From NCBI GenBank assembly GCA_038087875.1, contig CM075990.1, positions 13,518,001 to 13,578,000 on the forward strand: 60,000 nucleotides of DNA. The letters are read 5' to 3'. Made by a program: the position numbers and the translations under genes. The stretch comes from Malacoraja senta (taxonomy: Eukaryota). This document shows, piece after piece, positions 1 to 60,000 of the stretch (its first letter is position 1; every line of letters begins with the position of its first letter). The notes beneath the pieces are model-generated. The model searched no databases. It saw only the letters and a list, made by a program, of their open reading frames with translations, and was not told where the DNA came from.

Positions 1-38
1 TGTCTACCTTCGATTTTTCCAGCATCTGCAGTTCCTTT
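1..38 (+). repeat. 3' tail of Penelope-derived short repeat (cut by window edge)
   Basis: tgtctaccttcgattttttccagcatctgcagttcc matches the Penelope 3' end at about 56306-56340. Confidence 0.8.
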
Positions 39-944
39 TAATCTTCAGATCTATTGGTCATCATAGATATGTAGAGTTAATGCACTCACCTTTAAAAAAA
101 AAAAATTTCAGCCTGACCTTGTCTAAATTAGTTTGATTGAATCAAATGGAAAAATCTGTTTCAAAGTCCTTTCTTTTGAGCAATGGTCAGTAGATTTGTT
201 TAAATAACTACATTGCACTGTAATAAATACAGATCCATGGACGATGGGATATTGATTGATGCCAGGCATTTGTGGCCTTGGTTAATCAACAGGATGCTTA
301 TACTTGTGGTGCTGTACTCCCTCAATACTGCACAAGTTTCTGAACAACTCGACCACGATAGGCCAAAAGGCTTTCTTTAATGTCTCAATGTTAATAATGT
401 ACCTGCAGCTGCTGAACCTCTGACTCTGGCCCATTGTTGCCTCTTCTGATATACCACAGACATTAACAAATGCCCCAATATTTTGAGATAATGCTTTACA
501 TGTAGACTGTCTGCAGTCTGAATTGTAGTCTACACACCATATATGTTCATTGGAATGGGTATATGCAATTACACCCCTTGAACTTGCACTGCATGTCACA
601 GTAGGGACTCATCTACGACTTAATTCCAGATGCCTCGATTTTTTCTTAACATTATATAAATATCTGTCAATCTCACATCTGAAATTATTAAGTAGTCTAG
701 CACGAATGACTATTTGCAGAATATAAAATTTCATCCTCTGTATGGTTCCAATTGAATCACAAGTCCTGACTAATCTTTAGATTATTCTCCCCACGGCTCA
801 ACTTGCCAAGCAGCAAAAATATTTTCTTTACTCGACCACATTTATACGATCCATTTGCCCTCCCCAAGGTTTAATGTCTTGAAAAAATTCACTTCATAAC
901 CTAACATTCTGGGGGATTTAACTTGAGGTTATGCAAAAGTGCAC

Positions 945-1030
945 AAAAGAATGCCAGAAATGCTCACTAAATCAGGCAATGAATATGGACAGTGAAACAA
1001 CGTTTCAGGTCGAGGACCTTACATCAAAAC
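945..1030 (-). repeat. Old Penelope-derived 3' module with degenerate hammerhead core
   Basis: Reverse complement reads tttgatgtaAGGTcctcgACCTgaaacgttg...cctgatttagtgagcatttctggcattctttt. Confidence 0.6.
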
Positions 1031-1568
1031 CAGTTTGTGCAGTCTCTATATGTGCAGCAATCCATTTCATTTTTTTAGATTTGGGTATTGGTGGCAAAGC
1101 CATGGATTGAACCATGGTGAGGTGGTCTATTTTGTCAAACTGCAGAAAATGGTTGCCATCCATCACTGTCACCCTTCCACTTAATCAGCAATAACCAGTG
1201 CACTTGCTTGGATCACTTAGTCAGTGTTTCCGATTTCAATAGTTTTGCGTACTTCATAACGTGGAGCCCCCTACCCCCCACTCCGTGTTCCATTTTAAGA
1301 TGCATTAAGTTATCACAGGGACTAATGGAAATAATGGACTTTAAAAGCAAATATCAGTTTAGTCTTGGACGGTGAAGATTTGCTAAATCATCTGAGAAAC
1401 TGCAACGTAAGGCCTTTTTGCCTTTTAAGTTCTTCCTATCACTAACATATTTTTGTAAATAGAGGCTCACTATTCTTCTCGGATTATAAATATAAGAATT
1501 AATGGAAATCTGAACTGTGTCCAAATTTATTTATATCTGTTTGCTCCTTTACTTCCTGTGGGATTTAG

Positions 1569-1644
1569 CTTCAGTGAAGGAAAATATGATGGCATTGCGT
1601 GATTTAATGGAACCAAGTCACTCAGAGGCTCGTGGATACAAAAG
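1569..1644 (+). CDS. Putative host coding exon (xSVKENMMALRDLMEPSHSEARGYKx), gene unidentified
   Basis: Pyrimidine tract + tttag acceptor, AAG|gtatta donor, one open frame, non-repetitive sequence. Confidence 0.4.
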
Positions 1645-2280
1645 GTATTACGAGCAGACATTCTGTTGGAGACACTGTCAGTGGGATCGCTCTGAATTCA
1701 AACCGCATCAAGTTTTGAAACTCTTAAGTAACTTTGTTAGTGCCCTTTATGTGGCAACTCTTTGCATACCTTGGGTATGCAAAACAAAGAATTTTACAGT
1801 GACTTGTCACATGTGACAATAAAGTATTCATTCCTTCATTCAATACAAGTTTGGATAACAGTAATGGCATTCTTCACTTCAAGAGTTTGAGTCTGACAAA
1901 TGGTTCCATTGGATAACATTTACATTGGCACCACATTGTAACTGACAATACACTTCTGAATGTTCAAACATCTTTGCTGGGACAAAGTAATCCAAAATTA
2001 GGGTTGTTAAGGGTTACTCTCTGTTTATACATATATCCCGATTGTTGATAGACCAAATATGGCTGTTACCATGGAAACAAAACATACTACAATGCTGTAA
2101 GCCTGAGTTAAAAATTAACTGTTGGATGAATTTAGCAGGTCAGATTGACATGACCAACTGAATTCCCCCAGCAGTTTGTTTTTTAAGTCTATAACCATGA
2201 TTGATGTGCCAAGTGACAAAATAAGTCTGGTCTTGACATTTCTTTGATCTATATCAGTATGCTGCAAAATCTGCAAAGAA

Positions 2281-2790
2281 GATTGTGATTGACAACAGGA
2301 AGTGAAGCAGTGGACATACCCCAGCTAACAGTGGTGGCGCCAAAGTAGAGAATAAATATCACCAGCAATTTGTCCTGGACCAGCCACATTGAAGCTATGG
2401 CCAAGAAAGCACACCAATGTCTCTACTTCCTTAGAAGGCTTAAGATGTTCGGCATGTCCCCAACAACCCTCACTAACTTCTACAGATGTGCCGTAGAAAG
2501 CATCTTATCGGGATGCATCACAGCTTGCTTGGGAACAGCTCCAACCAAGACTGCAAGAAATTGCAGAGTTTTGGCTATAGACCAGACGATCACACAAACC
2601 AGCCTTCCTTCCATTAAGTCCATCTACACTTCACGCTGCCTCGACAAGGTCGGCAGCATAATCAATGACCAGCCTCACCTTGGTCGCTCCCTCTTCTCCC
2701 ATCAGGCAAATTTGAAAACGCACACCTCCAGATTCAGGAACAATTTCTTCCGAGCTGTTATCAGGCAACTGAAGGACCCAGCTGGAGTGC
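2281..2790 (+). mobile_element. Rex1/Babar-clade LINE, degenerate 3' part of ORF2
   Basis: SWTSHIEAMAKKAHQCLYFLRRLK...NFYRCAVESILSGCITA...RFRNNFFRAVIRQL, the typical post-RT region of Rex1/Babar. Confidence 0.85.
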
Positions 2791-3300
2791 AGTTCTGACC
2801 TCCCATCTATATCATTGGAGACCTTTAAACTATCTTTAATCTGATGTTTTCAAACTTTATCTTGCACCAAATGTTGTACACTTTACCGTGCACCATGGTC
2901 AGCTTGATTGTATTCTTGTATAATCTTTTCTTTTCAAACTTTTTACTGATTTCAATGTTCATTAGAACAGGCATTCTGATTACTGGTTCACTTTTAGATT
3001 TATCCCTGCTATATAAACATAATTCTCCTAAATAATCAGTAACAAGGATAAACAGCAAGGTATTTTAACCTCATGTTTCCCTTTGTAAAACTCTTTGGGT
3101 ATTTTCGTTGAATTAAATACAGTATGAGTTCCTTTATCTTTTGACAACATCTTCTCAAAAGCAGACATCTATCCCAAGATATGATAAACTTCTTGTACTT
3201 GCATTTTGTGGATTAGGATTCTGTTGGATTGGCAATCAATGCACTGACTGTTGCATGTTTCTTTTGCAAAACAACACCACACACATTGTCAGATCAATGG

Positions 3301-3616
3301 GACGGCACAGTGGTAGAGTTGCTGCCTTACAGCGCCAGAGACCCATGTTCGATCCTGACTATGGGTGCTGTCTGAATGGAGTTTGTACGTTCTCCCTGTG
3401 ACCTCGTGGGTTTTCTCTAGGTGTTCCGGTTTCCTCCCACATTCCAAAGGCGTACAGGTTTGTAGGTTACTTGGCTTTGGTAAAAATGGTAAATTGCCTC
3501 TAGTGTTTGGGATAGTGCTAGTGTACGGGGTGATCGCTGGTCGGTGCAGACTCGGTAGGACGAAGGGCCTGTTTCCGCACTGTTTCTCTAAACTAAACTA
3601 ATCTAAACTAAACTAA
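3301..3616 (+). mobile_element. tRNA-derived SINE (HE1/V-SINE type) with CR1-like 3' tail
   Basis: A/B box-like head (ggcacagtggtagag...gttcgatcct), core tggagtttgtacgttctccctgtg, tail cgaagggcctgtttcc + (aaact)n. Confidence 0.85.
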
Positions 3617-3841
3617 TGCTGTTGGGGAATTATAATACTTAGTTATAATGGTGCAATAAGAAAACTAAGGTGTAAAACTTGATTTCAATTTACAGACATA
3701 AAATAATTAATTATTTGTCTGCAACAGTTAAAAATACTTATTTCGGATGCATGTCAATGCTGATTTGTTCCTAATGAGCTGTTTTAATGGACTGTTGTGG
3801 TGGAAAATTGCACCTGACTGACGTCAGTTTTTAACCTACAG

Positions 3842-3881
3842 AATTAAAGTGTCCAGGCAGATCAAAGATTCTAAGATGTGA
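3842..3881 (+). CDS. Putative terminal coding exon (RIKVSRQIKDSKM*), phase-compatible with exon 1569-1644
   Basis: Branch-like ctgactgac, tttttaacctacag acceptor, phase-2 join to the upstream exon, TGA at 3879-3881. Confidence 0.3.
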
Positions 3882-4283
3882 ATTATTGGTACACAAATTC
3901 AATCAAATGACAGTTATATTTTAAATTCAGTTATCCTACCTTATAAAAGGGACTATTAATGCTCAGTTATTATTTTCTCCTGAGAAGTATCTTGCTTGAA
4001 TGATTCAGCAGTCAGAATAATTGAGTTCATTTATCCCATGGTCTGTTAATCCAGCGTCATTAAAATTTCAACCAGCCAGCCTGAAACTTCCGATGTATTA
4101 TTACTTAATTAATTTTGATTTGACACAGGCAGAAAAAAGAATGTATTTAGAACAGATGTAGTTCCATGTGTGAATTTTTCACCAGGACTGCTGAATATTT
4201 CCCTTTTCCAAATCAAGAAGTGTAGGAGGGATAGTTTGGATCCTGCTATCATTACATTGACTCAGATCACAGAATCATCACCC

Positions 4284-4411
4284 TGTCTGAAGAAGGGTTT
4301 CGGCCCAAAACGTTGCCTATTTCCTTCGCTCCATAGATGCTGCTGCACCCGCTGAGTTTCTCCAGCACTTTAGTCTACCTTCGATTTTCCAGCATCTGCA
4401 GTTCCTTCTTA
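4284..4411 (+). repeat. Penelope-derived solo 3' module with hammerhead-like motif (GAAA mutated to AAAA)
   Basis: Near-identical to 56219-56345. Confidence 0.85.
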
Positions 4412-5544
4412 ATCACAGAATTTAGTGCAGACTGGGAATGGAGTTCATTTATTTTGAGTGGTTTCAGCTGTATACCATTGCTGGGTCATCAGGGAAATAC
4501 CAAATCTTTACCGACACACACCAAGATACTTCACCCTGTCAGCTGAGATGACAATGTGTCAGAGATTATAGATTTTGAAGAAAAGTAAATAAACGGGGTA
4601 TTCGGGGATATTCTATTTCCTGTTTGAAGTCAATGATAACTGGAAACTATCCTATTTTGTCACTGGTAGAAAAAGCTTTCTGAATGAAAACTTCTTTATC
4701 TCAAAGTTGTCTTCAACTTACAGCGAATGTTTTGCAAAACAAAGCTGAAAAGCTTTGTCTTATAGCCGAATATCTTGTATAGTGTGCACTCGAAGGATGG
4801 TAAGCTTCTGCAATGTCATTTGCTAATGTAATAAACATACAGTGTTCTTAATCTACCAAAACACAGCATTTACAAATTAAGTTAAATCATGTGTATCTCC
4901 AATTAGAGATAATGGGCCGACAGATATTTTCTGCTATTTTCTGATGATGCTTTGATTTCCAGGAAGAATGGTTTGAGTTTAAATTTTTAAAACTCTTCAT
5001 TTTTAACATTGATTATTTATTATTTATTTTAAATTTCACTTATGATTAGATATTGCAAAATTAATAATTTATACAATCTTATTAAATAAAAGTAGGGCTT
5101 AATTTTATCTCTCAATAATGTCTGCTGCTAACACAATATGAATTGTACTTATGATTTGCTGCTGCTCCTGTGTTGGCAAATAAATCGAGAGATAGCAGTG
5201 AGATGAATGATAAGCTGAACTGACCTTTAGTTGAATAAGAAAGATTAGCCAGAACATTGAGAGAATTCTCATTTTTCTTTCTGAAGTACTGTGGGAGCTT
5301 TACCACAGTATCATGAGAGCAGGCAGTCAGGCAGGATCTTGGCTCAATGTCCCATTCAGATGGAAGGCACTTCCCCAATACTGTTCACATTTCTGGTACA
5401 GGACTCAAATTTCTGACATATGTGACTCGGAGATGAATATACCATCAGCTGAACCAAAGCTAACATGGAAGCTCATTGAGATAAAAGTGGTTGATATCAG
5501 TAGGGGATGACAAAATTGGGTGACGTTGGGGTACCCCTGACTCT

Positions 5545-5600
5545 CAGTCTGAAGAAAGGTCTCGACTCAAAATGCCACCCATTCATTCTATCCTGGGATG
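5545..5600 (+). repeat. Degenerate Penelope-derived 3' module
   Basis: cagtctgaagaaaggtctcgactcaaaatgccacccattc. Confidence 0.6.
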
Positions 5601-5799
5601 TCAAAAATCTTTTCTTTCATATTCTTATAATCTTACTATGTATTTTCAATAATTTTCATATTTTGTTACAGCATAGGAGACCCATTGAATGTATGCCATC
5701 TCTCAGAGCACACCATCGGTAGCCCCCCCCCCCCCCCTGCTTCTTTCTCCTATTCTCCTTTGCCTGCCAATTAACACAGTCTTGATGCTCTTGCCACCC

Positions 5800-5975
5800 A
5801 CTTACACTGCGGACCAGTTAATCTACTAGGATGCTTTGGGATATTGGAGGAAACTGGAGCCCCCTTGGGAAATCAATACTGTCACTTGAAGAACGTGCTA
5901 ATTTCACAGTCAGCATCTAAGGTCAGGGTGGAACATGAGTCACTGGAGAAGTGTGGCAGAAGCAGTCTGCTGCAC
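5800..5975 (-). mobile_element. Degenerate tRNA-derived SINE
   Basis: Reverse-complement similarity to the 3301-3616 core (tttgggatattggaggaaactggag). Confidence 0.55.
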
Positions 5976-6119
5976 TTTCATGCATATTTGTTTTATTAAT
6001 AGTGCTTATATGTTTCCTTTTGTTTTGCAACCAAATCTACATAGGAGAGAGTTAAATGTAAACTGAAGTGGTGTATTTTGAAAAAGGTTGTTTTTATTAA
6101 TTGATTACAAGTGACTAGC

Positions 6120-6229
6120 AATAGTAAGATTAAACGAGAACTTACCAGTTTGAAGTTTGATCTTTATTTTATGAGGAGTTACGTTGAGGGATTACGTGAA
6201 GAAGACCCCGTCCAGCCGCACACGCGTCA
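6120..6229 (-). repeat. DIRS-A right ITR with 3' extension
   Basis: gtgaagaagaccccgtccagccgcacacgcgtca is the inverse of 15072-15105; 6120-6198 is the inverse of 6344-6422. Confidence 0.9.
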
Positions 6230-6343
6230 ATCTTCAAAGCAGCGGAGTGAAAATCACAGACGACAATTACTGAAGTATGATAGTAAGATGCATAAAGACT
6301 AAAACTACCAGCTCGATCCTTTTATGAGGGTGGGAGCGGAGGG

Positions 6344-6456
6344 CACGTAATCGCTCAACGTTACTCCTCATAAAATAGAGATCAAACTTCAAACTGGTAA
6401 GTTCTCGTTTAATCTTACTATTTTACTTCGGAGTCACGTGAGTGACTACGTGAAGA
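6344..6456 (-). repeat. DIRS-A internal complementary region (ICR)
   Basis: Joins the complements of both termini around ...cttactATTTTacttcggagtcacgtgagtgactacgtg. Confidence 0.9.
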
Positions 6457-6884
6457 TTTCAAAGCTCTGTGATTTCACACCGTGGATTAAATCCAGGTGC
6501 TCACTGCACTGATTGACTCTATTGAGTAAGCACAATCAACAATGCATTAAAAAATATATATATATATATATTTTATTTATTTTTATTAGAAGTACAATTG
6601 TATACAATCATATTTTTTCATAATACATTTTATGTACAACTTCTTTTTTTAAATTATTATAATAAAGAAGAAAAAGAAAAAGAAATTAGATAATGAAGTA
6701 TAGAAAAATGTGAGATATATAGTGTGTGGAAAAGAAAAATAGAAAGTGAAAGAAGAAGTTAAAGAATAAAAAAAATAAGAAAATGAGAATAGAAGAAAAA
6801 AAAAGAAAGGAAGAAAAAGAAAAAAGAACTAAGGAGATCTTATTTATAATCTTGACCATCCCTCACCCAGTCACGAGTTAGCTT

Positions 6885-9800
6885 TTACAATTGTGTTGCA
6901 CCATGTGATTCCAAAAAGACGACAAATGGAGACCAACTCGTTTTGAATTGGTCAAATTTATCTATTAGGAGAAATCGCATTTCCTCAAGATGTGCAGTGT
7001 CCAACATACTTGCAATCCACATTTTGAGCGGTATGAGTGTATTTTTCCAAAATATAAGTATTACTTTTTTTGCTATTATTAAACCATAATTAAAAAATAA
7101 TTTTTGAGATGGATTCAATTTATTCCCATCTTCCATTACCCCAAATATAATCAATCCATTATTAGGTTCCATTTTTATCTTAAATAATTTTGTGAATATT
7201 TCGAAAATATCACTCCAAAATCTATAGAGTTTTATACAGGAAACAAAAGAGTGTGTTATAGTTGCATCTTGGGTTAAACATTTATCACAAATGGGGGATA
7301 TATTTGGATAGAATTTATTTAATCTTGTTTTTGAATAATATAATCTATGTAAAATTTAAAATTGAATTAGATTATGTCTTACATTAATCGAACATTTGCG
7401 AATGTGTGTCAAATACTTTTCCCATGTAACCTTCGTAATTTTTATCATTAATTCCCATTCCCACTCTTCTCTAAGTACCTCTGTCGCTGGTGGGTCTATA
7501 TTTAAAATACCATTATATAAATATGATATTAATTTTTGTGTATCAGCTTTAATATTCATTATTTCTTCCAATAAATCAGGTTATTTTTTGATATCCTTGT
7601 ATGTATGTCTTCAAGAAATTGCAAATCTGGAGATATTTAAAATAGTGATTATTTTTCAATTTAAATTTTAATTGTAATTGTTGAAATGATAATAAATCTC
7701 CCATTTCATACATATCCCCGATCCTTTTAATTCCTAAACTTTCCCATTGATTATATATTTTGTCCATTAGAGATGGTTTAAATTAAGGATTATTCGCTAT
7801 TGTTGTTAACAATGAAAGGTTTCTTAATTTTAAGGATAATTTTATTTGTTTCCATATTCTTATTGTATCCTGTATAATTGGGTTATTCTTATATATTGTA
7901 TTGTTCATTTTTTTCGGGGCGAAGAGGGTCGTTCCTATGTTACAAGGAAAACAATCCTCTTTCTCCATTTTTATCCATTCTGTCTGTTGAGTAGAACTAT
8001 CCAACCAATAAATTATATTCTTAATATGTATTGCCCAATAATAATACAGAAAATTCGGGAGTGAAAGTCCCCCAGCATCTTCTGGTTTACATAAGTGTTC
8101 TTTTTTAATTCTATGTGATTTATAATCCCAAACAAAATTAGTAATGTTAGAGTTAAATTTAAAAAATATATATTTTGGTACATATACTGGTATAGACTGA
8201 AATAGGTATAATAACTGTGGTAGAAAAGTCATTTTTATAGCGTTTATTCTACCTATTAATGATAAAGGAAGTGTTTTCCAAAATGTAAACATTATATTAA
8301 GTTTATTTATTAAAGGTATAAAATTGGCATTGAATAAAACTTTATGTTTTCTAGTAATCTGAATACTCGGGTATTTAAATTTTTCTGTTGCTATTTTAAA
8401 GGGAAACTTCAATAAGTGTGAAGATTCTTGAGGTTTTAACGTTATAATTTCACTTTTGTTCCAGTTTATTCCATATCCAGAAAAGGACCCAAATTCCTCT
8501 ATTAAGTTTAATAAATTTGGTATGCTCGTTTGTGAGTTTGTTATATATAACAGAATATCGTCTGCATATAATGAAATTTTATTTTTTGAGTCCCTAGTAT
8601 TATAACCCTGAATATTCGGATGACTTCTTATACTTTCAGCCAAAGGTTCTATCATAAGGGCGAATAGTAGAGGTGATAACGCACATCCCTGCCTATTACC
8701 CCTTGATAATTGAAATTTTTGAGATAACATATTATTAGTTAATATTCTTGCCATCGGTTTATCGTATAATAATTTCACCCATGTAATAAATTTCTCTCCC
8801 ATATTAAATTTTTGTAATACTTTGTATAAATACTGCCATTCTACCTGATCAAATGCTTTCTCTGCGTCCAAAGAAATAATTGATATAGCTTCTTCCTCCA
8901 CTTTATGTGAGTACATTATATTAAACAAGCGTCTCAAATTATTAAATGAATATCTTTTGGGTATAAACCCCATTTGATCAGGGTTTATCAATTTACTAAT
9001 ATATTTGCTTAGTCTTCTGGCTAGAGTCTTTGCTAACATTTTCTGATCTGTATTTAAAAGTGATATAGCTCTATATGAGCCCGGGTCCTCTAAATCTTTA
9101 TCTTTTTTTGGAATAAGCGTAATGGTTGATTCTGCTAATGTTTCAGGTAATTTATTTTCTTTAAAAGCGTGAGTATATAAATTAAATAAATAGGGAGTCG
9201 TTATCTAATGAAATTTTTAATAAAATTCATTACTATAACCGTCTGGTCCCGGAGTCTTACCATTTTTCAACGATTTTATTGTTTCACCTATTTCTTCGAT
9301 TGTAATTTGCGCTCCAAGTTCCTCTTGTTCCAAAAGGTCAAGTTTTGGAAGATTACAATTATCTAAAAAAAAAAATATTTTACTATCTTCTATTTTAGTT
9401 TTTGATGTATATAAATTTTGATAAAATGGAGCAAATCTTTTATTAATGTCTTTAGGTAGTATTAGTAATTCACCATTCTCTGATTTAATTTTATTTATAG
9501 TATTTTCTTTTTCTTGTTTTTTCAGTTGGCGCGCTAACAGCTTATGTGGTTTGTCACCAAACTCGAAATGTTCCCGTTTTGTAATTTGAAATAGTCTTAT
9601 TACTCTTGCCGAGAGAATTCGATTAAGTTTAAATTTCAGTAATACTATCATTATGTTTATCCATAGTGGAATCTTTAGCATTATCTAACTCTAAAGGCTC
9701 TGTCTTACCTGTTTGCGGTCATCGGCGGTGAAGCGCGGCGTCGCCGGTAGCGAAGACCGCGCGGCAACAGCGAGAGCGTCGAGCCTATCCACCGGAGCGC

Positions 9801-10950
9801 CGCACGGATGCTGCGCGGGGGCCGAGTTAATTCAAACACGGCGGGTCCCACGTGCTTGCGGTAAGTAAAAAAAAGGGCGGGCCGACTGCGATGACGTCGG
9901 CCCGCCGCACGTGACTCACCAGCGGCGGCTGTGGCGGCGGCCATCCTGATCGCGGTGCTGTAGCGGTGGCTGTGCCTGCGGCCGTGCAGCACACGTGCCT
10001 CACTGGCGGCGGCACGTGCCTCACTGGCGGAGGCTGTGGCAGTGGAGGTTTGACGCACGGCGCTCGAGCCACACTGGTGGCGGCCCGTGCGGGCGGCCGT
10101 GCCGCACTTGTGCATCACTGGTGGAGGTTGTGCGGTGAGTATATGTTTTTCGACATTGTCGATTTTATTTTAGCACCGCGCGGTGTTGGGAACACCGCCG
10201 CACGGCCCGGGAATTGTACGTTCTCACGAGTGCGCGGTCTATGGCGGCAGATTCTTCCCGTTTCTCCGCCAGTGACCGCAGACTCGTGAGACAGGCCTTT
10301 AACTGTCTAATTTCCTGTTCTAGCAACATTTGTTCTGTCTTGTTCTTTTTATTTTGGAACATTTCGTATGAAATTATAATTCCTCTAATAAATGCCTTAA
10401 ACGTTTTCCATAATAAAGAAGGCGAGGTATCTGGTGTATCATTTATCTAAAAAAAAAGTTTCATTTGTTGTTTTAAGTATTGATAACCTTGTAAGTCATT
10501 TAAGATATGTGTATTAAACCTCCAAAAAAAGTTTTTACCCAGCATTCCCTCAAATTTTACTGAAAAAGTCAACGGAGAGTGATCAGAAATACTACTAATG
10601 TGGTATGTTGGGTTGATTGTATATGGCATTAATTTCATATCCACTAAAAAATAATCAATTCTTGAATAAGTTTTATGTACCGAAGAGTAAAACGAGTATT
10701 CCCTTCCAACTGGATTCGCAGATCTCCATACATCTGTTATATTAGTATTTTTTATATATGTATTTAGAAGTTCACTAGTCTTAGATTTTAAATTACACCT
10801 CCTTTGCTTTGCTGATTTGTCTAAATATGGGTCTAAAACACAGTTAAAGTCCCCCCCCCCTATTATCACATTTTGGTAATTAAACTGATATTATATCTAT
10901 AATTTTATCAAAAAATTGGGGGTTATCAAAATTCAGAGCGTAAATATTTA
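6885..10950 (-). pseudogene. L1 ORF2 (partial APE endonuclease, RT, CCHC knuckle), disrupted
   Basis: GGDFNCVLDP, YSRIDYFL, SDHSP (endonuclease); SLDAEKAFD, RQGCALSPLLF, LYADD (RT); CDKC...H...C near 7240-7290; stops, frameshifts and a MITE insertion. Confidence 0.95.
9694..10299. mobile_element. GC-rich non-autonomous DNA transposon (MITE), TA TSD, inside L1 ORF2
   Basis: Imperfect ~40-bp TIRs aaggctctgtcttacctgtttgcggtcatcggcgg / ccgccagtgaccgcagactcgtgagacaggcctt; removing it and one TA restores the L1 frame EIRQLELDN. Confidence 0.9.
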
Positions 10951-11012
10951 TCTTTCATTATCAACAATGCATAACCACAACATTAAATGTAATCAGTTAA
11001 TGGTTTTATTTA

Positions 11013-12027
11013 TTATAACAATAGTAACCCATTTATCATAATGGGGGATTTAATACTGAATCCAGCATCACCAAACACCCCGGGATCTTTAATCTCCTTA
11101 TGGTAATACTTGTGAAACATCTGTTCACTTGCCCATCCTGCGGCCGCGAGGATAAGATCTATTGGAACGTCTGAATCCCTGGCCGCCGATGTTGATGCCG
11201 CCCTGGTGGAATGAGATTTAAATTTATCAGTATCAATACCTGAATAAATCAACACCTGTTTCAACCATCTTGAAATTGTCTGTGTTGACACCTTCTTATG
11301 AGGACTTTTATGACTGACAAAAAATGCTAATTCTGCACCTCTTAAAATTCTGGTTGTTTCCATGTAACACCTTATATATGTTACTACTCATAGCTGTGGA
11401 TCCGTAGGATATGCTGAAAACTGCAACTTACATCCCGTGAACCCAGGTCTACTTTGCTTCAGTAAATCATAGACATAGAATGTAACGGCATCTGCCCCCT
11501 ATTTTCATTCTGTCTATTCTTAATTTCTGTAATGTTTGAACTCTCTGAGCTGAAACTAATGCCATGAGCATAACCAACTTCATGGTGATTTTGGATAATG
11601 ACAGAGTTTCAATAGGATTCCATTCACGCAGCAGCATCAGTACATCTTTTACATTCCAGATTTCTGTATACCTAGGTCTAGGAGGATTGGAGTTGAAAAT
11701 TCCCTTCATAAACCTACAGACCCAAGGATGTGATTCTATTGGATTTTGTTCTGATTCACTGCTTAAATATGCAGAGAGTGCACTTCGTGCAGTATTGATT
11801 GCACTATAACTTAATTTTAATTCGTAGTAGAGAGTTGAAAGAAACTCTAATACATCTGAAATTTCTGCTGTGTTATATGCAATATTCTTTTCTGAACAAA
11901 ACACCTCCCATTTCTTTATATAAGAAATGCACTGCTTCTGGGTACTATTCCTCCAGGCTGCTGCCATAACATCCACCGTACGGTCTGATAATCCTCGTCC
12001 AAGATATGGCCTTTTCAGAATCTGCAA
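11013..12027 (-). pseudogene. DIRS-A tyrosine recombinase, frameshifted near 11480
   Basis: LVSAQRVQTL, FKSHSTRAA, AAGWAS, FHKYYHK motifs across ORFs 11467-12027 and 11013-11363. Confidence 0.92.
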
Positions 12028-12029
12028 AT

Positions 12030-13960
12030 CAACAAACCAATACGTTCATGTAAAGGATGTGGTTCATTAGTTACAGGGTTTACAAGCAGTTTTACCTGCT
12101 TTGGAATAACCATAAGGGGTTCTTTGATTATGTTTAACACCAGTGGGTACCATAGCTGTGTAGGCCAATCTGGCCCCACCAAAATTCCCGAGGCTGAGTC
12201 CTGTTAAATGTTCTGTATGCATCGATTGATTAAACAAAATGGAGGAAATGCATACAGAAACATATCACCCCAATGTAGCGAGAAAGCATCCACCGCTACT
12301 GCACCAGGATCAGGTTCCCATGACACATACTTAGGCAATTGGTGGTTAAGTCCTGATGCAAACAAATCAATCTGTGGCATTCCAAATTGTGTTACAATTT
12401 GCTTAAATATTTCCTGATGCAACATCCATTCTGTATTATCATTAAATTTACGTGATCTTTTGTCTGCAATTAAGTTAAATTTTCCTGGTAAATATATTGC
12501 TGACAGCCAGATTTTCCTGGCAATACACCAGGTCCACATTTCATTTGCCAATCTATCACATGATTCTGACTTGATACCACCCATGTGATTTATGTATGCT
12601 ACAGCTGTAGTATTGTCAACATGTACCTGAACATGCACATTTCCCATATTAGTGCAATAAGCTTTAAGACCATAAAATGCTCCTAACAGCTCTAGGTAAT
12701 TTATCCCTTGATTTTCAAGCCAAGGTACTTCATCCACATTCCACCTACCTCCACAGCTGGAAATCATGTTAGTTGCAACCCATCCAAGAGCACTTACATC
12801 AGTCTGTAGAATAACGGAAGGTGTTTCTACCAAAACTTTTCTGGAAGCATTAGAGACATTGTTAATCCACCATTCTATTTCTGTAATGGGTCCAATTGTC
12901 AATTGCATGGGCCTGTCAAAATGCCCTGTATTCATCTTTAATGCTTATACCTTAGCCCTCTGTAAACATTGATAATGCAATGGTCCAAATCTTACAGCTG
13001 GAAAAGCAGCAATTAATTTGCCCAGCAAGCTTGCCACTTGTCTAATTGAAGGCTTGTCCTCGTTTATGAGCTCAGTGCAACCTTCAATTAACTGCAGCCT
13101 TTTGTCTTTTGGCAAGGTGAATACCATGTGTTCAGAGTTAATTGTGAACCCCAGGTAATCAATCTTCTTGCTTGGTAACAATTTTGATTTTTGTAGGTGA
13201 ATAATGAAGCCCATTTTTTCAAAAAATGTACTTGAACCTGGAGAATGACAACTTTGCGGTAGGCAAAGTGTCCCCCACAATCAGAATATCATCCAAATAA
13301 GCCATTAATACATGGCCCTCAGCTCTTAGCAGAGCTAAAAATGGTTTGAGTAATTTTGTGAATAATCTTGGTGCTGAAGTCAGACCATTGGGCAATGCTT
13401 TAAATTGCCATAACTGACATTCATCTAAATTTTAAATATTTTTGATCATTACCATGCATTGCCACAAAATAATATGCATCTTGCAGATCTATGCTTGCCA
13501 TGTAGCAATTACTTGTGACCAGCTGAATGGCATTAGTAAATGTTTCCATTTTGAAATGTTTATATTGTACATAAAGGTTAAGACTTGTCAGATCCAGAAT
13601 AATTCTACAACCTCCATCCTTTTTTGTTCTAGGAAAAATATTTGACACAAACTGATGGTGTTGTTCTACTGACTTTTCTATTACCCCTTTGTCGCATAAA
13701 ATTTTCAATTCTCCCTCGATCAGCTTATTCTCTTCCTTTGAGAAAATCCGTGACCGGTTTGAATTATGCTGAATAGGAGGATCCAAATGTAAATAGAACT
13801 CAATTTTGAATCCCACAATGCTGCACAGTATAAACGAATCATTTGTTATTAATTGCCATTCTTTTAGGAAGAATCGTAACCTTCCCCCTATTTGTGAGTG
13901 TGAAACATTTGTTGTGTTTCTTACCAGACCAGGCCCCCCTACCTCAGGGTTTGCCACCGG
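12030..13960 (-). pseudogene. DIRS-A RT - RNase H - adenine-methyltransferase-like ORF, disrupted
   Basis: GGRLRFF, RIILDL, SIDLQDAY, LPNGLTSAP, YLDD (13288-13299), LQTDVSALGW, INYLELL, DNTTAVAYINHMGG, IDLFAS, YAFPPF. Confidence 0.93.
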
Positions 13961-13979
13961 CAAATGTTGTCCCCTTCTA

Positions 13980-14912
13980 GTAGGTACGTTGTAACCTCCA
14001 CGTATCCCCGGCGCAGCACGGCAATGTGTATATGAGAATGATCGGCTTGTTCCTTCTCCAGCACCAGCATTCCGTCTGTAGGGATACTGCCTTCGCACCG
14101 CTCTGCTCAGCATAGGTGGTTTCATCATCATACCACTCATGGTCTTTGACTCTTCATTTAGGTCCTTTAGCTTCTTTGCTAGATTTTCTCCAAAAAGCAG
14201 ATTAGGCATTTGTATATTGGATGGTTTACAGAGCCCTGCATACTTAGGATGAATATTTGGTCTTATTGCATTTTTACGAATACAGTTTATTTCAAAGTGC
14301 GCACTACACATGAGTGCTAAGGCATCTTGTTGTGAATCCGATATAAAATCTTCATCCAACCCCCTGGCAAACGCCGTAATGCCTGACCCCAGCAATTTCA
14401 GCACTCGTTGTAATTTCAATTCTTGTGAGCGTAATCCAATGCTCAAATAACCCCATATCAAGTTATTCACCGCTGGGACTGCTAGCAGTTCACAATTTGC
14501 CGGGGTCTCATATTTTTTAATAGTCTCATCCATAGTTAATTCCTGGAGCTGATGGGAGAGCAGATAATTTATAGTCATTGGCCTCTTCCATAGGCTAACA
14601 CGGACTGAAATCCTCCTGTGGGGGTTCTTTATAAATCATTTTCCCCATCAGAAGTTCCAAGCTCGTGACCCTAGCAGCCATTACATTTTCGGACTGGGGA
14701 GGGTATTCCTCCGGGTCTGACTCATCGGAGTCTGCTGGTCGTGTGGACTTTTGTCCTGCCTTGTGCCCCACCGCCGGTGGTATAACGGCACTATCGACCG
14801 CAACGGGAGTTAATGGCCTCGCTGCCACTGACTCCTCTAACTGACGCCCACTACCCTCAGGAACTTGGGTTTTACCTGTGGTGCGTCTCTTTCCCTTACG
14901 CCCTTTCTCCAT
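13980..14912 (-). pseudogene. DIRS-A gag-like ORF1, with internal deletion and stop
   Basis: MEKGRKGK start; YETPANCELLAVPAVN...ELKLQRVLK...NCIRKNAIRP homologous to DIRS-B ORF1. Confidence 0.85.
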
Positions 14913-15071
14913 GATGAACTTGCGTGGAGTCCACCAACAAGTCTGACGAGAAAAAAGCGCTCCTGGAAGTGAAAGTGAAAGCACTTACATTCCGACTTTT
15001 TGCTTTACTCACCGCTTGGAGGAGCTCCTGCTCCTCCACACACGGTCATGAACGCTATGCGTCTGACGATA

Positions 15072-15135
15072 TGACGCGTGTGCGGCTGGACGGGCTCTTC
15101 TTCACCTAGTCACTCCCGTGACTCCGATGTTAAAT
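15072..15135 (-). repeat. DIRS-A left ITR
   Basis: Reverse complement atttaacatcggagtcacgggagtgactaggtgaagaagagcccgtccagccgcacacgcgtca matches the ICR and rITR with 5 mismatches. Confidence 0.88.
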
Positions 15136-17834
15136 CTTTGTTGGCTGGTTTTATGTAGTCTTTTTCTGTCCTCCTCAGGCTAACATTATCCAGCAACTTT
15201 CAACACTGTTTCAATTTGCTCATTCTGTCAGGAGTCTTCACACTGGATCAGACGTTCATTTACTGTGACCCTGTAAATATTGTGAACCAAACCTACTCTA
15301 AATATATTGGGATATCTGCGTAAATTGGCTGTGTAAATTTATAAGCTGACAATGGGTTCTATATGTCCGAAGATGAATGTTTTGTGTCCACTGATTTCCA
15401 ATTAAAAACAAAACAAAATTAACATCAATTCTAAATTATCCTTTGCTGAAAGGAAAGCAGATGCTGGTAATCTAAAAAAGGCATCATGGAACCATTCAGC
15501 AGTTCTGAGATCTACATCTGACAAACTGTGTCAGAGCTGAATCATCAACTATGTTTCTCTTCCCACAGATGCTGCTTAACCTGCTGAGTGTTTCCAATAT
15601 TTTTCTGCTTTTATTATTCTCTGCATCCTGTCACAGAACCAATATTGGTTCCCATTTGTCAGTCCACTTTGTGTAGAGTTTCGCATGCATGGTTTTGTAA
15701 AAAGCCGTGCTGAGATCATGTGGACCACATCAACCGTTCTCCCCCATTGATCCTCATTGTACCAACTTAAAGATTTAAATCAAGTTTATCAGCTATGAAT
15801 TTCCTTACCAAAATAAACAAATCGGATTATTTTAGAACCCTATTCCTTGTTTTTCTTTTACATATGTTATTCAACTACTCGATTATTCATATTTTATGTC
15901 AAAAGATCATCTCTTGGAATAAAAAGCAACAGGAATTCTTTTAATATATTTTGTAATAACATGTTAAAATGTCACTCTAATATGACTTTTCCACCCATTA
16001 AATTGTAAAAATACATTGCTAAGTTAGGCTCTTCACAGACAGATTGGTTTAAGGTAATGACATGTGGCCTTGAACTTGCTGATAAATTACCTATACCATT
16101 AACAATACTAACACAGGATGCAATGAGTATAGACAAAGAACTGCAGGTGCAGGTTTACAATGGGCATAATTGTTGCTGTATTAAGTTCTCCTGTTCCCGA
16201 ACAAGCAGCTCCACAACCACTATGATGCCCATGATGAAATTGATCCGCTCATTTCGATCATGTACAATGAACTTTCAGTTTCTTTCCCAATCGCATAATC
16301 TATCTGGTTTGAACTTAATTGAATTTAATGAGCGTTACAACAGTAATCATAGTTCTCTTCAAGATCTTGCAGCCTCAAATGTCATGAATATTACTATTGG
16401 ATATTGGTGTACAAACAAAACCAATGATGAGTTAATGGCATTTGTGAAATTTGCTTAAGAGGTCTTTGCTAAGCAAAATTGGAAGCATTTTGAATGTAAG
16501 AATCTACAACTATTGGCTATTGATTTTTGGTATTGATGACAGTGGTACTTATACAAGGCAGACTAGTCAAGGTTTCCACTGCTTCAAAGTCACGCATGGA
16601 GGTTAATTCTGAACTAATGGACTGGAGGTCGGGGTGCAATGTACAACAGTAATTAAAATATCTCATTGCAATATCATGAACACAATCTGTTTTCTGATCA
16701 ATAAACAGTGTCGGCTGGCTAATGAGCTGCAAGTTACAACTCCCTGATCGCGTGTTGGGGTCTATTACATGCCTTCAATGGAAAGTAAATCAATTCAGTA
16801 ACAATCATGCACTGTCATTGTGGTTGTAAAACTAGTCTTAAAAGAAGAGCAATGCATAGAGCATTTGACGCATTTTGTTTGGTTGCAAAGGAGATATAGT
16901 AAGTTTAGATTTTAAAAGCGTATTTATCCCTCAGCCAAATAATTATCTGATGATTATCTCATTGCTCTCTGTGGGGTCTAACAATGCTCAAACTGCACTC
17001 ATAACATTACAACATTCTCACATGAGAACATTGATTGCAATTCAACAGTATAATACTTCATTGCTTAACAAGGGCTTTGGAGGTTTGAAAGCTGTGAAAG
17101 ACGATGGACATTTTTGTAATTGGAAAAACAGTCTTTGGAATGGGAAGCCAGTTCTAATAAAGACAAATCATATATTTCCAAGGAATAAAATGTATCCATG
17201 TTCAATGCTGTAACACCATTTATTCAGCACAATGTATGCAATGAATGTTGAGAAACATCTGAACATCTTGAAATATTCTATCCTTAAGATAATTAATTAG
17301 TGGAGTATCACCAATTAATAGGTTAGACTCAAAAATAATGTTGTTGTTTTAATTCAGAGAACATTGATTGTATGGGGCCATATGTAACAAAATACACCAA
17401 AAAAAACAAAATACTGATTCTAAATTTTACTAGTTTGAAAAGTTGACATTAAGGAAATGCTGAGTGTTGTATATTTTCCAATGTTCAGAAGATGTGCAAT
17501 TGGAGTATTCATTCAAAGCTAATGCAAGCCTTCTATTAATAACATTCTGTGATGCATGTGAAGGACATTTGGTTAAAAGGAAAAAAACACAGTAGTTCAA
17601 CACTTGATATACCTATATTTCCAATACTTGTGCCAAACCATTGAGGTTGGAAATGTGTTCATGAATTCCAAAGGGTAAACAAAAAATATGACATTGTATT
17701 ATTGAAAATTGGGTTAATCTACAGATGAGCAATTTTGTGCACATTTTCGAGTGTCTTGGTATCGGTTAGGGATACAGCATTTTCATGCATTGTATAATAT
17801 TATTTGTGACATAAGATGTGCTTTGAAAATAAAC

Positions 17835-17948
17835 AAAACTGCAAATGCTGAAAGTCTGAAATAAAACTGAAACAATCAGCAGGTCAGGCAGCATCTATGG
17901 ACAGAGAAGTAGAGTTATTGTTTCAATTCGGGGACCTTTCATTAGAAC
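17835..17948 (-). repeat. Old Penelope-derived 3' module
   Basis: Reverse complement: ttctaatgaaaggtccccgaattgaaacaataactctacttctctgtccatagatgctgcctgacctgctga. Confidence 0.65.
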
Positions 17949-18324
17949 GGTTAATAGTTTCACAGGGAACAGTAAGATGTATTAAATTTGCCCGCATGCC
18001 ATTTTCACTCATAATCACTCATAGAGCAACCAGGTTTAACAACAACCCAGAAACATATTCTACTTTAAAATGTCTTCTGTAGATAAAAGTGGTACGTCAT
18101 GGACATCCATATGTCCAGGTCACTGTATTTCTCAACCTACAAGCATCAGCAGTATTCCAGCCAATGAATGTCATATATCTCAGATTGCTGATGATTGATG
18201 CAGTAGGAAGGTCATTGATATTTTCTCCTGCAATACTGTAGACTTCACCTCCCCTTCCTTTAATGTACAGGAACAGGTGGAACGGGGGCCAGCTTCCACA
18301 AGGTACAGACCATCAAAATATGCT

Positions 18325-19275
18325 TGAAAGTAGGAGACAGAGAGTGGTGATCGAGGTTGCTTCTCAGACTGGAGGTTTGGAACAAGTGGTGTACCAGAGG
18401 GATCAATTTTTATTCATCATTTATATTAATGGATGAGAATGTGGGTGGCACGTTTAGTAAGTTTGTGGATGACACTAAAATTGGTGACATACTAGAGAGT
18501 TAAGAAGGTTATCTAATGTTACAATGTGATCTTGATCAACTTGGCCAATGCATGATGTTGCATTGTGCTAAGGTAGACCAGGCAATACACAATAAATTGG
18601 AGAGTGTTATACTGAAGGAACATAGGAACATAGTTCCTTGAAAGTGGAGATACAGGTTGACAGAGTGTTGATGAAGGAGTTTAGCACACCTGGCTTCATT
18701 GATCAGGGCATTGAGTACAGGAGTTGGAATGTCTTGTCACGGCTGTACAAGATAGTGATAACTGTGCAGTGTCTGGCCATCTGAAGCATGTCACTAAATC
18801 GGAAAGGGCGTAGAAAACCAATTAATGATGATATTACCGGGTCTGGAAGGTTTGAATTATAAAGAGAGGCTGGATATGCTAGGACCTTTTCCATGGAGCG
18901 CTGGAGGCTGAGGGGCGACCTTTTGGAGCCATATAAAATCGTGATAGTCACAGATAAGGTGAATAGCTACAGTCTTCTCCCAGGATAGGGGATTCTAAAA
19001 CTTGTATGTAGAGATTTAAGGTGAGAGGGGAACGATTTAAAAGGGACCTAATATGATACGATAGAACTTTAGCAACTTTTTCACACAGATGGTGGTGGGC
19101 ATATGGAACAAGCTGCTAGAGGAAGTGGTAGAGACAGGTACAATTAAGACATTTGAAAGATATTTGCACAGGGGCATGGCTAGGAAAGGTCTGGTAGGAT
19201 ATGAGCCAGGTTCACACAAATAATACTAGCCCAGTTATGCAACTTGGTCATCATGGATGAGTTGAGCCAAAGGGA
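18325..19275 (+). mobile_element. Degenerate CR1 (HER1-like) LINE, 3' ORF2
   Basis: agtggtgtaccagagggatc (SGVPEGS), agtaagtttgtggatgacact (KFVDDT), ggaggctgaggggcgacct, CR1-type 3' end. Confidence 0.8.
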
Positions 19276-19404
19276 TGAGAATCACCAACAAACTGTGGTA
19301 TAACTTAGCTTGAGTAAGGAGAAGATAGTTACTTAATGTCTTGTACAATGGGAAGAAGATTGTGTTTAATGTCTTTCTTCTGCCTATGACTAAGTATGGC
19401 CTAT

Positions 19405-19630
19405 CAGGAATAAAAACAGAATAAGCACTAAATACTCACAGGTTAAGCAACTGTAGTGGAGAGAGAATTGTAGTTAATATATTTTAGGTCAATGACCTTT
19501 TATCAGAATAAGCCATGAAGATTTGATGAAAGCACATTGGCCTGAGCTCTGTTCCTCTCTATCTAGATACTGTCCGACATTTATGAATATTTTTTTTTAA
19601 ATTTGGGATTTCCAGCATCTGCAGTTTTTT
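19405..19630. repeat. Head-to-head pair of old Penelope-derived 3' modules
   Basis: Minus copy (ctgataaaaggtcattgacctaaaa) next to a plus copy (ttgatgaaagcacattggcctgag...ttccagcatctgcag). Confidence 0.55.
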
Positions 19631-21130
19631 TTGCTATTATGAATAATTAGACCTAGTTGTGACTTATAGACTAATACATTGGCTGAGTGCATATGTTATA
19701 TGCAGAGTCAGCTTCCTTAAGTTCTGCCAATAATGCTCAAAATTCGGGCCAACCTAATAGCTTTTATTTTGGTCCCGCACTAGCCCTGATTAAATTGAGA
19801 AATTATGTTGACAGCGTATAAAGCATACTATATAAGGTTGATTGATGCAGGAATTTTTTTTTTTTATAGATTGCAATTATTACTTAAATAATTGAACAAT
19901 CCATCACAAATGATTTTAAAATTTGTTGGGGTTTGGGGTAAATGTAATAGAAGGTAAATCAGGCCTGATATTTTAAATCTTTAAGCGATCGCCCATTCTT
20001 GAGCACTAAGCAGCCATGCCCATATCTTTTGCAAGCTTCAGAAGGGTTAAACTGTTTTAGTCTTCCGAGCAGATTAAACTCTCCGCTTACTCGGTCAGTA
20101 AAATAATGGCTTAAAATTGTAAATGGCAGCTGGAGGCCAAAGCTTGATAGCTACTTTGTAAAGCAACGTTAAGGTCATTGACTTTAATCCAACTGTTCAC
20201 AGTTTGTCCTTCTTATTCATTTTATAACGATCGGTTGGAAGGGATCAGTACAAAACTATGGTGCGCTTCTGAGTGGGTAATTGTGTGCATAGATGAAAAA
20301 TGTGACACCAAGAATATTTCAAGTATCCAATCAAGTGTGGCGAAACAAGGCGAAAAGTAAAAGTTTAAGCTAAAGTTTAGCTTCAAAAATATCTTTGGAT
20401 TAATGACCAGCTTTTAAATAGTGTGTATCAAGGATAAAACTATCTGTGAGTGTGCAAGAAATAAGAACAGATGTAAGAAGAGTCCTTAATAATGGATTCC
20501 AGCATTTTTGCAATAACAGACAGTGGGCTAACTGTTCTATGGTTTCCTTCTCTCCGTCTCTTCTTTCATCAGTGGAGGTTATATATGAAAGGATTTCTGT
20601 TCAATGTTTCTCTCCAGAATCTTGGGAATTTTAGAAAATTCTAACCAATTCATTCATTTCCTTTGTAGCCTTAAAAAAAATATCCTAGGAAGAAGGTTAT
20701 ACAATCTCATCAGACTGTAGTCCCATTAGTTTAACTAGTTCAACTTCTCCATAAGTGATAGTGATTCATTTAAGTTCCTCCCTCACAGATTCTCTGCTAT
20801 TATTAGAATGGTTTTAGCATCTTCTACCATTGAATGTGTATGTTTAGCCATCTTTCCTTTTGACTTTATATATTCATGTTCTTATTATGTCAACTCTTAG
20901 TGGCCGTGTAAAATGAGAACAAAACATAATGAAAAATGAACAACAGGTTTAACAGCAGCTATGAAGTGCAAAGGATGACCGATGTTTGGATTTGACGTAT
21001 TTGAGTAATAGCTAGAGAGGATTCTGTTCACGGCTAGAGAATGAAAACACAACAGGGTAGAACTGCTGAAGTCTTCTTTTGGATGCTCTGAATACTGTGG
21101 AACGCAGAATTACTGGAAGGATTACTGGAA

Positions 21131-21380
21131 CCGCTTGGGCAGTTTGCACCCCAGTGGTATGAACATTGACTTCTCTAATTTCAGGTAGTCCTTACTTTCT
21201 CCTCCCCTTCTCAGCTCTCCCTCAGCCCTCTGGCTCCACCTCTTCCTTTCTTCCTCCCGCCCCCCCCTCCCCCACCCTCACATCAGTCTGAAGAAGGGTT
21301 TCGACCCGAAACGTTGCCTATTTCCTTCGCTCCACAGATGCTGCCTCACCCGCTGAGTTTGTCCAGCATTTTTGTCTACC
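21131..21380 (+). mobile_element. 5'-truncated Penelope-like element (ORF end + 3' module with hammerhead motif)
   Basis: RLGSLHPSGMNIDFSNFR* matches the 56104 C-terminus; 12-bp TSD tactggaaggat at 21111-21122 and 21381-21392. Confidence 0.88.
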
Positions 21381-22219
21381 TACTGGAAGGATAATTGGGT
21401 TGTAGTAGGTAATGTCCTGGGATTGTAGAAAATTAAGATTGTTTTACCTGCAATGTCGATTGAGTGGTGAATTGAATGATCTCAACACAGAGATAATGTT
21501 TAAAGAAATCAAGGGATATGGGATCAATGCACAAAATTGACACTGAGGAGCAGGCTCAAAAGATCTACTCCTGTTTCAACAAATGCTTTAATATTAAGAT
21601 ACTAATGGGAACCAACAAGAAAGAGGGAGATAAATCTCCACAGATGCTGCCTGACCCTCTGAGGTTTTACTTGCAAAGCTGCAGCAAGTAACAATGTTCT
21701 GTTCCTGGTTCACACGACAATTGATAATTGATTATTCTCTCTCTAGAGTTCCTCCAGCTGTTTTTTTTTGCTCAGGATTTCAGCATTTCTAGCCTCTTGT
21801 ATCTCCACTATGGGACATAATCTAAAAATTAGAACCAGGGCCAAGAAAGAATTTTAGGAAACACCTATACATGTCGGATTGATATAAATTTGAAACATTC
21901 TCCAGTGATCCTCAATTGTTGTGAGGCCATATTAATTTGAAGTGTGTGAAGATTTTGTTAATTAAAGGTTTTAAGGGGTAACTTAATACCCCTTTATACT
22001 CCTTACTATGGATCGACATTGAGAAGGAAATGGTTAGGTCTCAGATCAGCCATAATGTTATTAAATAGTTTAATAAGCTGGAAGGGTTGAAATGCATATT
22101 GTTGTTCCCACAGCACATCCTCAACCTTGTGCAACAGTAAAACAATTTCATTTTACTACCTAAATGAAGTGACTGCCATCACCAAAGCAAGTGACATTTT
22201 CTTCCTTTCTCATCCACAG

Positions 22220-22289
22220 CTATCGCTGTTATATTTGCTGTCATCGTTGGACTGATTTCCATTTATGTTACAGGAGGTTACGTGTACAG
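22220..22289 (+). CDS. Putative host exon encoding a transmembrane helix (xIAVIFAVIVGLISIYVTGGYVYR)
   Basis: Strong acceptor ttttcttcctttctcatccacag, donor CAG|gtaaca, about 22 hydrophobic residues. Confidence 0.65.
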
Positions 22290-23547
22290 GTAACACTTTT
22301 CATGTCCTTGTAGATTAAACATATTTAGAATTATAGATGTTGCAGTGGCAACGATGAATGCTGGACAATTCAATGACCTATGAGAGGGTATTGTGAAGCT
22401 TGCAAAGTAGGCTTTCTGATTTTCAAAAACAATCAGCAGGCACGAGTTGATTTCCATGGTCGATGCTGAAGCTTCCTCACCAAATCAAATAGTTCAACCA
22501 TGATAGTCGTGGGAGTGCTGAATGAATGGTCCAGGGGCAGGGTTTCCTTCAATATTCTATTTTGGGGAAGGTGGACCACTAACCAATATCATGGAATAAA
22601 TTAACAGTGATAAAAACAAAGGATAAATGTTCAACTCAAATCATGTCAAAAATGCCATCTATCCACCCTGAGGAAGCTACAGGGAAAGAATAAGGTAATC
22701 TATAAACTAAACTTTTTCAATGAAACCAATGTAAAACCTGAACAGGAAATGTCAAAGTCCCCTCCCGTGTCCAATACAGTATGTCTTGTTTCCCTATAGC
22801 AGTGGAGTGGCTGAATAGTACTGGGAATTGGGATGGAAGTAGTATATCCATTATATGGGTGAAACCTACATTTTGCTGATTTCCAGGCCACTAGGAGATT
22901 GCAATGGTTCAGGAAGATTACCACTACCTTCTCAAAGGCAGCTAGGGATGGTGAAATATATTCTGGCTTTCACAGTGACATCCAAGTCCTGAAATGTGAA
23001 TGAATGCAAAGCAAGTATTATGCTTTCCGCTCGTGTTGTCCCCACTCCCCCAACATTCCTTAATAAGTGGCGTACAGTTCAATTATATTCTATTATCTAA
23101 ACATTTCATAAAATCAGTTGAAGGATTTGTTGAGTTTACAAAGAGGGTATCAATTGCAAGAATATCCCCATGACTCTGATCACATCACAAAATCACAAGA
23201 GTAGATTTCAAACAACTTATGGCTGTCTCAGCCACACAGTGAGCAAGCTGAGACTTAGCTGGACTTACTCTTCCCATTTGTGCATGCAGAACTAATATTT
23301 TTTTCACCTCGTGATCCAGCCCAAAAGTGGGCATGTGGGGTTTAAAATACATCGCAGCCTGGTATTCAGAGTGTTTGTTTTAACGAGAGGTTTAAGCCAG
23401 TATGAGAATCCTTTTCTCCAGATTGGTCATAGAAGTTGAGGGTTAGCATACAATGCCTGCACGTCAAAATATTAAGGCACACGGGCATGTCAGCTTCTAT
23501 CCTTGCACTACTCTTTGTGATAGGTAGTCCTTTCTTATATTACAGAG

Positions 23548-24210
23548 CAAGTCAAGTCAAGTCAAGTGAGTTTATTGTCATGTGTCCCTGATAGGACAAT
23601 GAAATTCTTGCTTTGCTTCAGCACAACAGAACATAGTAGGCATTGACAACAAGGCATTCTATAAATATATACACACATGAATCAATATACTGATAAAGTG
23701 CAAATAACAGTATTGGCTAATAAAGTTCAGTGTTATGTCCGAGCCTGGTTTAATAGCCTGATGGCTGTGGGGAAGTAGCTATTCCTGATCCTGGTCGTTG
23801 CAGTCTTCAGGCTCCTGTACCTTCTACCTGAAGGTAGTAGGGAGATGAGTGTGTGGCCAGGATGGTGTGGGTCCTTGATGATACTGCCAGCCTTTTTGAG
23901 GCAGCGACTGTGATAGATCCCCTCGATGGAAGGGAGGTCAGAGCCGATGATGGACTGGGCAGTGTTTACTACTTTTTGTAGTCTTTTCCTCTCCAGGGCG
24001 CTCAAGTTGCCGAACCAAGCCACGATGCAACCGGTCAGCATGCTCTCTACTGTGCATCTGTAGAAGTTAGAGAGGGTCCTCCTTGACAAACCGACTCTCC
24101 GTAATCTTCTCAGGAAGTAGAGGCGCTGATGTGCTTTCTTAATAATGGCATCAGTGTTCTCGGACCAGGAAAGATCTTCAGAGATGTGCACGCCCAGGAA
24201 TTTGAAGCTA
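23548..24210 (-). mobile_element. Rex1/Babar-clade LINE, 5'-truncated, well preserved
   Basis: FKFLGVHISEDLSWS...AHQRLYFLRRLRR...RNSYFPTAIRLLN; aataaa + (cttga)n tail. Confidence 0.9.
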
Positions 24211-25232
24211 TCCCTATGATTGACTGCACTGCGGATATCTGCAATTTGAACAGTGGAAAATGTATATGATAATGCATTAGGACAATCCACTTTGTCAGAA
24301 TACTAAATATATTTGGTACAGTATTTTGATAGTTGAAAGGACTCCCTCAGGGAACCTGCCAATGGCTATCCAGAGGATGGCATGTGCATGATACAGTTTG
24401 GTAGGTTTTAAGAGAGAACCTTGCACTGCTTGGCATTAGCTTGCTTGCGTCAGGCCAAAAACAGCCACATAAGTAACATTCGGTATTTTCATAAAGTATT
24501 GCACTTGTAGTTTACTTTAACCCCAAAATGACAATATGATGACTGCTGTTTAAATGCACTCCTTTAATCACTGCCAAATTATAAAGAATTTACTTGTCAA
24601 AGGTCATGTGCCACAAAATGTTCTGAAAATCCTTGCTTTGTTTCAATTCGAGTGTTGTTTTTGTGTTCAGCATTTAGAACAACCAGTATAGTGTATAATT
24701 TTGCAACCCACTTGATTATACAGCATTCACTTAGCTGGGTGATTTAATGACCTTGCCTTTCATTTTCCTAAATCTTTTAATTGTTTATTTTGATGGGGCC
24801 ATTAAATTTATTGGCAAAAACGCACTTCAATTACTTAGGTGTCAAGAGCATTCCATCTAACCTGTAAAATTATGCATTGGTGATTTTGCATTTCTCCAAT
24901 AAATCTGTTCCATCAGTTTTCTGCATCCTGCCACTGAGTCTCATTCACAGTTTCACTGCTCACAAAGCCGTCATTAGCGCACACACACACCCATAATATA
25001 TTTCCCCACCAGACAATCACTCCTGCATTCTTGTGACACCAATGGGCACCAACTCTTGCACAATCATGGATAATATATGTAACTCCACACAGGAATACTT
25101 TTTTTCACACACACGTACAAATCTTACTGCCCCTTGCTCACCAGATTAGCACATTCCACCACCCCTTGCTCTTTGTATCTCTTCTTCACTCAACTTCATC
25201 TGATTTTGCCTATTGGGATCTTATCTGATTTT

Positions 25233-25461
25233 TAACTGGAACTCTCTGCCACAGAGGGTAGTTGACGCCAGTTCATTGGCTATATTTAAGAGGGAGTTAG
25301 ATGTGGCCCTTGTGGCTAAAGGGATCAGGGGGTATGGAGAGAAGGCAGGTACGGGATACTGAGTTGGATAATCAGCCATGATCATATTGAATGGCGGTGC
25401 AGGCTCGAAGGGCCGAATGGCCTACTCCTGCACCTATTTTCTATGTTTCTATGTTTCTATG
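25233..25461 (+). mobile_element. CR1 (HER1-like) 3' fragment
   Basis: Same 3' end as 53701-54362; (tttctatg)n tail. Confidence 0.88.
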
Positions 25462-25585
25462 TTAATGACTTTTTAAAATTCTCTGCATGTATCCACAAAC
25501 TCATGGGAAACAACTAGCCATGTTAAAAAAATGTGATCCCGAGCAAATAAAATAATGATTCTTACAGGCGTTGTGTTTATTTCAG

Positions 25586-25649
25586 GATGAAGTGCTTTCA
25601 GAGGTCTGTGCAGCAACTCCTCAGGTCACCGGGTCACAGCATCAGCATT
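25586..25649 (+). CDS. Putative host exon following the TM exon (MKCFQRSVQQLLRSPGHSISI)
   Basis: tttatttcag acceptor, gtaagt donor, phase-compatible with 22220-22289. Confidence 0.55.
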
Positions 25650-26139
25650 GTAAGTACTGAACTATTCCAGCTGTTTGGACTTCTTATGAGCAAGTAATTA
25701 ACATCACATAATGAAGAGTAGAAAGTATTTTACTTTTGGCTCCACTATGGCATTCTTATTGTACTGAATGTTGTGTGGAAAAGTAGCACGCACAGGGTTG
25801 AGAAGTTGTTCTCGGCATTAAAGCATATTATTTGGAGATGGTGCAGAGATGGTAGATCTGAGGCAGTTTCCGTCCAGTTAACAGGGGAAGCAATATTCAA
25901 GCATGTGCTACAATGCATTGTGAGCATTAGCAATTAGAATTCTGTTTAAAAAAAATAAAATCATGCATTAAGTTTGTTAGAAGCAAAGTCACACTAGCAC
26001 CATTTTGTATCTGGGACTGCACTTCAACGCGAGGGGGTTCGTGGGGTGAGATTTGTCTCCATATAGCAAATGACTCATGGGGATTAGTGGTCCTCAGTGG
26101 ACATTGAGACATGATGTACACAGCGGGCAGCACCCTAAT

Positions 26140-26236
26140 AGTCTGAAGAAGGGTTTCGGCCCGAAACGTTGCCTATTTCTTTCGCTCCATAGATGCTGCC
26201 TCACCCGCTGAGTTTCTCCAGCACTTTTGTCTACCC
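26140..26236 (+). repeat. Penelope-derived solo 3' module with intact hammerhead core
   Basis: gtCTGAAGAagggtttcggcccGAAAcgttgcc. Confidence 0.85.
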
Positions 26237-26831
26237 TAACAGCATGCTGGTTGAAATCTACCAGCAGTAAAGAACTTGAATTCTTATCTTCAAGCAAAGT
26301 AATCGCAGGGATGAAGAGAGTTGCTGTTTCAGCCTAGGCAGAGTCAGGGTCTTTAGGTTATGAAGGTGCTGGCTCTTCTTCACCTACTCCTGCCGTGCAG
26401 TTCACATTGTTTATGAGGACATTTTAAAAAAAAATCCCAGTACACTAGTGCATGGAAGATCTCAGTGTAATTTGCCTAAGTATGTTTTTAGTCATTGTGG
26501 TTAGCCTCATTTTGCCCAGTTTACAACTAAATCAAGGAAAGCACAATATAGTAATGTCATTCGATGCTTGCAGTCTACCACTGATTTAGCCCCCTGGATC
26601 CCATCCAGTAACACACACACAGCAAAGCCAATGCAGTTGACTGATACTAATTACTAGTCAAGTAATTACCAATGCTCTTCAAGTCACAAGTTGTCTAAAT
26701 TAGCAGAGTTTGTATCTATTTTTGAAATTGAATATCCATCCCATTTTCTTAAGATTAAACAAAAATGGGATCTCTGGTTTTTTGCTGCAGGATTTGGCTC
26801 TATTCCCTAATCCATCTTTCTAATAACATTG

Positions 26832-26928
26832 AAGGTAAACACAACATGCTGGAGTAACTCAGCGGGACAGGCAGCATCTCTGGAGAAAAAGAATGGGTGA
26901 TGTTTCGGGTCAAGACCCTTCTTCAGAC
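26832..26928 (-). repeat. Penelope-derived solo 3' module
   Basis: Reverse complement gtctgaagaagggtcttgacccgaaacatcacccattc. Confidence 0.8.
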
Positions 26929-27894
26929 ATTTCTTTGGATGTCAGGTCTCTGGCCCATGTTAATCAATCAATCAGTTCTCATCTTCCTCATTGCTTCTCC
27001 TTTATAGTCTCATTGTGTTTTCAAATTGTCTAATTCCTCCTTTTGCTATTCTCTAACTGGATTGCCCGAAAGCTTTCTCCATTGGATTTACTGTTCAAAT
27101 AGTAATAAACCAAGTGAAAGATGAATGAACAGTGCCTACAAATGTGACTCTTAGGTAAAGTAGCCAGTTCCCTTAAATCTTTAAATAGAAAGGTGAATGA
27201 ATGCACCTGGCGAGGAACCCTTGCCGCTTGTCCCCTGGTCCCTGAATCTTGCACTACACTCCCCCTGAGTGTGGCCGCGTTCGATCACCATGAGACCCTG
27301 GAATTCCCTCTAAGCAGATACAAAAGTTGTCAATTCACTAGTGCATTGATTTTCTTACACACAAAAATCCTGCTTAAAATATTAATGAATAAGATGGTGA
27401 TCATATATTGATCAGAGATTATTGATTGAACGATTCTGTGGTGTTGGTGGTACAGCTGTCCAAAAAAGAGTATGGTGATTGAGCAAGAGAAGGTTTTGTA
27501 AATAGGAGAGCTGCCCTGTGACCCACGTACTCAATCATCATATTTGCCAGTGCTTGACCTTGTGATTGCTTTAAGTTTGAACTGTAAGGAAGGTGAAATA
27601 AGCTTCAGGCACAAACACTTCTACTGTTCCTCAAATAGAAAGAGGTTGATCTGGAGCAAGTTGAATTGTTAAACACACTGCAACCCCACAGTGCCATTTT
27701 ACTTCGGAGTCACGTGAGTGACTACGTGAAGACCCCGCCAGCACGCATGCGCGACATAGCATCTCACGCAGTGCAACGCGACGGGCGGGGGAAGAGCTCT
27801 CCCGCGGCAAGGTTTAAAACGGGACCGGCAGGTAAGGTAATCTTACTCTGAGGTCGTTATTTGGAACCCTTGTTGTGTTTGAATTTTAGCAGAT

Positions 27895-29150
27895 ATGGAC
27901 AAGGGAAGAAAAAGAAAGAAAGTCGCGTCCCGTACACCTGTGGTGGACCAGGAAGGTTCCGGCAGTGGGGGGCGACCGACGGCACCGGGACCGCATTCCC
28001 TGCGGTCCACAGTCACCGACTGTAACACTGCGCAGCCAAGCCCAACGCCGCAAGCTGCTCAGCTGGAACCAACGTAGCGGGTTGGAGGCAAGGCGAAGCA
28101 GAAGTCGGTCCGGCCGATAGACTCGGACGAGTCCGGTCAGGAGGACGCGCTGCCTGAGAGCAGCAAAGGTGGCCGTCTATCCCGCATGGAGCGGTTGATG
28201 GAGCAGATGCTCCAGCGAGACTTGCTCCGGGAGATGGAGCAAGCTCTCCATGGGAGTGCTCGCACACCCACAACAGCACCGTATTCGGCGCTGTCCATCG
28301 TATCTCCCTCGACAGAGGGGAGCGTTGGGGGCCAGGGCTGGGCTGGCCTGGAAGAGGGATCATGGCTGAAGATACCAGCAGTGTGCTGGGGGTGCAGGAC
28401 CAGGAAGAGCTGCTAGGAGTGGTCAACATGTTTGGGGTACCACCGCAAGCGGGACAACCATTGCAGACCAAACTGGCGGCCAGTATAGACTACCTGTCCT
28501 TCCACCCTCTACAGGAACAGCTTGTCAATGAAACTATGGAAAAATATATACCTCCGGAGAACTGCATCTCGCTAAATGTACCCGCCGTCAACAGCCAAAT
28601 CTGGGGGTACATTGGGCTGGGCATAAGGGCCCAGGAGGTGAAGCTTCAGAAAATATTAAAACTTCTGACTTCAGCTATAACATCCTATGCTCGTTCTGTT
28701 GATGGGGTCGAAATGAGGGATAACCAGCAGGACACACTGGCCCTACTGTGTAATACACAGTATGAAATAAACTGCCTGCGGAAAAACGCCATCAAACCTG
28801 CCCTCAACCCCAAATTCGCAGGGTTGTGCAAAACTGCAACTGCACAGCCACAAATAATGCTGTTTGGGAAAGACTTGTCCAAACAAGTAAAAGAACTGGA
28901 CGAAGAGTCTAAAGCCGTTGGGCTTATGAGGGCAGCTGCAGGAACGAGCAAAACCACACACCCCAGGCGGCAGCACCCCTATGCATCCACCAGCAGGCAT
29001 CAACACCAGGGTGCTGGTGAAAGCATGAGGGTCGCACATCAACCACGAAGGTCTTTTTTAGGCCAAGGCCCAGAGCGGCCCTCATGGAAGATGCGCCAAC
29101 CCCACACTCCGGCGCCTCAACAAGTGAAGAGACAGTGGCCGAAGAAATGA
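27895..29150 (+). pseudogene. DIRS-B gag-like ORF1 (5' part frameshifted, 28362-29150 open)
   Basis: MDKGRKRKK start; YIPPENCISLNVPAVNSQIW...EINCLRKNAIKPALNPKFAGLC. Confidence 0.85.
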
Positions 29151-30401
29151 ACTTACCACCGGTAACCATGGACGTAGGTGGGTCTGGTTCCTTCCAGAAC
29201 ATAAAAGGTGTAGGTCCTGTACTAACAGGCGGAAGGTTACACTTGTTTTGGGAAGCATGGGGGACTATCTGGGATTCACAATTAACTCTGTCCACATGTC
29301 TGTAACATTGCCAAAGGACAAAGCAGCAGATTTGGTGGAAGTCTGCAACAAATTGATTGTTACTAATCAACCATCTATTCGACAGGTGGCAAAAGTAATT
29401 GGGAAATTAGTAGCAGCATTTCCAGCTACTCAGTTTGGACCTTTGCATTACCAAAATTTACAAAGGGAAAAGGTGCAAACGCTAAAACAACATAAAGGTC
29501 ATTTTGATCGGGCAATGCAATTACCAGCCAAGGCAATTTCGGAGTTACAATGGTGGAGAGAAAACATTTGGCATAGTTCCAGCCCCATTGTTATTAGTAA
29601 CCCATCATTCACATTACAAACGGATGCCAGTGCTCAGGGCTGGGGAGCAACTAACACTATATCTAGTACTGGTGGTAGATGGAACATACAAGAGTCATCA
29701 CTACAACAGAGACTGGGTATAAATTACTTAGAAATGTTGGGTGCGTTTTATGGGCTAAAAGCTTACTGTTCAGCTATGCACCATTTGCATGTCCGCCTAC
29801 AAATTGACACTATCACAGTGGTGGCTTATGTTAATCATATGGGTGGAATAAAATCGATATCGTGTGACGATTTGGTCAGCACAATTTGGCAATGGTGTGT
29901 CGACAGACATATTTGGCTATCAGCAACTTACCTACCAGGTAAGCTCAATACAGTGGCAGACACCAGGTCACGAAAATTTAATGACAACACCGAATGGATG
30001 TTGAACCACAAAGTATTTGCTGATATTACAATGCGGTATGGTACACCTGATATCGATCTCTTTGCATCCAGTCACCAGTTACCAACATATGTCCCTTGGG
30101 AACCAGACCCTGAGGCAGCAGCGATGGACGCGTTTTCGCTGAATTGGGGAAAATAGTTTTCTATGCCTTTCCCCCCTTCTGCCTCATCAGTCGGGTCCTA
30201 CGCAAAATACAAATGGACTCAGCTTCAGGTATTTTGGTAGTACCCGATTGGCCTACACAGCCATGGTTCCCTGTGGTCCTCGACATGGTCTCTGAACCAC
30301 TCATGACCATTCCCAAAAGACCAGATCTCTTGATCCATCCTGTTAAGGGCGAAAGTCATCCATGCCATGACAGGATAAATCTGTTGGCTTGCAGAATTTA
30401 A
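29147..30401 (+). pseudogene. DIRS-B RT (deleted core) - RNase H - methyltransferase-like ORF
   Basis: GGRLHLFWEAW joined directly to DYLGFTINS; LQTDASAQGWG, INYLEML, PDIDLFAS, FYAFPPF, VVPDWPTQPWFP; frameshift near 30150. Confidence 0.92.
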
Positions 30402-31372
30402 AAAGACCTCTTTTGGATCTGGGATTATCGGACAGGACCATGAACATGATCACGGCGGCCTACCGAGAATCGACTAAGAAGCAGTACCTCTCCAGAATTC
30501 GGAAGTGGGAAGCGTACTGCTCAAGGACTGGGGTAGCATACAAATCAGCTACAATTACCAATGTCCTGGAGTTCCTATCCAGCCTTCACTTTGATGAAGG
30601 ACTGAGTTACAGCACAATTAACAGTGCTAGGAGTGCTCTGTCAGCATATTTATGGCAGGCACCGGGACAGCAGTCCATGGGATCCCACCCTCTAGTTGCC
30701 AAACTAATGAGGGGTATCTACAACACCAATCCCCCCAGACCAAGGTACACCCAGATCTGGGACATCAGTGTTGTACTGACATTGCTAAGGGGTTGGTCAC
30801 CAGCAATGTCCCTGTCCCTGGAACAGCTCACACTAAAAACAGTAATGCTGATGGCTTTGGTCTCAGCTCAAAGGGTCCAGTCCCTATACAAATTAAGATT
30901 GGACAATATGAAATCATCAACTGACAAGATAACCTTCCGGATCTTGGAGTTGGTTAAACAGAATAGACCGGGAACTTCGGGACTGGGTTTGGAATTCCGG
31001 GCATACCCACCTGACCCCCGTTTGTGTGTCATGACACACCTACTGCTTTATCTTAGGACAACAAAATCCTTAAGAGGTAGCGAAATGGCATTATGGGTTA
31101 GTTTCAAACAGCGTCATGGACGGGTGTCAGTACAGAGCATCTCAAGGTGGCTCAGACAGGTTCTGGGGGCTGCTGGGGTGGATACTGACATTTTAAAATC
31201 TCACTCCACCAGGGCAGCAGCAACATCGGCGGCAAGAAATATGGATGTACCAATGGACCATATCCTGGCGACAGCGGGATGGTCTACGGAAAAGACTTTC
31301 CAAATATTTTATAATAAGCCGATCGCCAAACCTGCAGTGTTTGCAGAAAGAATTTTAAGTTCTGCAATATAA
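30389..31372 (+). CDS. DIRS-B tyrosine recombinase, open 327-aa ORF
   Basis: Catalytic set present: R (SAQRVQSL), HxxR (SHSTR), W (AGWS), Y (FQIFYNKP). Confidence 0.92.
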   Translation: MQNLKRPLLDLGLSDRTMNMITAAYRESTKKQYLSRIRKWEAYCSRTGVAYKSATITNVLEFLSSLHFDEGLSYSTINSARSALSAYLWQAPGQQSMGSHPLVAKLMRGIYNTNPPRPRYTQIWDISVVLTLLRGWSPAMSLSLEQLTLKTVMLMALVSAQRVQSLYKLRLDNMKSSTDKITFRILELVKQNRPGTSGLGLEFRAYPPDPRLCVMTHLLLYLRTTKSLRGSEMALWVSFKQRHGRVSVQSISRWLRQVLGAAGVDTDILKSHSTRAAATSAARNMDVPMDHILATAGWSTEKTFQIFYNKPIAKPAVFAERILSSAI

Positions 31373-31547
31373 TTTAGCCCGAGGGAGCATTATTTTCTTT
31401 GTTAAAAAATAAATAAATAAATCGTTATTGTTTGAAAAATTGATTCATGTTTAATTACGATAACATACTTCCTCCCTTGGATGACTTTGGCAGTGAGTGA
31501 GGCATGGACTTTTTCCACGGCATGAAATCACAGATCTTTAAAATCTC

Positions 31548-31656
31548 CACGTAGTCACTCACGTGACTCCGAAGTAAAATAGTAAGATTAAACGAGAACT
31601 TGCCAGTTTGAAGTTTGATCTTTATTTTATGAGGAGTTACGTCGAGGGATTACGTG
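31548..31656 (+). repeat. DIRS-B ICR
   Basis: 31548-31580 is the inverse of the left terminus; 31578-31656 is the inverse of 31794-31872. Confidence 0.92.
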
Positions 31657-31764
31657 CCCTCCACGCCCACCCTCTTGTAAAGGTCAGCTGGTATCCTAGT
31701 TCTTCTTATCTTACTATGTTTATTTCATTACTATTACTGTGATTCCACACCGCTGCTTTGAAGA

Positions 31765-31872
31765 ATGTCGCGCATGCGTGCTGGCGGGGTCTTCATGTAA
31801 TCCCTCGACGTAACTCCTCATAAAATAAAGATCAAACTTCAAACTGGTAAGTTCTCATTTAATCTTACTATT
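31765..31872 (+). repeat. DIRS-B right ITR + extension
   Basis: atgtcgcgcatgcgtgctggcggggtcttcatgta is the inverse of 27723-27757. Confidence 0.92.
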
Positions 31873-32901
31873 AATCATAACACCTTTAAAATAGCATGAG
31901 TGGACAGGAATGGTTTGCCATAGGAATATGATATGAAGAAAAGAAAGAACTATCAGGGAGAATAATAATGGGAGTTTTAAATGCATTTTGGGGAAGAAAC
32001 AGTGGTAGCAGTCGGAAATGGTCAAATTTACTGATTGCTTTCCTGAAGGAGCACGAGCCAACAAGGCAGCAGATGATCTTAATTTTACATGAGTAATGAC
32101 AGAAAATAGCAGGCAGTCTGGTATGTAACATGATTGAATATCAATATTGGGTTTGAAGAGGAAGCAGGAGGATCACAAATCAGGGGGTCAGGCTATAACA
32201 AAATGAATTGAAGAGGTAAGGAAGGATTTGACTGGAACTCTATGAGAGAATTCACCAGCTGCCCAAACCGTAGGCTGCACTCGGAATTTGTATGAAAGTA
32301 ATTGATGGATTTTAAATCTCTCAGATACAAATGCAAAACTTCAGCTTTAATATCATCAAGACCCTTGACATTGGTGGGACAATTATACATCAATGTAAAA
32401 GCAAAAATAGTAGCGGCAATTCAAGATGCACAGAGCAAAAATGGGAAGGATAAAGAAGTAGTATAAAGATTGTAAAGTGAGCAGTATAGTGAGAAGTGAC
32501 AAGCTGATAAGATTCAACTTGAATATGACACCTTAAATGACAATAATAGAGGATATAGTAAATGCTTAGCTTTGGTTATCACAATGATAGTGGATGAAAT
32601 ATCAGAGGGAGAGAGTAGGAACAGTGATGAGTGAATAAACTGATACATGGAAGGTCTTTAGTCATAGAAATCGATTTTACACATATGATAAAGTGAATAC
32701 ATTCTTGCTCATGGTTATGAGTCTGGTTGGAGATAGAAAGATGAATGTCAAAATTGAAGGAATTTTCGTAATTTGTGGAAATGATATACCTCATGTTTGG
32801 GGAATGGAAATTCCCATATTAAAATGAATGCTAATTCCTAAGACACTGCAATACAATACTTATGGGAAGAAATACTGTATTTATAAGAGATAGAAATTAT
32901 T

Positions 32902-33026
32902 AAGAAAGAACTGCAGATGTTGGAAAAATCGAAGGCAGACAAAAATGCTGGAGGAACTCAGCGGGTGAGGCAGCATCTATGGAGAGAAGGAATAGGCGAC
33001 GTTTCGTGTTGAGACCCTTCTTCAGT
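32902..33026 (-). repeat. Penelope-derived solo 3' module
   Basis: Reverse complement ctgaagaagggtctcaacacgaaacgtcgcctattcc...ttccaacatctgcagttctttctt. Confidence 0.82.
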
Positions 33027-33933
33027 AAGTGGGCGGGAGAGTGGGTCAAGCTGGATTGCTGCTTCATACACCTGGTATAGAGTCGATAGACAGAGTGAGA
33101 CCTTCCGTACTCATTCTGTCATTCTGCGTTCAAGTCCTTTACTTACGTTGTATCCAGAGCATATAAAATTGCCTGGGATTTCTCTCCTGATAATGATAGC
33201 CAAAATGTAGGGTGCAGTGGTTTCATTGGGGGAATTGTCCAATTATGCCCTTAAAAATGTATCAATTACAATTTTGAAATGCTCTATTGGACATCCCAGC
33301 TGCAACAGTTTATAGAACGAGAGGGCCCCAAACACATTATGTAAAGAGTTGCTTCTTGTCATCAGATAAGTTTCTGATTGTTAGATTATGATCTCCTGTG
33401 GTACACTCACCATGTTAAAAGCAAACTGCTGATTTGTATTTGCTGTTCCCTTAAACCGACAGTGGGCATGGTGCTACCACAAAGAGGTCTGCCTCTTTAA
33501 GAATGGCTCCACCGTGCCCATATCCTCAGTCTGAACATGTAGCTTGCAGCCACAGAGCACTGTCCTTTGCTTAGCTTGGGTTATCTCTGGCCTGACAAAT
33601 CCTAATGACAAAAAGATCTATCAAAGAAAATTAGACTGCAAGCAGATACCGGCTCTGTTTAGCTTGGTAATCTGATCTGTGTCAGACTGAATGTTTAGCC
33701 CAGGGCAGTATACATCCAAATCAAATCAACGACTGCTGCATTCTGTGGCCGGACACATTTGTGTATAAACATCTATGCCAAAACGGGATCTGGAGAATTG
33801 TGCTTGATGTATGACAACATCAACAATTTCCATTAATACAGTATCTTTAATGTAGCAAATTAACCCAACATGCTTCACTGGAGACTTTGAAAACAAGACT
33901 ATTGAGGCTAAGTGACTAAAACCAGTGATCAAA

Positions 33934-34041
33934 GTCTGAAGAAGGGTCACGACTCGAATCTCAACCCGAAACGTCACCCATTCCTTATCTCCAGAGATGC
34001 AGCCTGGCCCGCTGAGGTACCACTTTGTGTCTACCTTCGAT
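33934..34041 (+). repeat. Penelope-derived solo 3' module with partly duplicated stem II
   Basis: ctgaagaagggtcacgactcgaatctcaacccgaaacgtcaccc. Confidence 0.75.
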
Positions 34042-35327
34042 CAAAATCTTAGTTCCTTAAGCAGGAAAAGGAACCAGAATTTGTTTGGGAAGCAATTCCA
34101 GAGGAAAGATACCAGAAGACTCGGCAGCAAAAATAAAATGTTTTCAAGGTAAAAATAAGAGGACAGAATTGAGGGGGATGTCTTGGAGGGTTGTCGGTCT
34201 GAGAGAAACTACAGAGATTCGAAGAGGAGAAATCATTGAGGCATTTCAAAGCCAGGATGACAATTTTAAAGTTGAGGCACTGCTGGGGATCATTGCAGGT
34301 TAGCATTCATCATGTTGGGACAAAAACAGTTTTGGTCTCCTTAAACTTCTCTGACCAAGAAGCAGAAGTAGCCATTCAGCCCATTGATCCTGGTCAGCCA
34401 TTTAGAATGATCATGATTGATCTTCCACTTTATCCATGTTCCTGACCTTTCCAATTAATCTCCTCAAATGTATAGAATTATAGAAATTGGTACACAGTTG
34501 GTCAACTGTACTTGCACTTGGTATCAATATTTCATCCAGAGGAGATTAGAATTGGGGCAGCTGTTATAACTCAGGACATCATTTATTACTGGTACTGGGC
34601 AGTCACTGCCTGTCTTGCATGTTGTAAATCCGATCAATTTACATTTACACCTTTTCTGTAACAATTGCATATAAAGTGCTAGAGTCACACAACCATACCC
34701 AGAGAATGAGGCCCTGTGGACCGCCGCTATGCCCATGCCAACTATTGTGCAATAATCCTACCCATTTATTTAATTTAATAGCCTCAACAAGGGCGCACTT
34801 CCATTGCAACGTGAGAAATGATTAACACTCCAAAGCAGCCTATCATGCAAAACCTTATCAAACACCTTGCTGAAGCCCAGAGACAATATCTATGGCTTTG
34901 GCCTTCTCAACCTTTTTTGTCTTCTTTAGCCTCCAACCAACCCTTTGGGAAATGCTTAATTAAATTTATGTTCTCCATTTCAGGAACTTGCTCCTGTAAG
35001 TAATGCTGATGCCTCGGCCAAGGCCACAAAACCCAAATCTCGGCGATTACGTTCCCTTGATACTTTTCGTGGGTAAGGTTTGTCTCTTCTCTTGACTTGT
35101 GATTCCCCTGTGTTTGTACTTAAATGCACTCTGTTGCTATCCTGCTCAGTTTTATCTCTTTGGCTCTTTATTTCATCACACACTGGAAAACAATGAAGCC
35201 ATCACTCGGCTTTCTGAATCTATATTTGTTTGAAAATTTCTGCTCTATATATTCAGCGCGTCTCGTTAGTTTCCCAATAGTTACTGCAGGGGTTCCTGAA
35301 AGACTTCCAATGTTCTCAGGGTTTGTA

Positions 35328-35645
35328 AAGGGCCTGTCCCACTGTATGAGGTAATTCAAGAGTTCTCCTGAGTTTCCCCTGATTCGAACTCGGAGAATTA
35401 AGGTAATAGCCGCTCGTAGGTACTCGGGGCTCTCGTGGACATTTTTCAACGTTGAAAAATCTTCATGAGTCTTCACGAGCTTACCGCGTTTCCTGAGTAC
35501 CTGCTGTTAGTGTTATGAGCCGTTAAGAGACGTCCCGAGCTCCGAAGTACCCGCTGCGTACATTCTATGTGCTTACCACGAGTTTGATTTTTTTTTTAAA
35601 CTCGGTAGAGCTCTTGAATTACCTCGTACAGTGGGACAGGCCCTT
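35328..35645. mobile_element. MITE (318 bp), TA TSD
   Basis: TIRs aagggcctgtcccactgtatgaggtaattcaagag / ctcttgaattacctcgtacagtgggacaggccctt. Confidence 0.92.
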
Positions 35646-35724
35646 TAGTATCAGTAGAGATGAGCCTGCTGCCTTATTCCAAGACAACGGATCTTTAAGG
35701 ACAAGATAAGACTCTATATTTTCA

Positions 35725-36052
35725 TACTCCAGCATTGTGTGTCCTTTTTTATAAACCAGCATATGCAGTTCCTTGTTTCTACATTTTACTGCTCCACAAT
35801 AACATCTCCTTAAGATATGCCTACCTTGAAGAAGTTCTCGTCCTCTCTCCAACGAGAGTTCTGTGTGACCCTCTGTCACTGCTACCCCTCTGTGATCCCT
35901 GTTGCTCTGCTGCTCCTTGATGAATCCAAAGAAGGATCCTGACCCAATACATCGGCCAACCATGTTCTCCAGAGATGTTGTCTGACCCACTGAGATTACC
36001 CCAGCACTTTGTGTCTTTTTTGTAAACCTGGATCTGCAGTTCCTTTTGTCTG
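35725..36052 (+). repeat. Degenerate Penelope-related segments (two partial 3' modules)
   Basis: ctccagcattgtgtgtcc...ccagcatatgcagttcc and agatgttgtctgacccactgag...tctgcagttcc. Confidence 0.55.
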
Positions 36053-36059
36053 ATATTCA

Positions 36060-37075
36060 ATGACTATAGCTCCAACACCATAATACCTCTCAAGCTCATT
36101 CCTGAACTTCTGGACCTCGGACTTGGTCTGCATCTGTAGCTGGCTGAAGGATTTCTTGACTAGCAGATCTCAGTTGATTAGAATTGGTTGTAGAATTTCC
36201 TTCACCCTCAGGGATGTGTGCTCAGTCCCTTGCTCTACTCCTTGTACACCCATGATTGTGACCAAGCACAGAACCTTCTGGAGTTTCAGCAGCATGAACG
36301 AGTTAGTTGTTGACCTGAGGAAGAAGGGGTGGCTGTGGGGGACGGACTGCAAGAAACACAACTTTGCCCTCATCGATGAAGCTACTGTAGATATGGTCAA
36401 AAACGTCAAGTTCTTAGGCACCCACATCACCAGTAACGTAACCTGCTTCCTTCACACTGATGCAACAATCAAAAAGGCTCAACAGTATATTTACTTTCTC
36501 GGGCGATTGAGAGGATCTTTGCGGCATTTTCTTGAACCTCTTCAGAAAGTATTCTGATGGGATGCATCTCAGCCTGGCATGACAATTGCTCAGCTCTTAG
36601 CTGCCTGAATCTGCAGAGCATGGTGAACAATGTCCAATCCATCACAAGTCTGTCACTTCATTCCATCCTGTCCATCTTCATTGTGCATTGCACCAGGAAG
36701 GCTGGAAGTATTGTCAAGGAAGACTGCTACCCAGGCCACTTGCTTTCCTCTCTACTTTCTTGGAGAAGATACAGGGAGCTTGATAGTCCAGTCGTCCACT
36801 GTAATTCACCTCCTGAACCAGTCACCTCTTTCACGCCTCATTGCTGGATGTGCTGCCAGACACTCTTACTCTCAACTCCATCTCATCCAATTATTCTTTT
36901 ACTGTACTTGAATTTTCTTTTTCATGACTTGGATTTTTCATTACAATCTTGCATTATTCTGTGGATTCGCTCTCGTCGTATTTATTGTTGTATTTATCAT
37001 TATTGTAAGTATACTGTTTACTACATGAGCTTCATGTGAACAAGGAATTTCATTGCAATCTGACATTAGACATCT
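36060..37075 (+). mobile_element. Degenerate Rex1/Babar LINE fragment
   Basis: KFLGTHITSNVT...KKAQQYIYFL; GCISAWHDNCS...; tail gaatttcattgca...tgaca. Confidence 0.75.
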
Positions 37076-37662
37076 AAATCTGAATCTAAAGTGTTCAGCT
37101 GTGTGGAGTTGTTTCACAATTTCAGGAGTACTGGCTAAGTTCAGACGTAAAATGCTTTCTATGTGAAATGTATATGACTTCCCAACGACTGCATGAATTT
37201 CCTCAGGGGTAATCCAGTTTTTTTTCCCACAAAGACATGCTGATAATCAAATTGACTGCTGTAAATTTTAAGTTTGTAGAGGTAAGTGGCAAAATAGAGT
37301 GGAGTTGGTGGGCATGAAGGAGAATGAGTAGCTGGTTTAGCAGAAAATCAGGAGGGGAGAATAGGACTGCTAGTATTGCTTTTGGAAGGTAACATTAACG
37401 CAATGGGCAGAATGGCCTACATCTGCGTCATATTTAGTAAGTAAACTCTGCAGTAGCAACACAAGCTGCTATTGAATGTGCAAGATGCAAAAGCTAGTGT
37501 AGCAGCAGCTGGACACTTGATCATCTTCTAGGATGTAAAGGGATTTAATAGCTATGACAGAATGGATTATGCCTTGAAGTGGTGAAAGGTCATCGCCTGG
37601 TTACAGGGCAATCTTTAAAAAAAAATATTGTTTTCTGATGTGTGTGTGAGATGTCGTTCATC

Positions 37663-37737
37663 AAAATAACAAAATGAAATAAACAGCATCTGCTCCGTGG
37701 GAAGAATGGAGTGCTGTTTATTTCATTTTCCTATTTT
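37663..37737. other. Isolated long hairpin (18-bp perfect stem, extendable)
   Basis: aaaatgaaataaacagca (37671-37688) / tgctgtttatttcatttt (37712-37729). Confidence 0.8.
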
Positions 37738-37890
37738 TTAAATTATTAAAGCACAATCTGGGTTGAGTGGTTTTTAATCTGATTTGTATGCTGTGTATAT
37801 TGTACGGTACCAGACTCTAGGATGTTAAACCCGCTTGCTATCATTGCAAGCATATGCTAATTAAGTGAAGTGCCTGCAGATTACAGGGTA

Positions 37891-38120
37891 AAGGGCCTGT
37901 CCCACTTTCACGACCTAATTCACGACCTTTTTTTACTCGTGGACATTTTTCATTATGTTGAAAAATCGCCCCGACCTACTTGATGCCACGAGTACCTACG
38001 ACTAGCATCACGACCTACCTACGACCTCCTACAACCTTGTGACGACCATGCTGCGAGATTGAGTCAAGGGCAAACTCGGCAGAGGTCGTGAATTAGGTCG
38101 TGAAAGTGGGTCAGGCCCTT
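37891..38120. mobile_element. MITE (230 bp), TA TSD, internal (acgacct)-like repeats
   Basis: 38-bp TIRs aagggcctgtcccactttcacgacctaattcacgacct with 1 mismatch. Confidence 0.92.
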
Positions 38121-38882
38121 TAGGGCTGAAATAAGACAATCACTTCTCATAGTAGCAAGATAAATGTTTGTATCCAGGAAATTATTTTCAATAGGCATAA
38201 TTTTATACCCAGTCAGAGAAGGTTTTATTGGGGAAAGTGGGCAAACCCAAATGATTTTTTTTTTAAAGTTGCGTATATTTGTGGTATCAATTGTGTGGGC
38301 AAGTTGGGCTGAAGGGCCTGTTTCCACACTGTATCACTCTATGACTCTAATGGCAGTGTGTCTGTGATATCATTCGGCAACTTGCGGTCTGCAAGAAAAG
38401 GTGTATCTGTATTCATGTCGTACATTATGAAGCCTCTTAGAAATAGCTCCAAAGCCTTCAGATAATGTTGAGCCATTTTGAAATTAATTTCCTATACCTC
38501 TGTGGTCAAACATGACAGACACTTGGGGAGAGTAAGAACTCACAACTTCCAGTGGCTGGTCATCTGCAGTGTTGGGTGATGGGGAAGTTCACTCATGAAC
38601 TCAGAAACTCCCTGGCTTTTGTGAAGTTATGTCTGTGGATCACAACATTCACTGAAACAGATCTCACAATGGTGATATTTTCAACACTTTCAGATGGTCT
38701 CAGGACTGCGGAAGCAACCTATATTATGCACACAAATTCCAGGGCTTGTCAACACATGCTTCTTCTTCTTCTTTTGTATGATCTAGGCTAAGCATGAACT
38801 AGAGAGTGGTATGTGATGCTGTTTGTTTCCATTTGCTATTTATCATCATTGACAATTGCTTACAAAGTCAGATACAGATATG

Positions 38883-39182
38883 GGTGGCACAGCAGTAGAG
38901 CTGCTGCCTCACAGCACCAGAGACTCGGATTCGATCCTGACTACGGGTGCTGTCTGTGTGGAGTTTGCAGGTTCTCCCTGTGACCCCGTGGGTTTTTTCC
39001 GTGTGCTCCAGTTTCCTCCCACATTCCAAAGATGTGCAGGTTTGTAGGTTAATTGGCTTCTGTAAATTGTCCCTGGTGAGTAGGATGCGGAAGTGGGATA
39101 CTATAAAACTGGAGTACGGGTGATCAATGGTCCGCATGGACTTGATGGGCCGAAGGGTTTGTTTCTCTAAACTAAACTAAAC
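38883..39182 (+). mobile_element. tRNA-derived SINE (HE1/V-SINE type)
   Basis: Homologous to 3301-3616; (aaact)n tail. Confidence 0.85.
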
Positions 39183-39902
39183 ATCAGAGTCTTATCATGA
39201 ATTTGATGTAGCTTAGTTTAGTTTATTATTGTTTGCATGTACTGAGGTACAGTGAAAAGCTTTTGTTTGCATGCTATCCAGTCAAAGAAGAGACTATCAA
39301 TGATTACAATCAAGCTGTCCACAATGCACACATAAAGGATAAAGTATACAGCATTTAGTGCAAGATAACAGGATGATATTTAATTTGAGGGTTGAAGGAC
39401 AATCAGGACAGTTGCAAGAGGTCCCTTTTTGAATTGTGCTGAATATGACAGAACGTTAGTTTATCATCTCATCAGAAAGATGGCAAGATCATCAATACAC
39501 GCATTCTCCGTGCTGCATTGAACAATGTGCTTAGATTTGTTTTTAAGTCGACCAACTGAAAAAAGTTGTCAGCAACTTCATGAAGTCGAACTTTGGACCA
39601 TAATTAGTTTGTGTGTGTCACACACCTAATTTGTGCAGTGTAAGATTTTTTAACAAAATGATTTAGTGATAGGAACACGCACACCCCAGTCATTCTCTTT
39701 TCTTCCCACTCCTATCAGGAAGAAGATATAAAAACTTGAAAGCACATGCCACCAAATTCAAGTAGAGCTTCTTCCCTGCTGTAATGACATTCTTGAAAGG
39801 GTTGCTCTTATGCTTACGATATATTCCTGATGTTCCAATCCACTTCACTGCCCTTGCACTTTAAAACAAATCTGCACTTTCTCTGTAGTTGTTACACTGT
39901 CA

Positions 39903-40835
39903 GTGTGGGCGCTGCAAGCCGGCAGCCCTGTCAGCAGCGTGTTAGTCTTTTCAACTTTTTAAATTTTTTTTGTGTGTTTTAATGTATATTTTTAATGTTT
40001 CTTTGTGTGTCTTGTGTGGGGGGGTGGTGTGGGGGGGTAAGGGGGAAACCGTTTCGGTCGCCTCCTCCACGGAGAGACGACTTTTTCCATGTCGCCTCCC
40101 CCGTGGCCTAAGATTGAGGATTGGGCGGCCTTTCCCGGAGACGCGCCCGGGGCTTCAGCGGCGGGCACAGCGCGGACTCTCGGCGTGGAGCGGGCGTGCC
40201 CTCGCCGGGGCTCGCCGGAGGGGAGTGCTCCGTTTCGCTGGCCCGCGGCAGCCGGCAACCTGAAGCCGTGGTCCGCAGGGCTCCAGCTGGCGCGGCGTCC
40301 GCAGCCTGGGATCCCTCGTGGGGGACCCGGGAGGAGAAGAAGATCTGACCGGCGGCCCACGGCCTACTTCTACCGCGGGCCCGGCATGGACTTACCATCA
40401 CCCCTGGAGGGGAGCTTCGACCGCCGACCCTGCGGTCTGCGGTGCTTCTGGCTGCGGCACGGCGGGAACTTTAAATCTTCGACCGCTGGCCTGCGGCCTA
40501 CACCAACCCGAAGCCGCGGTCTCCGGTGGGGAAGAGCCGACTCTGGACTTACCTGGACTTTTACCTGTCTGTACATCTGGACGCCCGCAGCGACGGCTGC
40601 GGAGGGTTGAGGTCCTGACCACGGGGGAAAATGGAAAATGGAATGGGAAAATGGAGGAGGACTGACCAATATTTGTGCCTTGCACCACAGTTATGAATGC
40701 TGTGGTGGATGTTTGTGTTAATTTTTTTGTGTGTTTTGGGTGTTCTTTATCATTGTACCGCTGCTGGCAAATTCATTTCACTTGCACTTTATGTGCAATG
40801 TGACGAATAAAACCGTATTGTATATTGTATTGTAC
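39903..40835 (+). mobile_element. GC-rich composite non-coding retroposon with LINE-type 3' tail
   Basis: CpG-rich body; ends gtgacgAATAAAaccgtattgtatattgtattgta; blocks shared with 47843-48476. Confidence 0.65.
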
Positions 40836-41437
40836 TATATTCTATATATTTTGTTTATTTTCTCCGTGACGATGCTCAATGACTCGTGTATGATTGAGTT
40901 TATGTATGGTATGATCTGCCTGGATTGCATGCAAAACTGTTTTTTTCACTGTATCACAGTACAACCATCGACAATAAACCAATGTTAATACCATTTAAAA
41001 AAAATTACAATGTGCCCTGCAAAATTACTGTTCTAAAAAGAATATTCTAGCAATGGGCACTGGAGATAAGCAAAGCGTGTGCAAGTTTAGAATATAAAAT
41101 GTTAGCGGTTCATGACACAGTGTATGAAATGTTCTTTTGAAGTTTCTCTCAGTTACAACAACTGGAATTTATTTTATTTCTATATGTACTTTTTTATTGT
41201 TCTATCTTCAGATTTTGTATAATACCAAGACTTAAATCAATTTGCTAAAAGCAGAGATTTAGAAAATGTGTGTTATTTACTTTGGACAAATCATAGTTCT
41301 ATGGTTGTAACTGCTCTTACATAAATTCTACCATGATTGGGGCTGATAGATTTGGTTAAACTGTTCAAAATGAACAGTAGTAATACAACATGGAATTGTC
41401 CATGGAAATTTAGGCAATGGGCCAAGATGGATTCGAG

Positions 41438-41625
41438 GAAGGTAGACAAAATTGCTGGAGAAACTCAGCGGGTGCGGCAGCATCTATGGAGCGAAGGAAA
41501 TAGGCAATGTTTCGGGCCGAAACGTTGCCTATTTCCTTCGCTCCATAGATGCTGCCACACCCGCTGAGTTTCTCCAGCACTTTTGTCTACCTTCGATTTT
41601 CCAGCATCTGCAGTTCCTTCTTAAA
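41438..41625. repeat. Penelope 3' module with 5' inverted copy (hairpin 41438-41594)
   Basis: Arms of about 78 bp centred on tttcgggccgaaa. Confidence 0.88.
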
Positions 41626-44600
41626 CATGTCAATTGCTCTTAACAAGTGAGACTTGAACTAGCAGCCATCTGCTTCAGAGTGCAAAATGCTTCCCACCAG
41701 ATTACAGCTGGTAATGCATTCATAATATAGAATAAAAACCTTTGAACTAATGCGATATTCCAAAGAAGTCTGGATTTTTTGATGTCCACATTTTCATAGC
41801 CTCCGATTGAGGTGGCAATTGGTGCAACTATTAGTGCTGTTGCCCCAATGCTCCAAGGGTCTGGATTTAATCCCAGCCTCTAGTCGTAGTTGAGGTGTGC
41901 AGTATATGAATGTTCTTCATGATCTCATGGCTTTCCTCCAGGTGTTCTTGTCAGTAGCATGCTGGCAGCTTAATTGGATACAGTAAATATGAGTTAATGG
42001 AGGCTGGTGGCAAAAAGAATCAAAGGAGAGTTGCTGGGCATGTATGAGAGAGAATAAATTGCTGGGGTATAGCACAATAAGGAGAGGTGGAATGGGATTT
42101 CTCCCAAAGAGCCATCATGGACTTAATGGGCTTGCATAGCCTCCTTTGTTGTTGCCTGTGTAAGATAAAGAGTGAATCTTCCACTTAATTTTGATGTTCT
42201 TATTTCTGCTCTAAATGAAAGAACCTGTGGAAGGCAGTTCTTAAATCAGACAAAAAATCCTGGAATCTTTTGGAAGTTAGCAATATCAGGGTCCAGCAGT
42301 TCCTTTGTGTATTGTAGCCAAGGCGACTGAGTTTCTGTTCCACAGTTGTTGTTCCTAAGAATAAGTCAATGGTCGCAGAAGTCCAATGAATAAAGACAGA
42401 ATCGGGCAGAATCTGCCACAGGAAAGAAATAGGCTATGATTATTCCTCAAAATTGGTTTATGTTGCAGATTCCTGTCCCTGAGGTCAGGGCTCTTACGAT
42501 ATATGGTTGCAGGTGACAGTGGGTGTGAAATAGCAGTATGTGTTAACTGAATGCAGAAGCTAGTCCCTGGTACAAGGAAATCTGATCACAGCGCAGAAGT
42601 AAATTTCAACAGTTTCTGTCCTTACATCTAGGATATATTAATTAAAATATTATTAATTTCATGTTTGAATGTTACTGGGTCCGTTGATGGAATTTCAAAG
42701 CCTGCAATTTCTGATTGCAAAACATTTGGTCCTGGTTTATTGATGGAGAAGTCAAACCCACTGAAGCAAACAGCCAAACTATTAACACCCCATTAATCCC
42801 AATAAATGAAATCTAGCAATAAACGTGGAAAAAGTAAAGGTCAATCCAAATTAAAATGGTGATATCTCAAGATTGGTTTGCTATGAAAACAGAATAATTG
42901 TCTTTCATTTAAATTGGAATGAAATATGGATTTTGATGGATGACCTTTTGGACCAATCCTTTGAGCAAGAAAGGATTGCCTGGGAAATTAAATAAAATTA
43001 TACAATTATACAGTTGGAAAAGTTTCTACAGTTAAATGTGATAATAACGATTTCCAGATTGCTCTGCACCACTCTGGAATTTCTGTGTGTGATACAACCT
43101 TCAGGAGTTCCAGTCAACATGACCACTTGACCGGGAATTCCTGAAGACTCTGGGACTACGGATGCTGGCCATCGCATTCCCCCACCCCTCAGTTGTGACA
43201 CCCAGTCAGCACATTTCCACAACCTTAACCATTTAATGCTTTTAACTGCCATTAAACCATCCTTGGCTATCTCCTCAAGAGAAGATACCCAGTCTGTTCA
43301 TCCTTTCCTGATATGCAAACCTTACATTTCTGTTAGTAACGTAAATCTCTCTATGCCCTCTCCCATATCTCTATATTCATATTATATGTTGACAAGGCTG
43401 TAAAAGTACTCTTAAATGTGCTGTAACCAATGATGAGCAATACTTCCCAACTTATCAATTCTGTCCCTTTTGAAATAAATTCTAGACATTACATACAATC
43501 TTTTATGGTATCAATAAATGGTTTACTGTAGGGTGGTTTTAATTGGTAGGTGACTAGTTGGAACCCATTTGGCTCCCTTTACTAATGGGATTTAAAAAAT
43601 GCATTGTGAGTATTTACATAACATGTTAATGTACATCAGTATTTTGGGCCAATTTGCAGTCTGTGGTCTTGCATTTTTTTGTATTATCATCCTTCAGTGA
43701 TTTATTCAGATTCAGTGCAAATACATCTTTTGAGCACTCTGTTGCCTCTATCACAAAACAACAGCAAGACACAAGACGTAGTGAGATGCGAATCATTTTA
43801 TAGCTGTTATGTCCAATGTATTTTTTTTTTCATTTTAATCAATGTATTCCATTAATTGCAAAAGGATTTTTGTTCCTGACACTCTATGTGGTGCCCAACC
43901 ATCATTCAAACCAAAGTTAAATAAATTACATTGCAAGTTAATATAGGCGCATGAAAAAAGTCTACTATTACAGTATATCCTGAAATTAAAGCATTGAGCT
44001 GTACAGCACGGAAATGGCCCTTCAGCCTATCTTGTCCACCTTTAAAAAGTGATTAAAATGGAAAATCCTACATTTGACTGATCATATTAATTTAAATTGC
44101 AGAAAAGTTGGATATTTTATTACACAGGCAGAGGTTGAGTTGTTGGCAGGTAATGAAAGCAACATTTGTTAGTTATGCCACTGCTGGGACACAGACATTT
44201 AGATAGAGAAAAGATGTTAATATTTCAGATGCAGGCATGTCAGAATCTCTGATACTGTGCTTGTTTGAAGCATTAATTCATTTTTGTTCTGTTCAATGGA
44301 CTGGCTCTGCATCTACTGACGTTACTTTAAGCATTTACATTTTTTTTCCTGTCGATCCAATGTGACTTCAAATACAGAAAGAGAGGACAGTTGTGACTCT
44401 GGTTCAATTCCAAACACAGGCATTGGTTGGTGGCTTCATCACTGAGAGGGATGGAAGGAATGAGAACTGCACCTCCCAGTCAAGCAGTCAACTGTGCCAG
44501 TGCCAAAGCAGGAACAGACATAGCTTCAAAGAGTGCAGTGCCTTTATTCCTTATCACTGAATCAATAAATAATTTCTAGAGCCGATCGTCAGCTTTGAAA

Positions 44601-45066
44601 GAAATAAAAACACTTGCTTCTGGAAATATCCAGAGTCAAAATTACACACACTTTTTGGAAAGAAAAGATTAAGGAGGGCAGAAGGGGCTGCTGGACAGAA
44701 GGAGCTGTTAAAATTGTGGGTCATCATAATGACTGTTATTGGTGATTTCATTAGCAGGTTAAAGACCTAAAACTAAGTCCGGGCTTGTAGACGCAGCAGA
44801 TACCATTTCTGAAATGTCAATTATCTTGTGATATTTTTATATGAGTTGCTGTTATAATGTGAACTAATAACTAAACGTGCTATAGGTCAACAAGACCACA
44901 ACAAGAACAAATAAGCAACTAAGATTCTTGAGAGGATATACAATTGAAAAGTTGGGAAGTTATACTAGCCCTGTATTTAAACTACATTAAGAGGAATCTA
45001 CAGTATTTTGAACAGTTATTGTTATATCATTAAAAAATCACAGAGCAACAGGAGGGTTACAAAGAT

Positions 45067-45587
45067 TTTTTTTAAATTTTTTAAAAATATTTTAATTTTA
45101 TTAGAAGTAAGTACAATTGTATACAATCATATTTTCATAATACCTTTTATGTACAGCTTCTTATTTTTTAAATTTTTTGTAATAAAGAAGAAAAAGAAAA
45201 AAGTTAGATAATGAAAAATAGAAAAATGTGAGATATATAGTGTGTGAAAAAGAAAAATAGAGAGTGAAAAAAGAAAGTTGAGACATAGAAAATAGAAGAA
45301 AGAGAGTAAAAGAAGAAAAGAGAAGAAAAGAAAATAGAAGTAAGGAGATCATTTATAATCTTGACCATCCGCAGTCACGGATTAGCTTTTACACTTGTGT
45401 TGCACCATATGTTTCCAAAAAGACGACAAATGGAGACCAACTCGTTATGAATTGGTCAAATTTATCTATTAGGAGGAATCGCATTTCCTCAAGATGTGCG
45501 GTATCCAACAGACTTGCAATCCACATTTTGAGCGTTGGTATTGGTGTATTTTTCCAAAATTTCAATATTAATGTTTTTGCTATTATT
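45067..45587 (-). mobile_element. 5'-truncated L1 fragment, same family as 6548-10959
   Basis: Highly similar to about 6570-7080; 15-bp TSD gagggttacaaagat at 45052-45066 and 45588-45602; sits in an old CR1. Confidence 0.92.
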
Positions 45588-45680
45588 GAGGGTTACAAAG
45601 ATGATGCAGAGATATAACATCTTGTATACCAGGAAAGGATGAACATACTGGGGCTCCTCATGAAAAGATAGCTGAGGGGT

Positions 45681-45858
45681 CTTCTTCTTATCGAGTCCAC
45701 ACACAAGATTAGAAGTTGTTCAGCCAGAGCTGAACACACGTCTCGGCATCTGCATACAATGGTGTCCGTCTTATCGCTTCTTGTGCTTCTTGTGCGTGGC
45801 GGTTGAAAGATTGGTGGAAAAAGCGGGGCCGCGACGTGAACGCTCTTTCCTTGACCCC
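45681..45858 (-). mobile_element. Short retroposon 3' fragment with (AAG)n tail, probably RTE-type
   Basis: Begins cttcttctt on +; 11-bp TSD agc(t/c)gaggggt at 45670-45680 and 45859-45869 interrupting CR1 ...ctgaggggtgacct. Confidence 0.65.
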
Positions 45859-46362
45859 AGCCGAGGGGTGACCTAATAGATATTTTTAAACTAATGCAAG
45901 GTTTGACAGAGAGAGTAAAGAGAGAATGTTTCACTGGTGGCATAGTACATAACAGGAGACCGTTAAATTTTGGATTGTTACAAATATATTCATGAGGAAT
46001 CTTTCATCCAAATAATGAAGAGATTGTGGAACTTGTTACGACAGGAATAGTTGAACAAAATTACCACAGATGTATGTAAGAGGAGGCTGACAAGTATATG
46101 TGTGGGAGAAGGGAAAATTGAACTTAGATGAGGAAATACAAGAGGAGATTTGAGTGTTTCATATATGCTGGCATTGATTATTGGGCTGAATGTCCTATCC
46201 AGTGCCTTATACAACTCATGTGTTTTCGGCTTCCTATCTTTTTGTAATGCAATTTTAGGACATCTGTATGCTAAATTAAAACTGGAAAACCTTGTACAGT
46301 TGCATGTTAAAAGCAATACAGCTAATATGTTTTGAGGTGAAATAGTTTGAAGCACTGAGTTT

Positions 46363-46552
46363 ACATAGAAACATAGAAAGTAGGTGCAGGAGTAGGCCAT
46401 TCGGCCCTTCGAGCTGATCATCCAGAATCAGTAACCTGTTCCTGCTTTTTCTCCATATTGCTTGATTCCGTTAGCCCTAAGAGCTATATCTAACTCTCTC
46501 TTGAATACATCCAGTGAATTGGCCTCCACTGCTTCTGTGGCAGAGAATTCAG
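46363..46552 (-). mobile_element. CR1 3' fragment
   Basis: (catagaaa)n tail, gtaggccattcggcccttcgag. Confidence 0.85.
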
Positions 46553-46764
46553 AGTTAAACTAGATTCAGAGTTAAACTAGAATACAGTATCTGATGCTTC
46601 TTGTGTTCCTTGTTCTCTCAATGTTTATGCTTGTTTCCCTTTGCCAATGCTGATTTTGTGTTTTGTCTTATGTTAATGAGATGAGAAAAGTTCCCATGTC
46701 AAAATGTCAAAAGATCAGATACCAGCTATACAGGGAGAAACAGGGTCGACTTTTGATGTCAATG

Positions 46765-47050
46765 AACCCCCCTCTCTCAAACCCCCCCCTCTCTCCCCCC
46801 TCCTCTCGCCCCCCCCCTCTCCCCTCTCCCCCCCACCCCTCCCTCTCCCCCACTCCCCCCTCTCCCCCACCCCCCTCTCCCCCGCTCCCCCCTCTCTCCC
46901 CCCTCCTCTCTCTCCCTCTCCCCTCCCCCTCTCTCCCCCCTCTCACCCCCCTCCACCCCTGTGTGTGTGGGGGGTGGTTGGTGTGTGTGACGCTGCAGCC
47001 CCACAACCGCGCGTTGAGGGACAGGACCCAACGGGTCCCCCTTGGTCTAG
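46765..47050 (+). mobile_element. Helitron-like 3' terminus preceded by a C-rich low-complexity tract
   Basis: Hairpin GGACCC-AAC-GGGTCC (47024-47038), 8 nt, then CTAG|T at 47047-47051; 5' end not identified. Confidence 0.65.
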
Positions 47051-47842
47051 TGACCATTAAATGCGTGTATCTCTCCATAGGTGCGGCTTGGTTCTGTTGA
47101 GAGGTCCGACAACTTTCTGTATTTGTTTTGCATTTTCAGCATCTGCAGTTTTTTTTGCTCCAATAATCAGAAATTAAAATGGCAAAGAGTGATTAATTTC
47201 CACAGGAAATTCTATCCTTAATTTTGTGCAGTGCGTGTTATTTACAGTGATCACACTCAGACATTTATTTGATTAGCATAACCAATCCAACCTGGATTAG
47301 ATTAATATTAGACATCTGTGTGACATTGTAACGATTATAATGCAGACTGTGCAGTGCTATCTTTGGAATGAAACAAGCCAAGAATAATGCAGCTTGTAAT
47401 TTTAGATTGATAGCCTCGAGGTCAGCCAACTTCACAAGGATGAATCTTCAGAGGTTTACGTCTCTGCAGTTTCCCTACCGGTACTTCCCTCCCCCTACGG
47501 GTTAAGTACAGTAAATTGGTGAAAATCCATGTCCCTGTTGCCTGTACATCATCTGCTGGATGGAACAGACAGATTGTCTGAATGGAATTTCACTGTCACA
47601 GAGTTTCTTCCATTCTACCTCTATTAATCATTTTCATGTGCACAAAATCTTATGAATGGCATGCCATAACTGAGGTTAATGTTAATGGCGAGATATAGCA
47701 ATAATCTTTGTTACATTTCCAAAATGTTGTGAATAGATGAACATCCAAACTACAGCCAAGAGCGACATGTAGCATGCCAACTCTGATATTCTGGCTCACA
47801 TAACTCTGCGAATACATTTCGTTTAACTTAGCTTACCGGGTT

Positions 47843-48476
47843 TGCGCCGTACGATGGCAGCCTCGCCAACAGTCTGTCTTGTTTTTTTCTCCTTTCGTTG
47901 TTTTTAGTGTGTTGTTAAATGTATGTTTTAGTGTATCTTTAGTGTTGTATTATGTGGGGGATGGGGGGTGGGGGAAACATTTTTTAATCTCTTTCCTCGA
48001 CGGAGATGCGACTTTTTCCGTGTCGCTCTCCGTCCGCACTGTGGCCTAACATCATGGAGCTGGCGGGCCTTTTGCTGGGGATCAACTTCGGGAGCTCCAA
48101 CCGCGGAAGCTTGCGGACTTCACACCGTGGAGCTCGAAGTCCCTTGGTTAGGGATCGACTTCAAGAGCTCCAACCACAGGAGCCTGCGGACTTCACACTG
48201 TGGAGCTCGCAGTCCCTTGGTTAGGAGGAGCTTCGACCATCCCGATCGTGGGAGCTTTGATCGGCAGCTGCGGGAGCTTCGATCGCCCCAACTGTGGATG
48301 GTTTGACTGCCCCGACCATGGGAGAAAGGGAGGGAAGAAGATAATACGTTATTGCCTTCCATCACAGTGTAGCTGTGGTGGATTTTTATATTAATTTTTA
48401 TGTAGTTGTGTGTCTTGTTGCTTTTTTTGGTATGACTGTATGGCAAATCATATTCCTTGTATGTTGGGTCCATACT
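47843..48476 (+). mobile_element. GC-rich composite retroposon related to 39903-40835, with internal tandem repeats
   Basis: Shared acggaga..cgactttttcc..tgtcgc, gtggcctaa, ggagcttcga units, cacagt...gctgtggtggat; about 70-bp unit duplicated in 48085-48240. Confidence 0.62.
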
Positions 48477-48696
48477 CCAGCTTTTTGTGTCCCTGTTGAA
48501 ACAACCTTGTGCAGAGACTGTGAGTTAGCCTTTATCCATCTCAAGTGTGGAGCATGGCGATTCTGTGTGCGCCGGTCCCAGAAGAGCCAAATCAGCGGAT
48601 ATTTTTAAGGCAGAGATAGACAAATTCTTGATTAGAACGGGTGTCAAGGGTTATGGGGAGAAGGCAGGAAAATGGGATTAGGAGGCAGAGATCATC

Positions 48697-49097
48697 AGGT
48701 CAGGTCGGGGGAGTTCCCCCCGCCACGGGTACCATGTAATCCCGTGCTACCTGCTCCATGGTCGGATAGTCGGCGACTAAACCGTCTCCCCCACCTGGTT
48801 AGCCAGGTGAGGAGGGGGCTGTGGACCACCAGCAGGACCATAAACAAGAACTGTCAAAGAGCGGATGAGCTAGCGAGCCAACGGCCATCCACACTTCAGT
48901 AGAAGTTGCGATCACTGTCGTACATAGCATTGTAAGGAATGATGATAAAGCACACACACACCAAATTCCTATACTTCCAGCGGCGGAAGTCCGCAGGAAC
49001 TAGGGGACAGAGATGTATGGTGCGTCCGTCACCATTCCCGTAGGAAACCAGCACCACTGCGTCACTAATGTTTTCAACGATGATGACGATGTTGATG
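48697..49097 (+). mobile_element. Two stacked short retroposon fragments ending in (CA)n and (GAT)n tails
   Basis: ...gatgataaagcacacacaca at 48960; ...caacgatgatgacgatgttgatg at 49097. Confidence 0.45.
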
Positions 49098-49144
49098 GTT
49101 GTATGTTTTTACATACTTGGCTAATAAATTAATTACAATTACAA

Positions 49145-49425
49145 TTTAGTTTAGAGATACAGCGCAGAAACAGGCTTTTCGGCCCACTGACCAGCGATCC
49201 CCTGTACACATTAACACTATCTACACACACTGGGGACAATTTACTTCAATACCAAGCCAATTAACCTACAAACCTGTACGTCTTTAGAGTGTGGGAGGAA
49301 ACAGAAGATCTTGGAGAAAACCCACTCAAGTCACAGGGAGAACGTACAAACTCCATACAGACAGAACTCGTAGTCAGGATCGGACCCAGGTCTCTGGCGC
49401 TGTAAGGCAGCAACTCTACCGCCAC
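49145..49425 (-). mobile_element. tRNA-derived SINE (HE1/V-SINE type)
   Basis: Reverse complement of the 3301-3616 family; (tttag)n tail. Confidence 0.85.
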
Positions 49426-50292
49426 AGTTGGATATATTTACTATTTTCCATTTAAGTTTTGCCTTATTTGAATTTTATGGATGTTTGGAAAGGGATATTT
49501 GTATCCTTAATTTGAGTACCAACATATTGATTTTAAATTTAACTAATCTATTGGACACTGATCAGCTTATTTGATCTGGCTGGATCCCGACTTAATCTGA
49601 TATTGAAATACTAACCAGCATAGTTTGAGAGAAACAAGAAGCTGTGTATAACTGGCACGATTCCCACAGATGTAGACATATTAGGAGTCTTGTTGCATTA
49701 AACTTGACTGGATGTTTTTTCACATTGAGCACAGGAATCGTAAAACTGGGTACCTGTCACAAGGGAATGGACGCTGGCCAACCCTAGTGCCTTACTTAGG
49801 GGGGTCAGGGTAAGCAGATCCTCTTGACCCATATAGAAAGATAATATTCTTTCTTGGTGTACAATGTGCCTGAGAGCTAATGCGGAAACATGTGAAGGTT
49901 AGTGAACGTGCTTATCCCCTACTCTGATGCAACACTATAGTCAAGTACTTTGCTTTGCCATAATGTTGTTAAATGTATGTGCTTTCTTGTGCTATTCTAA
50001 GTATAATACATTTAGTAACTACCTTGAAAATTTTCCTCATGCAATTTGTTAGGATAATGATGAACATAAGAAAATAGGAGCAAGAGTAGGCTTTCAAACC
50101 TGCTCTGCCATTCAATATGATCATGGCTTATCTATCTTGTCTGTGCCTGTTCCTCAAAACCTGAATTCCCTCATCTTTCAAAAATGTTATCTCCTCCTTG
50201 AATTCCTCAAATGATCCAGCTTCCTCAGCACTCTGGGATAGAAAATTCTGGAATCTCAGAGAATCCTCACATGATTCAACCTGGCTTGTTTG

Positions 50293-50390
50293 GTCTGAAG
50301 AAGAGTCTCGACCTGAAACGTCACCCATTCCTTCTCTCCAGAGATGCTGTCTGTCCCGCTGAATTACTCCAGCTTTTTGTATCTATCTTT
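50293..50390 (+). repeat. Penelope-derived solo 3' module
   Basis: ggtctgaagaagagtctcgacctgaaacgtcacccattcc. Confidence 0.8.
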
Positions 50391-52199
50391 GTTTAGTAAT
50401 ACTTTGACCACTGAGTAGAAAACATAGTTTTAATGCACTATTCTAGGACCAACGCATAGTGTAGGCCGAGACCAGTGCCATGTTGATGGAGCTCTTGCAT
50501 CTTCAGATGAGGTAATGAACTCTGCTCCATCTTGTTTACCCTTGAGGTTCAGATGAATGTTAAAGGTCTTGAAGTACTTTGAAATAGGGCATTATTTAGT
50601 CATTTATCAAATGAAGTTGTTGCAGTAAACGGCACCATTTATTTTCATATTTACATTCCTAATTGGTCACACACCAAGGAGTCAACCACATCGCTGGATG
50701 TGGAGTTACATATAATCAAATATAGGGAAGGGATCGGTGATTTCCTTCCCTCAGGAACATTAATGAAACAGATGAGTTTTTGCAACCACCCAATAGTTTC
50801 AAGGTTACTGCCACTAAGATTAGCTTTAATTCCAACTATGTTCAATTAATTGAACTTAAATTCCCCAGTTGCCATTGTGGCATTCAAACACATGTCTCTG
50901 GATCAACAGTTCAGAACTCCTGCTGTTGTGGCAGTCATTTTACTATTGTTTTGCCATGTAACATTATCGAAAATTAAGCAGTTTTAAATTTTAAATTGAA
51001 AGTTGACCTAGCATCAGGTGTATTTGCAAAAGATTTCCCCTAAATTTCAGCTAATAATTTCTATTCAGAAATATTACCAAAAGCTTTCTGGAAGCTTAAA
51101 TCAATTATATTCATAGATTGTCCCTATCCAACAGTTGGATATTTTGTAAAAAAAAAATGCAGTCAAGTTCAACAATTGATCTGGTGACATCATTTACTGA
51201 ATATGCTCCTGAGCAATGCTATTATTACAAAACTGGTGAATTGAACCCTATGTTTTAGGTGAATTGAACTTTTCACACGCCCATTCTCCAATTGCCAATC
51301 ATGTAGTGGTCTGTTGATTCATTGGGTTGTGAGGTCATTCTCACCCCTGCACTATCTGTGGCATTTCAACAAGTCCCATTGTCTTTTTCCTGTTTCCCAA
51401 CGCTGAGTCCACTAAACGTGTGACCAGCGTCAATTATCTTCTATATATGTGACTATCTTCAATTATACAGTGTTTATTATCCTCTTTCTTTCTACAGTGA
51501 CAATTATACTCTATGATGAATGTGATCATTACAATAAATCAACGGCAAAGGGCCAGATATTAAGGCTTTATTCAGACAGTGACTTTTATGGTTTCAGGAA
51601 AAATGAGTTTGCGCTTAATCTGATTCTCTGGGACACAAGTCTGGAGCACAGAAATGCCAATAATTCACCACTAATTGAAGAATGGCACATTTGTGTAGGA
51701 GGTGATTCTCTTTAGGTTTCAAGCTGGTTTTTTCTAGGGGTGCTTTGTGAGGGTTTTTTTTGGTGATATTTGAATACTCGATCAATGTATTGCAAGCCTC
51801 AAACAGAAGATTGGCTACTAATTTCATAAATGTACATGTCAAAGTGTTATAACTTAATATTTTGGCTTTGAAATGAGAGAAATCAAGCCACCAAAGCCAC
51901 CCGTGAATGTGTCTAAAACATTTGAGCATTATCCATCTGTGATTTACAATTGTTTATTTTAATTAGTGCTAAATTAAGACTAGTTGTATGCTGGAGTTGC
52001 TGATGTACTCTTTTAGTATTTGAGCTTCCTTATTGGGAACAGGGACCAATGCATTAAATTAAAAAAAAAAAGTATATACTTAAACATGGCAACCTGGAGA
52101 TTCTGTTAGGGTGTAATAGTTTGTCTAACAGAAATGGAGACATTTCAGCCAAAGGTGCAGCAAGCAATTTGACTATCTGTTGGATTTCTGGGAGGATAT

Positions 52200-53160
52200 G
52201 ACCTGTAGACTATATAAGGGAGGAAAATTAGATGTCATGTATTTGGAATTGTCTGGAGGGGTATTGCAGAGATTGCTGCTCAAGCCCCAGCTACTTACAA
52301 TCTATGCTAAGAATTTGTTTGAAGATAAAGGTTCGTAAGTATAAACTCAGTAGGGGTGTGAGCACAGTGGAGGATTCAAGGGACTGTGGGGAAACCAATT
52401 GAGTGGGCGAGAATAATGCGTATTGAACATGATGTGGAAAAATGTGAAATCATCCACACTGGAGAATAAACCAGCAGAGTATTTGTAAATTGACGTGAAG
52501 TTAGTTAGTATTGATGTTCAAATGGACCTGGGTCTGTACATATGTCACTGAAAGCCAACATGCAAATACAAACAGCAGTTTGAAGGCAGATGGTAGGCTG
52601 TGCAACTCTATCAAACCCTTTATAATGAAAGGGTTTGAATACAAGAGTAAAGACATTTGATTGCAATTGTATTAAGCTTTGGTGGTTTACCTGTGGTAGT
52701 GTGTATACTTTTGACCTCATTACCAAGAAAGGATTCATTTGCCCCGGAGGGTGTACAATAAAGATCTAATGGGCAGGTTCTAGTGAAAGAGGGTTGTTAT
52801 AAGAAGTGATTGAGTAGACCGAACTGTATTATTTATTGTTTACAAGAATGAGAGAGATATCACAGAACGTTAAATGTATAAAGGCCACGGAGAATCTTTC
52901 TCTTGATTGATGAGTCTTATACCAGGGACTACATTTTGAGAAATGTTTATGACTGAGGTGAGAAGGATTTCTTCACGAATCTTTGATATTCTCCACTCCA
53001 TGGCTGTGGATGCTCTGTTAGTTTAATTTAAAACATAGATTGATAGAGTTAAGGGACGTGAGGGCAGTGCTAGAAAATGGTGCTGAAGTGGAACATCAGC
53101 CACTATCTTGATGAATAGTGGATCAAGCTTGATGGCCTACTCCTACTCATATTTCTTCTG
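52200..53160 (+). mobile_element. Highly degenerate CR1
   Basis: aatgtgaaatcatccac, gaatacaagagtaaaga, tggcctactcctactc 3' end. Confidence 0.6.
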
Positions 53161-53700
53161 TTCAAAATCTACATCCAATGCCAATCATGCTTCCATCATC
53201 CATTACGTGGTGACTCTGCCCACAAAACTGGCCACACATTCAGACTGAACATTTACTCTGGCAAGTTTCTGATAATTACACTGCGAGAGGCTCGTTCAGC
53301 CTGTTATTGAAATGCAAAGACACCTTTTAAACAACACCATTAAAAACTATTTATTTTCTCAGAAACTATCTTCAATAAAATTTGTCAATGATCCTGTGTA
53401 AATTTTGCGGTAAACCTATTTTAACCTCTAGTACATTAACAGTTCAGCATCAAGTGAATGGAAGGATATAGCATGGAAACAGATCCTTCAGCCCATCAAG
53501 ACCACACTGACCATTGACCACCCATTTATACTAATCCCACACTAATCCTGTTTTTTACCTTCCCACATTCTCATCAACCACCCCTCCCGATACGATTTTA
53601 TTTGAGCTGACATTTGAGTAAACCATTCTTTGAGGAAAATTAGCCTAATTTGCACCAGACTACTAATTGTACTCGCAGCAGATCTTCCATTTCGATATGA

Positions 53701-54362
53701 CACATAGAAACATAGAAACATAGAAATTAGGTGCAGGAGTAGGCCATTCGGCCCTTCGAGCCTGCACCACCATTCAATATGATCATGGCTGATCATCCAA
53801 CTCAGTATCCCGTACCTGCCTTCTCTCCATACCCTCTGATCCCTTTAGCCACAAGGGCCACATCTAACTCCCTCTTAAATATAGCCAATGAACTGGCCTC
53901 GACTACCCTCTGTGGCAGAGAGTTCCAGAGATTCACCCCTCTCTGTGTGAAAAAAGTTCTTCTCATCTCGGTTTTAAAGGATTTCCCCCTTATCCTTAAG
54001 CTGTGACCCCTTGTCCTGGACTTCCCCAACATCGGGAGCAATCTTCCTGCATCTAGCCTGTCCAACCCCTTAAGCATTTTGTACGTTTCTATAAGATCCC
54101 CTCTCAATCTCCTAAATTCTAGAGAGTATAAACCAAGTCTATCCAGTCTTTCTTCATAAGACAGTCCTGACATCCCAGGAATCAGTCTGGTGAACCTTCT
54201 CTGCACTCCCTCTATGGCTATAATGTCCTTCCTCAGATTTGGAGACCAAAACTGTACGCAATACTCCAGGTGTGGTCTCACCAAGACCCTGTACAACTGC
54301 AGTAGAACCTCCCTGCTCCTATACTCAAATCATTTTACTATGAAAGCTAACATACCATTCGC
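53701..54362 (-). mobile_element. Young CR1 (HER1-like) 5'-truncated copy
   Basis: YRVLVRPHLEYCVQFWSP...RRLRGDLIETYKML...WNSLPQRVV; (catagaaa)n tail. Confidence 0.92.
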
Positions 54363-54409
54363 TACGATACGATATGATAGAACTTTATTTATCCCAGGAG
54401 AGAAATTGA

Positions 54410-54880
54410 ACTCAATCAATCAAAACTTTATTGTCATTGAGAAATACATCAATAAATGCAATTCTGAACAAAATTTCGTTGCATCTGGCTCCCCGTGCAA
54501 CACAAAATAACAGAAGGATAAAATGGATAAAAAGATAAAGTAGATAATGGTGGCGGCACATTACATGGCATTCAAGAGTCTGATGGCTCGGGGGAAGAAG
54601 CTGTTGCAAAACCTGCTCCTTTTACTACGATATCTTTTGCCCGAGGGCAGCAGAGTGAAGAGTCCATGATGGACTGTTCTTTATAATACTGCTGGCCTTA
54701 GACAAGCAACGTTTGCACGCAATGTCCCCGATTGAGGGAAGAGAAGTCCCGATGGTTTTTTCAGCCGTCCTCACCACTCTCTGCACGGACTTCCAGTTGG
54801 AGGCTTTACCGTCCCCAAACCAGACAGGGATGCAGCTGGTCAACATGCTCTCTCTGGTGCCCCTATGGAAAGTGGTAGAA
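54410..54880 (-). mobile_element. Second Rex1/Babar 3' fragment
   Basis: FHRGTRESMLTSCIPVWFG...QRVVRTAEKTIG; (gatt)n tail. Confidence 0.78.
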
Positions 54881-55075
54881 ACTGCCAACAGTCATAAAAA
54901 CACAAAATACATGAAACATGAAATGAAAATGACGAGTGGAAAGGTGGAATGGCTTGGGGAATGTGAAAAGATGGGGGGGGGGGGGGGGGAGGAGTCAGTC
55001 TCAGTCGACCCCATGACAGAAGGGGGAGGAGTTGTACAGTTTGATAGCCACAGGGAAGAAGGATCTTCTGTGACC

Positions 55076-56104
55076 CACATACAACTGACTGACTTCATCC
55101 GCTTCACCACCAACTTCCATCCGGCACTCAAATACACCTGGACCATTTCCGACACTTCCCTACCATTCCTTGACCTCACTATCTCCATCGCAGGTGATAG
55201 ACTCCTTACCGACATCCACTACAAACCTACCGACTCCCATGGCTATCTGGACTACACTTCTTCCCACCCTGCTTCCTGTAAGGACTCCATCCCCCACTCC
55301 CAATTCCTCCGTCTACGCCGCATCTGCTCCCAGGATGAGGCGTTCCACACCAGGGCATCTGAAATGTCCTCATTCTTCAGGGAACGGGGGTTCCCCTCCT
55401 CCACCATAGATGAGGCTCGCACCAGGGTCTCTGCCATACCCCGCAACACTGCTCTCTCTCCCCATCCCCCCACTCACAACAAAGGCAGAGTCCCCCTAGT
55501 CCTCACCTTTCACCCCACCAGCCGTCACATACAACAAGTGATCCTCCGTCAGTTTCGCCACCTCCAACGTGACCCCACCACTCGCCACATCTTCCCATCT
55601 CCCCCTATGTCTGCCTTCCGCAAAGACCGCTCCCTCCGTAACTCCCTTGTCAATTCTTCCCTTCCCTCCCATACCACCCCCTCCCCTGGTGCTTTCCCTT
55701 GCAACCGCAAGAGATGCAACGCTTGTCCCTTCACTTCCCCCCTCCACTCCATTCAAGGACCCAAGCAGTCGTTCCAGGTGCGACAGAGGTTCACCTGCAT
55801 CTCCTCCAACCTCATCTATTGCATTCGCTGCTCTAGATGCCAGCTGATCTACATCGGTGAGACCAAGCGGAGGCTTGGCGATCGTTTCGCCGAACACCTC
55901 CGGTCGGTCCGCAATAACCAACCTGAACTCCCGGTGGCTCAGCACTTCAACTCCCCCTCCCATTCCGTATCTGACCTCTCTGTCCTGGGTCTCCTCCATG
56001 GCCACAGCGAGCAACACCGTAAATTGGAGGAAATGCACCTCATATTCCGCTTGGGCAGTCTACATCCTGGGGGCTTGAACATTGAATTCTCCCAATTCTG
56101 CTAG
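55076..56104 (+). CDS. Penelope RT C-terminus/thumb + Cys linker + GIY-YIG endonuclease (open, N-truncated)
   Basis: LPFLDLTI, HYKPTDSHGYLDYTSSHP, CNRKRCNAC, NLIYCIRC..C..IYIGETKRRLGDRFAEH, GLNIE. Confidence 0.92.
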   Translation, partial: HIQLTDFIRFTTNFHPALKYTWTISDTSLPFLDLTISIAGDRLLTDIHYKPTDSHGYLDYTSSHPASCKDSIPHSQFLRLRRICSQDEAFHTRASEMSSFFRERGFPSSTIDEARTRVSAIPRNTALSPHPPTHNKGRVPLVLTFHPTSRHIQQVILRQFRHLQRDPTTRHIFPSPPMSAFRKDRSLRNSLVNSSLPSHTTPSPGAFPCNRKRCNACPFTSPLHSIQGPKQSFQVRQRFTCISSNLIYCIRCSRCQLIYIGETKRRLGDRFAEHLRSVRNNQPELPVAQHFNSPSHSVSDLSVLGLLHGHSEQHRKLEEMHLIFRLGSLHPGGLNIEFSQFC

Positions 56105-56218
56105 CCCTGGCTGTCCCCTCCCCTTCATCAGCCATCTGGTTGTCCCCTCCCCTCCCCCAGCCCTCGGGCTCCTCCTCCGCCTTTTCCTTTTTTCCTTTCT
56201 TCTCCCCACCCCCTATCA

Positions 56219-56250
56219 GTCTGAAGAAGGGTTTCGGCCCGAAACGTTAC
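56219..56250 (+). ncRNA. Minimal hammerhead ribozyme motif in the Penelope 3' repeat
   Basis: CUGAAGA-A-[GGGU-UUCG-GCCC]-GAAA-CG-UU; palindromic ACGU stem III; stem I only about 2 bp. Confidence 0.65.
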
Positions 56251-56481
56251 CTATTTCCTTCGCTCCATAGATGCTGCTGCACCCGCTGAGTTTCTCCAGC
56301 ATTTTTGTGTACCTTCGATTTTCCAGCATCTGCAGTTCCTTCTTTAACATTCTGTGACCTTCTGTCCTGCATCTTGGTGGAACCAGTCTGTAGCTGAAGG
56401 TACCCCTCAGGTTGACCAGCGTGTCATGGAGGGGGTGAGCTGTATTGTCCACGATGCTCCTTGTGATTGTAGCCCCCTGAG

Positions 56482-56962
56482 TGTTGAGTCAAGTTGAGTT
56501 GAGTTTATTGTTATGTGCACAAGAATGGTGAGGCACAAGTACAGAACCTTGCTTCCAGCAGCATCACAGGCACATAGACCCACACAAATTATACATGCAA
56601 AGAAGACTATGCAAAAACACAAGACATCGGTGCAAAAACACATCCATGGTAGTACATGAAGTGGACTGTAGTATTCTCCTGTCAAGGTTGGGTTAGGATT
56701 GTGCAGGGTGATTTAAGAACCTGATAGTTGTCGGAAAGTAGCTGAACCTGCTGGTTTGGGACTTCAGACCTCTGTACCTACTGCATGATGGTAGGATAGC
56801 ATCACATAGCCTGGATGCTGTTGATCCTTAATGATAGATACCACCTTCTTGAGACACCACCTTATGTAGATGCTTTCGACGGAGGGGACGGTTGTGTGCG
56901 GGATGGATTGAGCTGAGTCCACTGCTCTGTGCAGCCTTTTGCATTCCTGTGCAGTGGAATTG
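56482..56962 (-). mobile_element. Degenerate Rex1/Babar 3' fragment
   Basis: (ctcaa)n tail, gatggattgagctgagtccac, cagccttttgcattcctgtgcag. Confidence 0.7.
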
Positions 56963-57009
56963 ACTTATGTAATTCCCTGTACGCTTGTGTAATTCCCTGC
57001 TTCAAAGGG

Positions 57010-57200
57010 ATAGCACAGTGGTGCAGCAGTTAGTGCTGCTGCCTCCCAGCTCGAGGGACCCAGGTTTGATTCTGATCCCAGGTGCTCTCTGTGCAGAGCT
57101 TGCATGCTCCCTCTGTGACTACATGGATGCTCTGATTTCCTTCCACATCCCAAAGATATGTGGGTCGCTTAATTGGCTAGTGTAAATTATCCCTAAATGT
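57010..57200 (+). mobile_element. Degenerate tRNA-derived SINE
   Basis: gcacagtggtgcagcagttag...ggtttgattc...gcagagcttgcatgctcc. Confidence 0.7.
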
Positions 57201-57353
57201 AGATTAATGTCAGAACCAAAGGGGAATTGTGGGGGTGCGTGATTGTGGCACAGTAGGCAGACCTCTTGCCTTGTCAGCTCCAGTGTTCTGTTTTCATTCC
57301 TTAGTTCAAGTGCTGCCTGGAGTTCGTACATTCTCCCTGTGATCCATGGGTAT

Positions 57354-57720
57354 TAGAACATAGAACGGTACAGCACAGGACAGGCCCTTCGGCCCACAAT
57401 GTTTGTGCCGAACATGATGCCAGGTTAAACTGATCTCTTCTGACTACACATGATCGATATCCCTCTATTCCTTGCACTTCCATGTGCCGACCTAAAAGGC
57501 TCTTAAACACCACTATCGTATCTGCCTCCACCACGACCGCTGCCAATACGTTCCAGGCCCCCACCACTCTCTGCGTAATAAAAAACATGTTCTGCACATC
57601 TCCATAGACTTTCCCCCTCTCACATAGCTAATCCCTCTAATATTGGACATTTCCACCATGGGAAAATAAATCTGACTGTCTACCCTATCTATGCCTCTCA
57701 TAATTTTATATACTTCTATC
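57354..57720 (-). mobile_element. CR1 3' fragment
   Basis: FFITQRVVGAWNVL..VVEADT; acaggcccttcggcccac tail. Confidence 0.8.
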
Positions 57721-59461
57721 GTCTTCCCTTAACCTTTGAAGTTCCTCAGTTTCTCTTGTTTCTTCCCACATTCCAAATATTTGCTGTCTGGTTGGATTAT
57801 TGTATCCCCTGGTGTGAATACTTGGGGTTAGGGGGGGGTCATTGGCGCATAAGAGTGTAAGTACGGGAAATAAGGGAAGGGATAGGATTGATGGGACTGC
57901 TCAGACAGCTGGCGTAGCCTTGTTGGGCTGATGAGATAAGATAATCATTGACACTGGCAATAGCATGCCCTTGCAGGAGGGAGAGACAGTCATCCATCAA
58001 TAAACCTAATCATCACCACTAATTCATTACTCACCCCGCGCTTCAAATGTTCTTTAAATCTGCTTGATGTTTAACATATTTAGTAGACTTTGGACATTAT
58101 GAAGTCATATTTGAAAGCATGTGGGTGGGGATCCTTTATATTCCCTTAAATAGGAAATAAATCTAATACAAGCTTTGACCTTCATCTGAACTGTCCTGTA
58201 CAAAGCGAAAGGTACCTGACGTTGCCTCTTGCTCACAAAATGGCACAGGAAAGTTCATTTCCCTAACATTATTACCGTACGCTGTAATGAGGATGAATGC
58301 AGCAAATAATGAGTGAATTGGAGTGCATAGTAAGTGTTAATTGCAACTGCTGAAAAGCAACGGTGGCTTGTAAATTTAATCGGTGCTACTGCAGTCTGCT
58401 TTCCCAAAGGGCGCATTATCTTTCTGTAATCTACACAGCTTGCTCTCCTCTACTCATAGATCCTTGCAGGGGGATTGATGGAAAGGAAGGGCCAGCGTAT
58501 TAAGTTAATGACTTGGGTGGGAGATCAGAGGTGGAAAAATCCATTTCCAGTCAGGGCCTTGATAAGCGGAAACTAAGCATAACAAACGACATGTTTCCCA
58601 GTCTCTTGCTCTTAGCAAAGATTATAGATGAGACAGATAGAACATACAGGGATTTTGAATTCTTCAGTTTAGTTCAAGTATGTCTCTCCTTCCTTTTGAA
58701 CCATTTCAATTAATGGGTAAAATCAGGTATTTTTGATTTGGTTTTAATCTTTTATCAAATATAGCAAATTTCTTTTATAAATGGCAACTAAATTGGTATT
58801 AATAATAAATTATTCCTGCACATTTCAGGTCTGTTGTCGCCTATATTTTTACTACTTGGTTTTTTTTACACTTAAGATACCCAGTCACAGTGTATAGGTT
58901 ACACATTTGTAATCAATGGCTCATTGGAAAGCTGCATTCTTAAAGTAAAATGTTTGGTTAACATTAAAGATATATTGTCACCAATGTTTCTTTGATTTCA
59001 ATGTGCATTAAACTAATGTTTTAAAGTTGGTCTTTGTCATTTCCTCAGTTATTATTGGTAAAAGACAAAAATATTCTAGGCCTATGTTTACATTAGAAAA
59101 CTCATTGTGCATCCTTGTGCACATTGCTAACCCTTAACTCCCCTTACAATACTGGATCTACTGAATATATTGGAATATCTGTGGGATCTTTCTTTATCTC
59201 TATGCCCACTGTTAAGCTTTTCTTCCAAAAATAACCTAGATTTTAAGTTTCCATTTATTTCAGTCATTTTGAAACCAGATGCATTAGTTGCGTAGGGTTT
59301 AAGCTGACTTTCCCACTCCTGTATTTCTCACTGAAATTCAGACTCAACACACAATCTCCCATTCTTTGTTATCTTCCAGGATTTCCCAGCAAAGGAACCA
59401 CTTATCTTTTGTACTTTCTTCCTATAATTTTCAGGTTTTTAAAGAAACAAGGTTCAATCAC

Positions 59462-59565
59462 CTTCTGATGAAAGATCCCTGACCTGAAACATTAACTTTG
59501 TCCTTCTCTCCATGTGAGCTGCCAGACTACTTTTTCAGGCATAGTCTGCTACATTTCAGCATCCG
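59462..59565 (+). repeat. Old Penelope-derived 3' module with CTGATGA core
   Basis: ttCTGATGAaagatccctgacctGAAAcattaac. Confidence 0.6.
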
Positions 59566-60000
59566 GAGTATACTAATTTTGTGTTTGCCCTGATCTATCT
59601 GTCTGAGCAGTCTCTTCAAAGGGAAGTGGGTATCGTCGGTGAAGTGGTCAAGTCATCCAACATGGCCTGAAAGTTTAAAATGGTGGGTATGAAGACCATA
59701 AGCACTGGCAGTGGGTGAGTTATTAAAGAACGATCAGCGTGTGCACTCATAACCAGAGTAAAATAGCAATAGCAGAGGCACTAGGTCAATTTACTGGCAT
59801 ATGTACTGAATCTTTTAGTTTCTCTTGTAATAAATGCCATGAAATCAAAACGTTGAATGCAATATGTGAGTAAATTGGTCAGCTCCTTCTAAAACTGGCA
59901 TGAAGACAAAGGGCTTAATGCTCTTTCTGTGCTCTAAAGTTGATCTTAATGTGAGTTTAGAGGTGGGAGCCAAGATCTTACAAAGAAAGCTCAGCAGTAT

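Follow-up and report, generated by a model that had tools for sequence, protein, structure and literature searches.

Near the right-hand end of the 60,000-nucleotide stretch of Malacoraja senta DNA analysed here (the window), a Penelope-like element closes with a hammerhead ribozyme motif, and short solitary copies of the same terminal segment, its pseudo-LTR (pLTR), are scattered through the window. The question raised by this locus is what sets the ends of these solo copies, and whether the ribozyme that they carry has any part in the life of the element. From the sequence comparisons given below we consider it fairly probable that the solos would be run-off cDNAs ending at the capped start of a transcript, just before the ribozyme, and that a minority of copies beginning at +28 would record self-cleavage in vivo. 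Positions with a sign are counted from the C of CTGAAGA (0, window position 56221), and the genome sampled comprises 1.94 Gb.

The focal insertion is 1.27 kb long, 5'-truncated and flanked in the sequence by a 10-bp target-site duplication (TSD). It is composed as follows:

55066–55075, + strand: left TSD, TTCTGTGACC, read from the sequence
55073–56104, + strand: 3' part of a 5'-truncated Penelope-like ORF, reaching from the end of the RT over a C-x4-C-x2-C linker into a GIY-YIG endonuclease that shows CCHH-type residues
56105–56215, + strand: 3' UTR containing a polypyrimidine tract
56216–56220, + strand: TCAGT, initiator-like, where transcription putatively starts and solo copies have their 5' boundary; it doubles as the 5' strand of stem I
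56219–56250, + strand: minimal type I hammerhead, from descriptor search, fold prediction and cut-site junctions
56221–56227, 56228, 56229–56240 and 56241–56244, + strand: core, extra A, stem II and GAAA of the hammerhead
56244–56247, + strand: palindromic ACGT, followed by the predicted cut at 56248/56249 (after +27, by hammerhead numbering)
56251–56314, + strand: remaining pLTR to the first common 3' end (+92/95), putative RT start 1
56315–56349, + strand: optional 35-nt tail ending at +128, putative RT start 2
56350–56359, + strand: right TSD, read from the sequence

By eye, the focal copy appears to be inserted within another repeat of LINE type.

A Penelope minimal hammerhead downstream of a GIY-YIG ORF had been proposed in the first-pass annotation, and this is borne out, the motif beginning 116 nt past the stop codon. 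The GIY-YIG match of the focal ORF is weak (E 3e-4, under the Pfam cut-off), and in a longer copy, L133, RT and GIY-YIG lie within one 1026-aa frame (RVT_1 E 7e-6 and GIY-YIG E 1e-3, both under the Pfam cut-off). Full-length elements run from a pLTR through ~35 nt to an ATG near +163, the RT and GIY-YIG ORF, the UTR and a second pLTR. Their single ORF with RT and C-terminal GIY-YIG, the partial tandems that form the pLTR, the inverted 5' copies and the optional tail of 30–40 bp are those of EN+ Penelope-like elements, and the linker between RT and endonuclease, CNRKRCNAC, has the form C-x2-5-C-x-x-C, a mark of the Neptune clade that is common to Nematis (PMC8557442). The element is, on this linker shared with Nematis, provisionally assigned as a Neptune-type Penelope-like element (RT and GIY-YIG). 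In three copies (L133, L154 and L165) the N-terminal part of the ORF contains in-frame repeats with units of 42 bp and ~70 bp, whose number differs among copies.

The letters of the ribozyme are as first described (core, stem II with UUCG loop, palindromic ACGT and GUH site): CUGAAGA is followed by an extra A, a stem II of GGGU/GCCC closed by a UUCG loop, GAAA, a palindromic ACGU and U17. The CUGANGA and GAAA core with a UH site (H17 being U or C according to subfamily), the G10.1–C11.1 pair of stem II, the unpaired base after A9 and the palindromic stem III together correspond to a minimal type I hammerhead. A descriptor search returned 48 matches in 1 Mb of random genome compared with 0–1 in each of three shuffles, mostly because one repeat family is present; the bulge occurs in 46 of the 48 matches and the CG dinucleotide in 39. 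The short stem I and the extra A, raised earlier as caveats, are both present, but are ordinary features of the class, in which an extra nucleotide and a short helix I are normal (PMC4209133). The compensatory variation claimed for stem II is not supported: across 82 aligned copies its changes are one-sided (U-A/U-G), pair 8:19 is G-C in 55, G-U in 15 (CpG decay), A-C in 5, A-U in 1 and otherwise unpaired in 6, and A-U at 10.1:11.1 is confined to very old variants, in which it is rare (2 of 55 exact pattern matches, mutually identical, most of the 55 being insertion variants of younger copies). An Rfam scan of the window found no hammerhead family at E ≤ 5, and its MIR1507 match is an inverted pLTR pair. 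In predicted folding the catalytic fold is not the minimum either as monomer or as dimer (dimer core −6.5 vs −24.7 kcal/mol), which agrees with the low activity described for the minimal hammerhead class, for which dimer cleavage by Lunse et al. is cited in a review (PMC6765202).

With nhmmer the window gave 15 matches, among them the focal copy and each arm of an inverted pair. The copies and older relatives of the family in the window are:

4285–4410, + strand: solo pLTR with tail, start −2, 10-bp TSD
5534–5600, + strand: older-subfamily copy with ~15 nt of UTR and decayed 3' end
17867–17944, − strand: very old relative, core decayed
21131–21381, + strand: truncated copy of a related subfamily with ORF end and UTR; the motif at 21283 has 174 nt of upstream sequence
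26140–26235, + strand: solo pLTR without tail, start −3
26825–26928, − strand: older-subfamily solo pLTR, start −2
32902–33026, − strand: solo pLTR with tail, start 0
33933–34041, + strand: solo pLTR with loop II insertion and short TSD, start −3
35727–36045, + strand: old end-to-end copy, with a pLTR end, 5'UTR/ORF start and pLTR again
41438–41628, both arms head to head: inverted pLTR pair, its pivot the stem II palindrome
50293–50394, + strand: older-subfamily solo pLTR, start −2
59462–59590, + strand: very old relative whose core reads CTGATGA; its end is approximate
near 930–1030 and 19385–19510, − strand: other old variants

All copies listed in the first-pass annotation exist and most start at −3 to 0; the exception is the copy at 5545, which carries ~15 nt of subfamily UTR and does not start at the core. 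The inverted pair at 41438–41628 was missing from that list.

Abundance was estimated from 100 evenly spaced 10-kb stretches (1 Mb) with a profile built on the window copies, which gave 384 matches per Mb, covering 3.3% of bases and present in 85 of the 100 stretches. This extrapolates to ~7e5 matches in the genome, with inverted arms counted separately, and one exact 57-mer occurs 7,079 times genome-wide. Plotting the 5' ends confirmed the shared 5' boundary proposed earlier as non-random genome-wide. Among 92 unique young copies (95 of the first 100 exact matches listed, all from the first 30 Mb of contig C1, minus 3 duplicates), a set blind to ends downstream of 0, 50 begin at −6 to 0 (mode −2), 3 at −16 to −10, while 39 have over 60 nt of additional upstream sequence. 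Ordinary random 5' truncation would account for the scattered ends of the 39 long copies, but predicts only ~1.1 ends at −6 to 0 from the upstream rate, which is exceeded ~46-fold per base there; as an explanation of the near-core class it is already refuted, and we regard it as extremely improbable. In the unbiased 1-Mb sample, 38 of 55 young copies have their 5' end at −6 to +12 (8 upstream of −6, 20 at −6 to 0, 18 at +1 to +12 and 9 beyond) and none starts at +28. Many ends at +10 come from inverted pairs that turn about the palindrome of stem II. The 3' ends of the same 55 copies are bimodal, 29 at +82 to +101 and 26 at +122 to +130, nearly all copies terminating at ~+92/95 or +128/130, which correspond to the two ends tied to internal RT starts in an anole element (PMC11167929). 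An automatic search detected TSDs of at least 7 bp in 30 of 44 near-core copies that carried no inversion flag, 2 of the 30 looking like chance. With their TSDs and two defined 3' ends, the solos are therefore separate insertions whose 5' end is non-random and is not the cut site; the boundary lies ~30 nt upstream of the scissile bond and is therefore not made by cleavage. Contigs of other organisms (X1, X4, X5 and X8) placed on window positions 55700–56351 show the same family, with loose ends piled at 56215–56218, near 56305–56314 and at 56349. Recombination between pLTRs was also considered as the origin of solos and rejected, upstream pLTRs having no fixed 5' end.

The solos had been read as a ribozyme-associated, SINE- or retrozyme-like family mobilised by Penelope. 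Their abundance and non-random 5' ends stand; a separate family defined by the ribozyme is not supported. An independent non-autonomous family, transcribed from its own loci and mobilised in trans, would fit the very high copy number (both the profile matches and the exact 57-mers), the non-coding tandem arrays with an intact core in each unit (periods 254, 260, 275 and 384) and the pLTR-derived retrozyme monomers already described (bioRxiv 10.64898/2026.07.22.740005). However, the solos have no private sequence, having the same letters as the autonomous element's pLTR and being colinear with it over their whole length; they stop at +93/+128 and so do not contain the stretch farther downstream on which the anole protein depends for priming (PMC11167929); and their 5' ends are ragged across ~18 nt. 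As judged by eye, they contain no Pol III boxes at usable spacing, and they have neither the internal Pol III promoter nor the unrelated head of a SINE; nor do they run from cut site to cut site, and none in the window repeats a unit with a complete hammerhead two or more times in a row, as a retrozyme would. We therefore hold an independent family to be quite unlikely.

What the solo boundary represents was addressed through the joints that elements form with themselves. A search for pLTR-to-5'UTR junctions gave 482 matches, in some of which a point at +165 to +860 is joined back to the pLTR. A census by two gapped searches with exact anchors and a gap of at most 65 nt (20 and 96 matches), whose search window favours downstream acceptors, yielded 56 junction events after merging of array units, duplicates and overlaps, read by eye and post hoc. 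The sequence restarts at −8 to 0 in 27 of them, at +1 to +8 in 9, at +9 to +27 in 4 and at +28 in 10, the remainder lying at +29 (2), at +33/34 (3) or being unclear (1). Several of these end-to-end junctions carry oligo(A) at the join, as expected for RNA 3' ends. Where untemplated inserts precede a restart at −4 to −2, 9 of 11 end in G (10 of 13 including L289 and L299; p 7e-4) at positions where the genome has T, C or A, which suggests a cap, although untemplated C addition by RT would look alike. The excess of G is absent where solos join target DNA (26 of 87, p 0.31, after leaving out 13 likely inversion partners; 39 of 100 listed before that removal). The loci L289 and L299 halt at −3 to −5 on both passes.

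The TCAGT at this point resembles the initiator consensus. A similar initiator-like motif, TCACT, lies within another pLTR (PMC3846280), and an internal promoter within a pLTR has been described (PMC2377424). We infer that the solo 5' boundary is better explained as a transcription start than as a processing or stall point, that is, a 3' splice acceptor, trimming by an exonuclease back to the foot of the folded ribozyme, or pausing of the RT. Processing or stalling would account for the polypyrimidine tract followed by CAG|T, textbook acceptor-like at −2/−1, for the end mode at −2, the first base of stem I, and has a precedent in the D. virilis Penelope intron, which ends at helix I (PMC4209133). 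Against it, solos adjoin their TSD or short filler with no common upstream exon, several reach into the unspliced sequence at −4 to −13, and the G-ending inserts are specific to the start-zone end. In addition, ORF-linked 5' pLTRs that reach the core never stop at −6 to 0 (0 of 20, vs 50 of 92 solos; Fisher p 2e-6), the 20 excluding three that end past the core (+81, +47 and L300 at +25 to +28) and two with internal deletions (L294 and L257); the start zone is therefore no general RT roadblock. A processing or stall point appears unlikely. Among the joints listed in contigs of four related-organism runs, no GT..AG skip into −1 was found.

The second point at which junctions accumulate is the predicted scissile bond. 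Seven of the 10 junctions at +28 lack microhomology (Poisson p ~1e-6 vs an assumed 0.5), and 4 of these 7 carry A-rich inserts, of which 0 of 4 end in G; the other 3 of 10 have 1–3 nt of microhomology. In an older subfamily, 15 junctions are distributed as 2 at +28 (1 exact), 6 at −9 to −3, 4 at +2 to +5 and 3 elsewhere. Genome-wide, filtered ends number 180 at +28, 27 at +31 and 588 at −3, with filter pass rates of ~21%, 14% and 32%, respectively, so that after correction +28 ends are in ~4–6-fold excess, as measured against one control position (+31) at which ~10 of the 27 ends resemble small deletions. The 30 inspected +28 loci comprise 9 solos, 14 inverted arms, 2 junctions, 1 other and 4 internal deletions. 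Ends at +28 are a minority of all copies; where they fall precisely on the predicted bond, they are likely traces of self-cleavage in the germline in vivo. Were the ribozyme inactive, the +28 spike would have to come from microhomology or from RT pausing in the palindromic stem, for which the three microhomologous junctions, the internal deletions and inverted-pair arms among the inspected loci and the weak predicted fold could be cited. The seven microhomology-free junctions, four of them with A-rich inserts, speak against this, as does the scarcity of events over the 19 positions from +9 to +27, which hold only 4, and the coincidence of the spike with a bond fixed beforehand by hammerhead numbering. 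We consider an inactive ribozyme unlikely.

Array L266 (138 bp, 11 units) and array L306 (165 bp, 4 units) are tandem arrays built of units that start at +28 and have no core; neither has a clear TSD, and their unit number may therefore come from later DNA-level expansion. Consecutive units (at least two), each with a complete hammerhead, are present in the non-coding arrays L277 and L302–L305; four of the arrays with an intact core per unit, L302–L305, have TSDs and RT-start 3' ends. Arrays of this kind fit the definition of a retrozyme given in bioRxiv 10.64898/2026.07.22.740005. At G000:C5488:71464-80370, a 192-bp tandem repeat (36 units listed) spans +3 to +194 of the element with an incomplete core.

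A cycle that would join these observations begins with RT priming inside the RNA at two sites in the 5' pLTR and copying backwards, as judged from the anole element (PMC11167929). On a linear RNA begun at TCAGT (−4 to −2), RT would run off after 95–130 nt and the product, once joined to the target, would be a solo; two such run-off cDNAs meeting at the palindrome would give the inverted pairs. End-to-end joining of RNAs would connect short ends in the 5'UTR or ORF start, some with oligo(A), to −8 to +8 or exactly to +28. Two hammerheads would cleave as a dimer, the released unit would be ligated into a circle, and RT running round that circle would produce ORF-length partial tandems and retrozyme-like arrays. 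ORF-length copies need UTR and pLTR to be continuous, so that their template would be a circle or a long read-through multimer. From a capped dimer transcript one would expect ORF-length copies with their end at −3. No such copy turned up, which is why circles are invoked, the lack of ORF-length copies stopping at the start site favouring ribozyme-made circles as template. That the hammerhead cuts in the germline, with circles templating full-length, partial-tandem and retrozyme copies and capped linear RNA yielding solos only, is put forward tentatively, at somewhat short of an even chance. If the circles are real, the ribozyme would be required for productive transposition and would be no passenger, and Penelope insertions would preserve, as fossils, every stage of the RNA cycle of the element.

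Neither the element class nor its ribozyme is new, and solo and inverted pLTRs, like the retrozymes derived from pLTRs, are known as well. The metazoan Penelope minimal hammerheads of Cervera and de la Pena 2014 (PMC4209133) share the type I core, the extra nucleotide after position 9, G10.1–C11.1, the palindromic 15.2–16.2, the short helix I and the occurrence mostly as motifs scattered singly; the same paper put forward circles as templates. In the available part of that paper, single motifs are attributed to truncation and their ends are unmapped, whereas here the ends fall on two sharply defined putative RNA termini. Like the present element, Poseidon_Ac of the green anole (Frangieh et al. 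2024, PMC11167929) has two internal RT starts that give rise to an optional tail, and both DNA strands are extended. Its ORF, in contrast, starts inside the ribozyme, which here lies ~135 nt upstream of the ATG, and its cleavage is dispensable in vitro with no reads ending at the cut, whereas here there are genomic copies that begin at that point. The loci L277 and L302–L305 resemble animal non-LTR retrozymes (PMC7229834; bioRxiv 10.64898/2026.07.22.740005) in being non-coding arrays derived from the pLTR in which every unit has a core; the retrozymes differ from the solos, which are not tandem, from the coreless units of L266 and L306 starting at the cut, and from the C5488 units starting at +3 without an intact core. 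A search of open-access main texts brought up no study in which insertion ends are mapped to a transcription start or scissile bond, and Penelope-like hammerhead function is stated to be unclear, possibly parasitic, in PMC8557442.

The junctions and arrays at the predicted scissile bond may thus amount to base-precise genomic evidence of cleavage, obtained by an end-mapping analysis that can be repeated wherever a genome holds young copies. A transcription start at the boundary would account for a repeat covering ~3% of the sampled DNA, and the arrays show a possible one-step origin of retrozymes from a Penelope transcript. LTR elements make minus-strand strong-stop DNA by priming near the RNA 5' end and running off at the cap. 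The proposed solo route differs in that the primer would be nicked target DNA, so that the short product itself would be integrated.

Other features also lie in the window. A broken DIRS-like element at 7366–14984 (− strand) has ORF fragments matching RT (E 4e-40), a PCIF1_WW-like domain and a tyrosine-recombinase SAM-like domain, and a second DIRS-like remnant at 28158–31372 (+ strand) includes a tyrosine recombinase ORF at 30371–31372. At 45825–45858 (− strand) the HDV-like CPEB3 ribozyme model is matched in part, at 29.9 bits against a gathering score of 35 (E 6e-4), and an HDV-like ribozyme associated with a retroelement is one possible source of this match; a LINE-like 3' fragment at 23733–24302 (− strand) carries a match to Pfam ALKBH8_N.
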